A stretch of 64,000 nt of DNA from a virus, in IMG/VR virus record IMGVR_UViG_3300008110_000322, positions 4,494 through 68,493 of that record; one strand, 5' to 3'. Positions 1 through 64,000 of this stretch are shown in pieces. The notes under the pieces are model-generated. The model searched no databases. It saw nothing but the letters and a program-made list of their open reading frames with translations, and was not told the origin of the DNA. Every line of letters starts with the position of its first letter. Within the stretch, counting starts at the first letter, position 1. The translations under genes and the position numbers were made by a program.

Positions 1-183
1 GAAGAAATTCGTTACGGGAACGATCCGAAGAGTTATTTCATTCCCTATCGGTACAATAAATTTGGCTTATGGGAAAATTTTCCCAATTGCGGGGTATTTC
101 TAACTTACGATGAGGCCCTTGAGGTTATTCAAAAAAACCATGTGATTAAAGTCAAGACCTATACTGTAAGTTTACCCGATTGA
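1..183 (+). CDS. hypothetical protein (3' part, begins before window)
   Basis: Frame is open from base 1 (EEIRYGNDPKSYF...SLPD) to TGA at 181-183, tightly packed against the next ORF. Confidence 0.6.
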   Translation, partial: EEIRYGNDPKSYFIPYRYNKFGLWENFPNCGVFLTYDEALEVIQKNHVIKVKTYTVSLPD

Positions 184-185
184 CC

Positions 186-389
186 ATGCAAAATCTGATT
201 GAAACCATTGATCACTTCATCAAAGAATGTGAAATTGAAATGGAGTCCATTTCTTGGGATATCAGGGAAGAAACAAACTACGAACTTAATGCTATTGATT
301 ACCTATCGGAACGGTATGATCATCATAAAGAACTCTTAAATGATTTGAAAACAATCAGGATGATTCTGGAGACTCAATCATGCTCCTGA
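186..389 (+). CDS. small acidic hypothetical protein
   Basis: ORF track 180..389; the ATG at 186, just after the upstream stop, is the likelier start. Confidence 0.6.
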   Translation: MQNLIETIDHFIKECEIEMESISWDIREETNYELNAIDYLSERYDHHKELLNDLKTIRMILETQSCS

Positions 390-445
390 TACTTTCATTC
401 TTTATTTTGTTCGGTCTGTTTATGTTCGTTCTTTCTTTATTCTAA
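380..445 (+). CDS. 21-aa hydrophobic micro-protein (single transmembrane helix)
   Basis: MLLILSFFILFGLFMFVLSLF*; fills the gap exactly, and its TAA overlaps the next ATG (TAATG at 443-447). Confidence 0.5.
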   Translation: MLLILSFFILFGLFMFVLSLF

Positions 446-810
446 TGTTCAGTACACCTGTTAAAGGATCCAATATCAATGGCACCAAACTTTCTTGGTG
501 GCGTTATTATATCCATCATTGCCTTGGCACTGGTTGGCAGTCCTTCCGGCTAGCATTCATCAGTTGGCTAGATCTTGTGTGGTTCACCGACAACTGGAAA
601 CAGTATGCCCTTATTGAATGTGGCGATGATCCATTTGAGAGCACCAGAGATTACTTCTGGGATACGCTAAATGAAGATGAAGTTCTTGATAAAGAATTTC
701 TTGAATACCTAGAGCAGCTATCAGCAGATGTTCAATCTGGTAAGGTAGAGACTATTGCATGGGAAGATGTAGAACATTTCTTTAACGATGACACGCTATC
801 AACGAAATAA
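445..810 (+). CDS. hypothetical protein
   Basis: 121-aa ORF in a tightly coupled run; acidic C-terminus. Confidence 0.65.
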   Translation: MFSTPVKGSNINGTKLSWWRYYIHHCLGTGWQSFRLAFISWLDLVWFTDNWKQYALIECGDDPFESTRDYFWDTLNEDEVLDKEFLEYLEQLSADVQSGKVETIAWEDVEHFFNDDTLSTK

Positions 811-937
811 GCCCTATTGGTCCTTCTGGAAAGTTATCTTTGCCGGTTGGATCATTCGCTATCCGGGAGTGTTCTTCCGCATCTTTGGTATCCCTATTGG
901 GATTCTACTTGTTTATATTATTCAACACTTCCGATGA
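788..937 (+). CDS. 49-aa putative membrane protein
   Basis: MTRYQRNKPYWSFWKVIFAGWIIRYPGVFFRIFGIPIGILLVYIIQHFR*; ATGA overlap with the next gene at 934-937; not in the ORF track. Confidence 0.6.
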   Translation: MTRYQRNKPYWSFWKVIFAGWIIRYPGVFFRIFGIPIGILLVYIIQHFR

Positions 938-1194
938 AACTATTTTCTTTTAGAACCTGGGACGATTTTGGTTTAGAAGTCAGACTAAAGTTGCTAAAGT
1001 TTAAACCCTTTACAACTTTTGCTGCTGAGCTACACCATTCCTGTTATTTTGACTGGAGGGAACCAAACATCTCAGTTTCTATTGGGTTATTGGGCAGAAG
1101 CAATTTATTTGGTATTAGCGTTCATGCCTGGAATATTTCAATGCATTTAAGTCTGTTTCAATGGAATCTTTACTACGATAAGGCCCTATACTGA
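934..1194 (+). CDS. hypothetical protein
   Basis: In-frame ATG at 934 (MKLFSFRTWDDFG) coupled to the upstream stop; the track start at 817 is probably too long. Confidence 0.55.
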   Translation: MKLFSFRTWDDFGLEVRLKLLKFKPFTTFAAELHHSCYFDWREPNISVSIGLLGRSNLFGISVHAWNISMHLSLFQWNLYYDKALY

Positions 1195-1198
1195 CCCT

Positions 1199-1205
1199 CT
1201 AAATA
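1199..1205 (+). promoter_or_regulatory. T4-type late promoter (CTAAATA)
   Basis: Intergenic copy of the motif that recurs before structural genes. Confidence 0.65.
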
Positions 1206-1245
1206 GCGGCACCTGACAAACATCATTTAATAGGTGCTCTAATTT

Positions 1246-2139
1246 ATGGCTAAAAAAGGATTTAAAGTAAAGACTGTTGAACCAAAACCGAAGCAAGCGG
1301 TAGAGTTTGATTATGATAAAATCAAGCAAAAAATGCGTGGTAAGACTATTGTATTTTGTCTTCCCGGTAGATCATGCTCCTACACTTTTCTAAAGAGCTT
1401 TGTGTCTCTTTGTTTTGAGATGGTTCAAAATGGCATGAGTATCCAGATCTCTCAGGATTACTCTAGCATGGTGAACTTCTCAAGATGTAAGGTTCTTGGT
1501 TATAACGTAACTCGCGGTAAGCACCAGAAGCCATGGGGCGGCCAACTGGAGTACGATTATCAGCTATGGATTGATAATGATATTGTATTCAACCCTCAAC
1601 AGTTCTGGCAACTCTGCGATTCTGCTATTTTTGATGAGCCTCTAGCTGATACCGCAACTGTTGAAGAGTGGCCGCTCTGCAAGCTGTCTACTCAAGAGCT
1701 AGAATCCATGGATGAATGGGATATTGATGTACGTAAGGAAAAGATCCGCCGCATGAACCTTGAGGGCTACCCAATCGTTTCTGGTTGGTATGTGACCGAA
1801 GATCGGAATACTACACCCGTTGCCCATTGGATTGACGATGGTGAAGAGTTCATCCGTAACGGTGGTACAATGAAGCACGAAACCATTGAAACAATGGCTC
1901 GTCGCACCAAAGTATTCCCAGCAAGCTTTGTTGGTGGTGGTTGGCTCCTTATTCGTCACGGTGTTTTTGAGAAAATGGAGTATCCAGTATGGGGACCTAA
2001 GATTCAGGCATTTGATAACGGTATTACTGATTATTGTGGTGAAGATGTTGGCTTCTGTCTAGATGCAAAAGAACTTGGCTTCCAAGTTGCGGTTGATCCA
2101 AGAGTAAGAGTTGGACACGAAAAGAGTCAGATAATTTGA
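1246..2139 (+). CDS. GT-A fold (GT2-like) glycosyltransferase
   Basis: WIDNDIVF (DxD), GGGWLLIRHGVFEK, GEDVGFC and VDPRVRVGHEK motifs. Confidence 0.8.
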   Translation: MAKKGFKVKTVEPKPKQAVEFDYDKIKQKMRGKTIVFCLPGRSCSYTFLKSFVSLCFEMVQNGMSIQISQDYSSMVNFSRCKVLGYNVTRGKHQKPWGGQLEYDYQLWIDNDIVFNPQQFWQLCDSAIFDEPLADTATVEEWPLCKLSTQELESMDEWDIDVRKEKIRRMNLEGYPIVSGWYVTEDRNTTPVAHWIDDGEEFIRNGGTMKHETIETMARRTKVFPASFVGGGWLLIRHGVFEKMEYPVWGPKIQAFDNGITDYCGEDVGFCLDAKELGFQVAVDPRVRVGHEKSQII

Positions 2140-2150
2140 TCATTTTAATT

Positions 2151-2714
2151 ATGACTGAATATGAAATAAAAAACTGCCCAGGTTATTATTTTATTTTTTC
2201 CGAAACCGGGGAGGTCAGGATTTATAGTTCTTGGTCTCTCGGTATGACCAAAGGAAGGGATCACACATCAAAAATAATTCCCGGATTGCGTAGAGAATTG
2301 ACATTACAAACTAATAATGGGTATAAAATAGTTGGCCTAAAAAAGGAAAGAACAAAATCAAAAAAGTTTAGTGTTCATCGCTTAATAGCAGAAACACTTA
2401 TACCAAATCCCAACAACTTAGAATGTGTTGACCATATAGATGGTAATAAACAAAATAACCACCCATCAAACCTACAATGGATAACAAGAGGCAAAAACGT
2501 TCTAAAAGCACAAGAGATGGGGATTTGGGGAACCCCGCCAGCAACCTATCAAATTTTTTACGAAAGTGGACATGTTGAAATAATAACTAACATAAGTGAG
2601 TTTGGTAGAGATAATAACTATCAAGCATCAAAGTTAGTAGCAGTTTCAAAAAATAAAAGAAAAAGGCATAAAGATGTGGTAAAAGTAATTAAACTGGAAG
2701 AAGTTAAACAATGA
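2151..2714 (+). mobile_element. free-standing HNH homing endonuclease
   Basis: VHRLIAETLIPNPNNLECVDHIDGNKQNNHPSNLQW is the HNH_3 signature; AT-rich; ATG at 2151. Confidence 0.85.
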
Positions 2715-2718
2715 TAAA

Positions 2719-2862
2719 ATGCCCTTAAACATCTTATACGACAACAGAATAATCTACAATAACCTAACAGAAGAAGAATGTGCAGACGTTCTTCTTGAAC
2801 TTGCAGAACAATCCTATGAAGGAAAACTTGATCCAAATCTAATTACTATGGAGGAAATTTAA
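2719..2862 (+). CDS. 47-aa acidic hypothetical protein
   Basis: MPLNILYDNRIIYNNLTEEECADVLLELAEQSYEGKLDPNLITMEEI*; TAATG coupling to the next ORF. Confidence 0.65.
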   Translation: MPLNILYDNRIIYNNLTEEECADVLLELAEQSYEGKLDPNLITMEEI

Positions 2863-3008
2863 TGGCAAAAATTGGTAAGACTATTTCTGGTGGCACTCTG
2901 ATTCAATCTAAGCCCAAAAAGAGTGCTCAAGGTCAGGGAAAGAATTCTAAGTTCTCAGCCCGATCAAACAGCCATCGGAGCAAGAAAACCCGAGGACAAG
3001 GTAAATAA
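2862..3008 (+). CDS. 48-aa highly basic protein
   Basis: MAKIGKTISGGTLIQSKPKKSAQGQGKNSKFSARSNSHRSKKTRGQGK*; GGAGG RBS upstream; followed by a terminator. Confidence 0.7.
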   Translation: MAKIGKTISGGTLIQSKPKKSAQGQGKNSKFSARSNSHRSKKTRGQGK

Positions 3009-3014
3009 TAAGTT

Positions 3015-3039
3015 AGAGCCCAAAAATGGGCTCTTTTTT
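3015..3039 (+). terminator. Rho-independent terminator
   Basis: AGAGCCC-aaaaat-GGGCTCT followed by a T-run. Confidence 0.8.
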
Positions 3040-3055
3040 AATGCAAAAATACCCG

Positions 3056-3062
3056 CTAAATA
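3056..3062 (+). promoter_or_regulatory. late promoter (CTAAATA) for baseplate operon
   Basis: Motif directly after the terminator and before the 3085 ORF and g25. Confidence 0.7.
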
Positions 3063-3084
3063 ACAAGATAGATACTATAAAAAT

Positions 3085-3216
3085 ATGTCACAATTACTAC
3101 GAGAAGTACCCAGAGACAAGGCCACTGCCATTAGTGAAGATACCGACCTTGAGCTATTTGAGCTTGATGAGGTAGAAGATAAGAAGAAAGAAGATGAAGA
3201 TCTTCTGATTGGCTGA
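3085..3216 (+). CDS. 43-aa acidic hypothetical protein
   Basis: MSQLLREVPRDKATAISEDTDLELFELDEVEDKKKEDEDLLIG*; lies between the late promoter and g25. Confidence 0.55.
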   Translation: MSQLLREVPRDKATAISEDTDLELFELDEVEDKKKEDEDLLIG

Positions 3217-3221
3217 ATAAA

Positions 3222-3623
3222 ATGCCAGTAGAGCGCCTTAGCCAAGGTTTTCAGGACATTAGTATGACCTTTAAGGTCAACCCTTTAACAAATGACCTGA
3301 TCACTTTAAAAAATGAAACATCCATTGCCAGGTCCGTAAGGAATCTGGTTATGACACTTCAGGGTGAGGTTTTCTACAATCCTATTGTTGGTAGCCGTGT
3401 ATCTCGGCTACTTTTTGATAATATGGATGCTGCTACTTCAGACCTATTAAAAGATGAAGTAACCAGAACTATTAAAAACTATGAGCCACGGGTTGATCTA
3501 ATTGCAGTTGATGTAGAACCCAACTTTGATAATAATGAGTATAATGTGAGAATATCCTATTTCATCGTAGGCATTGATGTGCCAGCCCAACAACTATCAT
3601 TCGCTCTAAAGCCCACTAGGTAA
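3222..3623 (+). CDS. g25: baseplate wedge subunit gp25
   Basis: DISMTFKVNP...SIARSVRNLVMT..GE...IKNYEPRV gp25/GPW motifs; position before gp6. Confidence 0.92.
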   Translation: MPVERLSQGFQDISMTFKVNPLTNDLITLKNETSIARSVRNLVMTLQGEVFYNPIVGSRVSRLLFDNMDAATSDLLKDEVTRTIKNYEPRVDLIAVDVEPNFDNNEYNVRISYFIVGIDVPAQQLSFALKPTR

Positions 3624-5534
3624 ATGTCCCTAACTAAGTTTACTAATCTTAACTTTGACGAACTAAGAACGTCCATTAGGGATTATATTAGGTCAAATTC
3701 AAACTTCACTGATTATGACTTTGAAGGTAGCAATCTTGCTACCATTGTGAACATTCTTGCCTATAATACCTATATTTCATCTTATAATGCCAATGTAATC
3801 TCTAATGAAGTATTCATTGACTCTGCGACCCTAAGAGAGAATGTAGCTTCCCTTGCAAGATTAGTTGGTTATGTACCCAGAAGTATAACTGCCCCACGGG
3901 CGAAAATTTCATTCTTTGTTGATCTGAATAGCCTATCAATCAGACCACTGACGTTAACACTTAAAAAAGGACTGGTTGCTGGTACTAAGGTATCATTTGG
4001 TGGGCTCAATTTTACCTTCTGTATTCCTGCGGACATTACAGTACCTGTAGTTAACGGAATCGCTTCTTTTGATGATGTAGATGTATATGAAGGCACATTC
4101 ATAACTGAATCCTACACTATTGACTCTAATAACCCAAACCAAAGGATTATTCTTAGTAACCCAAAGATTGACACTTCACTATTAACAGTTACCGTAAAGG
4201 GTACTGAGGCTGACAACTCAGCACAAAAGTACATGATGGTTGAGGATCTATTTGACATTGATGGTAGTTCTAAGGTTTTCTTTATTCAGGAAGTAGAAGA
4301 TCAGAGATATGAATTAATCTTTGGTGATGGTGTATTCGGTAAGAAGTTAGACAACCTAAACTTCATTGAGGCATCTTACATCATTACGAATGGCCCTGCT
4401 GCCAACGGTATTTTTGAATTCTCTTTTGCTGGCAGACTGTTTGATAACAACGGTAGAATAGTCACATCCGACATTTCTTCTATTACTACTGTTCAACAAT
4501 CAAGCAATGGTCAAGATATTGAAGATGTTAATACCATAAGAAAGTATGCTCCAAGGTTCTACTCTACCCAGAATAGAGCAGTAACCCCAAGAGATTACGA
4601 AACTATTGTTCCAAGAATCTACCCTGAAGTGGAATCCATTTCCGCCTTTGGTGGTGAAGAGATGGATCCTCCTAGATTTGGAAGAGTTTACATTTCAATC
4701 AAACCCCAGAACGGTAGATTTGTTCCCAACTCTATTAAAGACAACATTAAAAGAGAATTAAGAAAATATAGTGTCGCTGGTATTGTTCCCGAGATTATTG
4801 ATCTTAAGTACATCTATGTGGAGTATGATTCCGTTGTTTATTATAATTCCAATAGCACCTTGAGTCCTAATGATTTGAGTACAATTATTTTAACTAACCT
4901 AACCAGATACTCAAAATCCAATGACTTAAACCGCTACGGTGCAAGGTTTAAGTATAGTAAGTTCCTTAAGCTAATTGATGATAGTGATGTTTCTGTTACC
5001 TCCAACATTACTAAGATCTATATCAGAAGAGACCTGAGAGCAAGTCTCAATCAGTTTGCATCCTATGAGATCTGTTTTGGCAACCAGTTCTACATTAATT
5101 GTAATACAGGATTCAATATTAGGTCTTCAGGTTTTACCGTTGCGGGTATTCTTGATACTCTTTATCTTTCCGATATTCCAAACCCTGATGGAAGAACCGG
5201 AAACATCGTATTCTTCAAGCTAACAGCAAGCGATGAATATAAAATCGTAAAGCAAAAAGCAGGTACTATTGATTACGAAAAGGGAGAGATTAAGCTATTC
5301 CCCGTAAACTTCACGTCTACTGTAAAAGTTGATGGTGCCGAAAGTATTGTTGAGATTTCTGGTGCTCCAGCTTCTAATGACGTTATCGGACTTCAGGATC
5401 TTTATTTACAATTAGACGTTAATAATAGCGTGTTAAATACAGTATCTGACTTCATTTCTTCTGGCAGTAATACATCTGGAAGTAATTTTGTCCAAACATC
5501 AAGCTACAATAACGGTAAATTAATCAGAGCATGA
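3624..5534 (+). CDS. g6: baseplate wedge subunit gp6
   Basis: FTDYDFEGSNL, FIDSATLRENV, FGDGVFG and QNRAVT..DY motifs. Confidence 0.95.
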   Translation: MSLTKFTNLNFDELRTSIRDYIRSNSNFTDYDFEGSNLATIVNILAYNTYISSYNANVISNEVFIDSATLRENVASLARLVGYVPRSITAPRAKISFFVDLNSLSIRPLTLTLKKGLVAGTKVSFGGLNFTFCIPADITVPVVNGIASFDDVDVYEGTFITESYTIDSNNPNQRIILSNPKIDTSLLTVTVKGTEADNSAQKYMMVEDLFDIDGSSKVFFIQEVEDQRYELIFGDGVFGKKLDNLNFIEASYIITNGPAANGIFEFSFAGRLFDNNGRIVTSDISSITTVQQSSNGQDIEDVNTIRKYAPRFYSTQNRAVTPRDYETIVPRIYPEVESISAFGGEEMDPPRFGRVYISIKPQNGRFVPNSIKDNIKRELRKYSVAGIVPEIIDLKYIYVEYDSVVYYNSNSTLSPNDLSTIILTNLTRYSKSNDLNRYGARFKYSKFLKLIDDSDVSVTSNITKIYIRRDLRASLNQFASYEICFGNQFYINCNTGFNIRSSGFTVAGILDTLYLSDIPNPDGRTGNIVFFKLTASDEYKIVKQKAGTIDYEKGEIKLFPVNFTSTVKVDGAESIVEISGAPASNDVIGLQDLYLQLDVNNSVLNTVSDFISSGSNTSGSNFVQTSSYNNGKLIRA

Positions 5535-8500
5535 GCAATAATAGGGTCAAGATTAGTTCTATTGTCCAGAACCTCGTACCTGAGTATGTAAAAGAGGATT
5601 ACCCTCTTGCAGTAGAATTTCTGCGACAGTATTACCGTTCTCTTGACTCTGAAGGTGGAGTTCTTGATATTCTACAGAATATTGACAAATATGTTGATGT
5701 TGATCATCTTACAAGATACAACGATAGCACTTTATTAACTGAAGAAGTTACTTATTCTGATGACGTAATCAACGTTGTCTCTACTGTAGGATTCCCTGAT
5801 AGATGGGGTCTGATTAAAATCAACGATGAGATTATCTCTTATGAAAAGAAGACTGAATCTCAATTTATTAACTGCTACAGAGGCTTCAGTGGCATTACAT
5901 CTTATAGATCACAGGATAATCCTGAAGAATTAGTATTTGAAGAGACCGCTGTTGCTGAGCATTCTGTTGATGATGTAGTTGAAAACCTTAATGCTAACCT
6001 CCTAAAGGAATTCTTTAAGAAGCTAAAGACCCTCATTACCCCAGGATTTGAGGAAAAAGATTTCTTTACCGGATTAAATGAATCTTTATTTGTTAAGCAA
6101 TCTGGAGATTTTTATAGAACAAAAGGCACCGATAGCTCATTCAAAATTCTATTTGGGGCTCTTTTCGGTAAGAAAGTAGAGGTTATCAAACCAAAAGATT
6201 TTCTTATTGAGCCATCTGCAGCACAGTATCGTATTACTAAGGATCTCATTGTGGAGGCCATTGAGGGCGATCCAGAGACTCTCATTAATGCAACCCTGTA
6301 TCAGGATCAATCTGATTTCCTTAATAACTCAAGTGGTTCTATAACTAAAGTTGAAAAGATAATCCGGGACAATAAAACTTATTATGTCATCAGTCTTGAC
6401 TATGATTACAATAAGGACATTACAGTATCAGGCAGTGTATTTGGTGAATTTAATATTCACCCAAAAACTAAAATCGTTAATGATGTTCCAGTCAATAGCT
6501 CAGTAATTGATGTTGATTCTACAGTCGGATTCCCTAATAGTGGTGAACTCTCTGTAGTGCTAGAAGATGGAAATTCATTTACTGTAACCTATGATTCAAA
6601 GAGTGTTAATCAATTTTATGGTTGTACTGGAGTAACCGTACAAATCCCAGCAGAAAATGAAATTAGCCTTAATGTATTTGCTTATGGTTATTTTGGGTCC
6701 TCCATTGTAAAAGTTAGAATTACTGGAGTAATTTCAGATCTAGTAATTCCTAAAACCAAGTATTATTCCAAGGGAGAAACTGTAAATATCAGCAATCTTG
6801 GTTATTCTTCCATTGATGAAGTAAGACTGGAAAACTGGCTCTATAATTTTTCAATCGTTTATGATGTAAAGGATATCACTTTAGTTGACGCTTCCAACTT
6901 CTCTTATAAGGTAGAGGTTTTTGATGTTCCTTCTTTCAACTTGGGTGATAGGGCAACCATCATCTCTAACACTGGGGAAATTAATAGTCAGGTTCTGATT
7001 GAACAAGGCTCCGTTATTTCATTTGATGATAAGACTAGTTTCATCATCGGGGGACAGGGAGAACTGGATCTAAATTTGACTTATAAGATCCGAAAGAATA
7101 TCTCTAAAGCTAATTTTAGAAATTATCCTTTTGTTAACGTTTATAATACCAACGTACACAATACTTATTTTGATCCAGACGATTCTGCAGTTTATATTGC
7201 TGCCGCATCTATTCCAACTTATAATCAAGAGCAACTGGATACCAAAGATGGAACTATTCTAATTGATGGGTTCTTTACTGGAGATACTTTATCTGTTGGT
7301 ACTCATTATTTTTACACCGGAGATTCCGTAACTTACAACTCATTCCTAGAATCCAGCGAGTTGGAAAGTGGAATCTACTTTGTACAGAGAGTTTCTGCTA
7401 ACCAGATAAAAATTGCTCGCAGTAGAAACGATATCTACAATAATAGATTCATTGAATTCAGTGGGCAGTTGAATGGACTGTTGACCTTTAGTTCTGCAAC
7501 TGGTGATTTCTTTGTAAACAAGTCTCTTTCTACTCAGGACATTATTCGCAAGATTCCTGCCAGTGTTTCAAAGAACATTGAAGGGAAGAAGACTGAGCCT
7601 GGTTATATTGGCATTTTCAACAATGGTGTTGAGCTTTTAAACTATAAGTCCAGAGATCTCATTTATTTTGGTGGCATTGAATCAGTATCGGTAACTGCTG
7701 GAGGTAAGGGGTATGATGTAGTTTCCCCTCCTAATATCACTGTTTCTGATGAGGTTGGTTTTGGAGCTACCGTTTATCCTGCAGTCAAGGGTAATTTAAC
7801 TGAAATTCAAGTTGTTGACCCTGGATTTGATTATATTGATAGACCAAAAGTTGTAATCAGTGGTGGTAATGGTAAGGACGCTACCGCAGAAGCTAATTTG
7901 GTTAGTTTCGTTCATAACGTTCAGTTCTCTGCCAGCTCTGGTGTTAATACTGCAACCAATGTCATCACCACTATTGAAGATCATAAGTTCAGGGAATATG
8001 AGGAAGTATTTTATTATTCCGAAAGTCAGACCTCTGTTGGTGGTTTGGTTTCTGGTAACTCATACTTTATTGATGTACTCTCAGCAAATAGCGTAAAAGT
8101 TTATCCTACACTAAATGATGCAGTAAATCAAACCAATCCAATTGATCTAACTTCACTCGGTAACGGGAACCATATTCTAAGAGCAAAAAATAAAAAGAAT
8201 AAAATTCAGTCTATTTCAATAAAGAATTCAGGATCTGACTATAAGAACCGTAAATGTGTAATAAGTTCAGCAGGAATCAATACTGCATCTAATACATTTA
8301 ATATTCCTGATCATTTGTTCTCAGATAAGGAAATTATAACCTATTCAACAACAGGAACGCCACCAACAGGTATCAGCACTACCCAAGAGTATTATGTAAA
8401 AGTAGTTGATGATAACAACATAAGACTTGCTGGTTTCTCAAGTGTTGGTAATCAGGATTCAAATTATGTTAATAACATTTTTGTTGATCTGAGTGATTCC

Positions 8501-11500
8501 GGCAGCGGGGACCACATTTTTAATCATAAGCCAATAGTGGTCTCTGTTATTGGTAATGTTGGTGTATCAAGCTATTCTTCTACGGATGCGGTAGCTCAAG
8601 TACAGCCTATTTTTACTGGTGAGATTTATTCCGTATTTGTTCATAATCAGGGGTCTGACTATGGTAGTGAGGGTATTATTAACTACAATAGACAACCACA
8701 GTTCTTAGTAGATACTGGGTCAACCGCTCAAGTTAAGCCAATTATCTCAAATGGTAGAATAGTTGACGTTATTGTTCTTAACTCAGGCAGCAACTATACT
8801 AGCCCACCTGAGCTAATCCTTGAAGGTGACGGTAGCGGGGCGACTTTCACCCCAATCATTAATTCCGGCATCCTTGAATCTGTTCAAGTTAATTCAACTG
8901 GGTCTGGTTATACTGCTGGTAAAACCTTTATTGAAGTTGTAGCTCGCGGTTCTGGTGTTCAATTCTTTGCTAACGTGAAGCAATGGCGGATTGATGTTGT
9001 CAGTCGTTATATTAATTCTGGTCTTATTACCGAAGATGATGGTATTATCTCAGACAGCGTAAAAGACAACGGATCTCTTCAGTATGCTCATGCCTATGCC
9101 CCAAGAAAACTGAGGGAAATAACTCTTGCTAAGAAGATCTTTGATGGTAAGATTTTCTTTAACACTGATATTCAAAACGATTATAATACTCAAAAGTATC
9201 ACTCCCCAATCCTAGGTTGGGCCTATGACGGTAACCCAATCTATGGACCTTATGCATATCTATCCCCAGAAGGTGGTGCTATTACAGCTCTAAGATCTGG
9301 CTATGAGCTAATTGCTGCAGAGAACAGACCTTCACCTAGCCTGTATCCAGTTGGATTCTTTGTTGAGGATTATGCCTTTACAAATTCTGGTGACCTAGAT
9401 GAAAATAATGGTAGATTCTGTATTACTCCAGAATTCCCAAATGGAACTTATGCTTATTTTGCAACAGTAGAAATTGACTCCATTGAAGATGCTGGTCCAT
9501 TTAATGGGTATCGTAAGCCAGTATTCCCTTATGTTATTGGAGAGTCCTTTAAAAATACTCCTATAGATTTCAACTTTGATATCGCATCAAATCAAAGAGA
9601 TTTGGACCTTAATGACACAAATTGGCTCAGAAATACAAGGTATTATAACCTATTTGAAGAAAATTCTGATTATAAGTTCTTGTTTAATCCAAACAAGGTA
9701 AAGTCTCAGATTTCTAAAGTAAGAACTATAAACAAAGGAAATATTCAAAATATTGATATTGTTTCTGGTGGATCTGGGTATTCAGTTACAGACAAGATTA
9801 CCATTGATAGCAGCAACACTTCTGGGCGGAATGCTCGGGCTGTTATTTCAGAAATTAGTGGTAAACCTGTAACCTCAATTAGTGTTGCAACTAGCTCTAT
9901 TGAAAACGTAGAGGTATTACCCTATAACAACTCATTTATCGGTATTGCATCCCTACCTCATAATTTTGCAAATAATGATCTTGTCACTGTAACTACCAAT
10001 TATGAATACAAGCAAGTTCAAAGTATTGGAGTTTCAACTAATAACCTTATTCTCACTAGTGATGTAAGCCCCTCTTCTGTTACTGGTATTGTCACGTATT
10101 TTAATGTAGTAGGCAATTTGTCATTCCCAAGATTGAAGGAGAATGATATTTACTATGTTGGTAGTGAGCAAGTAAAGATCTTAAAGGTAGATACCACTTC
10201 CTCCCGCATTCAAGTAGAGAGAAATATAAACGGAACAACAGGCGTATCCACTCACCCAGCAGGACTTAATCTATTTGAAAGAGCTAATAAGCTAACATTG
10301 AATGTTGGTATTCTTACAAATTACACATATAAGGCCAATAGAGAATACTACTTTGAGCCAAAGGAATCCGTTGGGGTTGGTACAACTTCAGGTATTGGCA
10401 TTGCACATACTTTGTTCTTTGCAAATCCTGGTGTTGGTATTAGCTCCATCGCCATTCCGACAAGGACAATTTACATCCCAGGCCATGACATTAACACTGG
10501 AGATATTTTAACCTACACATCTAACGGAGGAACTGTACTTTCTATCTCTACTAATGGCGTAGCTAGTAATAACCTCAATAACGGAACTAATGTTTATGCC
10601 GCCAAGATTTCTAACGAATTAATCGGTATTGCTCTTGAAAAGGTTGGTATTAACTCACAAGGAAACTTTGTTGGCCTGGCAAATAGCAATATCGGGCTTC
10701 TGTATTTTACTGGTATTGGCACTGGAGTTAAGCACAGCTTTAAGACCAATTACACCGGAAATATCTCAGCAAAAGTAGGGAAAAATATTGTAACCGTTGT
10801 CACGGAATCAGACCCTGAACTAAGGGCAAATGATATTGTTGATGTTGATTGTAAGTCTGGAATTACCACCTCAGTAAAAATTCAGTACAATGATTACAAC
10901 AGAAGACTAGTCGCCAATCCCATTGAATTTACTGCGGGATCTGTAAGTATTGTAAACAATACCATCGGTCTCACTAATCACAACTTAACACAAGGACAAA
11001 AAATCATCCACACCTCTTCTTCTCCTTGTGGTGGATTAGTGGATCAAAAGATTTATTATGTCCAATTTATTGATTCAAATACCATTAAGTTCACTAATAT
11101 TCCTTACGAAGAAGGTGACAGTAATATAGAAGTTGTCAATATTACTACAGCTTCCTTTGGTACTATTCTTCCAGTCAATCCTCCAATTACCATTTTCAAG
11201 GATTCTATCATTGAGTTTGATCTTTCTGATCCTTCATTGTCTTTCGTTCAAAATGCAGTAAGCTACTCCGCATTTGATTTTGTTTTCTATGTTGATTCGG
11301 ATTTAAGTGATAAATTCCAATCAACTGAGAACTCTCAGACTTTTGAGGTTCAGAAAACTGGTGTGATTGGTATTGATGGTGATGCGAAGGTTACATTAAC
11401 TATCAATGGAAATGTACCCAATGTACTGTACTACAACTTAATGCCTACCGATCTTGCTATTAATGAGGCAATTAAGAATGAAATTATTGTAGATGATTTA

Positions 11501-14500
11501 GTCGTCAACAATAATAAGATCACTATTAAAAATAGCAAGTACAGTGGCAAGTATCCAGTCAGACAAAAGAATCCTCTAGGTTTTACTTATTTTATTGAAG
11601 AGCCACCAGAAAGAAATTCATATACCTCAAGCAATTCAACTATAAAATATACTACAACTTCACCTAATGCGACCGGAGGTATTTCCTCTATTAAGGTAGT
11701 GTCTCCGGGTGTAGCTTACGACAATCTTCCTATTGTTTCTGTATCTTCTACTACCGGATCTGGTGCTATCCTATTCGCTGCAAGCGAAAACGTTGGATCA
11801 GTTATTAAAGTAGATATTGAGGATATTGGATTTAATTACAGTGCGGATCTAACAGTTCGCCCATATGTTGATTTCCCCTCTAATCTTAAGATTGAGCCAC
11901 TTTCAGCTTTTGATAGAATCGGCATTTCATCAGTAGGTCGCAACTACACCACGGCGCCTGATCTCATTGTTATTGACTCCTTTACTGATCAAATTGTAAC
12001 TGATGTTGAACTTAGTTATGAATTAGGTGATAATGAAGTTACGGTTCTAAAGAACTCTAATGGTTTCTATAATGTCGTACCTCGTATTGTTCCAGTCAAC
12101 AACACTAATGGTATTTCTATTCGGGATATTGAATTTAACGTTGTCAACAAAGACGTTATTGTTACTCTAGGCGCATCATTTAGTGACCCAGATAATTTCC
12201 CATTCAGTGTGGGCGACAAGGTTCTTATTGAAAATGTTTCAGTTGCGCAGACTTCCGGCGTAACTGGATATAATTCAAAAGAATTTAACTATAAACTATT
12301 TGATCTAACCGCTATTGATAGCAATATCTCTGGTATTGCGGTAACTGTCGCATATAATTTAGGAACAACTATAGATTCTACTGAGATCCCAGGAACATTT
12401 GATCCCATTAATTCTTATGGTAGAATCATCCCGGAAAAACAATTCCCGATCTTTGATGTTAGTCTAAAGAAAAATGAATTCTTTACTGGAGAGGTAGTAA
12501 CATCTGGTGATTCTGTTGGTATTGTTGAAAGTTGGGATAAGGTAAATGAGCGACTTAAGGTATCAGGGACGGATGAATTCACCGTTGACACGATCATCAA
12601 GGGACAATCTTCATCCGCTCAAGGTGTTATTAACAGTGTAATAAAGTACAATTCATCTTATAATATCAATCCAACTTCAATCGTTACTAAAGGCTGGATC
12701 ACTGAAACTGGCTTCCTGAGCAATAGCCTGCAAAGACTTGCGGATAATGATTATTATCAATACTTCTCCTATTCCTTAAAATCTGAAGTTGATATTAGCA
12801 ACTGGGATGAAACCGTTGCCAACCTGAATCATACTGCCGGCTTTAAGAGATTTGGCGATCTTCAAGTAATTTCCAAATCTGATTCATTTACTGGCATTGT
12901 CACTTCTCAGGATAATGGATCATTCTCCGCTATTAATGACATTTCAAGTGTTGTTAGCACTAACTGTTTCTACGATTTTGATCTAGTTCGTGAGAACAAT
13001 ATTACTATCTCCGGTGGTCTTTATTCTAATGAAGTAGACTTTAATTCTAGAGTCTTACAAAACTACATTGAATCTATTGGCAATAGAGTTCTTACTATAG
13101 ATGATATCAGCGTTGACTTTAATAATGTTCCTAGAAATGAGGTATTCAGTACCGTAGAGGTTGATAGGCTGACTAGCTTCAGATCCAAGAAGTACATTAC
13201 CCTGGTTCAGGATCGTAGATTTACAGAAGAAAGACAAGCACTGATAGTTGATTTATTACATAATGGAACCTTTGGTTATGTTAATCAATATGCTAGCGTC
13301 GGTACCTATTCTGAACTCGGTACCTTTGATTTCTCTATTACTGGAGATGAGGGAGAATTAGAATTCTTCCCAATAAAAACTGAGGTTAATGATTATAATG
13401 TGAACTATGTTTACTATTCTCTTAATGACGTAGTAACAGGAATTGGAACTACAAACGTTGGTACTGGGTTTATTGTAGAGACCGATTATAGAGAGATTCC
13501 GGTTGGAGTTTCAACTGCCTATCCTATTGTTGGTATTAATTCTCTTTATAATAAGGGTAAAGTTGTTATTCAAGTCTCTAACTTTGAAAATACTTATTTT
13601 GAGTATAATGAGTTTAACTATGTAAACGATGGTACAAATATTACCTTTATTGATTATGGTCAAATGTCTACAGGTACCATATCTGTATACTCTTCTTCCG
13701 GTATTGGCACCTACACAGCAGAGGCGACTGGTTCAACAATCAATGTTCTATTAAAACCAAATGCTGGACTTGCTACAACTTATAAGGTAAGTTCCATCTT
13801 GATTGGCTTAGCGAATACTTCAGTTGTTGGTGTAGGATCTACTCAATTCAGTAATTCTAAGATTGAAACCTTCTCAAAAGTAATACCAGCTTCTGGATCC
13901 CCAGGAATTACTACTATTGCAAATTATGATATTAATACTTATGGTGGTGCTTATTATGTAATTGGTGTGGAAGATCTCACCAACAATAGAATTCAGTTCT
14001 CCGAATTGGTTGTTTGTAGTGGCGTTTCAACCGCCGCGTATGTTGAATATGGTATTATTGAAAGTGCTGCAAGGTTCGGGACTATTGGTGTTAATACTAC
14101 CTCAACTAGTGTTAATGTGGAATTCACTCCTGATCCTAGTATTCAAACTAATGTAAAAGTTTACCAACATGCTATTGGTAATTATGACCCAGCTAAACTA
14201 GATCTAACTCTTGATTTGGTTAATGGATCTATTCAGGAAAGTTATGGATTCTATTATGGCACAGCTAATGCAATCCGTAAGGACTTTGATTTACTGGCAG
14301 ATGGAAGACCAATATTCCAGAAAGTATTCAATCCACAATCTGATATAGACCTTGTTAATAACGTAATTAGAATCCCAGAGCACTTCTTTGTTACTGGAGA
14401 AAAGGTGCTCTATGATGCTAGTATTCTAGGTTCTCCAATTGGCATTGGTACTACAACTGTTATTGGAATTGGTTTAACTAACCTCTTACCATCTACCTTG

Positions 14501-17500
14501 TATATTGTAAAGCAAAATGAGCTTGAAGTAAAAGTAGCAGCATCAGCTTCCGATGCACTTGCTACTATTCCTAGAACTCTAGATTTAGTTTCTATTGGTG
14601 TTGGTACCCAACATAGTTTAACGGCAACCCAGCAGAACTCTAAAGTTTTAATTTCTATTGATAATATTATTCAAGCACCAGTAGTTTCTCTTGCAGTTAC
14701 TACTCTAACTACTAGCCCAATAACATTGTTTGATGACGCTATTGACGTTGCTGATACCACTCAGTTCTTTGGTGCTGATCTCATTCAAATTGATGATGAG
14801 ATCATGCGAATCAGTATTGTTGGATTTGGTAGCACTGGTAGACTATTAGTACAAAGACCATGGTTTGGTACAGAACTGGATACCCATACTACAGGAAGCC
14901 TTGTCAAAAAGGTAGAAGGTGATTATAACATCATCAACAACACTATCAGCTTTATTGAAGCCCCCTATGGATTAACACCACAAGAGAATCCAGATTCACT
15001 ATTTGATCAGGATTATACTGGTATCCAAACTTCAGCTACATTTAGTGGAAGAGTTTTCATTAGATCTGGACAGGAAAACAGTTCATTAGACACCTACTAT
15101 AGTAACTATGTTCTAGATAACCTGTCACCACGGTTTACTGGGATAACTTCTGTCTTTACTCTGCAGCAAGAACAAAATGATCTAGTCGGTATTGCATCTA
15201 ACAATGCAATTGTCCTAGTTAATCAGATTCTACAGCAACCACAAAGAGACTCTCTAATCCCCATTGAGGGAAATTATCAAATCTTTGAGTCCGGTAGTAT
15301 CAGTTCAATCCGATTCAAGGGAGATCAGCCTGCGGGTGACTATGATGTTAATTCCGGTACTCTTCCTAGGGGCGGCATCATCGTTAGCATTGGATCTACT
15401 CAGGGCTATGGTTATCAACCTCTGGTGTCCGCTGGTGGTACTGCAATTGTATCAATTGCTGGAACAATTAATTCAATTGCAATAGGCAATACAGGTAGTG
15501 GATACAGGGCTCAACCGGAATATCAAGTTCAAACTTCAACTGCCGCTACAGTTGGTGTAGGTTCTACAACCATTTTCCTGTCAAACCAGAATAGTGTGTT
15601 CAGGAAGCTAATTCTAGGCAATACTGGCTCTAATTGCACAGTTTCTATTGGAACCTATTTGAATGGAACTATTAATGGAATAACCACTAACTCTGTTACT
15701 ATTACTGGTATTGGAACAACTACAGTTTCAATCCCAAATAATTCCCCAGTTACAGTAACTATCAACAACTCACCAGTTGGCTTTATCAATGTTGGTGTTG
15801 CACTTAGCTCAGTGGGTATTGCTACTGTAACCCATATTGGTATTGCTACAGTTCAGGCAGGCAGGATCAATTCTGTTAATATCACAAACCCTGGAGTCGC
15901 ATACACCACTACAAATCCCCCAGTTGTTGTTTTTGATGCCCCATTATCTTATTCAGATCTTCCTTTACTTTATAGTGCATCTTCACCAGTGGGCATTGGA
16001 ACTGGGGCAAGTGTAAACGTAGTAGTTGGTCAGGGATCAAGTGTCATTAATTTTGAGCTAACAAACTATGGTTATGCATATAATCAAAATGACATTCTTA
16101 CTGTTGCTACAGGCGGCCTCTACGGTATCCCACTTAATAGCTCACTATCTTTCAATGAATTCCAACTCACTGTAGCTAAAACTTATGAAGATGAGTTCTC
16201 TGCATGGGTAGTTGGAGACATTCAAGTAATTGATCCAGTTGATGAGCTATTTGATGGAATTAGGACTTTATTCCCAATTTCTATTGATGGTGAGCGTCTA
16301 ACCATTAGAGCTAAGTCTGGTTCAAGTATTGATGTCCAGTCAACTCTGATCATTACTATTAACGATGTACTTCAGGTCCCAGGTCAGGGCTTTATATTCA
16401 ATGGTGGTAGTACAATTCGTTTCACTGAGCCACCAAAAGCTGGAGATACTTCTAAGATCTTCTTCTATCGCGGCACTACTGATGTTGATACTCGTTTCAC
16501 TGATATCCTTGCCCTAGTCAAAGATGGTGATAGAGTTACTATTAATGATGAGACTGATGCCCTACAGCAGTCAACTAGACTAATCACTGAGATTCTATCA
16601 ACCGACATTGTTGAAACCAACCTTTACAACGGAAATGGTATCTCCGAAGACGTTGATCTTTTAAGGCCCGTTACTATTTGCTATCAAAGAAATGACATGT
16701 TCATTGATGGTGAAGCTGTAACTAAGGATAGAGAAATCTATGACTATAGCTTTGCCCCAAGTCTAAGACTTCTGAATGATCTAGATTCTTCTTCTACTGA
16801 GATTTTTGTTGATAATGCTCGCCCATACTTGAGTTCAGAATTAGATGCTGATAACACCATTTCTCTCGTCTCAGGCAGCACTTGGGTAGGAGCAGCAGCA
16901 ACAGCATCCGTTTCTGTTGCAGGAACTGTTGCCTCTATTATCATCAATGACGGTGGTTCTGGGTACACCACAGCCCCATCCGTGTCAATTTCCTATCCTA
17001 TTGGGTTTGGCTCAACCTTAGCTGCTAGGGCAACTGCTTCCATTAGTTCTGGTATTGTAACTACAATTACCGTAACCAGTCCCGGAAGTTTCTACACTAC
17101 CACCAATCCACCTCAGGTTCTCATTGAAACTCCAGATGTTAAGTCATTTACTTTAGATAATGTGATTTATCAAGGGGATTTTGGGGTTATTACTGGAATT
17201 GCATCTACCTCCATTATCGGTATTGCTACTATTGGTCTTGCTCTTGATCTTTATATTCCAAGGAATTCGTATTTAAGAAATCCTGCTATTGTGGGTACTG
17301 CCATCACCATGAGTGGTATCCAAACTGGCTATTACTTTGTTATTGATAATTCAAACGTTGGTAATTCACCTACGACCTATGATATCAATAACAACGTAAT
17401 TGGTATTGGTAGTACATATCTTGATAACGTTTATCAGGTTGCTCAGGTATCTACTGCCTCAAGCACTATTGCCGGCGTGGGTGTAACCTTTATTAAGAGG

Positions 17501-17626
17501 GTTGTAGTGAGAGTATCCAATAATTCCTTTACTGGAATTGTCACTAATTACTACGGTGACTTTAGTTGGGGTAGAATTACTGGATTTGTTGGTGGGATTC
17601 CTGGCGGCCTTACATCAATTTTATAA
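5531..17626 (+). CDS. g7: giant baseplate wedge protein (gp7-like, 4031 aa) with YHYH-type domain
   Basis: Between g6 and g8; FYRTKGT.SFKILF N-terminal motif; DNDYYQYFSYSLKS..HTAGFK motif; HSPILGWAYDGNPIYGPY...DLDENNGRFCITPEFPNGTYAY domain; repeated GGxGY beta modules. Confidence 0.85.
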   Translation: MSNNRVKISSIVQNLVPEYVKEDYPLAVEFLRQYYRSLDSEGGVLDILQNIDKYVDVDHLTRYNDSTLLTEEVTYSDDVINVVSTVGFPDRWGLIKINDEIISYEKKTESQFINCYRGFSGITSYRSQDNPEELVFEETAVAEHSVDDVVENLNANLLKEFFKKLKTLITPGFEEKDFFTGLNESLFVKQSGDFYRTKGTDSSFKILFGALFGKKVEVIKPKDFLIEPSAAQYRITKDLIVEAIEGDPETLINATLYQDQSDFLNNSSGSITKVEKIIRDNKTYYVISLDYDYNKDITVSGSVFGEFNIHPKTKIVNDVPVNSSVIDVDSTVGFPNSGELSVVLEDGNSFTVTYDSKSVNQFYGCTGVTVQIPAENEISLNVFAYGYFGSSIVKVRITGVISDLVIPKTKYYSKGETVNISNLGYSSIDEVRLENWLYNFSIVYDVKDITLVDASNFSYKVEVFDVPSFNLGDRATIISNTGEINSQVLIEQGSVISFDDKTSFIIGGQGELDLNLTYKIRKNISKANFRNYPFVNVYNTNVHNTYFDPDDSAVYIAAASIPTYNQEQLDTKDGTILIDGFFTGDTLSVGTHYFYTGDSVTYNSFLESSELESGIYFVQRVSANQIKIARSRNDIYNNRFIEFSGQLNGLLTFSSATGDFFVNKSLSTQDIIRKIPASVSKNIEGKKTEPGYIGIFNNGVELLNYKSRDLIYFGGIESVSVTAGGKGYDVVSPPNITVSDEVGFGATVYPAVKGNLTEIQVVDPGFDYIDRPKVVISGGNGKDATAEANLVSFVHNVQFSASSGVNTATNVITTIEDHKFREYEEVFYYSESQTSVGGLVSGNSYFIDVLSANSVKVYPTLNDAVNQTNPIDLTSLGNGNHILRAKNKKNKIQSISIKNSGSDYKNRKCVISSAGINTASNTFNIPDHLFSDKEIITYSTTGTPPTGISTTQEYYVKVVDDNNIRLAGFSSVGNQDSNYVNNIFVDLSDSGSGDHIFNHKPIVVSVIGNVGVSSYSSTDAVAQVQPIFTGEIYSVFVHNQGSDYGSEGIINYNRQPQFLVDTGSTAQVKPIISNGRIVDVIVLNSGSNYTSPPELILEGDGSGATFTPIINSGILESVQVNSTGSGYTAGKTFIEVVARGSGVQFFANVKQWRIDVVSRYINSGLITEDDGIISDSVKDNGSLQYAHAYAPRKLREITLAKKIFDGKIFFNTDIQNDYNTQKYHSPILGWAYDGNPIYGPYAYLSPEGGAITALRSGYELIAAENRPSPSLYPVGFFVEDYAFTNSGDLDENNGRFCITPEFPNGTYAYFATVEIDSIEDAGPFNGYRKPVFPYVIGESFKNTPIDFNFDIASNQRDLDLNDTNWLRNTRYYNLFEENSDYKFLFNPNKVKSQISKVRTINKGNIQNIDIVSGGSGYSVTDKITIDSSNTSGRNARAVISEISGKPVTSISVATSSIENVEVLPYNNSFIGIASLPHNFANNDLVTVTTNYEYKQVQSIGVSTNNLILTSDVSPSSVTGIVTYFNVVGNLSFPRLKENDIYYVGSEQVKILKVDTTSSRIQVERNINGTTGVSTHPAGLNLFERANKLTLNVGILTNYTYKANREYYFEPKESVGVGTTSGIGIAHTLFFANPGVGISSIAIPTRTIYIPGHDINTGDILTYTSNGGTVLSISTNGVASNNLNNGTNVYAAKISNELIGIALEKVGINSQGNFVGLANSNIGLLYFTGIGTGVKHSFKTNYTGNISAKVGKNIVTVVTESDPELRANDIVDVDCKSGITTSVKIQYNDYNRRLVANPIEFTAGSVSIVNNTIGLTNHNLTQGQKIIHTSSSPCGGLVDQKIYYVQFIDSNTIKFTNIPYEEGDSNIEVVNITTASFGTILPVNPPITIFKDSIIEFDLSDPSLSFVQNAVSYSAFDFVFYVDSDLSDKFQSTENSQTFEVQKTGVIGIDGDAKVTLTINGNVPNVLYYNLMPTDLAINEAIKNEIIVDDLVVNNNKITIKNSKYSGKYPVRQKNPLGFTYFIEEPPERNSYTSSNSTIKYTTTSPNATGGISSIKVVSPGVAYDNLPIVSVSSTTGSGAILFAASENVGSVIKVDIEDIGFNYSADLTVRPYVDFPSNLKIEPLSAFDRIGISSVGRNYTTAPDLIVIDSFTDQIVTDVELSYELGDNEVTVLKNSNGFYNVVPRIVPVNNTNGISIRDIEFNVVNKDVIVTLGASFSDPDNFPFSVGDKVLIENVSVAQTSGVTGYNSKEFNYKLFDLTAIDSNISGIAVTVAYNLGTTIDSTEIPGTFDPINSYGRIIPEKQFPIFDVSLKKNEFFTGEVVTSGDSVGIVESWDKVNERLKVSGTDEFTVDTIIKGQSSSAQGVINSVIKYNSSYNINPTSIVTKGWITETGFLSNSLQRLADNDYYQYFSYSLKSEVDISNWDETVANLNHTAGFKRFGDLQVISKSDSFTGIVTSQDNGSFSAINDISSVVSTNCFYDFDLVRENNITISGGLYSNEVDFNSRVLQNYIESIGNRVLTIDDISVDFNNVPRNEVFSTVEVDRLTSFRSKKYITLVQDRRFTEERQALIVDLLHNGTFGYVNQYASVGTYSELGTFDFSITGDEGELEFFPIKTEVNDYNVNYVYYSLNDVVTGIGTTNVGTGFIVETDYREIPVGVSTAYPIVGINSLYNKGKVVIQVSNFENTYFEYNEFNYVNDGTNITFIDYGQMSTGTISVYSSSGIGTYTAEATGSTINVLLKPNAGLATTYKVSSILIGLANTSVVGVGSTQFSNSKIETFSKVIPASGSPGITTIANYDINTYGGAYYVIGVEDLTNNRIQFSELVVCSGVSTAAYVEYGIIESAARFGTIGVNTTSTSVNVEFTPDPSIQTNVKVYQHAIGNYDPAKLDLTLDLVNGSIQESYGFYYGTANAIRKDFDLLADGRPIFQKVFNPQSDIDLVNNVIRIPEHFFVTGEKVLYDASILGSPIGIGTTTVIGIGLTNLLPSTLYIVKQNELEVKVAASASDALATIPRTLDLVSIGVGTQHSLTATQQNSKVLISIDNIIQAPVVSLAVTTLTTSPITLFDDAIDVADTTQFFGADLIQIDDEIMRISIVGFGSTGRLLVQRPWFGTELDTHTTGSLVKKVEGDYNIINNTISFIEAPYGLTPQENPDSLFDQDYTGIQTSATFSGRVFIRSGQENSSLDTYYSNYVLDNLSPRFTGITSVFTLQQEQNDLVGIASNNAIVLVNQILQQPQRDSLIPIEGNYQIFESGSISSIRFKGDQPAGDYDVNSGTLPRGGIIVSIGSTQGYGYQPLVSAGGTAIVSIAGTINSIAIGNTGSGYRAQPEYQVQTSTAATVGVGSTTIFLSNQNSVFRKLILGNTGSNCTVSIGTYLNGTINGITTNSVTITGIGTTTVSIPNNSPVTVTINNSPVGFINVGVALSSVGIATVTHIGIATVQAGRINSVNITNPGVAYTTTNPPVVVFDAPLSYSDLPLLYSASSPVGIGTGASVNVVVGQGSSVINFELTNYGYAYNQNDILTVATGGLYGIPLNSSLSFNEFQLTVAKTYEDEFSAWVVGDIQVIDPVDELFDGIRTLFPISIDGERLTIRAKSGSSIDVQSTLIITINDVLQVPGQGFIFNGGSTIRFTEPPKAGDTSKIFFYRGTTDVDTRFTDILALVKDGDRVTINDETDALQQSTRLITEILSTDIVETNLYNGNGISEDVDLLRPVTICYQRNDMFIDGEAVTKDREIYDYSFAPSLRLLNDLDSSSTEIFVDNARPYLSSELDADNTISLVSGSTWVGAAATASVSVAGTVASIIINDGGSGYTTAPSVSISYPIGFGSTLAARATASISSGIVTTITVTSPGSFYTTTNPPQVLIETPDVKSFTLDNVIYQGDFGVITGIASTSIIGIATIGLALDLYIPRNSYLRNPAIVGTAITMSGIQTGYYFVIDNSNVGNSPTTYDINNNVIGIGSTYLDNVYQVAQVSTASSTIAGVGVTFIKRVVVRVSNNSFTGIVTNYYGDFSWGRITGFVGGIPGGLTSIL

Positions 17627-17640
17627 CTAAAAAATCTAAT

Positions 17641-17647
17641 CTAAATA
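17641..17647 (+). promoter_or_regulatory. late promoter (CTAAATA)
   Basis: Intergenic, 16 nt before the g8 start. Confidence 0.7.
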
Positions 17648-17663
17648 GCTAAAAACTATACAA

Positions 17664-19217
17664 ATGGCGGCAATCATAACGGATCAAATTAGGATATTGA
17701 ATGCAGGTAGATTTGTATCTGGAATTACATCATCTACTGACGTTTTTTATTCTTTTGTTGGTCTAACCAACTCAGATGATCTATCATCCAGTTGGGATAC
17801 CTTCCCATTTGCACCAAAAGATTGTTTTGATGAAGAAAACAACTATTGGGACACCATTGTTGCACTTAAAAAGATTAACCCAGAAGATGTATCTCAAGTA
17901 GTTAGAAAGATTACTTGGGAATCTGGTATTAAGTATGATATGTATAGGCATGATATCAATAGAGATAATCTTGCCCAACCATCTCAAGCCACTTCTCTCT
18001 ATTCTTCAAACTATTACGTAGTTAATAGTGATTTTAGGGTTTATATTTGCCTACAAAATGGCACAGATCCAGAAAACCCTCAAGGTAGACCCTCTCTTGA
18101 TGAGCCTCTTTTTACAGATCTAGAGCCAAGGGCTGCAGGTAATAGTGGAGATGGGTATATTTGGAAGTATCTCTACACCATTAAGCCTTCAGAAGTTGTA
18201 AAATTTGATGGTATCAACTTTATTTCAGTACCAAAGAACTGGAAGACCGATACAACCTATGCCCCGATTAGAAATAATGCTCGGGATGGTGGTCAAATTA
18301 AGGTAATCACTATAAAAGATCGGGGAGTAGGTGTAGGTACTGCCAACAGAGAATATCGTAATGTGCCCATTAAAGGTGATGGCACTGGGGCTGAGGCCAC
18401 GATTATTGTAAATAGCGAGTCTAAAGTAGAAAGTATTACCGTTTCCAAAGGTGGTTCTAACTATACCTTTGGTACTGTAGACCTAGCTTCTGGTAACGTC
18501 CCAGCAGGAACTACAAATCCCGTATTTGATGTTATTATCCCACCTCAAGGTGGTCATGGCGCCGATATTTACCGTGAATTAGGTGCTCAAAATGTTCTCA
18601 TGTACTCACGAATTGAGAACGATACGCAGAATCCCGACTTTATTGTAGGAAATAAGATCGCTAGAGTAGGTGTTGTTTGCAATCCGCTTGCCTATAATTC
18701 AACAGAAGTATTAACTACTGATAAAGTAAGCGCTCTATCTGCTCTAAAGCTTACTGGACCTAATTTTGATACAGCAACTTTTGCCGCAAACAGCTTTATT
18801 ACTCAAACTGTGGGCACTGGAGCTACTGCCGTTGGTCGGGTTGTATCTTATAACACTCAAACTGGTGTTCTCAAGTATTGGCAAGATCGCACTACTGCTG
18901 GTTTTAATACAAGTGGAGAAAAGGTAGCCAATCCCCCTTATGGATTTGATCAAGTTGAGTTTACTTCCTCTCCAGTTTCTGGTGGTAGTTTAACTATTGT
19001 TGGTGAAAGTTCTTCACTAAGTATAGATTCTACTTTTACGGGTATAACTACCTCAATAAATAACAGAACATACTACCTTGGACAGCAATTTAACAATGGA
19101 GTTTCAACTCCAGAAGTAAAGAAATACTCTGGAAGTATAATTCATGTTGACAATAGACCTTCAATCACTAGGTCTCAAAACCAACGGGAAGACATTAAGG
19201 TAATTTTACAGTTTTAA
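17664..19217 (+). CDS. g8: baseplate wedge subunit gp8
   Basis: YDMYRHD, VYICLQNG, DGYIWKYLYTI and NRPSITRSQNQREDIKVILQF motifs. Confidence 0.92.
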   Translation: MAAIITDQIRILNAGRFVSGITSSTDVFYSFVGLTNSDDLSSSWDTFPFAPKDCFDEENNYWDTIVALKKINPEDVSQVVRKITWESGIKYDMYRHDINRDNLAQPSQATSLYSSNYYVVNSDFRVYICLQNGTDPENPQGRPSLDEPLFTDLEPRAAGNSGDGYIWKYLYTIKPSEVVKFDGINFISVPKNWKTDTTYAPIRNNARDGGQIKVITIKDRGVGVGTANREYRNVPIKGDGTGAEATIIVNSESKVESITVSKGGSNYTFGTVDLASGNVPAGTTNPVFDVIIPPQGGHGADIYRELGAQNVLMYSRIENDTQNPDFIVGNKIARVGVVCNPLAYNSTEVLTTDKVSALSALKLTGPNFDTATFAANSFITQTVGTGATAVGRVVSYNTQTGVLKYWQDRTTAGFNTSGEKVANPPYGFDQVEFTSSPVSGGSLTIVGESSSLSIDSTFTGITTSINNRTYYLGQQFNNGVSTPEVKKYSGSIIHVDNRPSITRSQNQREDIKVILQF

Positions 19218-19223
19218 TAAATC

Positions 19224-22200
19224 ATGCCCCAGGAAATCAATCTTAATACTACGCCTTATAATGATGATTTTGACGCTGATAAGGGGTATTATAAGGTACT
19301 GTTTAATCCCAGCAGACCTGTACAGGCAAGAGAGCTAACCACTCTACAATCAATTCTTCAGAATCAGGTAGAGCAATTTGGTAGACATGTTTTCAAGGAA
19401 GGTAGCCTTGTAATCCCTGGTCAATTAAGATATGATAATCCGATTTATTCTGTAGAAATAGAATCCAGCTTTAACGGAGTTCCTGTTTCACTGTACTTAA
19501 ATCAGCTTGTAGGCAAGAAAGTAAGAGGATCCAATAGTGGGGTTACTGCAGAAATTTTCTCTGTTATTACCGATATTGAGTCCGAAAGAAACAATTATAC
19601 CATTTACGTAAAGTTTCTTGAAAGTGGTGGCGCTGACTTTGACACTAAGATTTTCTCTGATGGAGAAACTCTCATTCTTGAAACTCCCCTAACCTATGCC
19701 AATCTTACTCTACAGGCGGGTCAAGGGGTAGTTAACACTATTGGAACTAATGCTGTAGGTAAGGCGTCCTCAGTTTCAATTGCCGAAGGTGTTTATTTTG
19801 TCAGAGGCTACTTTGTTAAGGTTTTCCCTCAGACAATCCTATTAGATCAATATGGAGTCAACCCGTCATATAAGGTCGGGTTTGATGTTATTGAGACTAT
19901 TGTAACTGCAGATGAAGATGCTAGTCTTTACGATAATGCTCAAGAATTTTCTAATTATACTGCCCCTGGTGCAGATCGTCTAAAGATTGATCTTATTCTA
20001 ACTAAAAAGCCACTTGATGACCTAGCTACCGACAGTTTTGTTGAAATCCTAAGGCTTGAAAACGGATCTCCCCAATTCTTTGAGAAGACCCCACAATACA
20101 ACATTATCAGGGACGAGTTAGCAAAAAGAACTTTTGATAGTGATGGTAACTATTTCGTCAAGCCCTTCTCTCTGTTTGTAAGAGATAGTCTGAATGATAG
20201 AGTATTAAACAATGGTATCTACTTTAGTAATCAGACTACCGTAAACGGAAACACCCCTTCTGAAGATCAGATGGTGTATCAAATTGGTCCCGGTAAGGCT
20301 TATGTGAATGGCTATGATGTTGAGACCATTTCTGCAAGACTAATTGACGTACCAAAAACTAGAACTACCAAAACGGTTTCTAATCAAGTAGTTAGCTATA
20401 ACGCAGGTACTCTTTTCAAGATCAACCGTGTTTATGGATCTCCTGTTATCGGACTAGGGACAACTGCTGTTGTCAGTCTGATGGACTCAAGAATAGGAGC
20501 TACTGATCACGTTTCAGTTGGTACTACAATTGGTCTAGCAAGGGTCTATGACTTTATCCCTGAAAGCGATTTTGTTGATGACACAAGTAGAGTAAATCTT
20601 CGCCTGTTTGATATTGAAACTTATACAAATATTGGTTTAAACACTTCCTTTAGCACAACCGTTTCTGAGTCTACCTTTATTAAAGGCCAAAGAAGCAATG
20701 CAACAGGATTTGTTAAGACCTCTGTAGGGGCCGGTACTACTACATTAACTCTTTATGGAGTAGATGGTACTTTCCTTGAGAATGAGTCTGTTATCATTGA
20801 TGGTATAGAGAATGGTAGACTGATTAAGTATGTAAAAGATTACTCATTAGATGATGTAAAATCAGTTTATGCTGTTTCAGGTATTACAACGTTTAATGCC
20901 GATTTACTTCTTGATACAAAATCATACATTGCTAGCCCAGGAACTACTTTCCAGATTACTGGTCGTAATGCTGGAATTTCTACTGTATCTGCTGGTCTTC
21001 AGAATACCTTTAACACTGTAATCAAGCCCGGCGATATTATTTCATATACTGGGACCAATTATGCAACCGATCCTGTATATAACAGAGTAGTTTCTGTTAG
21101 TCTAGGTGGAACTAATTTTACTATTGCCGGCATTACGACTGTCCCAGGTGTTTGTGATGGTGTTCTTCCTGCTAGCACTATTGAAGTCAATAATGTCATT
21201 AGAATTTCACCAACTGTATTTTCTCAGAATTCAAGCCTATTAACTGAACTTCCTGCTGCTAATATTGTAAGCCTAAATCTAGAGAACAATGTAGTAACCC
21301 AACGCAGACTGTTTGCTAATAATACAGTAACCGGATCTACCGTTTCTATCACCATTGATGCCGCAGACACTGATGTATTCTTTAGTTCCTTTGATGAAGA
21401 TCGTTTTGTCATTACTTATGCTGATGGTTCTATTGAGCCCATGCGCGAGGACAAGTACAGTCTATCCGCTAACGGAAAGATCCTGACCTTCTATGGTCTC
21501 ACCAAGGCAACTGGAACTTGTAATATCATTGCTACCGTAGATAACCTGAAGCCTAATTCAAAGCAGAAGAAATTCAATAAAGTTTCCACCCTTACTATTT
21601 CAAATAGCAAGTTAGCAGCTTCTGGTATTGGAACTACTACCTTAAATGATGGCTTAACCTATAGCACCGTATATGGCACAAGAGTTCAGGATGAAGAAAT
21701 TTGTCTGAATGTTCCTGATGTTGTTAGGGTTCTTGCAGTATATGAATCTTATGATACTTCTGCGCCTTCACTTCCATATCTACAGCTTAATTCCTTCTCT
21801 GGCACTACCAACAGTATCCTAGACTTTGTTGTAGGTGAGCAGATCGTAGGCAGTAACTCAGGTGCTGTGGCAATTATTGTTGCTAGAAAGGATTCTAATA
21901 AACTAGAATATGTTTATCTTAACACTTTCCAGTTTATTGAAAACGAAGCCATTGTTGGTTCTGAGTCTGCTACTGTTGCTAATATTGAGCTTAAGTCTCC
22001 TAGCAGCAAGAACGTAACACAGAATTACCTCTTTGATAACGGCCAAAGAGACACGTTCTATGATTATAGTAGAATTATCAGAAAGAAGAATATTACAGAA
22101 CCAACTAAATCACTGAGAATTGTCTTCCAAAGTTACGAAATTAGTTCTACGGATACTGGCGAATTTGTAACGGCAAATAGCTATACTGCGGCTGATTTCA

Positions 22201-23510
22201 AGCATAATGTAGATACCTACAATAGCAGAAGACTAACCGATCAAATTGATATCAGACCAAGAGTAGCCCCTTATACTGGCGGCACCAAATCTCCATTTGA
22301 GTTTGCGGCAAGAAGCTTCGCTTCAGATGGACAATATTCAAGATACCTATTAGCTCCCGGCGAGAATATTAATGTATCCTACTCCTATTATTTGGGCAGA
22401 ATTGATAAAGTCCTTCTAAATTCAGATGGCACTTTTGAAGTATCTCAGGGTATCCCATCAGATGATCCAATAGAGCCATCAATTAAAGAAAATACTCTAG
22501 ACATTGCTACAATTCTAGTTCCTCCTTATGTTTATGATGTTAACAGTGTTGAAGTTGACATGGCTAAGCATAAGCGATATAGAATGGAAGATATCGCTAT
22601 TCTTGAAGATAGAATTCAAAGAGTTGAGGAATTTACCACTTTATCTGCTCTTGAGGCTAAAACAGAGAACTTTACGATTAAAGATGCAGAAACTGGCCTA
22701 GATCGGTTTAAGTGCGGATTCTTTGTAGATAATTTTAGCAGTCATGAATACCATGATCTACAGAACCCAAGTTATAGGGCAGCTATTGATACTAGCACCA
22801 ATACACTGAGACCACCACATTATACTACATCCATTGATCTTCAGTTAGGTTCTGAGTCTATTGCCGGTATTGCGCAAACATTCTCTCCTAACTCCGATCA
22901 CAGTTATGTTAGTGACCTAGGTTCACTTGGAGTTAAGAAAACTGGTGATTTAATCACTCTGAACTATGACGAGGTTCTTTACTTTGAGCAACCTTACGCA
23001 ACTAAGACCGAAAGTGTTACCCCTTTCTTAGTTCGCTATTGGACTGGTAGTATTGAGTTAAATCCTCCTTTAGATAGTTGGATCTCAGAGTCTACTGTAA
23101 CCACTGTCACTCAATCTGGCATTCCTAGTTTTGATTGGATTCAAAATGCTAGAAATATTCTGTCTGGTACTAAAAAAATTGCTGGTATTAAGGTTGGAAA
23201 GAATTTAGTTTCTAGGGTAAAAGTTGATAGAAAGCGGCCCTCTCAACCTATCGTAAAAACTAGCGGTATTGTTGATGGCACGACCATTAGACTTGGCGTT
23301 AAAGTAAGACAGTTCCTAAAAAATAGAGGAGGTAGAGCAGATAGAAATATTGCTCTGATTAACCAGCTATTCCCACCAGAAGTTGCAAGCCAGTTTATTA
23401 CTCAGATTAGAGCTGCAAGAAAAAATAGAAGACTTGCTATTGAGTTTACCCCAGGCGCACCCATAGATGGGTCAACTACACTTCAACTGTTATTATTCCA
23501 CCAGAGGTAA
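19224..23510 (+). CDS. VrlC-like (DUF4815-type) virion structural protein, N-terminal part
   Basis: NLNTTPYNDDFD..YYKVLF..PVQARELTTLQSILQNQ, APGADRLKI and RFKCGFFVDNF motifs; frame ends prematurely. Confidence 0.85.
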   Translation: MPQEINLNTTPYNDDFDADKGYYKVLFNPSRPVQARELTTLQSILQNQVEQFGRHVFKEGSLVIPGQLRYDNPIYSVEIESSFNGVPVSLYLNQLVGKKVRGSNSGVTAEIFSVITDIESERNNYTIYVKFLESGGADFDTKIFSDGETLILETPLTYANLTLQAGQGVVNTIGTNAVGKASSVSIAEGVYFVRGYFVKVFPQTILLDQYGVNPSYKVGFDVIETIVTADEDASLYDNAQEFSNYTAPGADRLKIDLILTKKPLDDLATDSFVEILRLENGSPQFFEKTPQYNIIRDELAKRTFDSDGNYFVKPFSLFVRDSLNDRVLNNGIYFSNQTTVNGNTPSEDQMVYQIGPGKAYVNGYDVETISARLIDVPKTRTTKTVSNQVVSYNAGTLFKINRVYGSPVIGLGTTAVVSLMDSRIGATDHVSVGTTIGLARVYDFIPESDFVDDTSRVNLRLFDIETYTNIGLNTSFSTTVSESTFIKGQRSNATGFVKTSVGAGTTTLTLYGVDGTFLENESVIIDGIENGRLIKYVKDYSLDDVKSVYAVSGITTFNADLLLDTKSYIASPGTTFQITGRNAGISTVSAGLQNTFNTVIKPGDIISYTGTNYATDPVYNRVVSVSLGGTNFTIAGITTVPGVCDGVLPASTIEVNNVIRISPTVFSQNSSLLTELPAANIVSLNLENNVVTQRRLFANNTVTGSTVSITIDAADTDVFFSSFDEDRFVITYADGSIEPMREDKYSLSANGKILTFYGLTKATGTCNIIATVDNLKPNSKQKKFNKVSTLTISNSKLAASGIGTTTLNDGLTYSTVYGTRVQDEEICLNVPDVVRVLAVYESYDTSAPSLPYLQLNSFSGTTNSILDFVVGEQIVGSNSGAVAIIVARKDSNKLEYVYLNTFQFIENEAIVGSESATVANIELKSPSSKNVTQNYLFDNGQRDTFYDYSRIIRKKNITEPTKSLRIVFQSYEISSTDTGEFVTANSYTAADFKHNVDTYNSRRLTDQIDIRPRVAPYTGGTKSPFEFAARSFASDGQYSRYLLAPGENINVSYSYYLGRIDKVLLNSDGTFEVSQGIPSDDPIEPSIKENTLDIATILVPPYVYDVNSVEVDMAKHKRYRMEDIAILEDRIQRVEEFTTLSALEAKTENFTIKDAETGLDRFKCGFFVDNFSSHEYHDLQNPSYRAAIDTSTNTLRPPHYTTSIDLQLGSESIAGIAQTFSPNSDHSYVSDLGSLGVKKTGDLITLNYDEVLYFEQPYATKTESVTPFLVRYWTGSIELNPPLDSWISESTVTTVTQSGIPSFDWIQNARNILSGTKKIAGIKVGKNLVSRVKVDRKRPSQPIVKTSGIVDGTTIRLGVKVRQFLKNRGGRADRNIALINQLFPPEVASQFITQIRAARKNRRLAIEFTPGAPIDGSTTLQLLLFHQR

Positions 23511-26500
23511 TAACTACCGATACTACCACCGAATCTATTTCAAACTATGTTGAACCAATTAGATATCTAAGAAGCAGAAATATTGAGTTTGATGTTAAGG
23601 GCCTAAGGCCAGTAACTAAGTTTTATTCATTCTTTGAGGGTATTGACGTAAATCAGTACATAGTACCCAAGCTATTGGAAATTGAGATGGTTTCTGGTAG
23701 ATTCCAGATCGGAGAAACGATTGAAAGCGACCCACTGTTCACTACACACAAGATTCGTTTCAGAGCCTGCTCACCAAACCACAAGACTGGACCACATAAT
23801 GCACCAAATGAAGTATTCAGGCTAATTCCATTCAATCAGCAACCACCCCCTTCTGATTATAGTGAAACTTCAACTTATGTAAACATTGACACCAGAGCCC
23901 TACAGTTAAACTCTGAGACTGAATTCTATGGTTCTATCGCCCCCAATATGCAACTTATTGGTAAGTCATCCGGGGCTATTGCTAGAATTAAAACTATTCG
24001 TCTAGTTTCTGATAACAGCGGCAGATTGATTGGATCTTTGTTTATTCCTAATCCAGATGTAGTCGGTAATCCTAAGTGGATTAACGGCGAAAATACCTTT
24101 ACTGTTATTGACGTTCCTACTCTTGATAACGTACTTCCTTATGAGTTTGTTTCAAACTCTAGATTTAATGAGAGTTCTGCTGAGGCTGAATTTGCATCTT
24201 CTGGTGTATCAAATGTAACCGAAGTTAACATCCTCACTACAAGAAATGTTACTATTATTCCTTCAAGAACGGTAAGAACCACTACAATTACCAATACCAC
24301 AACGACAACCCCAACATCTACTCCACAAAATCAGGTTCGTATCTGGGAATATAGAGATCCTATTGCACAATCCTTCTTTGTTCAGGATGAAAATGGTATA
24401 TTCATCACTTCAATTGATGTATTCTTTGAGACTGTTGATGATTCTATCCCAGTAACACTCCAGATTCGTCCAATGTCCGGTGGTGTACCTAGCAACGTAG
24501 TTGTTCCCCTTTCTGAAGTAACTCTAGATCCAAGTCAGATTCAAACTTCTGTTGATGCTAGTGTTCCAACCAGATTCACCTTCCCATCACCAGTCTATCT
24601 CAGCGGCCCACAGCAAGTTGAAGTAAGACAAGCTCCAATTGGCAGCCAACAAACCTCCGAATTTGCGGTTGTACTGCTCAGCAATTCACCACAGTATAGA
24701 GTCTTCATTGCCGAACTTGGCTTCAATGACATTCAGACTGGAATTAAGATTTCACAACAGCCGACTCTAGGTAGTTTGTTTAAGTCACAGAACGGTTCTA
24801 CTTGGACACCTTCACAGCTTGAAGATCTGAAGTATAGAATCAATAGGGCCGAATTCGTTGAGGAAGGTCTAGTAAGATTCTTTAATCCCAATCTTGGAAT
24901 TAAGAACAGAAAGGTCTCAGTTACTGGATCCAACCAAATTGTTGCCCTTTCTAAGAAAGTAGTTGTTGGATTAGGTTCTACTGGATATCTCCCACAGATT
25001 GTACCCGGTGTTGATCTTTATCAAGATTCAGCATCTGGAACACTCGTCGGTATCGCAGGTAGTATTGCTACTGGAACTTCTGGTGTCATTATCTCCAACC
25101 CTGGCTCAAACTATGAGAACGGAACCTACAACAACCAGTCATTGATTACCAATACTGGATATGGTAAGGATGCCACTGCAAACATCACTGTAAGCGGTAA
25201 CATTGTGTCAACCGTCTCTATTGTTTCTGGCGGCACTGGTTATCAGAATGGTGATACTCTTTATATTCCAAGTCTGGGTAATGGTCTAGGTACGGGTGCT
25301 GAAATCACTGTATCTTCAACCACATCCAACAATACTTTTGTTATTGATAATGTTCAGGGTTCATTTACTGTTGGTATGTCTACCATCAGTTATAAGAACT
25401 CTTCAGGTATTATAACTACGGTTGGTGCGGCTGTTACCGCTGCCTCAGTGACTAATGATCAATACTACACCGGCAGGCACCTAAAGATCTATCAGGTAAA
25501 CCATGGTATGCATTCTACAGAAAACTTTGTTTCTGTGTCCAATGTAAGACCAACTAGAGAAGAAACTAACTCTAAGCTTTCTACTCCTATTACATCAAAC
25601 TCTACCTCAATTCCATTGGTGTCAACTTCAGGATTTGAGACTTTTGAAAACCTAACCGTAGATGGAACAAATCTAGGTTATGTTATTATCGGTGATGAAG
25701 TCATCTCTTACACTGGTATTGCCAATAATGCTCTTACTGGAGTTACTGGTATTACCCGCACTTATGAAGCTAACACCTCTGTTTATAAGTATGAATTCAA
25801 TGGAATTTCATTGAACAGAATCAACAAAACTCACAATTTTGCTGATGTTGGAGCCTCCCATCCTATTGATCTTAACAGCTATTTCATTAAGTTGGAAACT
25901 GCTGCAGTCTCCTATGATGGAGTAACTATTGGCAAAAACCGTCCTGACCTTTATTTCAACTCAACCAAGCAGACTGGCGAAAGCGGTGCCATATTGAGCA
26001 GCAATGTTCAATACGAGGCCCTCACACCTAACGTCGCTACGATTGTTCCTTCCAGAACAAACCTGTCAACTAGAGTAAGAACCTTTACTGGTACAAGTAT
26101 CGGTGGTAATGAGAAGTCATTTATGGATGATGGTTACATTGATATTACTCTTGATGATACCACATATTTTGCAACTCCAAAACTCGTTTGCTCTAAGGTA
26201 AACGAAGAAGCCTTCATCACCGAATCCCCAGGTAATAGATCACTTACCATGGAATTCTTGATGCAGACGAATGATTCCAAGGTATCACCAGTAATTGATA
26301 CAATTTCAACTTCAGTAATCCTAACTTCTAACTTGATTAACAATCCCGTTGGTATTGAAGCAAATTCAAATTATGCCAATGATGAAAGAGTTAGAAGCTT
26401 GCTCAATGATCCACATTCCGTGGTCTACATTTCCAAGCCTATTGCTCTAAAACTACCTGCAAACTCCATCAAGGTTATTCTGTCTGCTAGCAGAAACGAA

Positions 26501-26830
26501 ACAAACGACATTAGAGTTCTATATCAACTCTTTAGAGAAGATTCTCCAAATGCTTCTAATAACTTTGAACTATTCCCCGGTTATTCTAACTATCAAGTAG
26601 ATGGTCAAGGCATCAAGAGAGTTATTGATACTTCCTTGAATGATGGCAGTGCTGATACTTTCGTAAGACAAACCTCTGATAGGTCATTCAGAGAGTATGA
26701 ATATTCGGTTGATGATCTCCCTGAGTTTACTGGCTATGCCATCAAGATCGTCATGGCGGGCAGCAATCAAGCTACTCCACCAATTATCAAAGACCTAAGA
26801 GCCATCGCAACCATTAAACCAAAAGTATGA
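23480..26830 (+). CDS. VrlC-like protein, C-terminal part (in -1 frame)
   Basis: Frame is open from 23444 and reads TSTVIIPPEV...YLRSRNIEFDVKGLRPVTKFYSFFEG upstream of the track start at 23675; DPIAQSF, GSLFKSQNGSTW and IKDLRAIA motifs. Confidence 0.8.
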   Translation, partial: TSTVIIPPEVITTDTTTESISNYVEPIRYLRSRNIEFDVKGLRPVTKFYSFFEGIDVNQYIVPKLLEIEMVSGRFQIGETIESDPLFTTHKIRFRACSPNHKTGPHNAPNEVFRLIPFNQQPPPSDYSETSTYVNIDTRALQLNSETEFYGSIAPNMQLIGKSSGAIARIKTIRLVSDNSGRLIGSLFIPNPDVVGNPKWINGENTFTVIDVPTLDNVLPYEFVSNSRFNESSAEAEFASSGVSNVTEVNILTTRNVTIIPSRTVRTTTITNTTTTTPTSTPQNQVRIWEYRDPIAQSFFVQDENGIFITSIDVFFETVDDSIPVTLQIRPMSGGVPSNVVVPLSEVTLDPSQIQTSVDASVPTRFTFPSPVYLSGPQQVEVRQAPIGSQQTSEFAVVLLSNSPQYRVFIAELGFNDIQTGIKISQQPTLGSLFKSQNGSTWTPSQLEDLKYRINRAEFVEEGLVRFFNPNLGIKNRKVSVTGSNQIVALSKKVVVGLGSTGYLPQIVPGVDLYQDSASGTLVGIAGSIATGTSGVIISNPGSNYENGTYNNQSLITNTGYGKDATANITVSGNIVSTVSIVSGGTGYQNGDTLYIPSLGNGLGTGAEITVSSTTSNNTFVIDNVQGSFTVGMSTISYKNSSGIITTVGAAVTAASVTNDQYYTGRHLKIYQVNHGMHSTENFVSVSNVRPTREETNSKLSTPITSNSTSIPLVSTSGFETFENLTVDGTNLGYVIIGDEVISYTGIANNALTGVTGITRTYEANTSVYKYEFNGISLNRINKTHNFADVGASHPIDLNSYFIKLETAAVSYDGVTIGKNRPDLYFNSTKQTGESGAILSSNVQYEALTPNVATIVPSRTNLSTRVRTFTGTSIGGNEKSFMDDGYIDITLDDTTYFATPKLVCSKVNEEAFITESPGNRSLTMEFLMQTNDSKVSPVIDTISTSVILTSNLINNPVGIEANSNYANDERVRSLLNDPHSVVYISKPIALKLPANSIKVILSASRNETNDIRVLYQLFREDSPNASNNFELFPGYSNYQVDGQGIKRVIDTSLNDGSADTFVRQTSDRSFREYEYSVDDLPEFTGYAIKIVMAGSNQATPPIIKDLRAIATIKPKV

Positions 26831-27057
26831 CCTACATCAAAGTAAAAGACAAGAATCACCTTGAGCGTGATAAGTTCAGTAATGCAATCGTCAACACTGA
26901 CGTTGAAAATTACGAGAAGTACCTTGAAACTTATAGACAAAAGTACAGTGAAAAGCAAAAAATTACTAACTTAGAGAACGAAATGAATGTCATAAAGAAT
27001 GATCTAAGTGAAATAAAAAATCTCCTTGTCTCTCTTATTAAAAATGAATCATACTGA
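26827..27057 (+). CDS. small coiled-coil protein typical of this locus
   Basis: YIKVKDKNHLERDKFSNAIVNTD plus C-terminal heptads; ATGA overlap with the upstream gene. Confidence 0.75.
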   Translation: MTYIKVKDKNHLERDKFSNAIVNTDVENYEKYLETYRQKYSEKQKITNLENEMNVIKNDLSEIKNLLVSLIKNESY

Positions 27058-27208
27058 TATTAAAATAGAATCTATGTCTAGATCCTTTGAATTTGAAAAA
27101 CTTTCAAGGGATATTGATACTATAGATAATATAGTGGAACTAAGAAATCTATCTAAGTATTTTCTTAAATTATATCTTAAACAACAAGAAGTTATTTCTA
27201 CGATATAA
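27044..27208 (+). CDS. 54-aa helical protein, possibly NblA-like
   Basis: MNHTDIKIESMSRSFEFEKLSRDIDTIDNIVELRNLSKYFLKLYLKQQEVISTI*; abuts the g13 ATG; ORF is credible, function tentative. Confidence 0.6.
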   Translation: MNHTDIKIESMSRSFEFEKLSRDIDTIDNIVELRNLSKYFLKLYLKQQEVISTI

Positions 27209-28027
27209 ATGGCTAAACCATCAACAAGACAAGGATTAATTGATTACTGCCTAAGGAAATTGGGCGCCCCCGTGCTGGAGATTAACGTTGCACAGGAACA
27301 ATTAGAAGATTGTCTTGATGATGCAGTCCAATTATTTCAAGAGCGTCACTTTGATGGAGTTACGCAGACTTACCTAAAGTATAAAATTACACAAGCTGAT
27401 ATTGATCAGGCCCGAGGTAAGTCAAATGTTGGCATAACCACGGTCACGGGAACCTATAAGAACTTCCAATTTGAAGAAAATGGAAGTTATCTGCAGATCC
27501 CAGATTCCGTTATTGGTATTAACAGAATCTTCAAGTTTAGTGGAGTTAACAACATCTCCAGCAATATGTTCAGTATTAAATATCAGTTATTCCTTAATGA
27601 TGTTTATTACTGGGGCTCAATGGAGCTATTGACTTATACTATGACGATGAGATACTTGGAAGATATTGACTGGATCTTGAATACTGAAAAGCAAGTGCGC
27701 TTCAATAAAAGAGACGATAAGCTCTACATTGATGTAGACTGGAATTATGTTGATCCAGATTCTTACATTATTATTGACTGTTATCGCGCTCTAGACCCGG
27801 CACAGTCCAGTAAAGTATGGAATGATTCTTTCCTTAAGCGGTATCTTACTGCCCTAATTAAGCGACAATGGGGACAGAATTTGCTTAAATTCCGTGGTAT
27901 GAAGATGCCAGGGGGTATTGAGTTGAATGGTCGTGAACTTTATGATGATGCTCAAAGAGAAATTGACATGATCCAGCAAAGAATGAGCATGGATTATGAA
28001 GAGATGCCTCTTGATTTGATTGGGTGA
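27209..28027 (+). CDS. g13: neck protein gp13
   Basis: LIDYCLRKLGAPVLEINV and KRQWGQNLLKF..PGGIELNG motifs. Confidence 0.95.
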   Translation: MAKPSTRQGLIDYCLRKLGAPVLEINVAQEQLEDCLDDAVQLFQERHFDGVTQTYLKYKITQADIDQARGKSNVGITTVTGTYKNFQFEENGSYLQIPDSVIGINRIFKFSGVNNISSNMFSIKYQLFLNDVYYWGSMELLTYTMTMRYLEDIDWILNTEKQVRFNKRDDKLYIDVDWNYVDPDSYIIIDCYRALDPAQSSKVWNDSFLKRYLTALIKRQWGQNLLKFRGMKMPGGIELNGRELYDDAQREIDMIQQRMSMDYEEMPLDLIG

Positions 28028-28032
28028 TCTAA

Positions 28033-29439
28033 ATGTTAAATCCATTCTTCCTCAACGGCTCCGAAACTGAACAGGGGCTACTACAAAGTCTCATTAACGA
28101 GTCCATTGGTATTCATGGAATTGATGTTTATTACATCCCAAGGGAATACATAACCAAAAGAACTGTTATCCGAGAAGTAATAGAATCTAAGTTTTCTGTT
28201 GCCCTGCCTATTGAAGCCTATGTTGATACCTATGAAGGCTACGAAGGTGTTGGAACTCTACTCTCTAAGTTTGGTATTCAACAGATCAACGATTTAACTA
28301 TCACGATCTCAAAAGAAAGATACGAAAATTATATTGCTCCACTGATCCAAGAAATTCCTAAAATTGAGTTATCAGCTAGACCCAAAGAGGGAGATCTAAT
28401 TTACTTTCCACTAGGAGATAGACTATTTGAAATCAAATATGTTGAACATGAGAATCCTTTCTATCAGCTAAAGAGAACTTATGTTTATACCTTAAGGTGT
28501 GAATTGTTCAGATATCAAGACGAAATTATTGAGACAGGATTAGACTTCATTGACAACAATGTAGTTGATCAAGGATTTGTTGAAATCTATAGAATGGTTG
28601 GTATTGGCTCAACCGCAACCGCAACTGCAACTATTGTTAATGGTGGCGTCCGCAGTGTTACTATCATAAACCGTGGTGATGGATACACTAGGGCACCCGA
28701 CGTTGGCTTTACTACCGCTCCTGCTGGCGGATTGACTGCCGTTGGTGTTGCCACAATGATTGGCGGAATTGTTGATCTATGTGAACCTGATAACCAGCTA
28801 TTCAGGGTTCAAGGTGTTGATATTGTTAATGCTGGTTTTGGGTATACAGTACCACCAACAGTAGCTTTCTATGGTGGCGGGGGTGCTGGTGCAGTAGGTA
28901 TTGCTAGCATAGGAAATGGAATTGTTGGAGTTATTACAGTTACAAGTCAAGGTAGTGGTTATGTTGAAGCTCCTTCAATCACATTTACTGGTATTTCTTC
29001 AGTATCAGCAGCAGCCACGGCTATTGTTCAGAACGGTAGAATCACTGCTATTAGAATAACTAATGCTGGCTTGGGTTACACTGCTGTACCCACAATTACT
29101 ATTTCAAGTCCATATATGATCGGTTTTGGTACCTTCCAGTTTAACGAAGAGGTTGTAGGTAGTGTTACTGGCGCAACAGCCAGGGTAAGAAAGTGGGATG
29201 CCACGACTAATACTCTAGAGGTATCCAGTGCATCCTCACCATTTGCGCCAGGTGAGATCTTGATTGGAAGAACGTCAAGCGCAACTTACAAAGTTCTAGG
29301 CAACTTCGGTAACCTAACTAATGAGCAACTAGAGGAAGAAGGATTTGAAACTCAGTATTTCTATCAGAATGTAGATATTCAGGTAGAAGCCAATAAAATT
29401 CTTGATTTTTCAGAGAGCAACCCATTCGGTAATCCATAA
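28033..29439 (+). CDS. g14: neck protein gp14 with C-terminal extension
   Basis: EQGLLQSLINESI.IHGIDVYYIPR, RPKEGDLIYFP and ILDFSESNPFG motifs. Confidence 0.93.
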   Translation: MLNPFFLNGSETEQGLLQSLINESIGIHGIDVYYIPREYITKRTVIREVIESKFSVALPIEAYVDTYEGYEGVGTLLSKFGIQQINDLTITISKERYENYIAPLIQEIPKIELSARPKEGDLIYFPLGDRLFEIKYVEHENPFYQLKRTYVYTLRCELFRYQDEIIETGLDFIDNNVVDQGFVEIYRMVGIGSTATATATIVNGGVRSVTIINRGDGYTRAPDVGFTTAPAGGLTAVGVATMIGGIVDLCEPDNQLFRVQGVDIVNAGFGYTVPPTVAFYGGGGAGAVGIASIGNGIVGVITVTSQGSGYVEAPSITFTGISSVSAAATAIVQNGRITAIRITNAGLGYTAVPTITISSPYMIGFGTFQFNEEVVGSVTGATARVRKWDATTNTLEVSSASSPFAPGEILIGRTSSATYKVLGNFGNLTNEQLEEEGFETQYFYQNVDIQVEANKILDFSESNPFGNP

Positions 29440-30446
29440 TGTTTGAGCACTTTTACTACGAAATTATTAGAAAAACTATCACCGCTTTTGGTGCTCTGTT
29501 CAATAATATCTACATTAAACATAAAAACAATGAGGGTGAGGTTGTTTCAACAATCAAGGTGCCTATTGCTTACGGGCCTACTCAGAAGTTCCTTGCTCGT
29601 TTAAAGGAATCTCCTGACCTCAATAAGCCCATTCAGGTAACGACTCCAAGAATGTCAATGGAGATCATTGCGCTGTCTTATAATGCCCAGAACAAGGGAG
29701 TTCAAACTCAATCATTTATTGCACGGGATGATAACGGAAAGCCAAGAAAATCATATCTGCCAGTTCCTTATACATTAAATCTGGAATTGAGCATCTTCAC
29801 TAAACTAGAAGATGATATGCTCCAGATCGTAGAGCAAATTTTGCCATACTTCCAACCTTCTTACGTCGTAACAATTACGGTTGTGGATGAAATTAATGAG
29901 AAAAGAGACATTCCTTTTACTCTTGATAACATCACAATGACTGATAATTATGAAGGCAACTTTGATGAAAGAAGGGCCCTGATCTGGACTCTTAAATTCA
30001 GTGCTCAAATTTACTTCTTTATTCCCATTTCTTCTGCTAATGCCACCGATAGTGAGATTATCAAGAAAGTATCACTTGGATTCGTTGCTGGAGACACTTC
30101 AGGAGATAATCCATTCAAAGATGTTACTTACTCTGTAACACCAACAGCAACAAGGAATTATACAGGTACAGTTGTTACTACTGTTGCTGTGGATGCAGAT
30201 GACGAAACCGTATTCTTACAGTTAACCGATGCGACCAACATCACAGAAAGATCTTTCATTAGCATTAACGATGAAACAATGTATGTTGAGAACATAGATA
30301 ATGATGAAATAACTGTTATCCGAGGAATCTACGGTACTACTGCAAAGACTCATATTGCAGGTAGTGATGTAAAAAATATTACTACCGTTGATAATAATTT
30401 AATTGTCTATGGTGACAGTTTTAGCTTTCAGGGAGAACTTATTTAA
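29439..30446 (+). CDS. g15: tail sheath stabilizer/terminator gp15
   Basis: FGALFNNI, KVPIAYGPTQKFLARL and QIVEQILPYFQP motifs. Confidence 0.93.
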   Translation: MFEHFYYEIIRKTITAFGALFNNIYIKHKNNEGEVVSTIKVPIAYGPTQKFLARLKESPDLNKPIQVTTPRMSMEIIALSYNAQNKGVQTQSFIARDDNGKPRKSYLPVPYTLNLELSIFTKLEDDMLQIVEQILPYFQPSYVVTITVVDEINEKRDIPFTLDNITMTDNYEGNFDERRALIWTLKFSAQIYFFIPISSANATDSEIIKKVSLGFVAGDTSGDNPFKDVTYSVTPTATRNYTGTVVTTVAVDADDETVFLQLTDATNITERSFISINDETMYVENIDNDEITVIRGIYGTTAKTHIAGSDVKNITTVDNNLIVYGDSFSFQGELI

Positions 30447-30901
30447 TGGCAGCTAAGAAATTTGATGCACTCAATGAGACATTTAATGTTGCATCTGAAC
30501 CTATTTCCGTTGAAATTGAAAAGAAGCAAGAAGTTTCTATTGAAAAAGTAGATCAGGCGGTTATTGATCTTGAAAAAGATTATACCTATGCCAGAGCTAC
30601 AATGACCAGCATTATTGACAAAGGTAGGGAGGCTCTGGATAATATTTTAGAGCTTGCGCAAGAAACTGATTCGGCAAGAGCTTATGAGGTTGTAGGGCAA
30701 TTAATTGATAAGGTTACAAATAGTACCGAAAAACTCCTAGATCTTCACAAAAAGATGAAGGAAATAAAAGATATTGAAAGCAATAACGGCCCAACTAATG
30801 TAACTAATAATGCTATGTTCTTTGGTAGTACGTCTGAGGCCATAAAAATGATTAAGGAACAAATGAAGAACCTTAACATAGCCGAAGAAACCGATAAATA
30901 A
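30446..30901 (+). CDS. g16: terminase small subunit gp16
   Basis: DYTYARA..., ARAYEVVGQLI and TNNAMFFGSTSE motifs. Confidence 0.92.
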   Translation: MAAKKFDALNETFNVASEPISVEIEKKQEVSIEKVDQAVIDLEKDYTYARATMTSIIDKGREALDNILELAQETDSARAYEVVGQLIDKVTNSTEKLLDLHKKMKEIKDIESNNGPTNVTNNAMFFGSTSEAIKMIKEQMKNLNIAEETDK

Positions 30902-30924
30902 GTTATACTTAGAAAATACATTAA

Positions 30925-31962
30925 ATGGCCGATCTTTTTAAGAAAAATGAGATCAAAGATCCTAACAATAAGTTAAAGAAATTTGCTAGTGCAGAACTTA
31001 ATCAGTTACCAGCACATAACAAAAAAGTAGCAACAGAATTAGAGAGAAGGAAAAAGGTGAAGGTAGACCTGCCTTATATACAGAAAGAAGAAATGACCCT
31101 TGTTCAAAAAATTCTGCAGGAGATGGGTTGTGGTTGTGATATGAAGAAGCACAAAACCCCAGAAGAAATTGCTGATAAGCATGGTAAATCAGTAAAATAC
31201 ATCAATAAGCAACTAAAAGCAGGTATTCAAGTAGAACACGAACACACTGATGATCAACATGAAGCAGAAGTTATTGCCCTTCAGCACCTTGCTGAACGTC
31301 CTGATTATTATGAGCGGCTGAAAAAAGTAGAAAAAGTAGATGAGGCGAAGAAAGAAGGAGATCCTTGCTGGAAAGGTTATGAGCAAGTAGGGATGAAGAA
31401 AAAAGGTGGTAAAAAGGTACCAAATTGCGTTCCTGTATCTGAAGCCTTCCGTCTTCCCGCTCAAAATGGACAACTTATGCACATTTTGCACTCTTGGAGA
31501 GGTAAAATGATGTCAACACAGCTATTTTTTCCTGCAGGTAGAGTACCTAGCCGTAGTGAAGTAGCTGAAGCTATCAATAAAGTTTATCCAGATAGCCGTT
31601 TACTTTCCTATCGTGCTGGCGATTTTGCTCCCGATCAGCCTCTCGTACAGGTTGGCAATAGTAAATCCAAGAATTATTTGATGAATAACGGCACCATTGG
31701 AGAAAGTGCTGCATGGACAAGAAAAGAAGGCAAGAATCAAGAAGGTGGCCTTAACGAAAAGGGTAGAAAATCCTACGAAAAAGAAAACCCTGGTAGTGAT
31801 CTAAAGCCCCCAGTTTCTGCTGAACAAGCAAAAAAGTCTCCTAAGTCAGCAGCCCGTCGTAAGTCTTTTTGCTCACGTATGAGCGGAATTGAAGGCCCGA
31901 TGAAAGATGAAAAAGGCCGTCCAACCCGCAAGGCACTCTCCCTAAGAAAGTGGGATTGTTGA
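30925..31962 (+). CDS. modular basic protein, putative internal head protein
   Basis: Modules GIQVEHEHT..IALQHLAERPDYY, PCWKGY..VPNCV and AAWTRKEGKN..RRKSFCSRM..LRKWDC; ATAAATA at 30894-30900 upstream. Confidence 0.7.
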   Translation: MADLFKKNEIKDPNNKLKKFASAELNQLPAHNKKVATELERRKKVKVDLPYIQKEEMTLVQKILQEMGCGCDMKKHKTPEEIADKHGKSVKYINKQLKAGIQVEHEHTDDQHEAEVIALQHLAERPDYYERLKKVEKVDEAKKEGDPCWKGYEQVGMKKKGGKKVPNCVPVSEAFRLPAQNGQLMHILHSWRGKMMSTQLFFPAGRVPSRSEVAEAINKVYPDSRLLSYRAGDFAPDQPLVQVGNSKSKNYLMNNGTIGESAAWTRKEGKNQEGGLNEKGRKSYEKENPGSDLKPPVSAEQAKKSPKSAARRKSFCSRMSGIEGPMKDEKGRPTRKALSLRKWDC

Positions 31963-31994
31963 TATTAAATAATAAATCTAAAGTATAATATTGC

Positions 31995-34106
31995 GTGGGA
32001 AAATCTAACGATGTTTATCTTGGTAATCCGCTCCTAAAAAGAGCGCATACTGAGGGTGAGCTTACATACGAGCAAATCATTGAGCTAGCTAGATGTGAGC
32101 AAGATCCATTATATTTTGCAAGCAATTATATCCAGATTGTTACGCTAGATCATGGTCTGCAGCCATTTTCTCTTTATAAGTTCCAAGAGAAGATGTTGCG
32201 GACTTTTCATGATAACCGCTTCATTATTTGTAAACTTCCCAGACAGCCCCTAGCTCTTGATACTCCGGTACCTACACCAAGAGGGTGGACTACTATCGGT
32301 AAATTAAAAGTAGGAGATAGGGTATTTTCTTCTGCCGGCCAGGTAACAAGGGTTGTTGCAAAATCAGAAACTTATACCGATGCCGAATGTTATAGAATAA
32401 GTTTTGATTGTGAAGAGAGTATTGTTGTAGAATCTGACCACTTGTGGGAACTGTTCCTTAATGGTGAGAAAGTAATTAAGACAACCGCACAGTTGTTTCA
32501 AAATAGACACAATAATTATACTTTAAAAAGAGCGCCATTAAAAGGAAAAAATAAAAGGTTTCCAGAAAACTGGAATAATGAAATCACTATCACTTCAATA
32601 GAAAGGACAGATACTGTCCCGGTTGCATGTATTGAAGTCAAAGATGATACACACATGTTCTTATGTGGTAAAAACTTTATCCCACAAAAGAACTGTGGTA
32701 AATCAACTACTGTTGTATCTTACCTGATCCATTCATTGATTTTCAATGAGAAATTCTCCATTGCTATTCTAGCTAACAAGGCTAGTACAGCAAAGGATCT
32801 GTTAGCTCGGCTTGCAGTAAGTTATGAAAACCTACCAAAATGGATTCAAGCTGGTGTTAAATCTTGGAATAAAACTTCAGTAGAGCTTGAAAATGGTTCT
32901 AAAGTAATGGCGGCATCTACCTCAGCTTCTGCTGTGCGGGGTGGATCTTACAACATCATTTTCCTTGACGAGTTTGCATTCGTTCCAAACCAGATTGCGG
33001 CAAACTTTATGAACTCTGTCTATCCTACCATTACTTCAGGTGATAACTCCAAAGTTATCATTGTAAGTACCCCTAATGGTATGAATCTTTATTATAAAAT
33101 GTGGGACGATGCCCTCAATAAGAGAAATGAATATGTTCCTATTGAGATCAACTGGAATGATGTGCCAGGTAGGGACGATGAATGGCGTAGATCCGTTATT
33201 TCTAACATTGGTGAGCTTGCATTTGAACAAGAATTTGTCTGTTCATTCCTTGGATCTTCTAACACACTGATTTCTGGTAGTAAATTAGGGGCGATGAAGT
33301 TTGATAAGCCGATTAAATCCAGAAATAGTCTTGATGTTTATGAAGAACCAATAAAAGATCATGCTTATGTACTCACTGTTGACGTTGCTAGGGGTGTTAA
33401 TAAGGACTATTCCGCTTTTTCTGTTATTGATATCACAAAAATGCCCTATAAACAGGTGGCAAAATATCGTGATAATCAGATTAAACCTTTGATGTTCCCT
33501 TATGTAATCAAGGACGTAGCTGAACATTATAATAGAGCTTATATTCTATGTGAAGTTAATGACGTTGGAGATCAGGTTGCAACTGGTCTGCATGATGAGC
33601 TTGAATACGACAACATGTTGATGTGTAGCGTTAGTAGCAGAAAAGGCCAAGTTGTAGGCCAAAACTTCTCCGAAAAGGCTGCATGGGGCGTTAAGATGCA
33701 GAAGAATGTTAAGCGAATTGGTTGTCTTAACCTAAAAGCTCTAATTGAAGAAGATAAGCTCCTTATTAACGATCTTGATACAATCAATGAGCTAACCACA
33801 TTTATTGCGAAAGCTGGATCTTGGGAAGCGGATGACGGTAAAAACGATGATTTAGTAATTACTCTTATCATTTTTGCCTGGCTCTGCACGAACCAATACT
33901 TCAAGGATTTACAGGATCAAGACCTTAGAAAGAAGCTATTTGAAGAAAAAATGGCTAACGAAGAAGATGATATGCTACCTTTCGGGTTTGTGGATCTTCA
34001 GATAGAAGGTGATGCTAGTCAGGACTCAGAAGGTAATCTTTGGATGGCTGCCAACCCAGAAAGAGAGGTAGAACATCTGGCTCAACTCTGGGAATATTTC
34101 TATTAA
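31995..34106 (+). CDS. g17: terminase large subunit gp17 (intein-containing)
   Basis: YLGNPLLKRA, Walker A PRQ|CGKSTT, IFLDEFAF, IIVSTPNG, VDVARG...DYS and NDDLV nuclease motifs; GTG start. Confidence 0.96.
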   Translation: MGKSNDVYLGNPLLKRAHTEGELTYEQIIELARCEQDPLYFASNYIQIVTLDHGLQPFSLYKFQEKMLRTFHDNRFIICKLPRQPLALDTPVPTPRGWTTIGKLKVGDRVFSSAGQVTRVVAKSETYTDAECYRISFDCEESIVVESDHLWELFLNGEKVIKTTAQLFQNRHNNYTLKRAPLKGKNKRFPENWNNEITITSIERTDTVPVACIEVKDDTHMFLCGKNFIPQKNCGKSTTVVSYLIHSLIFNEKFSIAILANKASTAKDLLARLAVSYENLPKWIQAGVKSWNKTSVELENGSKVMAASTSASAVRGGSYNIIFLDEFAFVPNQIAANFMNSVYPTITSGDNSKVIIVSTPNGMNLYYKMWDDALNKRNEYVPIEINWNDVPGRDDEWRRSVISNIGELAFEQEFVCSFLGSSNTLISGSKLGAMKFDKPIKSRNSLDVYEEPIKDHAYVLTVDVARGVNKDYSAFSVIDITKMPYKQVAKYRDNQIKPLMFPYVIKDVAEHYNRAYILCEVNDVGDQVATGLHDELEYDNMLMCSVSSRKGQVVGQNFSEKAAWGVKMQKNVKRIGCLNLKALIEEDKLLINDLDTINELTTFIAKAGSWEADDGKNDDLVITLIIFAWLCTNQYFKDLQDQDLRKKLFEEKMANEEDDMLPFGFVDLQIEGDASQDSEGNLWMAANPEREVEHLAQLWEYFY
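32247..32693 (+). mobile_element. 149-aa mini-intein (class 3-like) in gp17 Walker A
   Basis: Insert PLALDTPVPTPRGWTTIGKLKVGDRV...SDHLW...VACIEV..HMFLCGKNFIPQKN followed by +1 Cys; removal restores KLPRQCGKSTT. Confidence 0.92.
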
Positions 34107-34130
34107 AGTATAATCAAAACCCCATTTTTT

Positions 34131-34137
34131 CTAAATA
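34131..34137 (+). promoter_or_regulatory. late promoter (CTAAATA) for g18
   Basis: Intergenic motif upstream of the GGGGAG RBS. Confidence 0.75.
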
Positions 34138-34171
34138 ATCTTTAGAACACTGTATTATTGGGGAGTAATAG

Positions 34172-36313
34172 ATGGCAACGCCACAACTATCACCGGGAGT
34201 TTTAATAAGGGAGGTTGACTTAACTGTTGGCCGTGCGGATAACGTATTAGATAACATTGGCGCTATTGTAATGCCTGCGCCACAGGGTCCAGTGTCTGAG
34301 CCTGTAGACATTGTTACTGAGCAAGATCTAATTAACGTATTTGGTAAGCCCCTAAACACCGATAGCCAGTATGAATACTGGATGAGCGCGAGTTCATTTT
34401 TGACCTATGGTGGTGTTCTTAAGGTAGTAAGAGCCGATGGTAGCAATTTAGTTAACGCTAACGCTGCTCGCAATGCAAGTGGTGTTTCTACTGTAGGTGC
34501 TCCTGCCCTAAAGATCCCTAATTTTGACTACTACGAAGCAAATATTGCAGACGAAGATTCTGTAAACTACGTATTTGCTGCCAAAAACCCCGGTGAGTGG
34601 GCTAATAACCTTAAGGTTTGCGTCATTGACGGTCGTGCCGACCAAATTATTTCCGTTGGCACTACAGCTTCTCTACTTGCAACCGTAGGTACCGCTGCTA
34701 CCGTTCCTGTTAATAACGTAACCATTGGATTTGGTACTACTTCAACCTTCACTGGTTATCTAAAGGCTGTCATTACCGGCATCAACACTGGCTCTGGTAC
34801 CCTTGATGTTAAACTGGTATCTAAAGTAGCTTCTGGTAGCACTACTGAGACTCCAATTGTTTATGCCCAGAAAGATCCTCTTGCTTCTTTCGGTAGCACC
34901 ACGGTATCTTTCGGTAGCACTGCTGTTCCCATTAGCCAGACACAAGATTGGTACGACCAACAAACTCTAGGACTAACCAATACTACGGTATATTGGAGAT
35001 CCATTGCTCCACGTCCCACCACAACTCAATACACTCTTGATCGTGATGGTCTCAATGACGAGATCCACGTTGTAGTGTTTGATGATACTGGTAAGCTAAC
35101 TGGTATTCAGGGTAATCTACTTGAGAAGCACATTGGTCTTTCCAAGGCTACTGACGCTGTAAGTGCTGTAAACTCACCACAAAAGATCTTCTGGAAGAGC
35201 TACTTGGCTCAATATTCCAATTATGTTTATGCTGGCGATAACCCATCAGATAACGGCAATAATGAGGTTGTTTATCAAACTAACGTAGGTCTTTCTACCG
35301 CTGCTGGTTTGTGGAATCTCCCTGCTCAAAGTAAGACTTTCTCTGCTCTCGGTAACGTAACTTATAACCTAAGCGGTGGTAAGGATTACGGTGCTAGCGG
35401 CAGTATGGCTGCTACTCTAGGTGATATCATCAATGGTTATAGACTATTCTCTAACAAGGATGAAATTCAAGTTGATTACCTGATCAATGGCCCTGGCTTC
35501 AATAGCAAGTTTGAATCACAAGCTAAGGCTCAAGAGCTTATTTCTATTGCTGGTCAGCGTAAAGATTGTATTGCAGTAGTTTCACCACATCGTACTGATG
35601 TTGTTGATATTACTAACTCCGATACTCAGACTGACAACATTATTGAGTTCTTCTCAAGTCTAGCAAGTTCTTCCTACGCTATTTTTGATAGTGGCTATAA
35701 GTATTCTTATGATCGCTTCAATAACAAGTTCCGTTACATCCCATGTAACGCCGACGTTGCTGGTCTCTGTGTAAGAACCGCCATTAACTCTTATCCATGG
35801 TTCTCCCCCGCAGGACAGCAGAGAGGCATTTTAAACAATGCTATTAAGCTGGCCTACAACCCAAACAAAGCTCAGAGAGATCAACTGTATCCACTACGTA
35901 TTAACTCCATTGTTAACCAGCCTGGTATTGGTATTCTACTCTTTGGTGATAAGACCGCTCTAGGATATGCATCTGCATTTGATCGTATTAACGTTCGCAG
36001 ACTATTCCTAACTGTAGAGCAAGCGCTTGAGAGAACTGCTCAAGCTCAACTGTTTGAGTTGAATGATCAGATCACTCGGGCAAACTTTGTTAACATTGTT
36101 GAGCCTTATCTAAGAGATGTTCAGGCAAAACGAGGTATTTACGACTTCCGTGTAATTTGCGATGAAACCAATAACACTCCAGATGTTATTGATAATAATG
36201 AATTCAGAGCTGACATTTTCCTTAAGCCAACTAAGTCCATCAACTATGTAACCCTAACATTTGTTGCAACTCGTACTGGAGTTGCCTTTGAAGAAGTTAC
36301 TGGTCGGGTTTGA
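34172..36313 (+). CDS. g18: tail sheath protein gp18
   Basis: LSPGVLIREVDLT, PWFSPAGQQRG and FDRINVRRLF motifs. Confidence 0.97.
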   Translation: MATPQLSPGVLIREVDLTVGRADNVLDNIGAIVMPAPQGPVSEPVDIVTEQDLINVFGKPLNTDSQYEYWMSASSFLTYGGVLKVVRADGSNLVNANAARNASGVSTVGAPALKIPNFDYYEANIADEDSVNYVFAAKNPGEWANNLKVCVIDGRADQIISVGTTASLLATVGTAATVPVNNVTIGFGTTSTFTGYLKAVITGINTGSGTLDVKLVSKVASGSTTETPIVYAQKDPLASFGSTTVSFGSTAVPISQTQDWYDQQTLGLTNTTVYWRSIAPRPTTTQYTLDRDGLNDEIHVVVFDDTGKLTGIQGNLLEKHIGLSKATDAVSAVNSPQKIFWKSYLAQYSNYVYAGDNPSDNGNNEVVYQTNVGLSTAAGLWNLPAQSKTFSALGNVTYNLSGGKDYGASGSMAATLGDIINGYRLFSNKDEIQVDYLINGPGFNSKFESQAKAQELISIAGQRKDCIAVVSPHRTDVVDITNSDTQTDNIIEFFSSLASSSYAIFDSGYKYSYDRFNNKFRYIPCNADVAGLCVRTAINSYPWFSPAGQQRGILNNAIKLAYNPNKAQRDQLYPLRINSIVNQPGIGILLFGDKTALGYASAFDRINVRRLFLTVEQALERTAQAQLFELNDQITRANFVNIVEPYLRDVQAKRGIYDFRVICDETNNTPDVIDNNEFRADIFLKPTKSINYVTLTFVATRTGVAFEEVTGRV

Positions 36314-36344
36314 TTTACTAAAACTATAAGGAGGAACAACTAAA

Positions 36345-36986
36345 ATGTCTACTTTACGCACTATTACCGGATTTAAAGAGCGCCTCCAAGGTGGTGGCGC
36401 CCGTAGTAACCTCTTTGAGGTTAGTATCCCTGCCTTCCCCCCTGACCTAGGTATTACTTGGGGTTCAGAGGAAATCAAAACCTTCAACTTCCTTTGTAAG
36501 GCAACCAGCCTTCCACAATCTAACGTGAACGCCATTGAGGTAAACTTCCGTGGTCGTGCCCTTAAGGTTGCTGGTGATCGTACTATTGAGCCATGGTCTG
36601 TTACTATCATCAACGATGAAGACTTCAGACTACGTACTGCGTTTGAGCAGTGGGCTAACGCTATCAACAAACTAGATAACGCTACTGGTGCTACTCGCCC
36701 AGCTTCCTACATGACCGATGCCTTTGTGTATCAACTAGGTCGTGGTGCTGATTTGGGTAGATTCTCAACCAACAACTCACAGATTTTCCCTGAAGGACAA
36801 ATTCCCCCACTAAGAACCTACAAGTTCTATGATATTTGGCCTTCTAATGTGAGCGCTATTGACATTTCATATGACAATAACGACCAGATTGAAGAGTTTA
36901 CTGTTGACTTCCAAGTTCAGTGGTTCTCTATTGGTGAGTCTACTGGCGGCGCTGCTGCAGACCAGGCTAACGCTACTATCCGATAA
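36345..36986 (+). CDS. g19: tail tube protein gp19
   Basis: GGGARSNLFEV, FRGRALKVAGDRT and IEEFTVDFQVQW motifs. Confidence 0.96.
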   Translation: MSTLRTITGFKERLQGGGARSNLFEVSIPAFPPDLGITWGSEEIKTFNFLCKATSLPQSNVNAIEVNFRGRALKVAGDRTIEPWSVTIINDEDFRLRTAFEQWANAINKLDNATGATRPASYMTDAFVYQLGRGADLGRFSTNNSQIFPEGQIPPLRTYKFYDIWPSNVSAIDISYDNNDQIEEFTVDFQVQWFSIGESTGGAAADQANATIR

Positions 36987-37017
36987 CTAAATAGTTCTAC
37001 TAAAAATGTAGAACTAT
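36987..37017 (+). promoter_or_regulatory. late promoter overlapping a 10-bp perfect inverted repeat
   Basis: CTAAATA at 36987-36993; ATAGTTCTAC (36991-37000) and GTAGAACTAT (37008-37017). Confidence 0.65.
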
Positions 37018-37024
37018 ATTTTTC

Positions 37025-38725
37025 ATGGCTAAATTATTTGGTTTTTCTATTGATGATAACGAAAAACTAACACCATCTACATTGTCCCCCGTTCCTCCCA
37101 ATGATGAGGACGGGGTTGATCATTATGTGACTTCTGGCTTTTTCGGATCACATATAGATATTGAAGGTGTTTATAGAACGGAGTTTGATTTAATCAAACG
37201 ATACCGTGAAATGTCTTTGCACCATGAAGTTTCCAATGCGATTGAGGATATCGTAAATGAGGCCATTGTATCTGACACCAATGATTCTCCAATAAAGATT
37301 GAGCTTTCTAATCTAAATGCAAGCGAAGAATTAAAAGAGATCGTCAGGGGAGAATTTAAGACTATTCTGGAGCTTCTTGACTTTGACAAGAAAGCTCATG
37401 AGATTTATCGTAACTGGTATATTGACGGTAGACTCTATTATCATAAGGTAATTGACTTAAAGAAACCCACAGACGGAATTAAAGAACTAAGGTACATTGA
37501 TGCCATGAAGATGCGTCATGTACGTAGAGCAAAGGGAGAAGATAAGAGTAGACAGATTCTTAAGACAAACATCAAAGGAGAAGTCAATCCTATGGATTTA
37601 GCTTTCCCTGAAATTGAAGAGTATTTTGTATATCATCCAAGAGCAGAAAACCCAATCGGAACTCCGACAACTGGACAAACTGCTGGCTCTGATGCTGGTA
37701 TTAAGTTTACGAAAGATTCAATCACTTATTGCACATCTGGACTTGTAGACCGCAATAAAGGCACTACTCTTTCATATCTTAATATCGCAATTAAGCCTCT
37801 TAACCAACTAAGGATGATTGAGGATGCTATTGTTATCTATCGTTTGACTCGCAGTGTTGAGCGTAGAATTTTCTACATTGATGTGGGAAATCTACCTAAG
37901 GCAAAGGCAGAGCAGTTCCTACGTGAAACTATGCTCCGCTATCGCAACAAACTAAACTATAACTCAACCACAGGTGAAATCACTGACGGTAAGCGGTTTA
38001 TGTCTATGATGGAAGACTTCTTCCTTCCTAGACGTGAAGGTGGTAGGGGTACTGAGATTACGACTCTCCCACCCGGCCAGAACCTTGGGGAACTAACCGA
38101 TCTAAACTATTTCAAGAAAGAACTGTACAAAGCTCTTGAGATTCCCAGTTCTCGTATTGATGGTGATGGTGGGTTTAACCTCGGTAGGTCATCAGAGATC
38201 CTGAGAGACGAGGTTAAATTCTCTAAATTCGTAGGCCGTTTAAGAAAAAGGTTCTCAACCCTATTCATTGATCTCCTCAGGACTCAGCTTCTATTAAAGA
38301 ACATCGTAACCCCAGAAGACTGGGATCGGATGGTAGAGCACATCCAGTTTGATTTCCTTTATGATAATCACTTCGCGGAACTTAAGGAAGCTGAGCTTCT
38401 GTCTGAGAGATTAAATATTGTTTCTCTTGCTGAACCTTATGTTGGTAAGTATTTCTCACAAGATTATCTGCGTCGTAATATCTTGAAGCAGACTGACGAA
38501 GAGATCGTTGAACAAGATAAGCTCATTCAAAAAGAAATTGAAGATGGTATAATTCCAGATCCAGCTACTATTGATCCTACTACAGGGATGCCTTATCCAG
38601 AAGTTCCACCAGAAGGAGGAGATCCAGGGAATAATATTCAAGGTGATGGAGGTAAGATTCCCGTAGATCCTCAAGTTGATGCAGCTTCAGTAGAAGCGCC
38701 AAAGGTTAAGGGAGCAGAGATCTAA
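37025..38725 (+). CDS. g20: portal vertex protein gp20
   Basis: WYIDGRLYYHK, RRIFYIDVGNLPK and PRREGGRGTEITTLP motifs. Confidence 0.97.
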   Translation: MAKLFGFSIDDNEKLTPSTLSPVPPNDEDGVDHYVTSGFFGSHIDIEGVYRTEFDLIKRYREMSLHHEVSNAIEDIVNEAIVSDTNDSPIKIELSNLNASEELKEIVRGEFKTILELLDFDKKAHEIYRNWYIDGRLYYHKVIDLKKPTDGIKELRYIDAMKMRHVRRAKGEDKSRQILKTNIKGEVNPMDLAFPEIEEYFVYHPRAENPIGTPTTGQTAGSDAGIKFTKDSITYCTSGLVDRNKGTTLSYLNIAIKPLNQLRMIEDAIVIYRLTRSVERRIFYIDVGNLPKAKAEQFLRETMLRYRNKLNYNSTTGEITDGKRFMSMMEDFFLPRREGGRGTEITTLPPGQNLGELTDLNYFKKELYKALEIPSSRIDGDGGFNLGRSSEILRDEVKFSKFVGRLRKRFSTLFIDLLRTQLLLKNIVTPEDWDRMVEHIQFDFLYDNHFAELKEAELLSERLNIVSLAEPYVGKYFSQDYLRRNILKQTDEEIVEQDKLIQKEIEDGIIPDPATIDPTTGMPYPEVPPEGGDPGNNIQGDGGKIPVDPQVDAASVEAPKVKGAEI

Positions 38726-38728
38726 ATA
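38722..38728 (+). promoter_or_regulatory. late promoter (CTAAATA) for NDP-sugar genes
   Basis: Overlaps the g20 stop, 24 nt before the 38753 ATG. Confidence 0.6.
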
Positions 38729-38752
38729 AAAAATCTTTGAATCCCTTATAAC

Positions 38753-39685
38753 ATGAAAAATAAAAGAATTTTCATTACCGGGGGAACTGGATTCCTTGGT
38801 AGAGCATTGATTGGCAAATATTATGATAACAATACAATTACTGTTTATTCTAGAGACGAGGCAAAGCAATATTATTTGCAGAAACAGTTTCCAAGAATAA
38901 ACTGTGTTTGCGGTGATGTTAGAAATTATGATCTAATGCAAAGGGCAAGCAGAAATCATGATGTTGGTATTTTTACTGCGTCTTTTAAGCAAATTCAAGC
39001 TTGCCATGATAACTATGAAGAAGCAAATCAGGTAATTGTTCAGGGGGCATTCAATAGCCGTCGTTGTGCTGAAGAAAATGAGTTTGAATCAGCATGTTTT
39101 ATTTCCAGTGACAAGAGCCGATCTGCCACGACGATTTATGGGGCAATGAAATATGTTGCTGGTGAATCCTTCATTTCTAATAATCAAAAATCAAACGTAA
39201 GGCTCAGCACTGCCCTTTATGGGAATGTGTTGAATAGCACTGGTAGTATTATCCCGTTGATCTGGAAAAGCTTAAAAGATGGATTCAGTCTGAATCTCTA
39301 TGGGGAAGACATGACTAGATTCTTTATTGATGTTGAAGATGCAGCATCTATGATTGAATCGGCATTAAAATATGATGGGTATAATGTAATCCCCATCCTT
39401 CAGAGCATGAGAATCCTAGATCTATTTGAGATCTTTAAAGAGGAATTTGGATTAAAATATACAGTTTCGCGCCCAAGAGCTTGTGAAAAAACCCATGAAA
39501 TTATGGCGTCTCAAGATGAAATACCTAGAATTACAAAGCAAAATAACCTATACTTAATGCATCAAAATTTGATATATAATGAGGTTAATTTTCCAGATAA
39601 TCAGTATTCTTCTAAGGATTCTGTAATTAACAAAGAAGAACTACGTAGTTTTTTACGGTCAAAAAATTTCTATAAGCCAGAATGA
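38753..39685 (+). CDS. UDP-GlcNAc 4,6-dehydratase (PseB/FlaA1/CapE-type SDR)
   Basis: ITGGTGFLG, YSRDEAKQ, GDVRN, SSDK, YGAMK and YGNVLNSTGSIIP motifs. Confidence 0.85.
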   Translation: MKNKRIFITGGTGFLGRALIGKYYDNNTITVYSRDEAKQYYLQKQFPRINCVCGDVRNYDLMQRASRNHDVGIFTASFKQIQACHDNYEEANQVIVQGAFNSRRCAEENEFESACFISSDKSRSATTIYGAMKYVAGESFISNNQKSNVRLSTALYGNVLNSTGSIIPLIWKSLKDGFSLNLYGEDMTRFFIDVEDAASMIESALKYDGYNVIPILQSMRILDLFEIFKEEFGLKYTVSRPRACEKTHEIMASQDEIPRITKQNNLYLMHQNLIYNEVNFPDNQYSSKDSVINKEELRSFLRSKNFYKPE

Positions 39686-41304
39686 AGATCTTTGTATTTG
39701 GTGCAAGTGGGATGTTAGGCCAATACCTAACAAAATATCTTTCCTATTATTTTGAAGTAATCCCTATTACCCGCTATGAAATAGATCTGAGTAAAGAGAT
39801 ATCATCAATTACTCAAAAATATACTTTTAATAGCTCTGACGTAATTATCAATGCAGCCGGCGTCATTAAGCAAAGAGACTATTCTTCTGAAGAGTTGATT
39901 AGAGTTAATAGTCTATTTCCTCATTTCTTAGCTAGGCTCGGGTGTAATGTCATTCATATTACGACTGATTGTGTATTCAGCGGTAATACGGGCCACTATG
40001 ATGAGGATTCCCCTCACGACTGTATAGATGACTACGGTAAAAGTAAGTCTTTAGGTGAATGTAAAGAATTAACAGTAATTCGCACATCTATAATTGGCGA
40101 AGAGGTAAACAATAAAAAGTCTTTACTTGAAGTAATTAGGTCAAATAAACATTCTACCATTAATGGGTTTATCAACCATTTTTGGAATGGAATAACGTGC
40201 CTAGAACTTGCAAAACAGATCCGTAGCATTATTGAATCAAAATCCTACTGGAAAGGTGTAAGGCATTTCCACTCGCCCGACACTGTGAGTAAATTTCAGT
40301 TAGTATCTTATATTAACGAAATCTACGAATTAGGTAATAAGGTCAACCCTGTAATGGTAGATCATTGTGATAGAAGTTTATCTACAAAATATATTAATCC
40401 AGTCAAGACTACCATAGAAGCTCAAATTATTGAATTAAGAAACTTTGGAATTCCATATAAAGTTGAAGAACTTAGTATACAAGAAAAATTAGAAGGTTTT
40501 CCATCTGTAAACTTCATTAGTATTCCAGAATCCAAAGAAAGAAGAGTAAAATTGTGTGATACTTTATTGAGGTACGGAGTAAAGACCGTAAGGCCATATA
40601 TTTACGAAAGATACAAAAGTGGAGATCATAAAATAATATATCCTGACCCTAAAGAGCTGCCGGATTACAAATATGTGTTCCCGGATGCATGTATGGGAGC
40701 TTTTACTTCACACTTAAAAGCCATCAAAACTTGGTATGAATCTACCACTGAAGAATACGCTTTTTTCTGTGAAGATGATATTTCTTTTGAGACGGTTAAA
40801 TATTGGAACTTTACTTGGAAGCAATTTTTTAACAATCTCCCTAAAGATTGGGAATGTATTCAATTGTCCCTAGTTAGAGTTTTTCCAACTATGTTTGTAT
40901 TTTTTGATAAGGGAGTAAAACTTAGGGATAGGTGTTGGTGTGATTGGTCTGCTTGTGGATACTTGATTACCCGTGATAGAGCAAGAAAACTTCTTAATAC
41001 TTACTACAACGGTGATACTTTTGTTTGGGATTATAGAGGATCTGATAAACAACTTAGAAAAGAACAACATAATCAAACATGGCCTTACGAGCCGGGAATT
41101 GAAACCATACTTTTCAGTATCTTAGAGGATAAACCAGTTTATACTTTCCCTCTTTTGGTATTTGATGCTGAAGCCGATACAACAGTTTGGGGAGAGGATG
41201 AGAATCAAAAAAATATGTTCTCATATTCCCACATAGCTATTATGAATTGGTGGAAAACAAAAGGAAAGTCCTTGAGTATAAAGGATATTAGCAAACAAAC
41301 ATAA
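39682..41304 (+). CDS. RmlD-like NDP-4-keto-6-deoxyhexose reductase fused to GT25-like glycosyltransferase
   Basis: N-terminus: VFGASGMLG, INAAG, HITTDCVFSG, YGKSK, RTSIIG. C-terminus: FISIPESKERR, GAFTSHLKAI, FCEDD, LPKDWECIQL. Confidence 0.8.
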   Translation: MKIFVFGASGMLGQYLTKYLSYYFEVIPITRYEIDLSKEISSITQKYTFNSSDVIINAAGVIKQRDYSSEELIRVNSLFPHFLARLGCNVIHITTDCVFSGNTGHYDEDSPHDCIDDYGKSKSLGECKELTVIRTSIIGEEVNNKKSLLEVIRSNKHSTINGFINHFWNGITCLELAKQIRSIIESKSYWKGVRHFHSPDTVSKFQLVSYINEIYELGNKVNPVMVDHCDRSLSTKYINPVKTTIEAQIIELRNFGIPYKVEELSIQEKLEGFPSVNFISIPESKERRVKLCDTLLRYGVKTVRPYIYERYKSGDHKIIYPDPKELPDYKYVFPDACMGAFTSHLKAIKTWYESTTEEYAFFCEDDISFETVKYWNFTWKQFFNNLPKDWECIQLSLVRVFPTMFVFFDKGVKLRDRCWCDWSACGYLITRDRARKLLNTYYNGDTFVWDYRGSDKQLRKEQHNQTWPYEPGIETILFSILEDKPVYTFPLLVFDAEADTTVWGEDENQKNMFSYSHIAIMNWWKTKGKSLSIKDISKQT

Positions 41305-41311
41305 TGTTTAT

Positions 41312-41318
41312 CTAAATA
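41312..41318 (+). promoter_or_regulatory. late promoter (CTAAATA)
   Basis: Intergenic, 18 nt before the 41337 ATG. Confidence 0.7.
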
Positions 41319-41336
41319 AAACAAAAACATACTATT

Positions 41337-41486
41337 ATGGAAGACCTACTTGATCTAATGATTGCTGATGAATCTCCATCAGAAATTAGTGATACTATCA
41401 AAGATATTCTATTTGCAAAAGCTGCCGATAAGATTGACGGTTATCGCCCAGAAGTAGCACAAGCACTATTTGCAAGTAATGACTGA
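41337..41486 (+). CDS. 49-aa small protein (type normally found directly after g20; possible prohead core component)
   Basis: MEDLLDLMIADESPSEISDTIKDILFAKAADKIDGYRPEVAQALFASND*; not in the ORF track. Confidence 0.7.
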   Translation: MEDLLDLMIADESPSEISDTIKDILFAKAADKIDGYRPEVAQALFASND

Positions 41487-42168
41487 TTTGGAGGATCTTT
41501 CTTCCTTCTTTCAGACAGTTGCAATTGCCAAGAAAAAGAAAAGAGAAGAAATAGATAAACTTGTATCTACGTCTTTTGATGATCTTTTCCTGCAGCCACT
41601 CAAAGAGCAAATAAAGACTTCTCCCGAAAAGGTTATAGTAGAAGAGGTTGTTGTTGAGGATACTAAGCCGCAATTAATTGAGCAGTCAATTAAGAAATTA
41701 GATGAATCCTTAGCCGAACCTCCTCAGGTAAAGAATTCAGATCCTTTAACTCCCGTAAATCAAAAGTTTGCTACTTTAGAAGATCTTAATCGTCATTATA
41801 GTCTCTTTATTGGTAGAATTCAACAACAACTCGCCACTTTAGGCGGTGGTGGTGAAACTAATCTAGCTTTTATGGACGTTCCGATTACAACGGTAACGTC
41901 TAGCAGCTACCAGATAGGATATTCTGATTATTATATTGGGGTTAACTATGCTGGAGCGGTGACAATTACTTTGCCAAAAGCTGACAGGCAAGGAAAGAAG
42001 TTTGTGGTGAAGGACGAATTAGGAGAAGCATCTAAAGGTCAAAATCGTCATATTACTATATTACCTTACGGATCTGATCTGATTGATGGTAGAGATAAAG
42101 CTATAATCGCATATGATTATGGATCATTGACTTTTATTTGGAAAGACGGTAGTTGGAGAGTTGTTTAA
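41479..42168 (+). CDS. hypothetical virion protein with fibre-type C-terminal beta domain
   Basis: Helical N-terminus, QQQLATLGGGGE linker, C-terminal DYYIGVN..VTITLP..VVKDE..IDG..GSW domain; ATG at 41479. Confidence 0.7.
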   Translation: MTDLEDLSSFFQTVAIAKKKKREEIDKLVSTSFDDLFLQPLKEQIKTSPEKVIVEEVVVEDTKPQLIEQSIKKLDESLAEPPQVKNSDPLTPVNQKFATLEDLNRHYSLFIGRIQQQLATLGGGGETNLAFMDVPITTVTSSSYQIGYSDYYIGVNYAGAVTITLPKADRQGKKFVVKDELGEASKGQNRHITILPYGSDLIDGRDKAIIAYDYGSLTFIWKDGSWRVV

Positions 42169-43419
42169 ATGTCGCATCTATATGAACCATTCAAGCCAGA
42201 TTCAGATGCATTTGGTAGATTAAGAATATCAAATCCCTATACTTTAGGCGATTACAAACATCTTTATGCTATTGATCCAGATTTCGTAGATATTAAGGTT
42301 GGCACTGGCGCAACTGTAATTTTTGACGTTAATCAAGCAGCGGCAATTTTAAACTCTGGTATTAGTACAGACGGGTATTGTATTCACCAGACAAAGCGAT
42401 ATCATCACTATATGCCAGGTAAATCTCAATTGATTTACTCTACCTTTAATTTTGGTGATGAGCAGCAAAATGTTTATAAGAGAACTGGCTATTTTGACGA
42501 TAGGGATGGAATTTTCTTTGAGCAAGCCCCGGATGGTACTCTAAGTTTTGTTATCAGGTCTTATGTAACTGGTATTGCTTCGGATAGAAGAGTTACTCAA
42601 TCTGAATGGAATAAGGATCGGTTAACAGGGCAAGACCCCTCAGGGTTTACATTAGATATTACTAAAACTCAACTATTCTTTACTGATTTTGAATGGTTGG
42701 GTGTTGGTAGAGTTCGTTGTGGATTTGCAATTGATGGAAAGAATGTGGTATGTCATGAATTTTATAATGCAAACCAGCTTCCAACAGTTTATATGGCTAA
42801 TCCGAATCTTCCCGTAAGATGTGAAGTTAGGAATGTTGGCCCACAAGTAGGTATTGGTGGATCTTTTATTCAGATTTGCTCTACCGTAATGAGTGAAGGT
42901 GGTTATACCGAGGCAGGTAGAGAATTTTCACACACAACTAATCTTAGGGCTGTCGGGGTTGGTACTACTGTTCCCATTATGGCTATTAGACTTAAAAATT
43001 CATTTAAGGGATACCCAAATAGGGCAACAGTAAGACTGGAAGATATTTCTGTCTTCAGTAGCGGTTCAAACGTAAAGTATGAGGTAGTGAAATTAAGAAG
43101 TTCTGTTGGGATTAATTCTACCGGAACTTGGGTTTCAGAAAATACTGAATCTGTGGTTGAATATAATGAATCTGCTACTGGAATTAGTACGGTTTACTTT
43201 GAGGACTTTATGGGTGGATACGCTGCAGGGGACAGCCAAAATACACAAAAACCATCTGCGACAACAGCGGATGTTCAATCCGGTCCAATATCAAAGAAAA
43301 ATTATTTAACTCAAAACTTTGATTCAACGGATTCTGAAATCTTTTCAGTCCGCGTAAGTAATCTTGGAGCAGATGCTGCTAATGTGGGTGTATCTATTAG
43401 GTGGAAAGAGATTTATTGA
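42169..43419 (+). CDS. putative virion structural protein (beta-rich)
   Basis: DAFGRLRISNPYTL, YMPGKSQ and DFEWLGVGRVRCGF motifs recalled from phage structural hypotheticals. Confidence 0.65.
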   Translation: MSHLYEPFKPDSDAFGRLRISNPYTLGDYKHLYAIDPDFVDIKVGTGATVIFDVNQAAAILNSGISTDGYCIHQTKRYHHYMPGKSQLIYSTFNFGDEQQNVYKRTGYFDDRDGIFFEQAPDGTLSFVIRSYVTGIASDRRVTQSEWNKDRLTGQDPSGFTLDITKTQLFFTDFEWLGVGRVRCGFAIDGKNVVCHEFYNANQLPTVYMANPNLPVRCEVRNVGPQVGIGGSFIQICSTVMSEGGYTEAGREFSHTTNLRAVGVGTTVPIMAIRLKNSFKGYPNRATVRLEDISVFSSGSNVKYEVVKLRSSVGINSTGTWVSENTESVVEYNESATGISTVYFEDFMGGYAAGDSQNTQKPSATTADVQSGPISKKNYLTQNFDSTDSEIFSVRVSNLGADAANVGVSIRWKEIY

Positions 43420-43425
43420 TTTTAT

Positions 43426-43432
43426 CTAAATA
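43426..43432 (+). promoter_or_regulatory. late promoter (CTAAATA)
   Basis: Intergenic motif. Confidence 0.65.
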
Positions 43433-43455
43433 CTTATAAAGTAAACCTTACGTAA

Positions 43456-43791
43456 ATGGCTGTATCCGAGGTTACAAACCTAATCATCTATAAGGGTGCA
43501 GACTTTGATGTTGAGTTTGATATTTTTCAAGCTGACAACAGCGAGCTTATTCTCAATAACTTGGGAACTAGTTTTGCCACCATTAGAAAATTTCCTAAAT
43601 CTCAGGTATTTGAAAATTTTGATGTTGAAATTCCACCATCCACTGGAACTGTTAAGTTGAGCCTGACTCCAGAGCAAACTTCCAATCTAGAGACTGGTAG
43701 GAATTATTTTGATGTTATTTTAACCATTAGTGGAAAAAGAATCCCCGTTCTTAAAGGTTCCGCGATTGTGGAGGATAGTTGCTCTGTATGA
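43456..43791 (+). CDS. small Ig-like/BppU-N-like virion protein
   Basis: NLIIYKGADF...GTVKLSLTPEQTSNLETGRNYFDV..VLKGSAIV pattern. Confidence 0.65.
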   Translation: MAVSEVTNLIIYKGADFDVEFDIFQADNSELILNNLGTSFATIRKFPKSQVFENFDVEIPPSTGTVKLSLTPEQTSNLETGRNYFDVILTISGKRIPVLKGSAIVEDSCSV

Positions 43792-44120
43792 GTTATAAAG
43801 TAAAGCTATCTTCAGGAAACAACTATAAAGTAAAGTTGTCCTCTAATGATGACCTCAAAACCAAAATTTCCTATCAAATTAATCTATTGCCAATGAACCT
43901 AAACGATTTAACAGACGTTACTATCAGAGGAAACATTGACAATTATGTATTGATGTACGACGCTGATCTAGGACAGTGGGTTGACAAAAATCCTGATGAA
44001 GTATTGTCTGCTGCGGTTGAAGACCAGACTCCAGGGTATGAAGGGCTTCCTGCTAACTTTATTAACCAACTAGTATTAGATTTAGATAATAAGATTAGTA
44101 TTGATGCTGGTGAATACTAA
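43788..44120 (+). CDS. hypothetical fibre-associated protein
   Basis: LNDLTDV..VLMYDADLGQW fibre motif and IDAGEY end; ATGA overlap at 43788. Confidence 0.6.
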   Translation: MSYKVKLSSGNNYKVKLSSNDDLKTKISYQINLLPMNLNDLTDVTIRGNIDNYVLMYDADLGQWVDKNPDEVLSAAVEDQTPGYEGLPANFINQLVLDLDNKISIDAGEY

Positions 44121-44147
44121 ATAATAAAAAGCCTTTACATAAAGGCT
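44117..44147 (+). promoter_or_regulatory. late promoter followed by a leader hairpin
   Basis: CTAAATA at 44117-44123; AGCCTTT-acat-AAAGGCT at 44130-44147. Confidence 0.55.
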
Positions 44148-44175
44148 ATATTTAGGTATATACCGAGCAAAAGGA

Positions 44176-46536
44176 ATGGCTGTTCCACCCTACATTAGAA
44201 TTAAAAGATCGGCTGTTCCTGGGAAAAAACCTACAGTAGAACAACTGCCTTTAGGTGAATTCGGTTTTAATACCTATGATGCTGAACTTTATGCCCGTAG
44301 AGAAAGGGCCGGCATAGGTACCGATATTGTAAGGATCGGTGTAGGGGCAACAGTTACCAATATTCTTTATGTTACACAAGACGGAAGCGATACAAACACA
44401 GGAAAAAAACTCGGAGACGCAAAAAGAACAATCGGAGCAGCCCTCACAGCAGCATCAACAGGAACAGTTATTAAAGTTAGTGCTGGATCTTACTTAGAGA
44501 ACAATCCTTTAATTATTCCAGAACAAGTTTCTATTGTTGGTGATAGCCTTAGAGAAGTATCAGTATCTCCGCAAAATGCGGATAAAGATCTGTTCTATGT
44601 TTCTAATGGAAACTATGTGGCCGAAATGTCCTATACCGGGACATTGAATTCAGGGAAGGCTATTTTTGCTTTTAATCCAAATAAAGTTGGATATATTAAT
44701 CAATCTCCATATATTCAAAATTGCACTAACTTCATTCCTAATAGTATTGGACTAAAGATTGATGGTTCAAAAGCAATAGGACCACTCAAATCCATGGTTC
44801 TTGATAGTTACACCCAATACAATCAAGGTGGTATTGGATGTTCTATTACCAATGAGGGGTATGCTCAATTGGTATCCATGTTTACTATTTGCAATGACAT
44901 TGCAATTTATTGTGGATCTGGTGCTGCCTGCGATTTAACCAACTCAAACTCTTCTTTTGGTAATTATGCTCTAGTTGCCGATGGAGTCAGTCCTGTAAAA
45001 TACACTGGAATAATTACATCCAGTGCTGGAGAAAATGCCGATACATTTACCTTAGATCTTAGCACTCCTACATTAAATATTGCAAGTGCAACATACGATA
45101 ATACCACAGGGATCCTAACGGCAACAACTAACTCTCCTCATAAGTTTTCCGTGGGAATGGGAGTATCCATTGTTGGTCTAGGATTTACCTGTTCTTCTGG
45201 TCCAGGCATTTTAACATACCCTTCAGGTAATAAAGGATATGTGTTTGAGACAAGAACCGTAGCTCCTGGCAGATTCGTTGATAGTTATAATTTAATTCAG
45301 GCAAATAGACAAGAAATCATTGATGGGGCTTATGATGCCATAAGCACAGCATACCCTTCTTTTATAAACCCAAGTCCTGACAAATGTAGAAGGGATTTGG
45401 GTTATATTGTAGATGCAGTGTCTTTGGATGTGAGGGACTATACCAGCAGAAATACCATAGATTCAACTAGGGCCTATTTTAATCTTAGTGGCGCCTTATT
45501 GAGCAGTGGTCTGCAGGGAGAAATTCCCCAAACTATAACGGCATTTACTACAGCTAGAGACTTAATGAAGCTGGCTGTTACCAATAATTTAACGCAAAAA
45601 GATTTAACACTACCAAATGACCCATTAACTGGTAGTAATACTAGCACCAGTTCTTGTGCTAACGTTCAGTCTTTTATTGATAATTTGGTTGGTATATTAA
45701 CCACTAGATTATCTGCTGGTGATATTAACGGAGTGAATGCCCTACCTGCAGTTTCATTGGCAAGTACAACATTTAGTGTATACGTTGGTGTGTCCACTCT
45801 TGCTCATACTTATAATTCTGGTGGAACAGTAAGGATTAATGCAGTAAGACCTTTTGATGGGCAGGTTGTTTATTTTGATAGATTGTACTATACGGTCGGT
45901 GGAATTGATATTGTTTCAGGTGGATCGGGTTATACGGGTAATCTTGACGTAATAATTGGAGAACCAGAAACTGCCTGGGGAATTCCTGCAACTGCAGTTG
46001 CTGAAGTTAAGAATGGTTCTGTTGTGGCTGTAGAAATGATCTCAAATGGTCGTGGATATACTTCCATACCATCCGTAACCTTTAGTTCTCCAGATGTTGG
46101 ATTTAATACTGCTGTAGGAACGGCAAATCTTGTTCCTAGTTATTATTCTATACAGAATTCAACCCCAGTATCTGCCGGAATTTGCACTATTACTATTACA
46201 GATAACGTACCTTATTCTGTAGGTGTAGGTACAGAGGTTCTATTTTTTAAACAAAGTAGGGTTTTAGCTTCTGGTCATTCCCTTGAATATATTGGTTCAG
46301 GTACAAATATTGCCACTGCTCTACCACAAAATGGTGGAGTGCCCGTACAGGCTAAAGAAGCAGATACCAGAAATGGTGGTCTAGTTGTATACACTTCAAC
46401 TGATCATTCCGGTAACTTTAGAATTGGTGATGGTGTTGTTATTAATCAGCAAACTGGAACTATTTCTGGTACTTTCTATTCAAAGAGTCTATTTTCAACA
46501 ATGACTCCGTTTATTCTTGCATTAGGAGGAGATTAA
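44176..46536 (+). CDS. tail fibre/spike-like protein with beta-helix (pectin-lyase-like) domain
   Basis: IRIKRSAVPGKKP..LPLGEFGFNTYD anchor; LYVTQDGSDTNTG..AKRTIGAAL..GSYLENNP..VGDSLR beta-helix start; SPYIQNCT. Confidence 0.75.
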   Translation: MAVPPYIRIKRSAVPGKKPTVEQLPLGEFGFNTYDAELYARRERAGIGTDIVRIGVGATVTNILYVTQDGSDTNTGKKLGDAKRTIGAALTAASTGTVIKVSAGSYLENNPLIIPEQVSIVGDSLREVSVSPQNADKDLFYVSNGNYVAEMSYTGTLNSGKAIFAFNPNKVGYINQSPYIQNCTNFIPNSIGLKIDGSKAIGPLKSMVLDSYTQYNQGGIGCSITNEGYAQLVSMFTICNDIAIYCGSGAACDLTNSNSSFGNYALVADGVSPVKYTGIITSSAGENADTFTLDLSTPTLNIASATYDNTTGILTATTNSPHKFSVGMGVSIVGLGFTCSSGPGILTYPSGNKGYVFETRTVAPGRFVDSYNLIQANRQEIIDGAYDAISTAYPSFINPSPDKCRRDLGYIVDAVSLDVRDYTSRNTIDSTRAYFNLSGALLSSGLQGEIPQTITAFTTARDLMKLAVTNNLTQKDLTLPNDPLTGSNTSTSSCANVQSFIDNLVGILTTRLSAGDINGVNALPAVSLASTTFSVYVGVSTLAHTYNSGGTVRINAVRPFDGQVVYFDRLYYTVGGIDIVSGGSGYTGNLDVIIGEPETAWGIPATAVAEVKNGSVVAVEMISNGRGYTSIPSVTFSSPDVGFNTAVGTANLVPSYYSIQNSTPVSAGICTITITDNVPYSVGVGTEVLFFKQSRVLASGHSLEYIGSGTNIATALPQNGGVPVQAKEADTRNGGLVVYTSTDHSGNFRIGDGVVINQQTGTISGTFYSKSLFSTMTPFILALGGD

Positions 46537-46540
46537 TAGA

Positions 46541-46882
46541 ATGGCATTAGCTCTTAACGTTTTCAGGACAGTAACTACAATAGTACCAACATCCCAAGTT
46601 GGAATCTACACTGCTCCCGTTGGTTATACGGGTGTAGTCCTATTGGCTCAGGTAGCCAATATCGGTAATACATCTGCGGATATTTCTTTTTCCCACCAAA
46701 GATCTGTAGCTGGCATTGCAGTAACAACAGAAATGCTGAAAAATTATCCTATTTCCGCTAATGATACTGCAAATCTTTTAGCTGGAAAATTAGTGTTAGA
46801 AAGTGGAGATAAATTAGTTATATCTGGTAGTAATAACACCAATCTTAAATTCATCTCAAGTATTCTAGAAACTCTTAACTAA
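46541..46882 (+). CDS. small virion structural protein
   Basis: IYTAPVGYTGVVLLAQVAN..GKLVLESGD..SILET; AGGAGGAG RBS upstream. Confidence 0.65.
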   Translation: MALALNVFRTVTTIVPTSQVGIYTAPVGYTGVVLLAQVANIGNTSADISFSHQRSVAGIAVTTEMLKNYPISANDTANLLAGKLVLESGDKLVISGSNNTNLKFISSILETLN

Positions 46883-46887
46883 TAAAA

Positions 46888-49800
46888 ATGTCAAAGTATC
46901 TCAGTAACCGTCAAAAAAATCTAAAGATTGGCATTAGTTCTTATACTGAATCACAAACAGTATTAGAGGTTACTGGTAATACACTAGTTACTGGTGTTTC
47001 TACAATATCAGCAAATAGTTCTACTGATGCATTAAGAATTACTCAAACTGGAACTGGTAATGCTCTGGTTGTTGAAGATAGCACTAATCCAGATTCAACT
47101 CCTTTTGTTGTTACCGCTACAGGTTCTGTTGGTATTGGAACTACAAACCCAGAAGGAACTGGATCTGTATCATTATCTGGAATTGCCTTAGCAGTAAGAG
47201 GTACTGGATTTTTTAAAGATATCAGAATAGGAAATGCACACCCAAATCAATTTTTCCAAAGAATATCTGCCGAAGGCAACACAGGAATAAATTTTGAGGC
47301 TTATGGTAATTATGTTGGAGGATTTTATAGTACAGATTATCCTTTAGGTCTTCAGTTAAGAAATACTTCGGCATTATATTGGTCTAATACTACTTCGGCA
47401 GCATTAGCAGGAAATGCTGATCTTTACTTATATCGTGATAGTAGCGGAGTATTAGCACAAAGAAATGTCGGAGTAGGTCAGACCTTCCGCATATACAATA
47501 CTTTTACGGGAGTAACAACCAACTTTGAGAGAGCAAATCTTGGTTGGAATAATAATGTCTTTATTGTAGGAACTGAAAAAGGTTCTTCAATTGGAACTGC
47601 AAGACAAATGGAGTTCCAAACCGATGGAACCACCAGAGTTGCTATTACTACTACAGGTCTTGTTGGTGTTGGTACTACTAATGCCACTCAATCTTTAGAC
47701 GTTAATGGTAACGTAAGAGTACGGGGTGGTATAGTTGATAGTAATAATCAAATAGGACTAGCCGGCTCTATTCTGATATCTACTGGTATCGGAATAAGTT
47801 GGACAACTCCAGAAGCTGGGCTTAGTGTTCAGGGTTCACAAGGTACAACTGGCAGCCAAGGATCTCAGGGAACTCAAGGTAGTTTAGGAGTACAAGGATC
47901 TCAAGGAACCCAAGGTTTACAAGGTGTTCAAGGAACTCAAGGTGGATTAGGATCTCAGGGCTCAATTGGCGCTCAAGGTGTTCAAGGAAGAATTGGGGCT
48001 CAAGGTATTCAAGGTTCCCAAGGTGGACTAGGTTCACAGGGGGCTCAAGGTGGTCAAGGTTCAATTGGTGTTCAGGGAGCGCAAGGAACATTAGGCGCTC
48101 AAGGTGTTCAAGGAAATACTGGATCCCAAGGTGGTACTGGTTCGCAGGGAAGCCAGGGTTTATTAGGTTCTCAAGGCAGTCAAGGAACAACAGGTGCTCA
48201 GGGTTCTATAGGAGCACAAGGATTACAAGGAATTCAAGGTACCCAAGGTGGTTTAGCTGCTCAAGGTTCTCAGGGAACTCAAGGTGGATTAGGTGCTCAA
48301 GGTAGCCAAGGTGTCCAAGGTAGACAAGGGGCTATTGGTGCTCAGGGGTCTCAGGGTGTTCAGGGTGGTCTAAGTGCTCAAGGTGCCGCCGGTAGTCAGG
48401 GTGCCCAAGGTGGATTAGGTGCTCAAGGTATTCAAGGCGGTTTAAGTGCTCAAGGTGCCGCCGGTAGTCAGGGTGCCCAAGGTGGATTAGGTGCTCAAGG
48501 ATCCCAAGGTTCTCAAGGTGGGCTAGGTTCACAAGGTTCAACTGGAGCCCAAGGTTTACAGGGAACAAGCGGAACTCAGGGTAGCCAAGGAACTCAGGGT
48601 GGATTAGGTTCACAAGGTAGTCAGGGTACTCAAGGTGTCCAAGGTGGATTAAGCGCTCAAGGTACAGCAGGTAGTCAGGGTGCCCAAGGTGGATTAGGTA
48701 CTCAGGGGTCTCAGGGTGTCCAAGGTATTCAAGGAAGACAGGGAGCTATTGGGCCTCAGGGTCTTCAAGGTATTCAGGGTGGGCTGGCTGCTCAAGGTGC
48801 TGCAGGTAGTCAAGGTCTGCAGGGTGTTCAAGGTGGTTTAGCTGCTCAAGGCGCTGCGGGAAGTCAAGGCGGATTAGGCGCTCAGGGGTCTCAGGGAACT
48901 CAAGGTATTCAAGGTGTTCAGGGTGGTCTAAGTGCTCAAGGAAGTGCTGGCAGTCAAGGTCTACAGGGGTCTCAGGGAACTCAGGGTGGATTAGGTTCAC
49001 AAGGTAGTCAAGGATCTCAAGGTGGATTAGGAGCCCAAGGCGTCCAAGGTGGTTTAAGCGCTCAAGGTGGATTAGGTGCTCAAGGTAGCCAAGGATCTCA
49101 AGGTGGATTAGGCGCCCAAGGATCTATAGGCAGCCAAGGTTCCGTTGGCAGTCAGGGAACTCAAGGATTACAGGGATCTCAGGGATCACAAGGTACTACT
49201 GGATCACAGGGCTCTACCGGAAGTCAAGGGACTCAGGGTGGGTTAGGCGCTCAGGGTGTTCAGGGTGGATTAAGTGCTCAAGGTATCCAAGGTACTCAGG
49301 GTATTATAGGCCCAAAGGGTAATGACGGTAGTTCTGTTTCAATTATAGGATCTGTTCCTGATGTTAATGTAGCTCCTCCCAATGATCCCCAACAAACTTT
49401 AAATACTGCTTTCCCCTCCGCAGTTGCTGGTAATGGAGTTATTGATGAGCTTACTGGAGATCTTTGGGTTTATACAGGAACTAGTTGGAATAATGTTGGT
49501 AATATTCGCGGTCCACAGGGAACTACAGGAAGTCAAGGTGCTCAAGGATCTCAGGGGACTATAGGTGCTCAAGGATTTTCAGGTTCTCAAGGTAGCCAAG
49601 GTGCTCAAGGTGGTCTAGGTGTTCAGGGTTCACAAGGTACAACAGGCGCTCAGGGCGCTTCTGGAAGCCAAGGATTACAAGGAACTCAGGGTGTTCAAGG
49701 CGGATTAAGTGCTCAAGGTGCTGCTGGGGCTCAGGGCCTTCAGGGTGCTCAAGGCCCACAAGGAAGACAGGGTGTTATCGGTCCTCAAGGATTACAGGGT

Positions 49801-52800
49801 AGCCAGGGTGTTCAAGGCGGATTAAGTGCTCAAGGTGCTGCTGGGGCTCAGGGTGTTCAGGGTGGATTAAGTGCTCAAGGTAGTCAAGGGACTCAGGGTG
49901 GATTAGGTACCCAAGGTGTCCAAGGTGGGTTAAGTGCTCAAGGGACGGCCGGAAGTCAAGGTAGCCAAGGAAGTCAAGGAGTGCAGGGCGGCTTGTCAGC
50001 TCAAGGTGGAGCTGGTAGCCAAGGTCTGCAGGGTGTTCAAGGTGGTTTAGCTGCTCAAGGTAGCCAGGGATCTCAGGGAACTCAAGGTGGATTAGGTGTT
50101 CAGGGATTACAAGGTTCTCAGGGTGGATTAAGTGCTCAAGGCTCTCAGGGCACACAAGGGGGAATAGGAGTACAGGGAGTACAAGGTAGCCAGGGATCTC
50201 AAGGTGGATTAGGTGTTCAAGGTGTCCAAGGTGGGTTAAGTGCTCAAGGTGCTGCTGGTAGTCAAGGTTCTCAGGGAACTCAAGGTGGATTAGGTGTTCA
50301 GGGTCTACAGGGTGTTCAGGGTGGTTTAGCCGCTCAGGGTAGCCAGGGCACTCAAGGTGGCTTGGGGGTTCAGGGATTACAAGGTAGCCAAGGTGTCCAA
50401 GGTGGATTAGGTCATCAGGGCATTCAAGGTGTTCAAGGTGGATTAGCTGCTCAGGGTAGCCAGGGCACTCAGGGGGGTCTAGGTTCTCAGGGTGTTCAAG
50501 GTGGGCTATCTGCACAGGGCGGCACAGGTAGCCAAGGTCTGCAGGGTGTTCAAGGTGGTTTAGCTGCTCAAGGCAGCCAAGGATCTCAAGGTGGATTAGG
50601 TGCTCAAGGTGGCTTAGGTGCTCAGGGATCTCAGGGTGGAGTAGGCAGTCAAGGTTCTCAGGGAACCCAAGGTGGATTAGGTGTTCAAGGTGTCCAAGGT
50701 GGACTAAGCGCTCAAGGTGCCGCAGGTAGCCAAGGCTTGCAAGGTGTTCAAGGTGGTCTAAGCGCTCAAGGTGCTGCAGGTAGTCAAGGTTCTCAGGGCG
50801 TTCAAGGAACTCAAGGTATTCAAGGTGGTTTAAGTGCTCAAGGATCACAAGGTAGTCAGGGTACTCAAGGCGTTCAAGGTGGCTTAAGCGCTCAAGGTGC
50901 CGCAGGCAGCCAAGGATTACAAGGTGTTCAGGGTGGATTAAGTGCCCAAGGAACACAGGGATCTTCTGGTAGTCAGGGTGGTGTTGGTTCCCAAGGTTCT
51001 ATTGGTTCTCAGGGTAGCCAAGGAACCCAAGGTGGATTAGGTACTCAAGGATCAGGAACTCAAGGTGGATTAGGAGTCCAAGGTGTTCAAGGTGGTCTAA
51101 GCGCTCAAGGTGCCGCAGGAAGCCAAGGTGTTCAAGGTGGTCTAAGCGCTCAAGGGGCCCAAGGTGGATTAGGTTCTCAGGGATCACAGGGAACTACTGG
51201 CTCTCAAGGTGGATTAGGTGCCCAAGGTTTACAAGGCGTTCAAGGTGGATTGTCTGCTCAGGGAGCCGCAGGGGCTCAAGGATTGCAGGGTGTCCAAGGT
51301 GGTCTAAGTGCTCAAGGGGCGGCCGGCGCTCAAGGTTTACAAGGGGCTCAAGGCCCACAGGGACGCCAAGGTGCTATTGGCGCTCAAGGTGGATTAGGTG
51401 CCCAAGGTTTACAGGGTGTTCAAGGTGGACTATCCGCTCAAGGTGCGGCGGGAGCGCAAGGTCTCCAAGGGTCTCAGGGTGCCATCGGTTCTCAAGGTGG
51501 GCAGGGAACTCAAGGTGGCTTAGGTGTTCAAGGTGTCCAAGGTGGCTTAGCTGCTCAAGGCGGACAGGGCACTCAAGGTGGTTTAGGAGTTCAAGGATCA
51601 CAAGGGGGAATTGGTGCTCAAGGTGGCTTAGGTGCTCAAGGTCTCCAAGGCGTTCAAGGTGGTCTGGCTGCTCAAGGCGGACAAGGTACTCAAGGTGGTT
51701 TAGGTGCTCAAGGTGTCCAAGGTGGTTTAAATGCCCAAGGCGCGGCGGGTGCTCAGGGTCTACAGGGCACTCAAGGTGACATAGGTGCTCAAGGTAGCCA
51801 AGGTATTCAGGGCAGACAGGGTGCAATCGGTCCTCAAGGTTTACAAGGTATTCAAGGTGGATTAAGCGCTCAGGGAGCGGCAGGTAGCCAGGGTCTCCAG
51901 GGTGTTCAAGGTGGTTTGGCTGCTCAAGGTGGGCAGGGTACTCAAGGTGGTTTAGGCGCTCAGGGGTCACAGGGAACTACTGGCGCTCAAGGTGTTCAAG
52001 GTGGTCTAAGTGCTCAAGGTGCCACAGGAAGCCAAGGTGTTCAGGGTGGATTAAGCGCTCAAGGTTCACAGGGAACTCAAGGAGGATTGGGTGCCCAAGG
52101 TGTTCAGGGCGGACTGAGCGCTCAGGGGTCTCAAGGTGTCCAAGGTGGTTTGGGGGCTCAAGGCTTACAAGGGGCTCTAAATGCTCAGGGGGCCGCTGGG
52201 GCGCAAGGCATTCAAGGATTACAGGGCGCTCAAGGTCCGCAGGGTAGGCAAGGTGCAATCGGTCCTCAAGGTTTACAAGGATCTCAAGGAACTCAAGGTG
52301 GATTAAGTGCTCAGGGTGCTGCGGGTAGTCAGGGATTGCAGGGTTCTCAAGGTGTCCAGGGTGGATTGAGTGCTCAAGGTGGTGTCGGTTCTCAGGGTGC
52401 TCAAGGTGGACTCAGCGCTCAAGGTGCGGCCGGTGCTCAAGGGTTACAGGGATCACAGGGAACCCAAGGTGGACTAGGCGCTCAAGGTGTTCAAGGTGGA
52501 CTCAGCGCTCAGGGCTCTCAGGGTGTTCAAGGCGGTTTAGGTGCTCAGGGTCTACAGGGTATTCAGGGTGTTCAAGGTATTCAGGGTAGACAAGGTGCTC
52601 TGGGGCCCCAAGGTGCCCTAAATGCTCAGGGAGCCGCTGGCGCTCAAGGTTTGGTTGGTTCTATCGCTAACTATTCAAGAAAGACCTCTCTTTATACTGC
52701 AGTCAACAGAGATCAACTAATTGCTGATACTTCTGGTGGAACCTTTACCATTAACCTCCCAGCAACTCCAGCAACTGGTGATCTAGTAAGAATTGCTGAT

Positions 52801-53370
52801 GGAGCTAGCTGGGCAACCAACAACCTCACAGTAGGTCGTAATGGTTCAACAATTGAAGGCACTGCTGAAGATTTAACTGTTGATATTGCTGGAGTCACTC
52901 TTGACTTTGTTTATGATGGTACTACATGGGAAGTTTATCCCTCTACTGGACTTAGCGTTATTTCTCCAGTTGATGTAGTAACAAGTGCCACTTATTATCC
53001 AGTATTTGTTGATGGTGCTGGTGGAAATAGGGCGGCAAATATTAGAACAACGTCTACGGCATTTAGCTTTAATCCTGCAACTTGCACTTTGACTGCAGTT
53101 GACTTTAACTCAACTTCTGATATTAACCTAAAGACAAATGTACAAACAATTGAAAATGCCCTAGATAAAATAAATAAACTTGAGGGCATTACCTTCAATT
53201 GGAAGAGGGATAATCGTCCATCTGTAGGTATCATCGCGCAAGATGTTGAAAAAGTATTTCCTGAGCTAGTAATGGAGACTAACGGAGAAAAAACAGTTAA
53301 TTATAATGGCCTTATTGGATTATTGGTTGAGGCCATTAAGGATCTAAATAAAAAGTTAGAGAATACTTGA
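46888..53370 (+). CDS. collagen-like (Gly-X-Gln) fibre with C-terminal peptidase S74 intramolecular chaperone
   Basis: VGIGTTNP fibre motifs; about 1500 aa of G-X-Q triplets; C-terminal TSDINLKTNV..GIIAQDVEKVFPELV..VNYNGLIGLLVEAIKDL. Confidence 0.88.
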   Translation: MSKYLSNRQKNLKIGISSYTESQTVLEVTGNTLVTGVSTISANSSTDALRITQTGTGNALVVEDSTNPDSTPFVVTATGSVGIGTTNPEGTGSVSLSGIALAVRGTGFFKDIRIGNAHPNQFFQRISAEGNTGINFEAYGNYVGGFYSTDYPLGLQLRNTSALYWSNTTSAALAGNADLYLYRDSSGVLAQRNVGVGQTFRIYNTFTGVTTNFERANLGWNNNVFIVGTEKGSSIGTARQMEFQTDGTTRVAITTTGLVGVGTTNATQSLDVNGNVRVRGGIVDSNNQIGLAGSILISTGIGISWTTPEAGLSVQGSQGTTGSQGSQGTQGSLGVQGSQGTQGLQGVQGTQGGLGSQGSIGAQGVQGRIGAQGIQGSQGGLGSQGAQGGQGSIGVQGAQGTLGAQGVQGNTGSQGGTGSQGSQGLLGSQGSQGTTGAQGSIGAQGLQGIQGTQGGLAAQGSQGTQGGLGAQGSQGVQGRQGAIGAQGSQGVQGGLSAQGAAGSQGAQGGLGAQGIQGGLSAQGAAGSQGAQGGLGAQGSQGSQGGLGSQGSTGAQGLQGTSGTQGSQGTQGGLGSQGSQGTQGVQGGLSAQGTAGSQGAQGGLGTQGSQGVQGIQGRQGAIGPQGLQGIQGGLAAQGAAGSQGLQGVQGGLAAQGAAGSQGGLGAQGSQGTQGIQGVQGGLSAQGSAGSQGLQGSQGTQGGLGSQGSQGSQGGLGAQGVQGGLSAQGGLGAQGSQGSQGGLGAQGSIGSQGSVGSQGTQGLQGSQGSQGTTGSQGSTGSQGTQGGLGAQGVQGGLSAQGIQGTQGIIGPKGNDGSSVSIIGSVPDVNVAPPNDPQQTLNTAFPSAVAGNGVIDELTGDLWVYTGTSWNNVGNIRGPQGTTGSQGAQGSQGTIGAQGFSGSQGSQGAQGGLGVQGSQGTTGAQGASGSQGLQGTQGVQGGLSAQGAAGAQGLQGAQGPQGRQGVIGPQGLQGSQGVQGGLSAQGAAGAQGVQGGLSAQGSQGTQGGLGTQGVQGGLSAQGTAGSQGSQGSQGVQGGLSAQGGAGSQGLQGVQGGLAAQGSQGSQGTQGGLGVQGLQGSQGGLSAQGSQGTQGGIGVQGVQGSQGSQGGLGVQGVQGGLSAQGAAGSQGSQGTQGGLGVQGLQGVQGGLAAQGSQGTQGGLGVQGLQGSQGVQGGLGHQGIQGVQGGLAAQGSQGTQGGLGSQGVQGGLSAQGGTGSQGLQGVQGGLAAQGSQGSQGGLGAQGGLGAQGSQGGVGSQGSQGTQGGLGVQGVQGGLSAQGAAGSQGLQGVQGGLSAQGAAGSQGSQGVQGTQGIQGGLSAQGSQGSQGTQGVQGGLSAQGAAGSQGLQGVQGGLSAQGTQGSSGSQGGVGSQGSIGSQGSQGTQGGLGTQGSGTQGGLGVQGVQGGLSAQGAAGSQGVQGGLSAQGAQGGLGSQGSQGTTGSQGGLGAQGLQGVQGGLSAQGAAGAQGLQGVQGGLSAQGAAGAQGLQGAQGPQGRQGAIGAQGGLGAQGLQGVQGGLSAQGAAGAQGLQGSQGAIGSQGGQGTQGGLGVQGVQGGLAAQGGQGTQGGLGVQGSQGGIGAQGGLGAQGLQGVQGGLAAQGGQGTQGGLGAQGVQGGLNAQGAAGAQGLQGTQGDIGAQGSQGIQGRQGAIGPQGLQGIQGGLSAQGAAGSQGLQGVQGGLAAQGGQGTQGGLGAQGSQGTTGAQGVQGGLSAQGATGSQGVQGGLSAQGSQGTQGGLGAQGVQGGLSAQGSQGVQGGLGAQGLQGALNAQGAAGAQGIQGLQGAQGPQGRQGAIGPQGLQGSQGTQGGLSAQGAAGSQGLQGSQGVQGGLSAQGGVGSQGAQGGLSAQGAAGAQGLQGSQGTQGGLGAQGVQGGLSAQGSQGVQGGLGAQGLQGIQGVQGIQGRQGALGPQGALNAQGAAGAQGLVGSIANYSRKTSLYTAVNRDQLIADTSGGTFTINLPATPATGDLVRIADGASWATNNLTVGRNGSTIEGTAEDLTVDIAGVTLDFVYDGTTWEVYPSTGLSVISPVDVVTSATYYPVFVDGAGGNRAANIRTTSTAFSFNPATCTLTAVDFNSTSDINLKTNVQTIENALDKINKLEGITFNWKRDNRPSVGIIAQDVEKVFPELVMETNGEKTVNYNGLIGLLVEAIKDLNKKLENT
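47830..52660 (+). repeat. 9-bp-period coding repeat (GGN-NNN-CAR) with one globular interruption at ~49321-49509
   Basis: Hundreds of caaggt/cagggt units; GC-richer than the flanks. Confidence 0.95.
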
Positions 53371-53371
53371 A

Positions 53372-55717
53372 ATGGCATTATTAAGTGATATTCTTGGAAG
53401 TGCTTATCAAGGAACACAAGGTTTAATTGGCGCTCAAGGCGTTCAAGGTAACCTTGGGGTGCAGGGTACAACGGGGGCTGGGGGCCAAGGTGCCGTAGGT
53501 ACACAGGGGCCTTTTGGTGCTCAGGGTGTTCAAGGTATTCAAGGTGGATTAAGTCCACAGGGAACTCAGGGGTCTCAAGGCGTCCAGGGTTTGCTCGGTC
53601 CGCAGGGGACTCAAGGTGTTCAAGGTGGCCTAGCTGCCCAAGGTTCACAGGGTCTTCAGGGCGGCCAAGGTATACAAGGTGCTCTCGGCGCCCAAGGAAC
53701 TATTGGTGATAATGGTGGTGCTCCCTATATCTTTAGCACTGCAACTGCAGATGCTGATCCCGGAAATGGTACCCTTAGATACAATAGTAGTAGCTTTGGT
53801 TCAATAACTCAGATCTTTATTGATAACCAAGATAATCTGTCAAACAACCTAACCGCTTGGTATGAAACTTGGGATGATTCTACCACTACTACCAACAGAG
53901 GATATCTTGTTCTTACAAGTGCAGCTAGTAGCGGCACTATTGTCAATATCTTTAGGGTCACTGGCGGCGTTACTAGTGCTACAGGATATTATAGGATCCC
54001 AGTTACTCATGTTGCCGGAAACAGCTTACCCGCCAATAATACAGTATTAAGTGTATCATTTTGTAGGAGCGGTGATCAGGGTACTCAGGGTGCTATTGGC
54101 TCTCAGGGGGCCCAAGGTCTTCAGGGAACTTTAGGCGCCCAAGGAACGATTGGTAATACTGGTGGCGTTCCTTATGTATTCACAACTGGAACTGGAGACA
54201 ACGATCCTGGGGACGGAAATTTTAAATATAACAACTCAACAATTGCTTCAGTAACTCAGATCTTTATTGATAACTTAGACAATTTAGGTAATACTCAAAC
54301 ATCTTGGTATAATACTTGGGATGATTCTACTTCTACCATTAAAGGTTATGTGGTATTAGGTAGTGCTGCCAGTTCTGGAATAACTGAAAATATATTTGCT
54401 GTTACTGGTGCTGTTACTGTTGCTACAGGTTATTATAAGATTCCTGTTTCTTATGTTTCCGGTTCTCTGCCAACCAACAACGCTGTTTTATCCTTTAATT
54501 TTATAAGAAATGGCGATCAGGGTCCTCAAGGTGCTGTTGGTGCCCAAGGTTCTCAAGGTGTTCAAGGTGGTCTGGGACCTCAAGGGTTGCAAGGGGCTCT
54601 AAATGCTCAAGGTGCTGCTGGGGCTCAGGGTCTACAAGGGGCCCAAGGTCCGCAGGGTAGGCAAGGTGCAATCGGCCCTCAAGGTTTACAGGGTTCACAG
54701 GGACAGCAGGGCACACAAGGTATTCAAGGTGGCCTAAGTCCACAGGGGGGCGTTGGTTCGCAGGGTCCACAGGGAGCCATTGGTGCTCAAGGTTCTCAGG
54801 GCGTTCAAGGTGGTTTAGCTGCTCAAGGCGGGCAAGGTGCCATTGGATCTCAAGGCGCAATTGGGGCTCAAGGATTACAGGGCGTTCAAGGTGGTCTAAG
54901 CGCTCAAGGTGCAGCAGGGGCTCAAGGTCTCCAAGGAACAGTTGGCGCTCAAGGTGGATTAGGTGCCCAAGGTTTGCAGGGCATTCAGGGTACTTTAAAC
55001 TCTCAGGGGGCTGCTGGAGCGCAAGGAATCCTAGGTGCTCAAGGTGTTCAAGGTACTCTAAGCTCTCAGGGTGCTGTTGGCGCTCAGGGTACTACAGGAA
55101 CCGCAGGAAGTAACCCTAACTGGTATGGTGTAGTTTATGGCGCATGGGGAGACTGTGACCCTCAGGATTTGATGGACCATGCTCTAACTAGCGGAACAAT
55201 TGCACCAACTCCAACTAACATCAGCATCAGCGTAGCAAGAATTGCTTATTTTTCCCCTCCTGCCGATATTACGGTCAATAAAATTCGTTTCTTCGGTGTA
55301 GGCGCAACAACTAACGTTTATCGTGTTGCAATTTATAATGGCGACACATTAGCTAGATTAACTAACGAACTTGCTTTCAGTACCGCAGCGAACACCTGGG
55401 GTTCGGCAGGCTCTGCTCTTAACTTAACACTAACTGCCAACCAAACTTATTTTATTGCAGTATCAGTAAACGCAACTGGTACTACAGCAGGTATCCTCGC
55501 AATGAATACTACTGTTGCTGCAACTACAGGACAAATGACAGTTCTTCCTAAGAGTTTCCCCGGTTCTTTGGATATTGATAGTCATTACATCAGAGGCGCA
55601 TTTGCTCAGTTTGCGGTTACCAGTGGTGCCCTACCTGCAACTGCAGCAACAATCGCAACTCAGGCAGCATGGACTGGTGGTTTCCCTGCATTCTGGTTGG
55701 ATAGTAACAACGCATAA
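53372..55717 (+). CDS. second collagen-like (Gly-X-Gln) fibre with duplicated globular domain
   Basis: Three G-X-Q tracts separated by two homologous ~120-aa domains; C-terminal beta-sandwich-like domain. Confidence 0.85.
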   Translation: MALLSDILGSAYQGTQGLIGAQGVQGNLGVQGTTGAGGQGAVGTQGPFGAQGVQGIQGGLSPQGTQGSQGVQGLLGPQGTQGVQGGLAAQGSQGLQGGQGIQGALGAQGTIGDNGGAPYIFSTATADADPGNGTLRYNSSSFGSITQIFIDNQDNLSNNLTAWYETWDDSTTTTNRGYLVLTSAASSGTIVNIFRVTGGVTSATGYYRIPVTHVAGNSLPANNTVLSVSFCRSGDQGTQGAIGSQGAQGLQGTLGAQGTIGNTGGVPYVFTTGTGDNDPGDGNFKYNNSTIASVTQIFIDNLDNLGNTQTSWYNTWDDSTSTIKGYVVLGSAASSGITENIFAVTGAVTVATGYYKIPVSYVSGSLPTNNAVLSFNFIRNGDQGPQGAVGAQGSQGVQGGLGPQGLQGALNAQGAAGAQGLQGAQGPQGRQGAIGPQGLQGSQGQQGTQGIQGGLSPQGGVGSQGPQGAIGAQGSQGVQGGLAAQGGQGAIGSQGAIGAQGLQGVQGGLSAQGAAGAQGLQGTVGAQGGLGAQGLQGIQGTLNSQGAAGAQGILGAQGVQGTLSSQGAVGAQGTTGTAGSNPNWYGVVYGAWGDCDPQDLMDHALTSGTIAPTPTNISISVARIAYFSPPADITVNKIRFFGVGATTNVYRVAIYNGDTLARLTNELAFSTAANTWGSAGSALNLTLTANQTYFIAVSVNATGTTAGILAMNTTVAATTGQMTVLPKSFPGSLDIDSHYIRGAFAQFAVTSGALPATAATIATQAAWTGGFPAFWLDSNNA

Positions 55718-55722
55718 TAGTC

Positions 55723-55730
55723 TATAAATA
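55723..55730 (+). promoter_or_regulatory. late promoter (TATAAATA)
   Basis: Exact T4 late consensus 22 nt before the 55753 ATG. Confidence 0.7.
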
Positions 55731-55752
55731 ACAGCACTGAATTACACAAATT

Positions 55753-56724
55753 ATGAATTTTGTAAAGGCCGTCCTTGATAATGGCGGAGATATAAAGCCT
55801 TTGGTTATTCCATCGGAGCTAACAAATGGAACCGGATTATGTAATCCATCCGTTTTTACTTTAAACGATAAAATATTAGTTAATCTAAGGCACATCCAAT
55901 ACACTCTGTACCATTCTGAGCTTTGTAAATATGAACATCAGTATGGTCCGTTGGTGTATCTAAATCCAGAAAATGATATAACCTTAACTACTACAAATTA
56001 TATCTGTGAACTTAATAATGATCTAGAGATTATCCACTATAGTAAGGTTGATACATCTTCTCTTGATAAGCCCCCTATTTGGGAGTTTGTCGGATTAGAA
56101 GATTCAAGGCTAGTAAAATGGGGGGATAAGGTTTATCTTACTGGTGTTAGGAGGGATACAACTACCAATGGTCAAGGTAGAATGGAGTTGAGTGAACTTG
56201 ATTTTACTGATACTGAAGTTAAGGAAATTGATCGTTTCCGTATTCCAGCCCCAGGAAAAGATGATTCATATTGTGAAAAAAATTGGATGCCAATTCTGGA
56301 TATTCCCTATCATTATGTAAAGTGGACAAATCCAACTGAAGTTGTAAAAGTTGACCCTGAAGAGAAAACATGCGAGACCGTTCATTTAGGTGAATGGAAG
56401 GAAATGCCGAAGGATCTTCGCGGAGGCTCTCAGGTAATTTCTTTTATGGATGGCTACCTGACAATCAACCACGAAACCGATCTCTATAAGAGCGAAGCTG
56501 GAAGAAAGGACGCAACCTATAGACATAGATTTACCTATTGGGATAAAGATTGGAATATTGTAAAGTTCTCTAAGGTCTTTAGTTTTATGGAAGCAAAGAT
56601 TGAATTTGCTTGTGGTATGGCTAAGCTTGAAGATGATTACTTAATTACTTTTGGGTTCCAAGATAATGCAGCTTATATTTTAAGAGTACCCGGACAATTT
56701 TTGGAGGACTTTATCAATGAATGA
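55753..56724 (+). CDS. beta-propeller glycosidase/phosphorylase-like protein (GH130/GH43-like)
   Basis: CNPSVF, GLEDSRL, CEKNWMP, LRGGSQ and IEFACG motifs. Confidence 0.65.
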   Translation: MNFVKAVLDNGGDIKPLVIPSELTNGTGLCNPSVFTLNDKILVNLRHIQYTLYHSELCKYEHQYGPLVYLNPENDITLTTTNYICELNNDLEIIHYSKVDTSSLDKPPIWEFVGLEDSRLVKWGDKVYLTGVRRDTTTNGQGRMELSELDFTDTEVKEIDRFRIPAPGKDDSYCEKNWMPILDIPYHYVKWTNPTEVVKVDPEEKTCETVHLGEWKEMPKDLRGGSQVISFMDGYLTINHETDLYKSEAGRKDATYRHRFTYWDKDWNIVKFSKVFSFMEAKIEFACGMAKLEDDYLITFGFQDNAAYILRVPGQFLEDFINE

Positions 56725-57961
56725 TGCTCTTTATGCCTATGTGAAAGATACGGAAAATCCTGAACTTAACTTTAACCTAGCTTTAGAATACGAGAAGGTA
56801 GGACAAACAGCGGCTGCTATCTCATTCTTTTTGCGTGCTGCCGATAGAACGCAAGATTTAGATTTGGCTTATGAATGCTTCCTAAGAATGGCATCATGCT
56901 TTAATCTACAGAACAACAGAGTTTATACAGTAAGGGGATTATATCAGCAAGCAATTGCACTATTGCCCAAAAGACCCGAGGCTTATTTTCTGTACGGTAG
57001 ATATTTGGGTTGGATCACTCAATATGCAGAAGCTTATACCATGCTCAATGTTGGTTTAGCTACTGCAGACTTCTCAACACCAGAGCTAAGAACCAATGTT
57101 GAATACCCTGGTAAGTATGGATTGATCTTTGAGAAGGCAGTTTCTGCTTATTGGTGGGGTAAGAACATGGAATCCCGCAAATTATTTCATGATCTTGTTG
57201 ATGATTATTGGGATGTAATGACAGATCATTACAAATCCATGGTTGAAAGTAATATCACTAGATTGGGTTCTGGACCAGAATCTCAGGCATTTACCTATTA
57301 CTTTAAGCAAGACCACGATAAACTGCGCTTTAACTTTAAGGGAAGCAAAGAGATAGAACGCAACTATTCACAAGTTTACCAAGATATGTTTATTCTTTCT
57401 GTTCTAAATGGGAAGAAAAACGGAACTTATCTTGAAGTAGGTGGTGCGGATCCTTTCCTTGGAAATAATACATTTTTGCTTGAGCAAGATTATGATTGGA
57501 AAGGTATATCCCTAGAAAATGATGCTAAGTTTATTGATAATTACAAGAATAATAGGAAGAACCCTGTACTACATACAGATGCCCTAAAACTTGATTACAA
57601 GAAACTACTAGAGACCCACTTTGAAACAAAGGAAATAGATTATCTACAGTTAGATATTGAGCCGGCCCGCAATACTTTTGAAGTTCTTCTTTCAATTCCA
57701 TTTGAGGAATACAAGTTTGCTGTTATCACATATGAGCATGATTATTATGTTGATGTTACAAAATCCTACAGAGACAAGTCCAGAAAGTATCTACAATTGA
57801 TGGGATATGAGCTAGTTGTAAATGATGTTTCTCCTGATGGCATCAGTAACTTTGAGGACTGGTGGGTACATCCAGACCTAGTGGATTCAGAAATCATCAA
57901 AGTTATGAAAGACAGTGATGACAAGACCAAAAAGGCAAAAAATTATATTCTATCAAAATGA
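56717..57961 (+). CDS. TPR protein fused to FkbM-type SAM methyltransferase
   Basis: TPR-like helices (QQAIALLPKRPEAYFLYG); YSQVYQDMF, GTYLEVGG..GNNT, IDYLQLDIEP, ITYEHD and EDWWV motifs. Confidence 0.75.
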   Translation: MNDALYAYVKDTENPELNFNLALEYEKVGQTAAAISFFLRAADRTQDLDLAYECFLRMASCFNLQNNRVYTVRGLYQQAIALLPKRPEAYFLYGRYLGWITQYAEAYTMLNVGLATADFSTPELRTNVEYPGKYGLIFEKAVSAYWWGKNMESRKLFHDLVDDYWDVMTDHYKSMVESNITRLGSGPESQAFTYYFKQDHDKLRFNFKGSKEIERNYSQVYQDMFILSVLNGKKNGTYLEVGGADPFLGNNTFLLEQDYDWKGISLENDAKFIDNYKNNRKNPVLHTDALKLDYKKLLETHFETKEIDYLQLDIEPARNTFEVLLSIPFEEYKFAVITYEHDYYVDVTKSYRDKSRKYLQLMGYELVVNDVSPDGISNFEDWWVHPDLVDSEIIKVMKDSDDKTKKAKNYILSK

Positions 57962-59421
57962 AGTTAAACAATTTCCCACCAGTCTATTACATTTCACTTG
58001 AAGAAAGTGCGGATAGGCAACAAAACCTTGCCGATCAGTTTTCAAATTGGGGCATAGAAAATTATACCCCAATGATCTTTAAAAGATTTGCGGAGTGTGA
58101 TGATGTAATACATGGTCCCCTTGTTCATACACTTAACAGCAGCAATAAAGGGGCTTCTACTTCTCACTTAAAATCAATAAAGAAATGGCTAACAGAAACA
58201 GATGAGCCCTATGCTGTATTTTTTGAAGATGATGTTTCATTGAAAACAGTAGAATACTGGGATTTTACTTGGTCCGATTTTATGGAGCAATTGCCCAAAG
58301 ACTGGGAAGCGGTTCAACTAATGTGGGTAAGGCCACATATGGTTAAAGTTGAATTCAGAAGAAGGTATCCTGATGATTGGTCTGCCACTGCATTCATGGT
58401 GACTAGAGAATATGGGCAGAAATTGGTTGACCGCTTCATGATCTCTGATAATGAATTTAATTATGATATGGATGGGCTACAGCCTATAGTAGAAAATGTT
58501 CTTTTTTCTCATGGTAATGTTTATACAGTACCACTATTTGTTGAAGAAACATTGCTGCCAACCACTTTCATAAATGCCCCAGAATTTGATGCCTCTCTTA
58601 TTGTTAACGGGCAAGGTGAATCCCATCACACTTCACAGGAGGCTGTTCTTGATTGGTGGAAGAACATAGGAAAAAATACCGCTCTCAAAAAATTGATGGG
58701 CACTGATGTATTCCCAACAACATTTGATTGGGGTGACTTTAATTCTGAATTACAAGATTCACTAAAAAAAGAAATAGGAAAGGAAAAAATCTATGAAAAA
58801 TTTTTTAGAGTCAACAGGCTTGATGTTGTTGTTGATATTGGAGCTAGTGTTGGTCCTTTTGTATACTCAATCTTAGATAGATCGCCAAAGGAAATTTACT
58901 GTATTGAGCCATCAAAAAATTTATTGCCTTCACTTGTAAATAATACAGCAAAGGTTCCACAAGATACTAAAATAACCTATATCAATAAGGCTATTAGTCA
59001 GGGTGATTTTGAGGTTAGAGTATTTGCCAAAGATAATAAAAATATCTATGGTAAGAATTATGACTATAATGAAATAACGTTCAGTGAATTCATTAAAGAA
59101 TACAATATCAAAAAAATTGATTTCCTTAAATTGGATTGTGAAGGTGGTGAGTACAGTGTTTTTAATGATGAAAATATTGACTGGATCCTTGAGAACGTTG
59201 ATAAGGTTGCAGCAGAGTTTCACTTAACTTACCCTGGTTGTCAAGAGAAATTTCGCAACTTTAGGGACAAGTATCTACAAAGATTCAACAACTATTATAT
59301 CATTTCAAACCAACAACAGAATATCCATGCTGGGGTTCAGCTTGATCTAACTAAGTGGATCTTTGATGACAGATTTTTTGACAATTATTATGGTGAACTT
59401 ATGGTCTATCTTTATAAATAA
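57958..59421 (+). CDS. GT25-like glycosyltransferase fused to FkbM-type methyltransferase
   Basis: YYISLEESADRQ, GASTSHLKSI, FFEDD and LPKDWEAVQL; then VVDIGASVGPF, CIEPS and IDFLKLDCEGGEY. Confidence 0.8.
   Translation: MKLNNFPPVYYISLEESADRQQNLADQFSNWGIENYTPMIFKRFAECDDVIHGPLVHTLNSSNKGASTSHLKSIKKWLTETDEPYAVFFEDDVSLKTVEYWDFTWSDFMEQLPKDWEAVQLMWVRPHMVKVEFRRRYPDDWSATAFMVTREYGQKLVDRFMISDNEFNYDMDGLQPIVENVLFSHGNVYTVPLFVEETLLPTTFINAPEFDASLIVNGQGESHHTSQEAVLDWWKNIGKNTALKKLMGTDVFPTTFDWGDFNSELQDSLKKEIGKEKIYEKFFRVNRLDVVVDIGASVGPFVYSILDRSPKEIYCIEPSKNLLPSLVNNTAKVPQDTKITYINKAISQGDFEVRVFAKDNKNIYGKNYDYNEITFSEFIKEYNIKKIDFLKLDCEGGEYSVFNDENIDWILENVDKVAAEFHLTYPGCQEKFRNFRDKYLQRFNNYYIISNQQQNIHAGVQLDLTKWIFDDRFFDNYYGELMVYLYK
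59413..59420 (+). promoter_or_regulatory. late promoter (TATAAATA)
   Basis: Overlaps the upstream stop, 19 nt before the 59440 ATG. Confidence 0.65.
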
Positions 59422-59439
59422 GTTATAAACAGCATTAAA

Positions 59440-59706
59440 ATGAACCTAACTAAAATTATTGCAACAGAAGAAAATACAGCTACCTCAGCAGGTACGGCAA
59501 CTAGTATTACTTCTGCAAGCTGCGTAAGGCTTTTTAATAGTCAAGGATCAACAGTAGTTGTTGGTGTTTCTACTCAAGTAGGTGCGGCATCTACAACTTT
59601 CTTTAGTATGCCTACCCTATCTGTTGAATTCCTTCAAAAAGCTCCAACAGATGTTATTTACACTTCTGCTGCTATAAAAGCTAATAAAATAGCCTTTACT
59701 AATTGA
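59440..59706 (+). CDS. small virion protein typically found before g21
   Basis: ATSITSASCVRLFN...SVEFLQKAPTD..ANKIAFT; positional similarity to T4-like cyanophages. Confidence 0.7.
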   Translation: MNLTKIIATEENTATSAGTATSITSASCVRLFNSQGSTVVVGVSTQVGAASTTFFSMPTLSVEFLQKAPTDVIYTSAAIKANKIAFTN

Positions 59707-59713
59707 TATAAAT

Positions 59714-59720
59714 CTAAATA
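59714..59720 (+). promoter_or_regulatory. late promoter (CTAAATA) for g21
   Basis: Intergenic motif. Confidence 0.7.
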
Positions 59721-59739
59721 CCTAAAAAGTAGCAGATAA

Positions 59740-60390
59740 ATGAAACTTATTACGGAAGAAGCTGAATCAGTACAGGTTATTACTGAAGAAAAGAATGGCG
59801 TAAAGAAGCTATTCATTGAAGGTGTTTTCCTGCAAGGGGACACTGTAAATCGTAATAAGCGCCTTTATGAAATGAAGGTTCTACGTAATGCTGTTAAGGC
59901 TTACAATGAGAACTTTGTGCAAAAGGGGAGATCCGTGGGGGAGCTAGGGCATCCTGCTAATCCAGCAATCAACCTTGATAGAGTATCCCATAAGATCATT
60001 AGCCTAAAAGAAAACGGTAAGAACTTTATTGGTAAGGCTCAAATTCTTGATACACCAATGGGTAAAATAGCCCAGAATCTTTATGAAGCCGGTGTTCAGT
60101 TGGGAGTTTCGTCTAGAGGGTTGGGTTCCTTAAGACCCACTGATAAAGGTTATTCTGTTGTATCTGAAGACTTCACCCTCTCCACTGCGGCTGATATTGT
60201 TCACGATCCTTCCGCCCCTGATGCATTTGTCTCCGGGTTAATGGAAAATGTTGAATGGCTTTATGATACTAAGAGACAAGAATACGTCGCCAGTAGCATT
60301 CGTAATAAAATTGAAAAAGATGTTGTTAGTCGTCGTTTAACTGAAGAGCGTAAACTACTCCACTTTGAGAATTATCTCAGACTTATCTGA
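59740..60390 (+). CDS. g21: prohead core protease gp21
   Basis: MKLITEE, GELGHP, LDRVSH, GVSSRGLGSL and DIVHDPSAPDAFV motifs. Confidence 0.96.
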   Translation: MKLITEEAESVQVITEEKNGVKKLFIEGVFLQGDTVNRNKRLYEMKVLRNAVKAYNENFVQKGRSVGELGHPANPAINLDRVSHKIISLKENGKNFIGKAQILDTPMGKIAQNLYEAGVQLGVSSRGLGSLRPTDKGYSVVSEDFTLSTAADIVHDPSAPDAFVSGLMENVEWLYDTKRQEYVASSIRNKIEKDVVSRRLTEERKLLHFENYLRLI

Positions 60391-60451
60391 CTAAATAATC
60401 CACCTGATGTTGATTGGCGTCATTTCAGGTAAGCCCCGTAAGGGGCTTTTT
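60391..60451 (+). ncRNA. putative late-promoter small RNA antisense to the endonuclease leader
   Basis: CTAAATA at 60391, ~50-nt ORF-less unit, then a terminator; 14-nt perfect complement to 60476-60489. Confidence 0.4.
60431..60451 (+). terminator. Rho-independent terminator
   Basis: AAGCCCC-gtaa-GGGGCTT followed by TTT. Confidence 0.85.
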
Positions 60452-60464
60452 AATGGAAACTTAA

Positions 60465-60471
60465 CTAAATA
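60465..60471 (+). promoter_or_regulatory. late promoter (CTAAATA) for the endonuclease
   Basis: Motif upstream of the AGGAGG RBS and the 60499 ATG. Confidence 0.7.
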
Positions 60472-60498
60472 ATCAGCCAATCAACATCAAGGAGGAAA

Positions 60499-61245
60499 AT
60501 GGCGCAGCAACAAAAAGCCCCGCGTATCTATACGTATAAGATTACTTTTGAGGAAATTCGCCACTATTATTACGGAGTCCATAAAGAAAAGTTTTATGAT
60601 GATGGGTACATGGGCACACCCATAACCCATAAATGGATGTGGGATTTTTATACTCCAGAAAAACAAATACTTGAAATTTTTGATTATAATGAAGAAGGAT
60701 GGAGGCAGGCATTGCTTATGGAGACAGAATTAATCAAATATTTTTATGATACTGACCCATATTGTTTAAACGAAAGTTGTTCTGGTGTTTATTCATTAAA
60801 AAGTCGTTCTGCGGCAGGAAAATTAGGTGGTATTGCTGCAACGGATAAAGCCCGTGAGGAAGGAATAGGATTCTTTGCTTTAACGAAAGAAGATCGTAGT
60901 AAGCATGGTAAAAAATCCGCAGAAACCCATAAAAATAATGGGACTGGATTTTTCGGACCGGAACATAAAGAAATGGCTCGGAAGGGTGGATCTACAAGGG
61001 GCAAAAGGCATAAAGAAGAAGGTACTGGAATTTTTTCTATTTCAAAGGAAGAACGTTTGAGAAATTGCTCTAAGGGCGGTAAAACAGCAGGAAAACAAAA
61101 TTCTTATCTTATTACAGAAAAAGTTTGGATGTGTACTGTTACTGGTTTCATAACTACCGCAGGAGCATTAACTCCTTATCAATGTAAAAGGGGTATTGAC
61201 CCATCAAATCGCATTCAAATAAAACCCTATTCAAATCAAAAATAA
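60499..61245 (+). mobile_element. free-standing GIY-YIG-like (Seg-type) homing endonuclease
   Basis: IYTYKITF..YYYGVH..YMGTP, a conserved E (METELI) and N (CLNE); C-terminal G[IT]G[FI]F...KGG repeats; inserted between g21 and g22. Confidence 0.75.
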
Positions 61246-61252
61246 TCATCAG

Positions 61253-61275
61253 GAGAGTAGTAATACTCTCTTTTT
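61253..61275 (+). terminator. Rho-independent terminator
   Basis: GAGAGTA-gtaa-TACTCTC followed by TTTTT. Confidence 0.8.
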
Positions 61276-61285
61276 ATTAGTTATA

Positions 61286-61317
61286 CTAAATACTAGAAAA
61301 TAACAAACGTCTAAATA
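61286..61317 (+). promoter_or_regulatory. tandem late promoters for g22-g23
   Basis: CTAAATACTA occurs at both 61286 and 61311. Confidence 0.7.
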
Positions 61318-61354
61318 CTAACAGATTGTTTTAAGATTTATTTGGAGAGATACA

Positions 61355-62557
61355 ATGCCCCGCGCTTCTAAAGCAAACATTAATCAATCACACACTGCGG
61401 TAAATGCCCATGCATCTAAGGGTGATCCGATGCCCAAACTAGCCGCTGGTGCTGTGCATGGTCAAACTGGTAATCCAGATGATCTTGGTGGTCCTACTGT
61501 TGATGATTATAAGTCAACCGATGATTCAGCTAAGCTTGACGATCCCGGCCATGGCCTAAAGCGTGTTAGCGATGCTATCCGTAACCGCAAAGGTAAGCAA
61601 GAGGGCGATCAAGGTATGCCTCACCTAAAAGGTGACCCTCTGAAGGAAGAATCTGATGAAGATGAGGATCTCATTGATGAAGAGGGTGATGAGGAAGATC
61701 TAGTCGCTGAAGCTTCTGATGAAGACGAAGAGGACGAAGATGAGGACGAAGGTGACGAGTCCGAAGATGAGGACGAGGACAAAGAAGACAAGCCTAAGAA
61801 GTCCAAAAAAGAAATGGCTGAAGATTTTGACATTGAAGAGGATGTTGAAGCCCTTGTAGGTGGCGAAGATCTCTCCGAAGAGTTCAAAGAAAAGGCTAAG
61901 ACCATTTTTGAGGCTGCCCTTCGCTCTAAGGTTTCTGAGATTCAGGAATCCCTTGAAGAGCAGTATCAAGAAGCACTTCTAGAAGAAGTACAAGTAATTA
62001 AGGAAGAACTAACCGAGCGTGTTGATTCTTACCTTGAGTATGTTGCAGAAGAGTGGCTCTATGAGAACAAGCTATCTGTAACTCGTGGTATTAAGGAAGA
62101 GCTAACTCAGTCCTTCCTATCTGGCCTCAAGGCCCTTTGTGAAGATCATTATGTAGAACTACCTGAAGAAAAATATGATGTTCTTGAGAATATGGTTAAT
62201 AAACTAGATGAAATGGAGACTAAACTCAACGAGCAAATTGAGAAGAACGTCTACCTGAACCAAAGACTCTCTGAGTCTGTGGCGGATAGAATCTTTGATA
62301 CTGTAGCTGATGGTCTTGCCGTCACTCAGAAAGAAAAGCTCGCTTCACTTGCTGAGAGTGTTGAGTTTGAAAGTGAAGACCAATATCGTGACAAACTGGA
62401 GACTCTACGGGAATCATATTTCCCTGTACGTAATTATGCTCCTTATAGCCACCCTGAAACGCTATCTGAAGGCGTTGACTATGATCCCAATCCTTATACA
62501 GTAGAGGGACCCATGGCTCATTATCTTCAGGCCGCTTCACTACTGGCAAAGCACTGA
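61355..62557 (+). CDS. g22: prohead core scaffold protein gp22
   Basis: LSEEFKEKAKTIFEAA, VDSYLEYVAEEW and KLETLRESYF motifs; long acidic tract. Confidence 0.94.
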   Translation: MPRASKANINQSHTAVNAHASKGDPMPKLAAGAVHGQTGNPDDLGGPTVDDYKSTDDSAKLDDPGHGLKRVSDAIRNRKGKQEGDQGMPHLKGDPLKEESDEDEDLIDEEGDEEDLVAEASDEDEEDEDEDEGDESEDEDEDKEDKPKKSKKEMAEDFDIEEDVEALVGGEDLSEEFKEKAKTIFEAALRSKVSEIQESLEEQYQEALLEEVQVIKEELTERVDSYLEYVAEEWLYENKLSVTRGIKEELTQSFLSGLKALCEDHYVELPEEKYDVLENMVNKLDEMETKLNEQIEKNVYLNQRLSESVADRIFDTVADGLAVTQKEKLASLAESVEFESEDQYRDKLETLRESYFPVRNYAPYSHPETLSEGVDYDPNPYTVEGPMAHYLQAASLLAKH

Positions 62558-62598
62558 TTTAAATAAAAATCAAACAACAACAACTTAAGAGGTAACAA

Positions 62599-64000
62599 AT
62601 GTTTCAAACCGAACACTTGCAAGAGAAGTGGGCTCCCCTTCTAAACTATGATGGGCTAGATCCTATCAAAGATGCACACCGTCGTAACGTAACCGCAATT
62701 CTACTTGAGAACCAAGAAAAGCATCTGCTAGAGCAGAACTCTTTCAACAGTGGTCTCCTAATGGAATCACCTACCAACAGTGCTAACGCTGCTGGTGCTT
62801 CTGGTGGTTTTAGTGGCAGCGCTGCTGCTGCCGGCCCTGTAGCTGGTTTTGATCCTATTCTAATCAGCCTAATCCGTCGTGCTATGCCTAACTTGGTCGC
62901 TTATGACCTAGCTGGCGTTCAGCCTATGAGCGGTCCTACTGGCCTAATCTTCGCAATGCGTAGCCGTAAGGATAGCCAGTCTGGCGATGAGACCTTCTAC
63001 AACGAAGTAGATACCTCATTCTCCGGTCAGAACGATGGTCGTAGCCTTGCTGGTTTCAGCAGCGTTGGTGCTGGTATCGGTACCACTGGTCCTCAGCTTG
63101 GTACTAACCCTGGTCTACTAAACCCCACCGCTACTGCCGATCAGGCCGCCTATAACGTCGGTCAAGGTATGAAGACTGGTGACGGTGAGAACCTAGGTAA
63201 CGGCGCTGGTAACGACTTCAACGAAGTAGCATTCTCCATTGAGAAAGTTCTTGCTGAAGCCCGCACCCGTAAGCTGAAAGCTGAGTACAGCCTAGAGCTA
63301 GCTCAAGACCTCAAGGCTATCCACGGTCTATCCGCTGAAGCTGAGCTTGCCAACATTCTGTCTACTGAGATCCTTTCTGAGATCAACCGTGAGATTATCC
63401 GTACTCTCTACAAAGTAGCAGAACAAGGTGCTGCCGTTAACGTTGCTACCCCTGGTGTCTTTGACCTAGACGTAGACAGCAACGGTCGTTGGTCCGTTGA
63501 GAAGTTCAAGGGTCTACTGTTCCAAATTGAGCGTGATGCTAACGCTATCGCCCAAAGAACTCGTAGAGGAAAGGGCAACGTAATCATGTGCTCTGCCGAC
63601 GTAGCCTCTGCGCTAACCATGGCTGGTGTACTTGATTATACTCCTGCTCTAAATGCTAACCTAAACGTAGATGATACTGGCAATACCTTTGCTGGTGTAC
63701 TACTCGGTAAGTATCGCGTTTACATTGATCCTTATGCTGCTAACGTAAGTGCTAACCAGTATTACGTTGTTGGTTATAAGGGTAGCAGCCCTTATGATGC
63801 TGGACTTTTTTACTGCCCCTATTTGCCACTACAAATGGTTCGTGCCGTTGATCAGAATCAGTTTACTCCTAAACTGGGCTTCCTGACTCGTTACGCCGTT
63901 GTAGCTAACCCCTTCGCTGAAGGTGATACTCAGGGTCTAGGTCGTCTGCAGGTTAACGCCAACAGATATTATCGTAGAGTTCAAGTAAAAAATCTCATGT
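62599..64000 (+). CDS. g23: major capsid protein gp23 (stop codon just beyond the window)
   Basis: MFQTEHLQEKWAPLL, FDPILISLIRRAMPNL, GVQPMSGPTGLIFAMRS, ELAQDLKAIHGL and NRYYRRVQVKNLM; absent from the ORF track because it has no stop in the window. Confidence 0.97.
   Translation, partial: MFQTEHLQEKWAPLLNYDGLDPIKDAHRRNVTAILLENQEKHLLEQNSFNSGLLMESPTNSANAAGASGGFSGSAAAAGPVAGFDPILISLIRRAMPNLVAYDLAGVQPMSGPTGLIFAMRSRKDSQSGDETFYNEVDTSFSGQNDGRSLAGFSSVGAGIGTTGPQLGTNPGLLNPTATADQAAYNVGQGMKTGDGENLGNGAGNDFNEVAFSIEKVLAEARTRKLKAEYSLELAQDLKAIHGLSAEAELANILSTEILSEINREIIRTLYKVAEQGAAVNVATPGVFDLDVDSNGRWSVEKFKGLLFQIERDANAIAQRTRRGKGNVIMCSADVASALTMAGVLDYTPALNANLNVDDTGNTFAGVLLGKYRVYIDPYAANVSANQYYVVGYKGSSPYDAGLFYCPYLPLQMVRAVDQNQFTPKLGFLTRYAVVANPFAEGDTQGLGRLQVNANRYYRRVQVKNLM

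Follow-up and report, generated by a model that had tools for sequence, protein, structure and literature searches.

A predicted 6-deoxy-HexNAc donor pathway, with its reductase fused to a GT25-like domain, beside the portal gene of a freshwater T4-like cyanophage

Results

The window, a stretch of 64,000 nucleotides (IMGVR_UViG_3300008110_000322:4494-68493), belongs to a freshwater T4-like cyanomyovirus, and a search of sequencing runs found it in freshwater metagenomes. Next to the portal gene g20 it carries two open reading frames, ORF1 (310 aa) and ORF2 (540 aa) (Table 1). The original prediction had placed two translationally coupled genes here, and a direct reading of the sequence bears out their coordinates, their plus-strand orientation and the ATGA overlap between stop and start codons. 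Contigs in all four sequencing runs span this junction without indels. A megablast search with positions 38000-42200 returned zero matches among 50,697 phage records.

The flanks of the two genes are recognizable. The g20 product is about 70% identical to the portals of Synechococcus phages B3, B23 and S-SCSM1, and the 49-aa ORF on the downstream side is 51% identical (E 9e-17) to an S-SCSM1 ORF that lies directly 3' of the portal gene. Compared with S-SCSM1, the window has the cassette inserted between g20 and this conserved small ORF; the pair does separate g20 from the small gene, as had been claimed.

Table 1. Features of the cassette and its surroundings, in window coordinates
Feature	Position	Strand	Basis
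g20 portal, upstream insertion boundary	37025..38725	+	Portal_T4, E 1.9e-180
CTAAATA, late-promoter-like	38722..38728	+	31 nt upstream of ORF1 start
ORF1, predicted Mg534-like UDP-GlcNAc 4,6-dehydratase/5-epimerase	38753..39685	+	Polysacc_synt_2, 4TQG
ORF1/ORF2 stop/start overlap, ATGA	39682..39685	+	Direct sequence reading
ORF2	39682..41304	+	ORF calling
RmlD-like NAD(P)H reductase domain, predicted 3-epimerase/4-reductase; ORF2 residues 1-261	39682..40464	+	RmlD_sub_bind
GT25-like GT-A domain; ORF2 residues 262-540	40465..41304	+	PHROG 2835, AF2 model
Conserved 49-aa ORF, downstream insertion boundary	41337..41486	+	PHROG 14164, E 2.4e-21
Second GT25-like domain, fused to FkbM methyltransferase	57958..59421	+	PHROG 2835, Methyltransf_21

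The two genes had also been described as more AT-rich than the core genes. This is true of total GC, which is 0.349 in ORF1 and 0.343 in ORF2 compared to 0.40-0.46 in g18-g20 and 0.399 in the window. It fails for GC3 when codon positions are profiled against the flanks: the values of 0.296 and 0.290 lie inside the range of 0.18-0.42 (37 genes) and equal those of most neighbors. Low total GC combined with ordinary GC3 places the difference in codon positions 1 and 2, and hence in amino-acid content. We therefore rejected base composition as a sign of recent foreign origin, since GC3 is the same as in neighboring genes and a foreign codon signature is absent.

ORF1 is preceded by the sequence CTAAATA, which resembles the T4-type late promoter motif. 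The window holds 16 copies, 15 of them on the plus strand and 12 at most 60 nt upstream of a listed gene start (37 genes). The same motif also precedes the dehydratase gene in a related locus, L001. Translational coupling together with a late-type motif indicates that ORF1 and ORF2 are probably made together with virion proteins.

A second gene with a GT25-like domain lies further downstream. Its product matches PHROG 2835 over residues 2-264 (E 6.4e-44) and Methyltransf_21 over residues 293-409 (E 3.2e-11), and this gene and the cassette bracket fiber genes. Its product is a possible partner in the same glycan, on the basis of shared domain family and position only. Two neighbors of 323 and 414 aa matched viral families of hypothetical proteins, the larger one with no more than leads to TPR and FkbM.

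ORF1 matches Polysacc_synt_2 (PF02719) over residues 6-268 (E 9e-40, 137.1 bits against a cutoff of 20.2). Its best match in the PDB is 4TQG, the Megavirus enzyme Mg534 (E 8.6e-37, residues 3-305 against 5-321), with weaker matches to 2GN4 (FlaA1/PseB, 1e-30) and CapE (1.5e-25). The retaining enzymes PglF and WlaL gave partial alignments with E values from 1e-11 to 6e-9. ORF1 contains the motifs TGGTGFLG (residues 9-16), S119-D120-K121 and Y129xxxK133, which align to "stdk" and "ygmsk" of 4TQG. At the YxxxK position ORF1 reads "ygamk" and CapE "mgisk"; the tyrosine is common to ORF1, Mg534 and FlaA1. From these matches, ORF1 is most likely an inverting UDP-GlcNAc 4,6-dehydratase. A dehydratase of PseB/CapE type had been proposed, and the inverting UDP-GlcNAc part of that assignment stands, but the tyrosine in YxxxK narrows the type to Mg534-like. 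ORF1 scores below the NCBIfam equivalog cutoffs for both PseB (TIGR03589, 161.3 against 407.75 bits) and FnlA (TIGR04130, 95.6 against 730 bits). Its relatives occur in just six phage records, none of them a cyanophage.

The N-terminal part of ORF2 matches RmlD_sub_bind (PF04321) over residues 1-226 (E 2e-17, 63.6 bits against a cutoff of 27) and aligns to E. coli RfbD with an hhalign probability of 97%, confirming the RmlD-like reductase of the original prediction. Against the RmlD equivalog model TIGR01214 it reaches 65.3 bits, under the cutoff of 224.05. Because the scores fall far under the PseB, FnlA and RmlD equivalog cutoffs, neither ORF is orthologous to a characterized bacterial enzyme. 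Both proteins are predicted to be soluble from their hydropathy: ORF1 lacks a hydrophobic segment, and the highest 19-residue averages are 0.99 in ORF1 and 1.31 in ORF2.

The reductase domain has three invariant motifs, G7xxG10xxG13, T95-D96-C97 and Y118xxxK122, the second of which departs from RmlD. Where RmlD enzymes read S-T-D-Y-V-F, ORF2 reads T-T-D-C-V-F, so that C97 aligns to a tyrosine in E. coli RfbD and in three RmlD structures (2ggs, 1vl0 and 8ctr). This cysteine is invariant in all 28 fusions and all 36 aligned reductases; among 147 motif-bearing homologues the position is cysteine in 143 and tyrosine in none. The T95-x-C97 spacing equals that of S107-x-C109 in E. coli GDP-fucose synthase (Fcl), an equivalence by motif position, as hhalign of the reductase profile to Fcl aligned only about the first 40 residues (residues 1-38). 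Mg535, the 270-aa partner of Mg534, is described as keeping the cysteine that performs C3 epimerization in GDP-fucose synthase (PMC9614988). The invariant cysteine points to a 3-epimerase/4-reductase like Mg535 and to a product of the UDP-L-RhaNAc type. We also considered H166 as the counterpart of Fcl His179 and dropped it once the order of motifs had been compared with that in RfbD and Fcl.

Dehydratase and reductase form a conserved gene pair. Among 81 reductase loci, 36 have an ORF1-type dehydratase gene immediately upstream and 23 have one at another place in the locus; 12 have none, and the remaining 10 hold too little upstream DNA to judge. Where the reductase is fused, the dehydratase gene immediately precedes the fused gene in seven of nine loci, and in the other two (L080 and L081) none was found within 5 kb. 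The surroundings vary. The cassettes of the window and L001 sit within the late structural module, whereas that of L086 lies among the metabolic genes talC, zwf, gnd, speD, thyX and phoH rather than structural genes.

The C-terminal half of ORF2 matches PHROG 2835, labeled "glucosyltransferase" (E 3.6e-34). Over residues 317-443 it matches Glyco_transf_25 (PF01755) at E 3e-3 with 17.8 bits, and the domain alone scores 19.8 bits; both are below the cutoff of 24. The same Pfam model is matched by 16 of 28 family members at E <= 0.01, at best 5e-7. An AF2 model of the domain is confident (pLDDT 93, pTM 0.92), and its nearest folds are Mimivirus R655 (9crz_B, Z 16.2) and human ColGalT1 (8zgc_U, Z 14.5), then a bacterial beta-1,4-GalT (8xc8, Z 12.1), with GnT-I and POMGNT1 behind at about 11.5. 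Structure matches have Foldseek E values of 1e-8 to 1e-6 at 11-16% sequence identity, and those in BFVD are mostly named "glycosyltransferase family 25". The description of this half as a GT25-like domain is thus right by fold and falls short by sequence, where it stays under the Pfam threshold. E364-D365-D366 is invariant in all 28 fusions and in a 28-sequence domain alignment. The ColGalT1 and R655 folds raised the idea of collagen-type hydroxylysine glycosylation of the neighboring collagen-like fibers; we rejected it, as their repeats are G-X-Q and lysine occupies 1 of 448 Y positions.

The fusion of reductase and transferase is not an assembly artefact. ORF2 is covered over 99-100% of its length by homologues in 36 protein clusters, and in three of four independent runs contigs extend across the domain boundary with no indels; the fourth run, X3, has no contig over 40338-40610. 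It is also unusual, as the original prediction had supposed. No phage record among 157 matching ones contains it (at least 80% coverage of ORF2), it is absent from all 22 prokaryote loci, and it amounts to two clusters at the 50% identity level. The architecture so far appears confined to viral and metagenomic sequences, and in the literature we did not find the pair or the fusion described in cyanophages.

Relatives of ORF2 bear one or two extra glycosyltransferase domains per chain, either a second GT25-like domain or GT17, and the customary fusion partners of the GT domain are sugar methyltransferases and other glycosyltransferases. These further domains, any of which may be the one that uses the product, give the fusion the look of a modular protein for glycan assembly, not of a dedicated tunnel. 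An AF2 model of full-length ORF2 (28-row alignment; pLDDT 77, pTM 0.57) models the substrate half of the reductase poorly; it yields neither a confident inter-domain geometry nor any information on the channeling that had been proposed.

Discussion

We consider it fairly probable that the two genes form a self-contained cassette for making a sugar donor, with a transferase attached, and with a rare 6-deoxy-L-HexNAc as the most likely product. By homology, ORF1 would convert UDP-GlcNAc to UDP-4-keto-6-deoxy-L-IdoNAc through 4,6-dehydration and inversion at C5. The N-terminal domain of ORF2 would then epimerize C3 and reduce C4 with NAD(P)H, giving a UDP-6-deoxy-L-HexNAc, most likely UDP-L-RhaNAc. 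Finally, the GT-A domain, with its Mn2+-type EDD motif, would move a sugar, most likely this product, to a cytoplasmic acceptor. The same two-step logic operates in Vibrio cholerae O37 WbvB/WbvR, which makes UDP-L-RhaNAc, and in CapE/FnlA-type pathways, where an inverting UDP-GlcNAc dehydratase is followed by an RmlD-like 4-reductase. CapE and FnlA themselves differ from ORF1, the former in its weaker match (E 1.5e-25) and its "mgisk" in place of "ygamk", the latter in a score of 96 bits against a cutoff of 730.

The closest precedent is Megavirus chilensis, whose Mg534 and Mg535 were experimentally shown to make UDP-L-RhaNAc (PMC9614988; PMC4691112). Both systems are virus-encoded and consist of adjacent genes for a Polysacc_synt_2 dehydratase of about 310-320 aa with YxxxK and an RmlD-like module of about 260-270 aa, near genes for multi-domain glycosyltransferases (Mg536-Mg539 being glycan genes). 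Unlike the giant virus, the carrier here is a tailed cyanobacterial phage, its reductase is fused to a GT25-like domain, and no Mg536-type 2-epimerase gene was seen in the window. The likeness to Mg535 rests on its published description.

A different 2-acetamido-2,6-dideoxyhexose is possible but unlikely as the product. If ORF2 is no 3-epimerase, the pair would make UDP-6-deoxy-L-AltNAc or -L-IdoNAc; if ORF1 is retaining, UDP-D-QuiNAc or -D-FucNAc. ORF1 does score higher against PseB (161 bits), an enzyme that does not epimerize C3, than against FnlA (96 bits), and giant viruses of another clade are described as using a dehydratase with 4-reductases for D-QuiNAc and D-FucNAc (PMC9614988). The short Fcl alignment, which leaves the equivalence of the cysteine to motif position, also leaves room for this reading. 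However, the best full-length solved match of ORF1 is the inverting Mg534 rather than the partially aligned PglF and WlaL. Additionally, an invariant cysteine in place of the RmlD tyrosine is hard to explain in a plain 4-reductase and fits Mg535 as described (PMC9614988).

We regard it as improbable that the reductase is an ordinary RmlD that completes dTDP-L-rhamnose of host origin for use by a rhamnosyltransferase fused to it, with ORF1 next to it by accident. RmlD is indeed the best family by Pfam and NCBIfam, source records automatically name homologues "dTDP-4-dehydrorhamnose reductase", and L080 and L081 have no dehydratase nearby. Set against this are the TIGR01214 score (65 bits against 224), the cysteine that replaces the tyrosine of STDYVF, and the absence of RmlA, RmlB and RmlC genes from the window. 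Furthermore, 36 of 81 loci have a UDP-GlcNAc-type dehydratase immediately upstream, and here the two genes are translationally coupled.

In one account of cyanophage glycosyltransferase genes, they are usually read as modifying the host surface or DNA (PMC12801897). By analogy with the Megavirus fibrils, we tentatively prefer a phage structural protein, a fiber or another protein of the virion surface, as the putative acceptor. The L086 cassette, among metabolic genes, weakens this argument.

The same pathway and transferase could, with somewhat less likelihood, act instead on a host envelope glycan such as the LPS core, the O-antigen or another lipid-linked sugar. Remodeling would then affect the host surface and not the phage particle, and could serve, for instance, to exclude superinfecting phages or to change recognition. 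Characterized bacterial GT25 enzymes act on lipo-oligosaccharide, the Pfam family bears the name "LPS biosynthesis protein", and the top folds include a bacterial beta-1,4-GalT. Relatives of the cassette cluster with GT2, GT11, GT17, sulfotransferase and GDP-mannose dehydratase genes, as in O-antigen clusters, and the L086 cassette stands amid metabolic auxiliary genes. A host target is also the customary reading of cyanophage glycosyltransferase clusters in the account cited above (PMC12801897). However, in the window and L001 a late-type motif precedes the cassette, which is embedded in the late structural module, and in the window fiber genes are bracketed by the cassette and the second GT25-like gene. 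The window showed no gene for a flippase, polymerase, ligase or initiating transferase, although the contig is only 68.5 kb long and such genes could lie elsewhere.

Glycosylation of phage DNA to evade restriction is very improbable: the PHROG label "glucosyltransferase" and a proposal of DNA glycosylation by cyanophage enzymes (PMC12801897) speak for it, but the nearest folds are all GT-A enzymes with protein or glycan acceptors, the window of this partial contig showed no base-hydroxymethylase gene, and sugar methyltransferases and other glycosyltransferases as fusion partners fit glycan building.

Extending the preferred virion acceptor, one can imagine a cyanophage that autonomously glycosylates its own virion in the style of giant viruses. 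The 21-kb stretch from g20 to g21 would then act as a mobile "fiber plus glycan" module. In it, an Mg534/Mg535-like pathway would supply a rare 6-deoxy-L-HexNAc, and the two fused GT25-like enzymes, whose partners are the reductase and an FkbM methyltransferase, would attach this sugar to the intervening fibers and methylate it. We think this scenario, taken as a whole, rather unlikely. If it holds, glycosylated fibers would change how hosts are recognized or shield the particle.

That large cyanophages carry glycan genes is long established; to our knowledge, none of these has been assigned a product or target. The cassette yields a concrete prediction, a rare L-RhaNAc-type sugar, and ties glycan genes of tailed phages to the experimentally characterized Megavirus pathway. 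Since cyanobacterial hosts are not expected to make this sugar in bulk, it could serve as a chemical tracer to tell decoration of the virion from that of the host surface. Among T4-like cyanophages, S-SCSM2R, S-SCSM1 and P-SSM2 have stand-alone GT25-like genes whose products are 25-29% identical to the C-terminal domain of ORF2, and NDP-sugar epimerases are described for them (PMC12801897). These phages differ in that no record among the 157 covers at least 80% of ORF2 and that the six phage records with ORF1 relatives include no cyanophage.

The transferase domain shares the GT-A fold and an acidic DXD-type motif with the GT25 enzymes ColGalT1 (GLT25D1), R655 and the LOS beta-1,4-galactosyltransferases, which include its nearest solved structures. 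It differs from them in sequence (11-16% identity, with a sub-threshold Pfam score) and, for the neighboring fibers, in that the hydroxylysine acceptor of ColGalT1 is excluded. Combining several glycan-building activities on one chain is also seen in PBCV-1 A064R and in Megavirus Mg539, which has three glycosyltransferase domains. Unlike these proteins, ORF2 joins a nucleotide-sugar reductase to the transferase, so that its chain includes an enzyme of nucleotide-sugar synthesis and not only transferases or methyltransferases. Domain 1 of A064R (2p6w) is itself among the fold matches of the ORF2 transferase domain (Z 9.8).

Genomic setting of the pair

The window derives from a T4-like cyanomyovirus. 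Its contig is 68.5 kb long, and its portal (g20) is ~70% identical to the portals of Synechococcus phages B3, B23 and S-SCSM1. A PHROG scan identified a structural-gene region with baseplate genes, g13-g15-like genes, terminase, g18, g19 and g20, then g21, g22 and g23. In S-SCSM1, a 51-aa ORF lies 42 nt past the portal gene, and the gene for the prohead protease begins 893 nt beyond the portal stop, compared with 21 kb for the g20-g21 interval in the window. The counterpart of the 51-aa ORF sits behind ORF1 and ORF2, confirming that the pair separates g20 from this small gene. The interval also contains fibre-like genes, which have genes for glycan enzymes on both sides. Elsewhere in the window, the Terminase_6N match of the terminase starts only at residue 234, so the protein has either a longer N-terminal part or an insertion there.

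Features of the window and of two related loci
Feature	Position	Strand	Notes
HNH endonuclease gene	2136-2714		near baseplate genes
Baseplate-wedge ORF	5531-17626		single ORF, 4031 aa; matches phrog_2885 over ~3380 residues
Large terminase	31995-34106		703 aa, GTG start; ~550 aa in S-SCSM1
g20-g21 interval	38726-59739
ORF1	38753-39685	+	310 aa
ORF2	39682-41304	+	540 aa; ATGA overlap with ORF1
Small ORF	41337-41486		51% identical to S-SCSM1 51-aa ORF, E 9e-17
Collagen-repeat fibre protein	46888-53370		2160 aa; G-X-Q triplets; Peptidase_S74 chaperone domain at its end
Collagen-repeat fibre protein	53372-55717		781 aa; G-X-Q triplets
Coupled trio	55753-59421		overlapping genes; preceded by TATAAATA motif
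Homing-endonuclease-like gene	60499-61245		between g21 and g22
CTAAATA, examples of 16	17641, 34131, 36987, 38722, 41312, 43426, 59714, 61311	nearly all +
L086 cassette and flanks	108-12040		metagenome locus
LR745206.1	430157-436832		ORF1 and reductase relatives ~5 kb apart

The pair had been described as more AT-rich than the core genes. This holds for total GC (0.349 in ORF1 and 0.343 in ORF2, against 0.40-0.46 in g18-g20) but not for GC3 (0.296 and 0.290), which is typical among the 37 genes measured. Judged by total GC and GC3 against these genes, base composition gives no sign of a recent foreign origin.

ORF1 is preceded, at a distance of 31 nt, by the heptamer CTAAATA. The window has 16 copies, in line with the 17.2 expected by chance, but 15 are on the + strand, and 12 lie ahead of one of the 37 gene starts listed, all inside a 60-nt limit at distances of 22-59 nt, with g18, g20, g21 and g22 among these genes. 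We take the motif to resemble a T4-type late promoter, and it is likely the late-promoter motif of this phage. Together, this likeness and the placement of the copies suggest late co-expression of the pair with virion genes.

A putative two-step route to a rare UDP-sugar

ORF1 matches Polysacc_synt_2 (E 9e-40), and its best solved relative is 4TQG (E 8.6e-37; residues 3-305 against 5-321), the Megavirus UDP-GlcNAc 4,6-dehydratase/5-epimerase Mg534 (PMC9614988). ORF1 carries a Rossmann motif together with S119-D120-K121 and Y129xxxK133, each aligned with its Mg534 counterpart. The original prediction of a PseB/CapE-type dehydratase can be narrowed to an Mg534-like one: ORF1 is neither a PseB nor an FnlA equivalog, and 4TQG outranks H. 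pylori FlaA1/PseB, CapE and PglF. Among 50,697 sequenced phage records, only 6 match ORF1, none of them a cyanophage. The best is LR745206.1, a 634-kb uncultured phage (32% identity), which also has the best phage match to the ORF2 reductase, a stand-alone relative at 45%. No hydrophobic segment was found in ORF1 or ORF2.

The N-terminal domain of ORF2 matches RmlD_sub_bind (E 2e-17), scoring far below the RmlD equivalog cutoff. In an alignment of the window protein with all 27 two-domain homologues, G7xxG10xxG13, T95-D96-C97, Y118xxxK122 and H166 are invariant. When the reductase profile is compared with E. coli RfbD (97% probability), C97 faces the Tyr of STDYVF, and the three PDB RmlDs aligned have Tyr at this position. 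Among 147 retrieved homologues with the motif, the residue is Cys in 143, Gly in 3, Ala in 1 and Tyr in none. S107-S108-C109 occupies the equivalent catalytic position in the E. coli GDP-fucose synthase Fcl, and Mg535, a 270-aa RmlD-like 3-epimerase/4-reductase from Megavirus, keeps the GDP-fucose synthase Cys that performs C3 epimerisation (PMC9614988). Because the alignment with Fcl reaches only the first 40 residues and Mg535 was compared by description only, we infer, rather than assign, 3-epimerase activity for this domain.

The C-terminal domain falls below the Pfam GT25 threshold, but it is GT25-like by fold. It matches PHROG 2835 (E 3.6e-34), and AlphaFold2 gives a confident model for residues 262-540 (pLDDT 93, pTM 0.92). 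The nearest solved structure is Mimivirus R655 (Z 16.2, 198 residues, rmsd 3.9), followed by the catalytic domain of the human collagen galactosyltransferase ColGalT1 (Z 14.5) and a bacterial beta-1,4-galactosyltransferase (Z 12.1). Generic GT-A enzymes score ~11.5 and below, Foldseek concurs with the GT25 ranking, and matching predicted viral structures are mostly annotated as GT25. E364-D365-D366 is invariant in the 28-sequence alignments. In homologue clusters, the domain is often fused to FkbM or Methyltransf_24 methyltransferases and GT11.

From these sequences, the best-supported reading is a route like that of Mg534/Mg535, in which ORF1 and the ORF2 reductase domain would convert UDP-GlcNAc to UDP-6-deoxy-L-HexNAc, probably UDP-L-RhaNAc, in two steps. 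The glycosyltransferase domain, on the same chain as the reductase, would then use the resulting UDP-sugar. Substrate channelling, also predicted originally, gained no support from the computations; the full-length ORF2 model has a pTM of 0.57.

The fusion is genuine and unusual

Among the best 120 homologue clusters listed, 36 match ORF2 along 99-100% of its length, with identities of 48-97%. They comprise 27 two-domain proteins (520-556 aa) and nine longer ones (~800 aa) that carry either another GT25-like domain or a GT17 domain at the N-terminus. Contigs of four out of four independent runs bridge the ORF1/ORF2 junction, and those of three out of four bridge the domain boundary near 40440-40480, with no insertions or deletions reported at either. 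The full-coverage clusters and the contigs spanning the boundary argue against an assembly artefact. The cassette stretch is nearly unchanged in freshwater and lake metagenome contigs, with 17 runs containing half or more of the words sampled. In a 27.5-kb contig of a sister cluster (that of P0007), the reductase (325 aa) and GT part (201 aa) are separate gene calls, reflecting either a split form or an assembly frameshift.

The architecture is as unusual as it first appeared. After 50% clustering, only 2 of 150 representatives listed match across both ORF2 domains. Of 157 phage records with a match, none reaches 80% coverage of ORF2, and the GT part is missing from all 22 loci found in 185,579 prokaryote species (only one has an ORF1-type dehydratase adjacent). 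No description of the pair or the fusion in cyanophages was found in the literature searched. New here are the presence in a tailed phage of a predicted rare-sugar pathway of giant-virus and bacterial type, and the fusion of its reductase to a transferase.

The pairing of dehydratase and reductase recurs across 81 reductase loci, namely L001, a related IMG/VR contig ordered g18-g19-g20-dehydratase-fusion as in the window, and the top 80 among 518 metagenome matches. An ORF1-type dehydratase ends within a few bases upstream on the same strand in 36 (with only 25-28% identity in two), lies elsewhere within the locus in 23 and is absent from 12; upstream DNA is shorter than 900 nt in 10. Among nine fused-form loci, the dehydratase is directly upstream in six. 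It directly precedes a GT17-reductase-GT25 gene in one fused-form locus (L084), and none occurs within 5 kb in two others (L080 and L081). Neighbours in eight loci are glycan genes, encoding FkbM, Methyltransf_24 and TylF methyltransferases, GT2, GT11, GT17, a sulfotransferase and GDP-mannose dehydratases. In L086, plainly a cyanophage, the cassette encodes a 786-aa reductase-GT-GT protein and lies between talC-PTOX-zwf-gnd and speD-thyX-phoH; this setting among metabolic genes indicates that the cassette occupies different genome positions.

Candidate acceptors

One candidate acceptor is a virion protein, consistent with the location of the cassette within the late module, with glycan genes on either side of the fibre genes and with a Megavirus precedent, L-RhaNAc and 4-O-methyl-L-RhaNAc on fibrils, described in an excerpt of PMC9614988. 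The other candidate is a host envelope glycan. Bacterial GT25 enzymes act in LOS, the L086 cassette sits amid metabolic genes, and this is the customary reading in cyanophage literature as excerpted from PMC12801897. Fold matches also raised collagen-hydroxylysine glycosylation of the neighbouring fibres, which we rejected since their repeats are G-X-Q and Lys occupies 1 of 448 Y positions.

At the Y positions, Gln is found 304 times out of 448 in the 2160-aa fibre protein and 63 times out of 104 in the 781-aa protein; Ser or Thr occurs at 158 of 448 X positions. These two genes account for the GC peak of the window (0.48-0.56). The coupled trio encodes a hypothetical 323-aa protein, a TPR protein of 414 aa for which searches gave FkbM-like leads, and a 487-aa fusion of a GT25-like domain with an FkbM methyltransferase.

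Follow-up and report, generated by a model that had tools for sequence, protein, structure and literature searches.

Genomic context of the fibre cassette

The window, a 64,000-nucleotide stretch of viral DNA, carries a T4-like structural module with homologues of gp25, gp6, gp8, gp13-20, and gp21-23. Its portal protein is 70% identical to those of Synechococcus phages B3/B23, and its core genes are closest to Synechococcus phages. The virus is a freshwater T4-like myovirus that probably infects cyanobacteria. A fibre cassette lies between homologues of the portal protein (gp20) and of the prohead protease (gp21), and its genes described here are all on the + strand. It includes an open reading frame for the 2160-aa fibre protein P0001 (46888..53370), which matches the Pfam families Collagen (E 2.5e-95; 312.6 bits, cut-off 27.2) and Peptidase_S74 (aa 2077-2128; E 2.3e-17; 63.4 bits, cut-off 22).

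Upstream of P0001 are an L-shaped-tail-fibre-assembly-like protein (43456-43791) and a 786-aa tail-fibre protein (44176-46536), both assigned with PHROGs, as well as two further orfs (43779-44120 and 46541-46882, the latter of 113 aa); these genes (43456..46882) are syntenic in the IMG/VR relatives L005-L008 and L015-L017. The next gene, P0122 (53372..55717; 781 aa), begins 2 nt past the fibre stop codon. Its runs of at least 10 triplets add up to 105 triplets, written in the style of P0001 and including eight Gly replacements in the motifs GGLSPQ, GGLAAQ, GALNAQ, GGLSAQ, GTLNSQ, and GTLSSQ; a globular module of ~150 aa is present twice, and the C-terminal domain is likewise globular. Farther downstream follow an orf (55753-56724), a TPR protein (56717-57961), and a glycosyltransferase with an FkbM methyltransferase (57958-59421), the last having no match among PDB sequences; homologues of the TPR protein and glycosyltransferase are syntenic 3' of the fibre genes in L005-L008. 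Of two sugar-nucleotide genes, the first (38753-39685) encodes a Polysacc_synt_2 dehydratase/epimerase, and the second (39682-41304) joins an RmlD-like reductase to a glycosyltransferase. Across the IMG/VR relatives, the cassette keeps its order, the fibre N-terminus, and the flanking genes, with a variable shaft. In phage B3, the nearest cultured relative examined, the 41.7 kb surrounding the portal contain no homologue.

Modular anatomy of P0001

The non-collagen N-terminal region (aa 1-315; 46888..47832) contains the module ALRITQTGxGNALVVEDSTNPD. Its first ~30 residues (MSKYLSNRQKNLKIGISSYTE...) are kept in the fibres L005, L015, and L029, so that this is likely the end that attaches to the virion. 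The region matches no Pfam family and only weakly PHROG tail-fibre families, and neither database revealed a recognised attachment domain. Only one of 50,697 cultured-phage records matches it; hence, neither virion proteomics nor micrographs apply. The region ends in a junction module (~aa 255-315, ...GSILISTGIGISWTTPEAG; 47650..47832), which sits directly before a Gly-X-Y run in all seven of its occurrences (P0001, L015, L041, L005, P0126 twice, and L029).

The triplet parse divides the following shaft into three collagen-like runs: A (aa 316-816; 47833..49335; 167 triplets, nine Gly replacements), B (aa 875-1387; 49510..51048; 171 triplets, 17 replacements), and C (aa 1390-1923; 51055..52656; 178 triplets, 19 replacements). 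Runs A and B are separated by a 58-residue non-collagen insert (aa 817-874, ...SVSIIGSVPDVN...GDLWVYTGTSWNNVGNIR; 49336..49509). A sequence-only reading of this DNA had noticed this globular insert and placed its end correctly, but its start at 49321. The insert has no Pfam match; it is matched by the PHROG tail-fibre families phrog_3904 and phrog_819 and recurs in L029 (55% identity) and L015-L017 (44%), there too within collagen runs. Runs B and C are separated by a Gly-Ser dipeptide (aa 1388-1389; 51049..51054), which forms a one-residue (Gly-X-Gly type) interruption. The register break GTQ-GS-GTQ reported earlier at ~51040-51063 was found exactly there (aa 1385-1392).

Downstream of the shaft, residues ~1925-2020 (YSRKTSLYTA...ADTSGGTFTINLP...DGTTWEVY; 52660..52947) are predicted to form a gp10/TSP4-like beta-sandwich. 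AlphaFold2 (AF2) modelled most of this domain with pLDDT 84-97, and Foldseek matched the model to the N-terminal region of CBA120 TSP4 (7rej; E 6.8e-6, rmsd 1.9 A over 97 columns) and to T4 gp10 (2fl8; E 6.5e-5); phmmer detected 7rfv (E 3e-4). The module is also present in L005, L015, and L029. The stretch that precedes the chaperone (~aa 2021-2076; 52948..53115) has low confidence in the AF2 monomer (pLDDT 41-60) and a conserved YYPVF...FSFNP motif. The S74 intramolecular chaperone (aa 2077-2160; 53116..53370, stop codon included) starts with the SDINLK motif at aa 2077, in agreement with the C-terminal S74 domain recognised earlier. It was modelled with pLDDT 83-94, matching 7dc3, 3gw6, and 3gud in Foldseek and 6f45 in phmmer (E 6.4e-6), and by analogy with its family it is presumably cut off once the trimer has folded. 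With tblastn, the C-terminal region shows 27-33% identity to the distal fibre ends of T5-like and CC31-type phages.

This anatomy bears on where the fibre sits. A gene located between portal and protease homologues, whose product shows no known baseplate-binding domain in its N-terminal region by Pfam or PHROG, could encode a fibre of the head or collar, or a neck whisker, instead of a tail fibre. We regard such a placement as quite improbable, given neighbours that match PHROG tail-fibre and L-shaped-tail-fibre-assembly families, a C-terminal region similar to T5-like and T4-like distal tail-fibre ends, and a beta-sandwich similar to gp10 and TSP4-N, both of them baseplate proteins. Most likely, P0001 is a virion fibre of the tail or baseplate.

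Triplet composition and glycine replacements

In total, the shaft comprises 516 in-register Gly-X-Y triplets (1548 residues), close to the ~500 previously estimated. Gln dominates position Y, as had been noted (361/516, 70%; Leu 88, Ala 24, Ile 18, Thr 13, others 12). Position X is occupied by the Ala (129), Ser (112), Val (59), Thr (49), and Leu (34) of the earlier description, but also by Gly, which was unlisted despite being third commonest (95); Ile (15), Pro (10), Arg (8), and others (5) are rarer. The near absence of Pro and charge was borne out, with Pro at 10/1548 residues (0.6%) and Arg, Asp, and Lys together at 11/1548 (0.7%).

The first triplet position is Gly in 471 cases, Ser in 32, Ala in 10, and Asn in three, so that Gly is missing from 8.7% of axial positions. 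All 45 non-Gly triplets fall in the single motif G-[G/A]-L-[S/A/N]-A-Q, following GGL in 43 cases and GAL in two, and register is kept at each of them, as the sequence-only reading had described. Its description of the substitutions as regular stands in part: gaps between sites range from 5 to 24 triplets (15-72 residues; modes 6, 7, and 13) and are never shorter than five triplets, which none of 20000 random placements achieved, and only a weak spectral peak appears near 7 triplets. The triplet and spacing counts that it had called for give quasi-regular, not strictly periodic, spacing.

The 45 motif copies are written as 38 different 21-nt DNA versions, and the longest exact DNA repeat within 46888-55717 is 58 nt; the pattern thus exceeds chance or copying error and shows selection on the motif. 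Among strain variants from other metagenome runs, 27 of 32 differing codons are synonymous (for the collagen runs alone, 23 of 26), including those at Gly codons.

Length of the shaft

An alternative, which we consider unlikely but worth weighing, is that the fibre is real and its 516-triplet length an artefact of an assembly that joined short reads of several co-occurring strains at similar repeats, the true gene having a shorter or reordered shaft. In all four other metagenome runs, only the flanks (46000-48132 and ~51220-55900) were recovered as long pieces, with the central 48132-51200 absent in this form. In three of them, a contig tracks the window to 48132 and then departs from it: 81 letters without a match are followed by 63 nt that match the window 1.9 kb farther downstream. 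The exact repeat length may therefore vary from strain to strain or reflect mis-assembly. Many repeat-to-repeat joints occur among these contigs, and shaft length varies widely among related fibres (149 to 473 triplets). However, Logan contigs split at short repeats by construction, and their gaps therefore prove nothing. The longest exact repeat is also shorter than the usual read length, repeat copies share only 60-90% DNA identity, and the 6.5 kb frame stays open with a single register break. Moreover, an independent 2763-aa relative with 473 triplets is present in three records (L015-L017).

A class of Gln-rich, Pro-poor viral collagens

Among 244 sampled collagen-like proteins, 121, including P0001, are Gln-rich and Pro-poor, making this composition a common one. 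P0001 has the most triplets of the sampled class (517 with the one parser used for this comparison; next 495, then 269; the cassette fibres L005 and L015 have 149 and 473). The other 120 Gln-rich, Pro-poor proteins contain 239 in-register Gly replacements, 230 of them Ser or Ala (Ser 126, Ala 104, Asn 5, Val 4). Seventy-three of the 120 carry Ser or Ala triplets that keep register, and the recurrent motifs are GPQ-SIQ, GPQ-AFQ, GTQ-SVQ, and GEF-AGQ. Ser and Ala are the residues that a triple helix tolerates best in place of Gly. The extended unit GVQ-GGL-SAQ-GAA had no match in any other IMG/VR record; the shorter QGGLSAQG is present in 26 stretches, with one to five copies apiece.

These comparisons weigh against the idea, raised in the sequence-only reading, of a polyglycine-II helix bundle with GGL-SAQ sites as turns. 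Gly does make up 36.6% of the collagen-like region and occupies X in 95 of 516 triplets, but the replacement rule is also present in many proteins without GGL, the proposed turns would be irregularly spaced (15-72 residues) within uninterrupted runs of 167-178 triplets, the Gln preference at Y and the Pfam Collagen score fit collagen, and the S74 chaperone serves to build parallel trimers. We find such a bundle hardly credible.

Somewhat easier to entertain, yet still quite unlikely, is a Gly/Gln-rich region without a stable triple helix, that is, a largely disordered hydrated tether, or one partly helical between soft sites, with trimer contacts only at the globular modules. The paucity of Pro and charge speaks for it, as does a replacement density that is the highest of the 121 Gln-rich proteins (8.7%; next 7.3% and 5.9%). 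On the other hand, Gly recurs strictly at every third position through 167-178 triplets and is replaced only by Ser, Ala, or Asn, which a disordered linker does not need; Gly-codon variants in other strains are synonymous, and the junction module always marks the run start.

A proposed collagen-type tether with soft sites

With moderate confidence, we favour a homotrimeric collagen-type shaft whose 45 pseudo-glycine sites are "soft" and under selection. The Pfam Collagen and S74 matches, the junction module, and the class-wide Ser/Ala replacements all support the kinked, trimeric, collagen-like filament of the sequence-only reading. The conserved N-terminus would attach the fibre to the particle, and the C-terminal S74 domain would gather three chains before removal by cleavage at Ser2077, as in its family. 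The three Gly-X-Y runs could then zip into a collagen-type triple helix, with the junction module and the insert as trimer registration points. Almost devoid of Pro and charge, the helix may owe its stability to its length, to the end domains, and to hydration and hydrogen bonding by the Gln side chains at Y. At the 45 G-G-L-[S/A/N]-A-Q sites, the smallest tolerated side chains would occupy the axial position next to Gly at the neighbouring X, loosening or kinking the helix locally every 5-24 triplets (~4-20 nm).

A triple helix rises 0.86 nm per triplet, so 516 triplets would give a contour of up to ~440 nm, in line with the several hundred nm suggested by the sequence-only reading. We infer a thin, flexible tether that widens the capture radius in dilute water and has a gp10/TSP4-like knob at its tip, which may carry or adjoin the product of the next gene. 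As a counterpoint, this shaft lacks both stabilisers of studied collagens. Since the chains would form a homotrimer, each replacement site would be triple, and 45 levels with three non-Gly residues could block a continuous helix. Evidence for stabilisation by Ser/Thr glycosylation is circumstantial, namely the rhamnose-type enzymes and glycosyltransferases of the cassette.

Comparison with known systems

Phage collagen-like proteins reportedly have a reference in Smith et al. 1998, 'Bacteriophage collagen'. Both collagen-like phage fibres and the combination of collagen with S74 are already published. According to Ghosh et al. (2012; PMC3368898), phage collagen-like tail-fibre proteins make trimers. 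The E. coli proteins EPclA-D (lambda Stf-type) described there share with P0001 a Gly-X-Y shaft between phage-fibre end domains, a trimeric reading, and Gln preferring Y. In contrast to P0001, 48% of their triplets have Pro at X, charged residues are numerous, and no collagen domain exceeds 322 aa; the 'viruses' set of that article has Gln at Y in 13%. Pfam searches found none of the EPclP end domains PfN, PfC, and PCoil in P0001. Likewise, P-SSM2 orf028, a proposed tail fibre of a T4-like cyanophage with about half its length in Gly-X-Y, is set apart by its description, X and Y often being Pro, Ser, or Thr (Sullivan et al, 2005; PMC1079782).

S74 fibres and spikes such as K1F endosialidase, T5 pb1, and S16/CC31-type gp37 (PMC4690869) have in common with P0001 the C-terminal Peptidase_S74 domain and its Ser...Lys motif. 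The passages of PMC12220804 considered here report collagen plus S74 architectures in polinton-like viruses and phages, without a composition analysis of this kind. Structures of this S74 group include 6f45, 3gw6, and 4uw8; the shafts of K1F endosialidase, pb1, and gp37 are beta-structured, unlike the collagen-like shaft of P0001.

Natural interruptions of non-fibrillar collagens are said to be treated in Thiagarajan et al. 2008. According to the portion of a review drawn on here (PMC10765305), triple helices accommodate short interruptions and gain flexibility, and in a bacterial collagen, Gly-to-Ser beside a four-residue interruption disrupted folding. Short Gly-X-Y breaks occur in animal collagen types IV, VII, and X (PMC10765305), and P0001 also has one, of Gly-X-Gly type. 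Unlike in these types, 45 of the 47 irregularities in P0001 keep register, with Gly replaced, no residues gained or lost, and one motif.

Rhamnose genes adjoin bclA, a neighbourhood that the RmlD-like enzyme and glycosyltransferases of the P0001 cassette resemble. The Bacillus BclA exosporium filament is, as presented in PMC8968730, a Pro-poor, Thr/Gln-type bacterial collagen with a glycosylated region. Its repeats are GPT-type, with Thr at Y, as opposed to 13/516 in P0001, and its C-terminal domain differs. A further comparison is with metagenomic Gln-rich, Pro-poor collagen and S74 fibres such as P0123, P0126, and P0187 and with the related cassette fibres L005, L015, L029, and L041, which share the composition class of P0001 and have modules in common with it among junction, insert, beta-sandwich, and S74. 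L029 has register-breaking G-LSNQ-G breaks. The long shaft of P0001, its near lack of Pro and charge, and its 45 conserved replacement sites place it at the extreme of a viral collagen class that is common yet little described.

A Gln-rich, Pro-poor collagen-like shaft

The open reading frame at 46888-53370 (+) is open across 2160 codons and encodes a fibre whose shaft comprises 516 triplets, or 1548 residues, when parsed into Gly-X-Y stretches that are each internally in register. These form three runs: A (aa 316-816, 167 triplets), B (aa 875-1387, 171 triplets) and C (aa 1390-1923, 178 triplets). The collagen begins with G-LSVQ-G and is interrupted twice, first by 58 non-collagen residues (the insert, aa 817-874) and then by the dipeptide Gly-Ser (aa 1388-1389). 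Glycine occupies the first triplet position in 471 of 516 cases, followed by Ser (32), Ala (10) and Asn (3); all 45 non-Gly triplets lie within the motif G-[G/A]-L-[S/A/N]-A-Q, and register is kept at each. Position Y is dominated by Gln (361/516, 70%; next Leu, 88), while X is shared among Ala (129), Ser (112), Gly (95), Val (59), Thr (49) and Leu (34). Pfam Collagen (PF01391) matches four stretches (E 2.5e-95; 312.6 bits vs a cut-off of 27.2) and Peptidase_S74 matches aa 2077-2128 (63.4 bits vs a cut-off of 22; 70.2 bits in the genome search). From the triplet parse and these two Pfam domains, the sequence-only reading therefore described the fibre correctly, including its coordinates, motif and breaks.

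Pro accounts for only 10 and Arg, Asp and Lys together for 11 of the 1548 shaft residues, and by this composition count the usual collagen stabilisers, high Pro/Hyp or many charge pairs, are absent from the shaft. To judge from the sequence, Gln at Y may stand in for them. Complex prediction with three copies of aa 770-960 gave a score of 0.07 vs a mark of 0.32, in a run without controls. The GC content of the fibre gene region is 52-55% vs about 38% elsewhere; this is explained by the use of GGN, GCN and CAR codons, and an origin of the GC-rich island as foreign DNA was ruled out. Long antisense ORFs lie opposite the collagen runs (47822-51970 (-)), for example one of 393 aa at 49775-50956 (-). 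These were ruled out as genes, being by-products of the GGN-NNN-CAR codon pattern of the triplets.

Replaced glycines and shaft length

The gaps between replaced glycines range from 5 to 24 triplets, with modes at 6, 7 and 13 and a weak spectral peak near 7 triplets. No gap is shorter than 5 triplets, which none of 20000 random placements matched. The substitutions had been called regular; a minimum spacing is borne out while strict periodicity is not, and 'quasi-regular with minimum spacing' is the description that fits. The same spacing bears on the alternative, also offered from sequence, that the protein is a polyglycine-II bundle in which the substitutions mark turns. Polyglycine-II domains of the snow-flea antifreeze and S16 gp38 types consist of PPII strands of about ten residues with regularly spaced turns. 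In the fibre, the candidate turns are irregularly placed, 15-72 residues apart, and the runs are continuous, and the bundle was rejected.

The shaft alternates two types of unit, GVQ-GGL-[S/A/N]AQ-GAA and G[T/S/A]Q-GGL-G[A/V/S/T]Q, the latter present in 39 copies; GVQ precedes 35 and GAA follows 20 of the 45 motif copies. These copies have 38 distinct 21-nt spellings, with Leu encoded in five ways and the Gly at X in four. Serine at the Gly position is encoded by AGY in 28 of 32 cases vs 50 of 117 for Ser at X or Y, which fits an origin from GGY via one transition, followed by long maintenance. The DNA repeats are 60-90% alike, the longest exact repeat being 58 nt. Among variant codons in other metagenome runs (best 40 of 102 rows), 27 of 32 are synonymous, and within the collagen runs 23 of 26. 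The diversity of spellings, the AGY bias, the diverged DNA repeats and the mostly synonymous strain variants argue that the motif sites are probably kept by selection, and not a product of recent copying or error.

Strain variation or mis-joining within the repeat may affect the length of the shaft. Contigs from four other metagenome runs cover the flanks, while the central 3 kb or so (48132-51200) is represented only by short pieces, and in three of the four runs a contig departs from the window sequence at 48132. The possibility, raised with the first description, that the repeat length is an assembly artefact is thus decided neither way by these contigs.

A Ser/Ala rule in a class of viral collagens

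A search with run B matched 40,377 representative proteins at E <=1e-3 and 585 at E <=1e-30, as well as 1,506 of 7,995 scored long proteins at E <=1e-3; many of the latter carry both Collagen and S74 (among the 120 matches listed). For a class survey, we sampled 244 proteins with at least 30 triplets from among the matches listed, together with the fibre itself (P0001) and a further protein, P0027. A Gln-rich, Pro-poor class, defined by Gln at Y in at least 50% of triplets and Pro below 8%, comprises 121 of the 244. The fibre is an extreme member of this class. It has the most triplets in the sample (517 by the survey parser, then 495 and 269; median 179), more also than the collagen VII matches (496), and the highest density of replacements (8.7%, then 7.3%, 5.9% and 5.5%).

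At least one in-register non-Gly triplet is present in 73 of the other 120 Gln-rich proteins sampled, and their 239 replacements are Ser (126), Ala (104), Asn (5) and Val (4). The recurrent motifs are GPQ-SIQ (39), GPQ-AFQ (21), GTQ-AAQ (14) and GTQ-SVQ (12), and other IMG/VR fibres add GEF-AGQ, GTQ-ATQ and GGL-SDQ; the replaced Gly is often flanked by a hydrophobic residue, L or F on its N-terminal side or I, V, F or Y on its C-terminal side. The octapeptide QGGLSAQG occurs in 26 IMG/VR stretches, inside triplet runs in 21, with one to five copies each, and the extended unit GGLSAQGAAG has no match in IMG/VR outside the window's own record.

Ser and Ala are the least disruptive replacements for Gly in a triple helix, as known from peptide and osteogenesis-imperfecta work. 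Since the Ser/Ala rule would have little explanation without a structural constraint on the axial position, the sequences favour a triple helix with what would be deliberately softened sites. According to a review (PMC10765305), interruptions of one to four residues are accommodated in the triple helix and confer flexibility. In literature searches, none of the papers listed under Gly-X-Gln-type designations concerned collagen; cyanophage combined with collagen gave generic mentions only, and G4G interruptions clinical papers only. As far as these searches show, the Gln-rich, Pro-poor class with its Ser/Ala pseudo-glycine rule is common and undescribed.

Terminal domains of the fibre

AlphaFold2 modelling of the C-terminus (17-row alignment; mean pLDDT 76.8) gave a confident beta-sandwich at about aa 1925-2020, a poorly defined stretch of 55 residues and a confident S74 domain (pLDDT 83-94). 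The domain starts with SDINLK (aa 2077-2082), whose Ser...Lys we take to be the cleavage motif of S74 chaperones described in the endosialidase literature; of 11 aligned relatives spanning the motif, 10 have SDxxLK and one has SDENEK. Foldseek matched the S74 end to intramolecular chaperone structures (7dc3, E 2.3e-4; 3gw6, E 4.1e-3; 3gud, E 3.3e-2) and the beta-sandwich to the N-terminal region of CBA120 tailspike 4 (7rej, E 6.8e-6, rmsd 1.9 A over 97 columns) and also to T4 gp10 and gp9. In agreement, phmmer matched the C-terminus to 6f45 (E 6.4e-6) and 7rfv. Domains of the gp10/TSP4 type serve as docking platforms for other fibres, and our guess is that the beta-sandwich may carry the product of the next gene.

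That gene (53372-55717 (+), 781 aa) starts 2 nt past the fibre stop and contains 105 triplets of fibre-like style in runs of at least 10, with eight replaced glycines (GGLSPQ, GALNAQ, GTLNSQ and others). It also holds two copies of a globular module of about 150 aa (...NSDPGxGxxxxN...IFIDNxDN...WDDST...), each flanked by collagen runs; their DNA is 79% identical over 94 nt (53796-53889 vs 54243-54336), and the module is also present in the related loci L015, L029 and L041 and in protein P0187.

At the opposite end, aa 1-312 of the fibre match no Pfam family and, in PHROGs, only generic tail-fibre families, weakly (E 2e-4 and 8e-4); these two databases gave no homology to gp34 or any other N-terminus of the T4 gp34-gp37 set at the proximal end. 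The first 311 aa match one of 50,697 cultured-phage records, and the model of the first 321 aa (25-row alignment) has a mean pLDDT of 54. In the ESM Atlas, aa 1-312 fall with viral and bacterial clusters without names, one with PF26696 in 66% of its members. Among long proteins, the region has 169 relatives at E <=1e-3, and collagen runs occur in one of the 120 matches listed.

Relatives and genomic setting

In IMG/VR, 345 stretches encode a relative of the N-terminal region, and 80 loci were kept. Eleven of these have an ORF with at least 20 triplets, and none has the window's motif. Loci L005-L008 and L015-L017 have a cassette in common, with an upstream 786-aa fibre (73-87% identity) and a 113-aa orf (80%); L005-L008 also share the downstream orf55753, a glycosyltransferase and a TPR protein. 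Related fibres have in common the first 30 or so residues, the junction module (about aa 255-315), the insert, the beta-sandwich and the S74 end, while their shafts vary in length (149 triplets in L005, 473 in L015 and 220 in L041). The junction module (...GSILVSTGxGxSWTxPxxAG) lies directly 5' of a triplet run in all seven occurrences, and the insert is 44-55% identical in L015 and L029. Shared ends with differing shafts are the usual phage-fibre pattern, in which the attachment end is conserved and the shaft and tip recombine. Instead of in-register replacements, L029 and protein P0124 have register-breaking G-[L/I]-S-[N/D]-Q-G interruptions. The L029 locus (5188-18823 of a 219-kb IMG/VR record) holds a single cassette with two or more genes for collagen-like fibres, of which one has both G-LSNQ-G register breaks and the insert domain of the window's fibre.

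The source record (68.5 kb) is estimated to be 32% complete. PHROGs profiles identify a T4-type structural module in the window. It starts with baseplate wedge proteins, proteins of the neck and of tail completion, the small and large terminase subunits, sheath, tube and portal (37025-38725); fibre and sugar genes occupy the next 21 kb or so, ahead of the prohead protease, the scaffold and the major capsid protein. At the portal, identity is 70% to Synechococcus phages B3/B23 and 65-70% to other cyanomyoviruses. Phage B3, the nearest cultured relative examined, has only a small fibre set between portal and protease, with no homologue of the fibre gene in that region. The metagenome runs that hold parts of the stretch come from 12 studies and are labelled freshwater or lake; no RNA runs are among those listed. 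We conclude that the protein is a collagen-like, S74-capped predicted virion fibre of a T4-like freshwater phage.

Several further features of the window were noted. One wedge protein, of 4031 aa (5531-17626 (+)), matches the giant baseplate wedge family phrog_2885 (3329 bits) and directly follows a gp6-like gene. ORFs 19224-23510 and 23675-26830 (region 19221-26830 (+)) match the N- and C-terminal halves of phrog_358 in the position of a single 7.7-kb ORF in phage B3; their stop-to-stop frames differ and overlap by 67 nt (23444-23510), and they could represent a split gene or a frameshift, the latter either genuine or due to a sequencing error. An HNH endonuclease (2136-2714 (+)) precedes the gp25-like gene, and a homing-endonuclease-like ORF (60499-61245 (+)) is inserted between the prohead protease and scaffold genes. 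Between the terminase genes lies a 345-aa ORF without assigned function (30925-31962 (+)), followed by the large terminase (31995-34106 (+); 703 aa, GTG start), which PHROG terminase profiles match in discrete segments; a comparable extra ORF is present in phage B3, whose terminase has 880 aa.

Discussion

In the mechanism that we propose, the S74 domain would bring three chains together and then be cut off, and the runs would wind into a triple helix whose register is restored at the insert and the junction module. Gln at Y, chain length and the end domains would provide stability at lake temperatures, and the 45 pseudo-glycine sites would act as hinges every 4-20 nm. At the collagen rise of 0.286 nm per residue, 1548 residues would give a contour of about 440 nm. 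Collagen has a persistence length in the range of 15-60 nm, for which a worm-like chain would typically reach roughly 100-250 nm and enlarge the encounter radius of the particle.

Glycosylation might add to this. Filaments of the BclA type would have Y positions rich in Thr and a glycosylation locus dedicated to the fibre. Thr is present at Y in 13 of 516 triplets and Ser or Thr at X in 161 of 516, and the shafts of relatives abound in Ser and Thr (as GST and GTT triplets). The cassette encodes a Polysacc_synt_2 dehydratase/epimerase, an RmlD-like reductase-glycosyltransferase fusion with dTDP-4-dehydrorhamnose reductases as its PDB relatives (E 1e-13), a TPR protein and a glycosyltransferase-FkbM methyltransferase (GT25 match of 19.8 bits, below the cut-off of 24); its sugar-nucleotide and glycosyltransferase genes are partly syntenic in relatives. 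In phages, genes of this kind serve other purposes as well.

Taken together, a speculative reading, which we hold to be rather unlikely in its entirety, is that the fibre forms a natural triple helix nearly half a micrometre long without need of Pro or charge, with Gln at Y, and perhaps O-linked 6-deoxy-sugars from the cassette enzymes, holding it together. Its approximately 45 conserved pseudo-glycine hinges (G-G-L-S/A/N-A-Q) would make it a jointed 'fishing line' that widens the capture radius in dilute lake water, and the Ser/Ala-for-Gly rule of the 120 other viral Gln-rich collagens would be a general, undescribed principle of tuning flexibility.

Collagen stability is usually ascribed to Pro/Hyp content or to pairs of charges, and replacement of a Gly is viewed as a disease-type defect. 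Here, selection appears to retain a shaft of such length without either stabiliser and with 45 replaced glycines, and the Ser/Ala-only rule extends over a large class of viral fibres. If triple-helical, the fibre would be among the longest phage fibres known, with a bearing on host finding in dilute water, and would offer both a natural test bed for the effects of Gln-rich sequence and in-register pseudo-glycines on stability and flexibility and hydroxylation-free designs for recombinant collagens. If it is not, a large class of viral proteins is over-called by the collagen signature of Pfam.

The composition of the fibre is unusual against that of studied phage collagens, as described by Ghosh et al. 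(PMC3368898): in E. coli prophage collagens, 48% of triplets have Pro at X, charges are numerous and the longest domain measures 322 aa, and Gln occupies Y in 13% in the 'viruses' set. Among metagenomic proteins, the composition is not unusual. The parallel with BclA, a glycosylated collagen-like filament (review PMC8968730), is suggestive, and the fibre may be a candidate for glycosylation.
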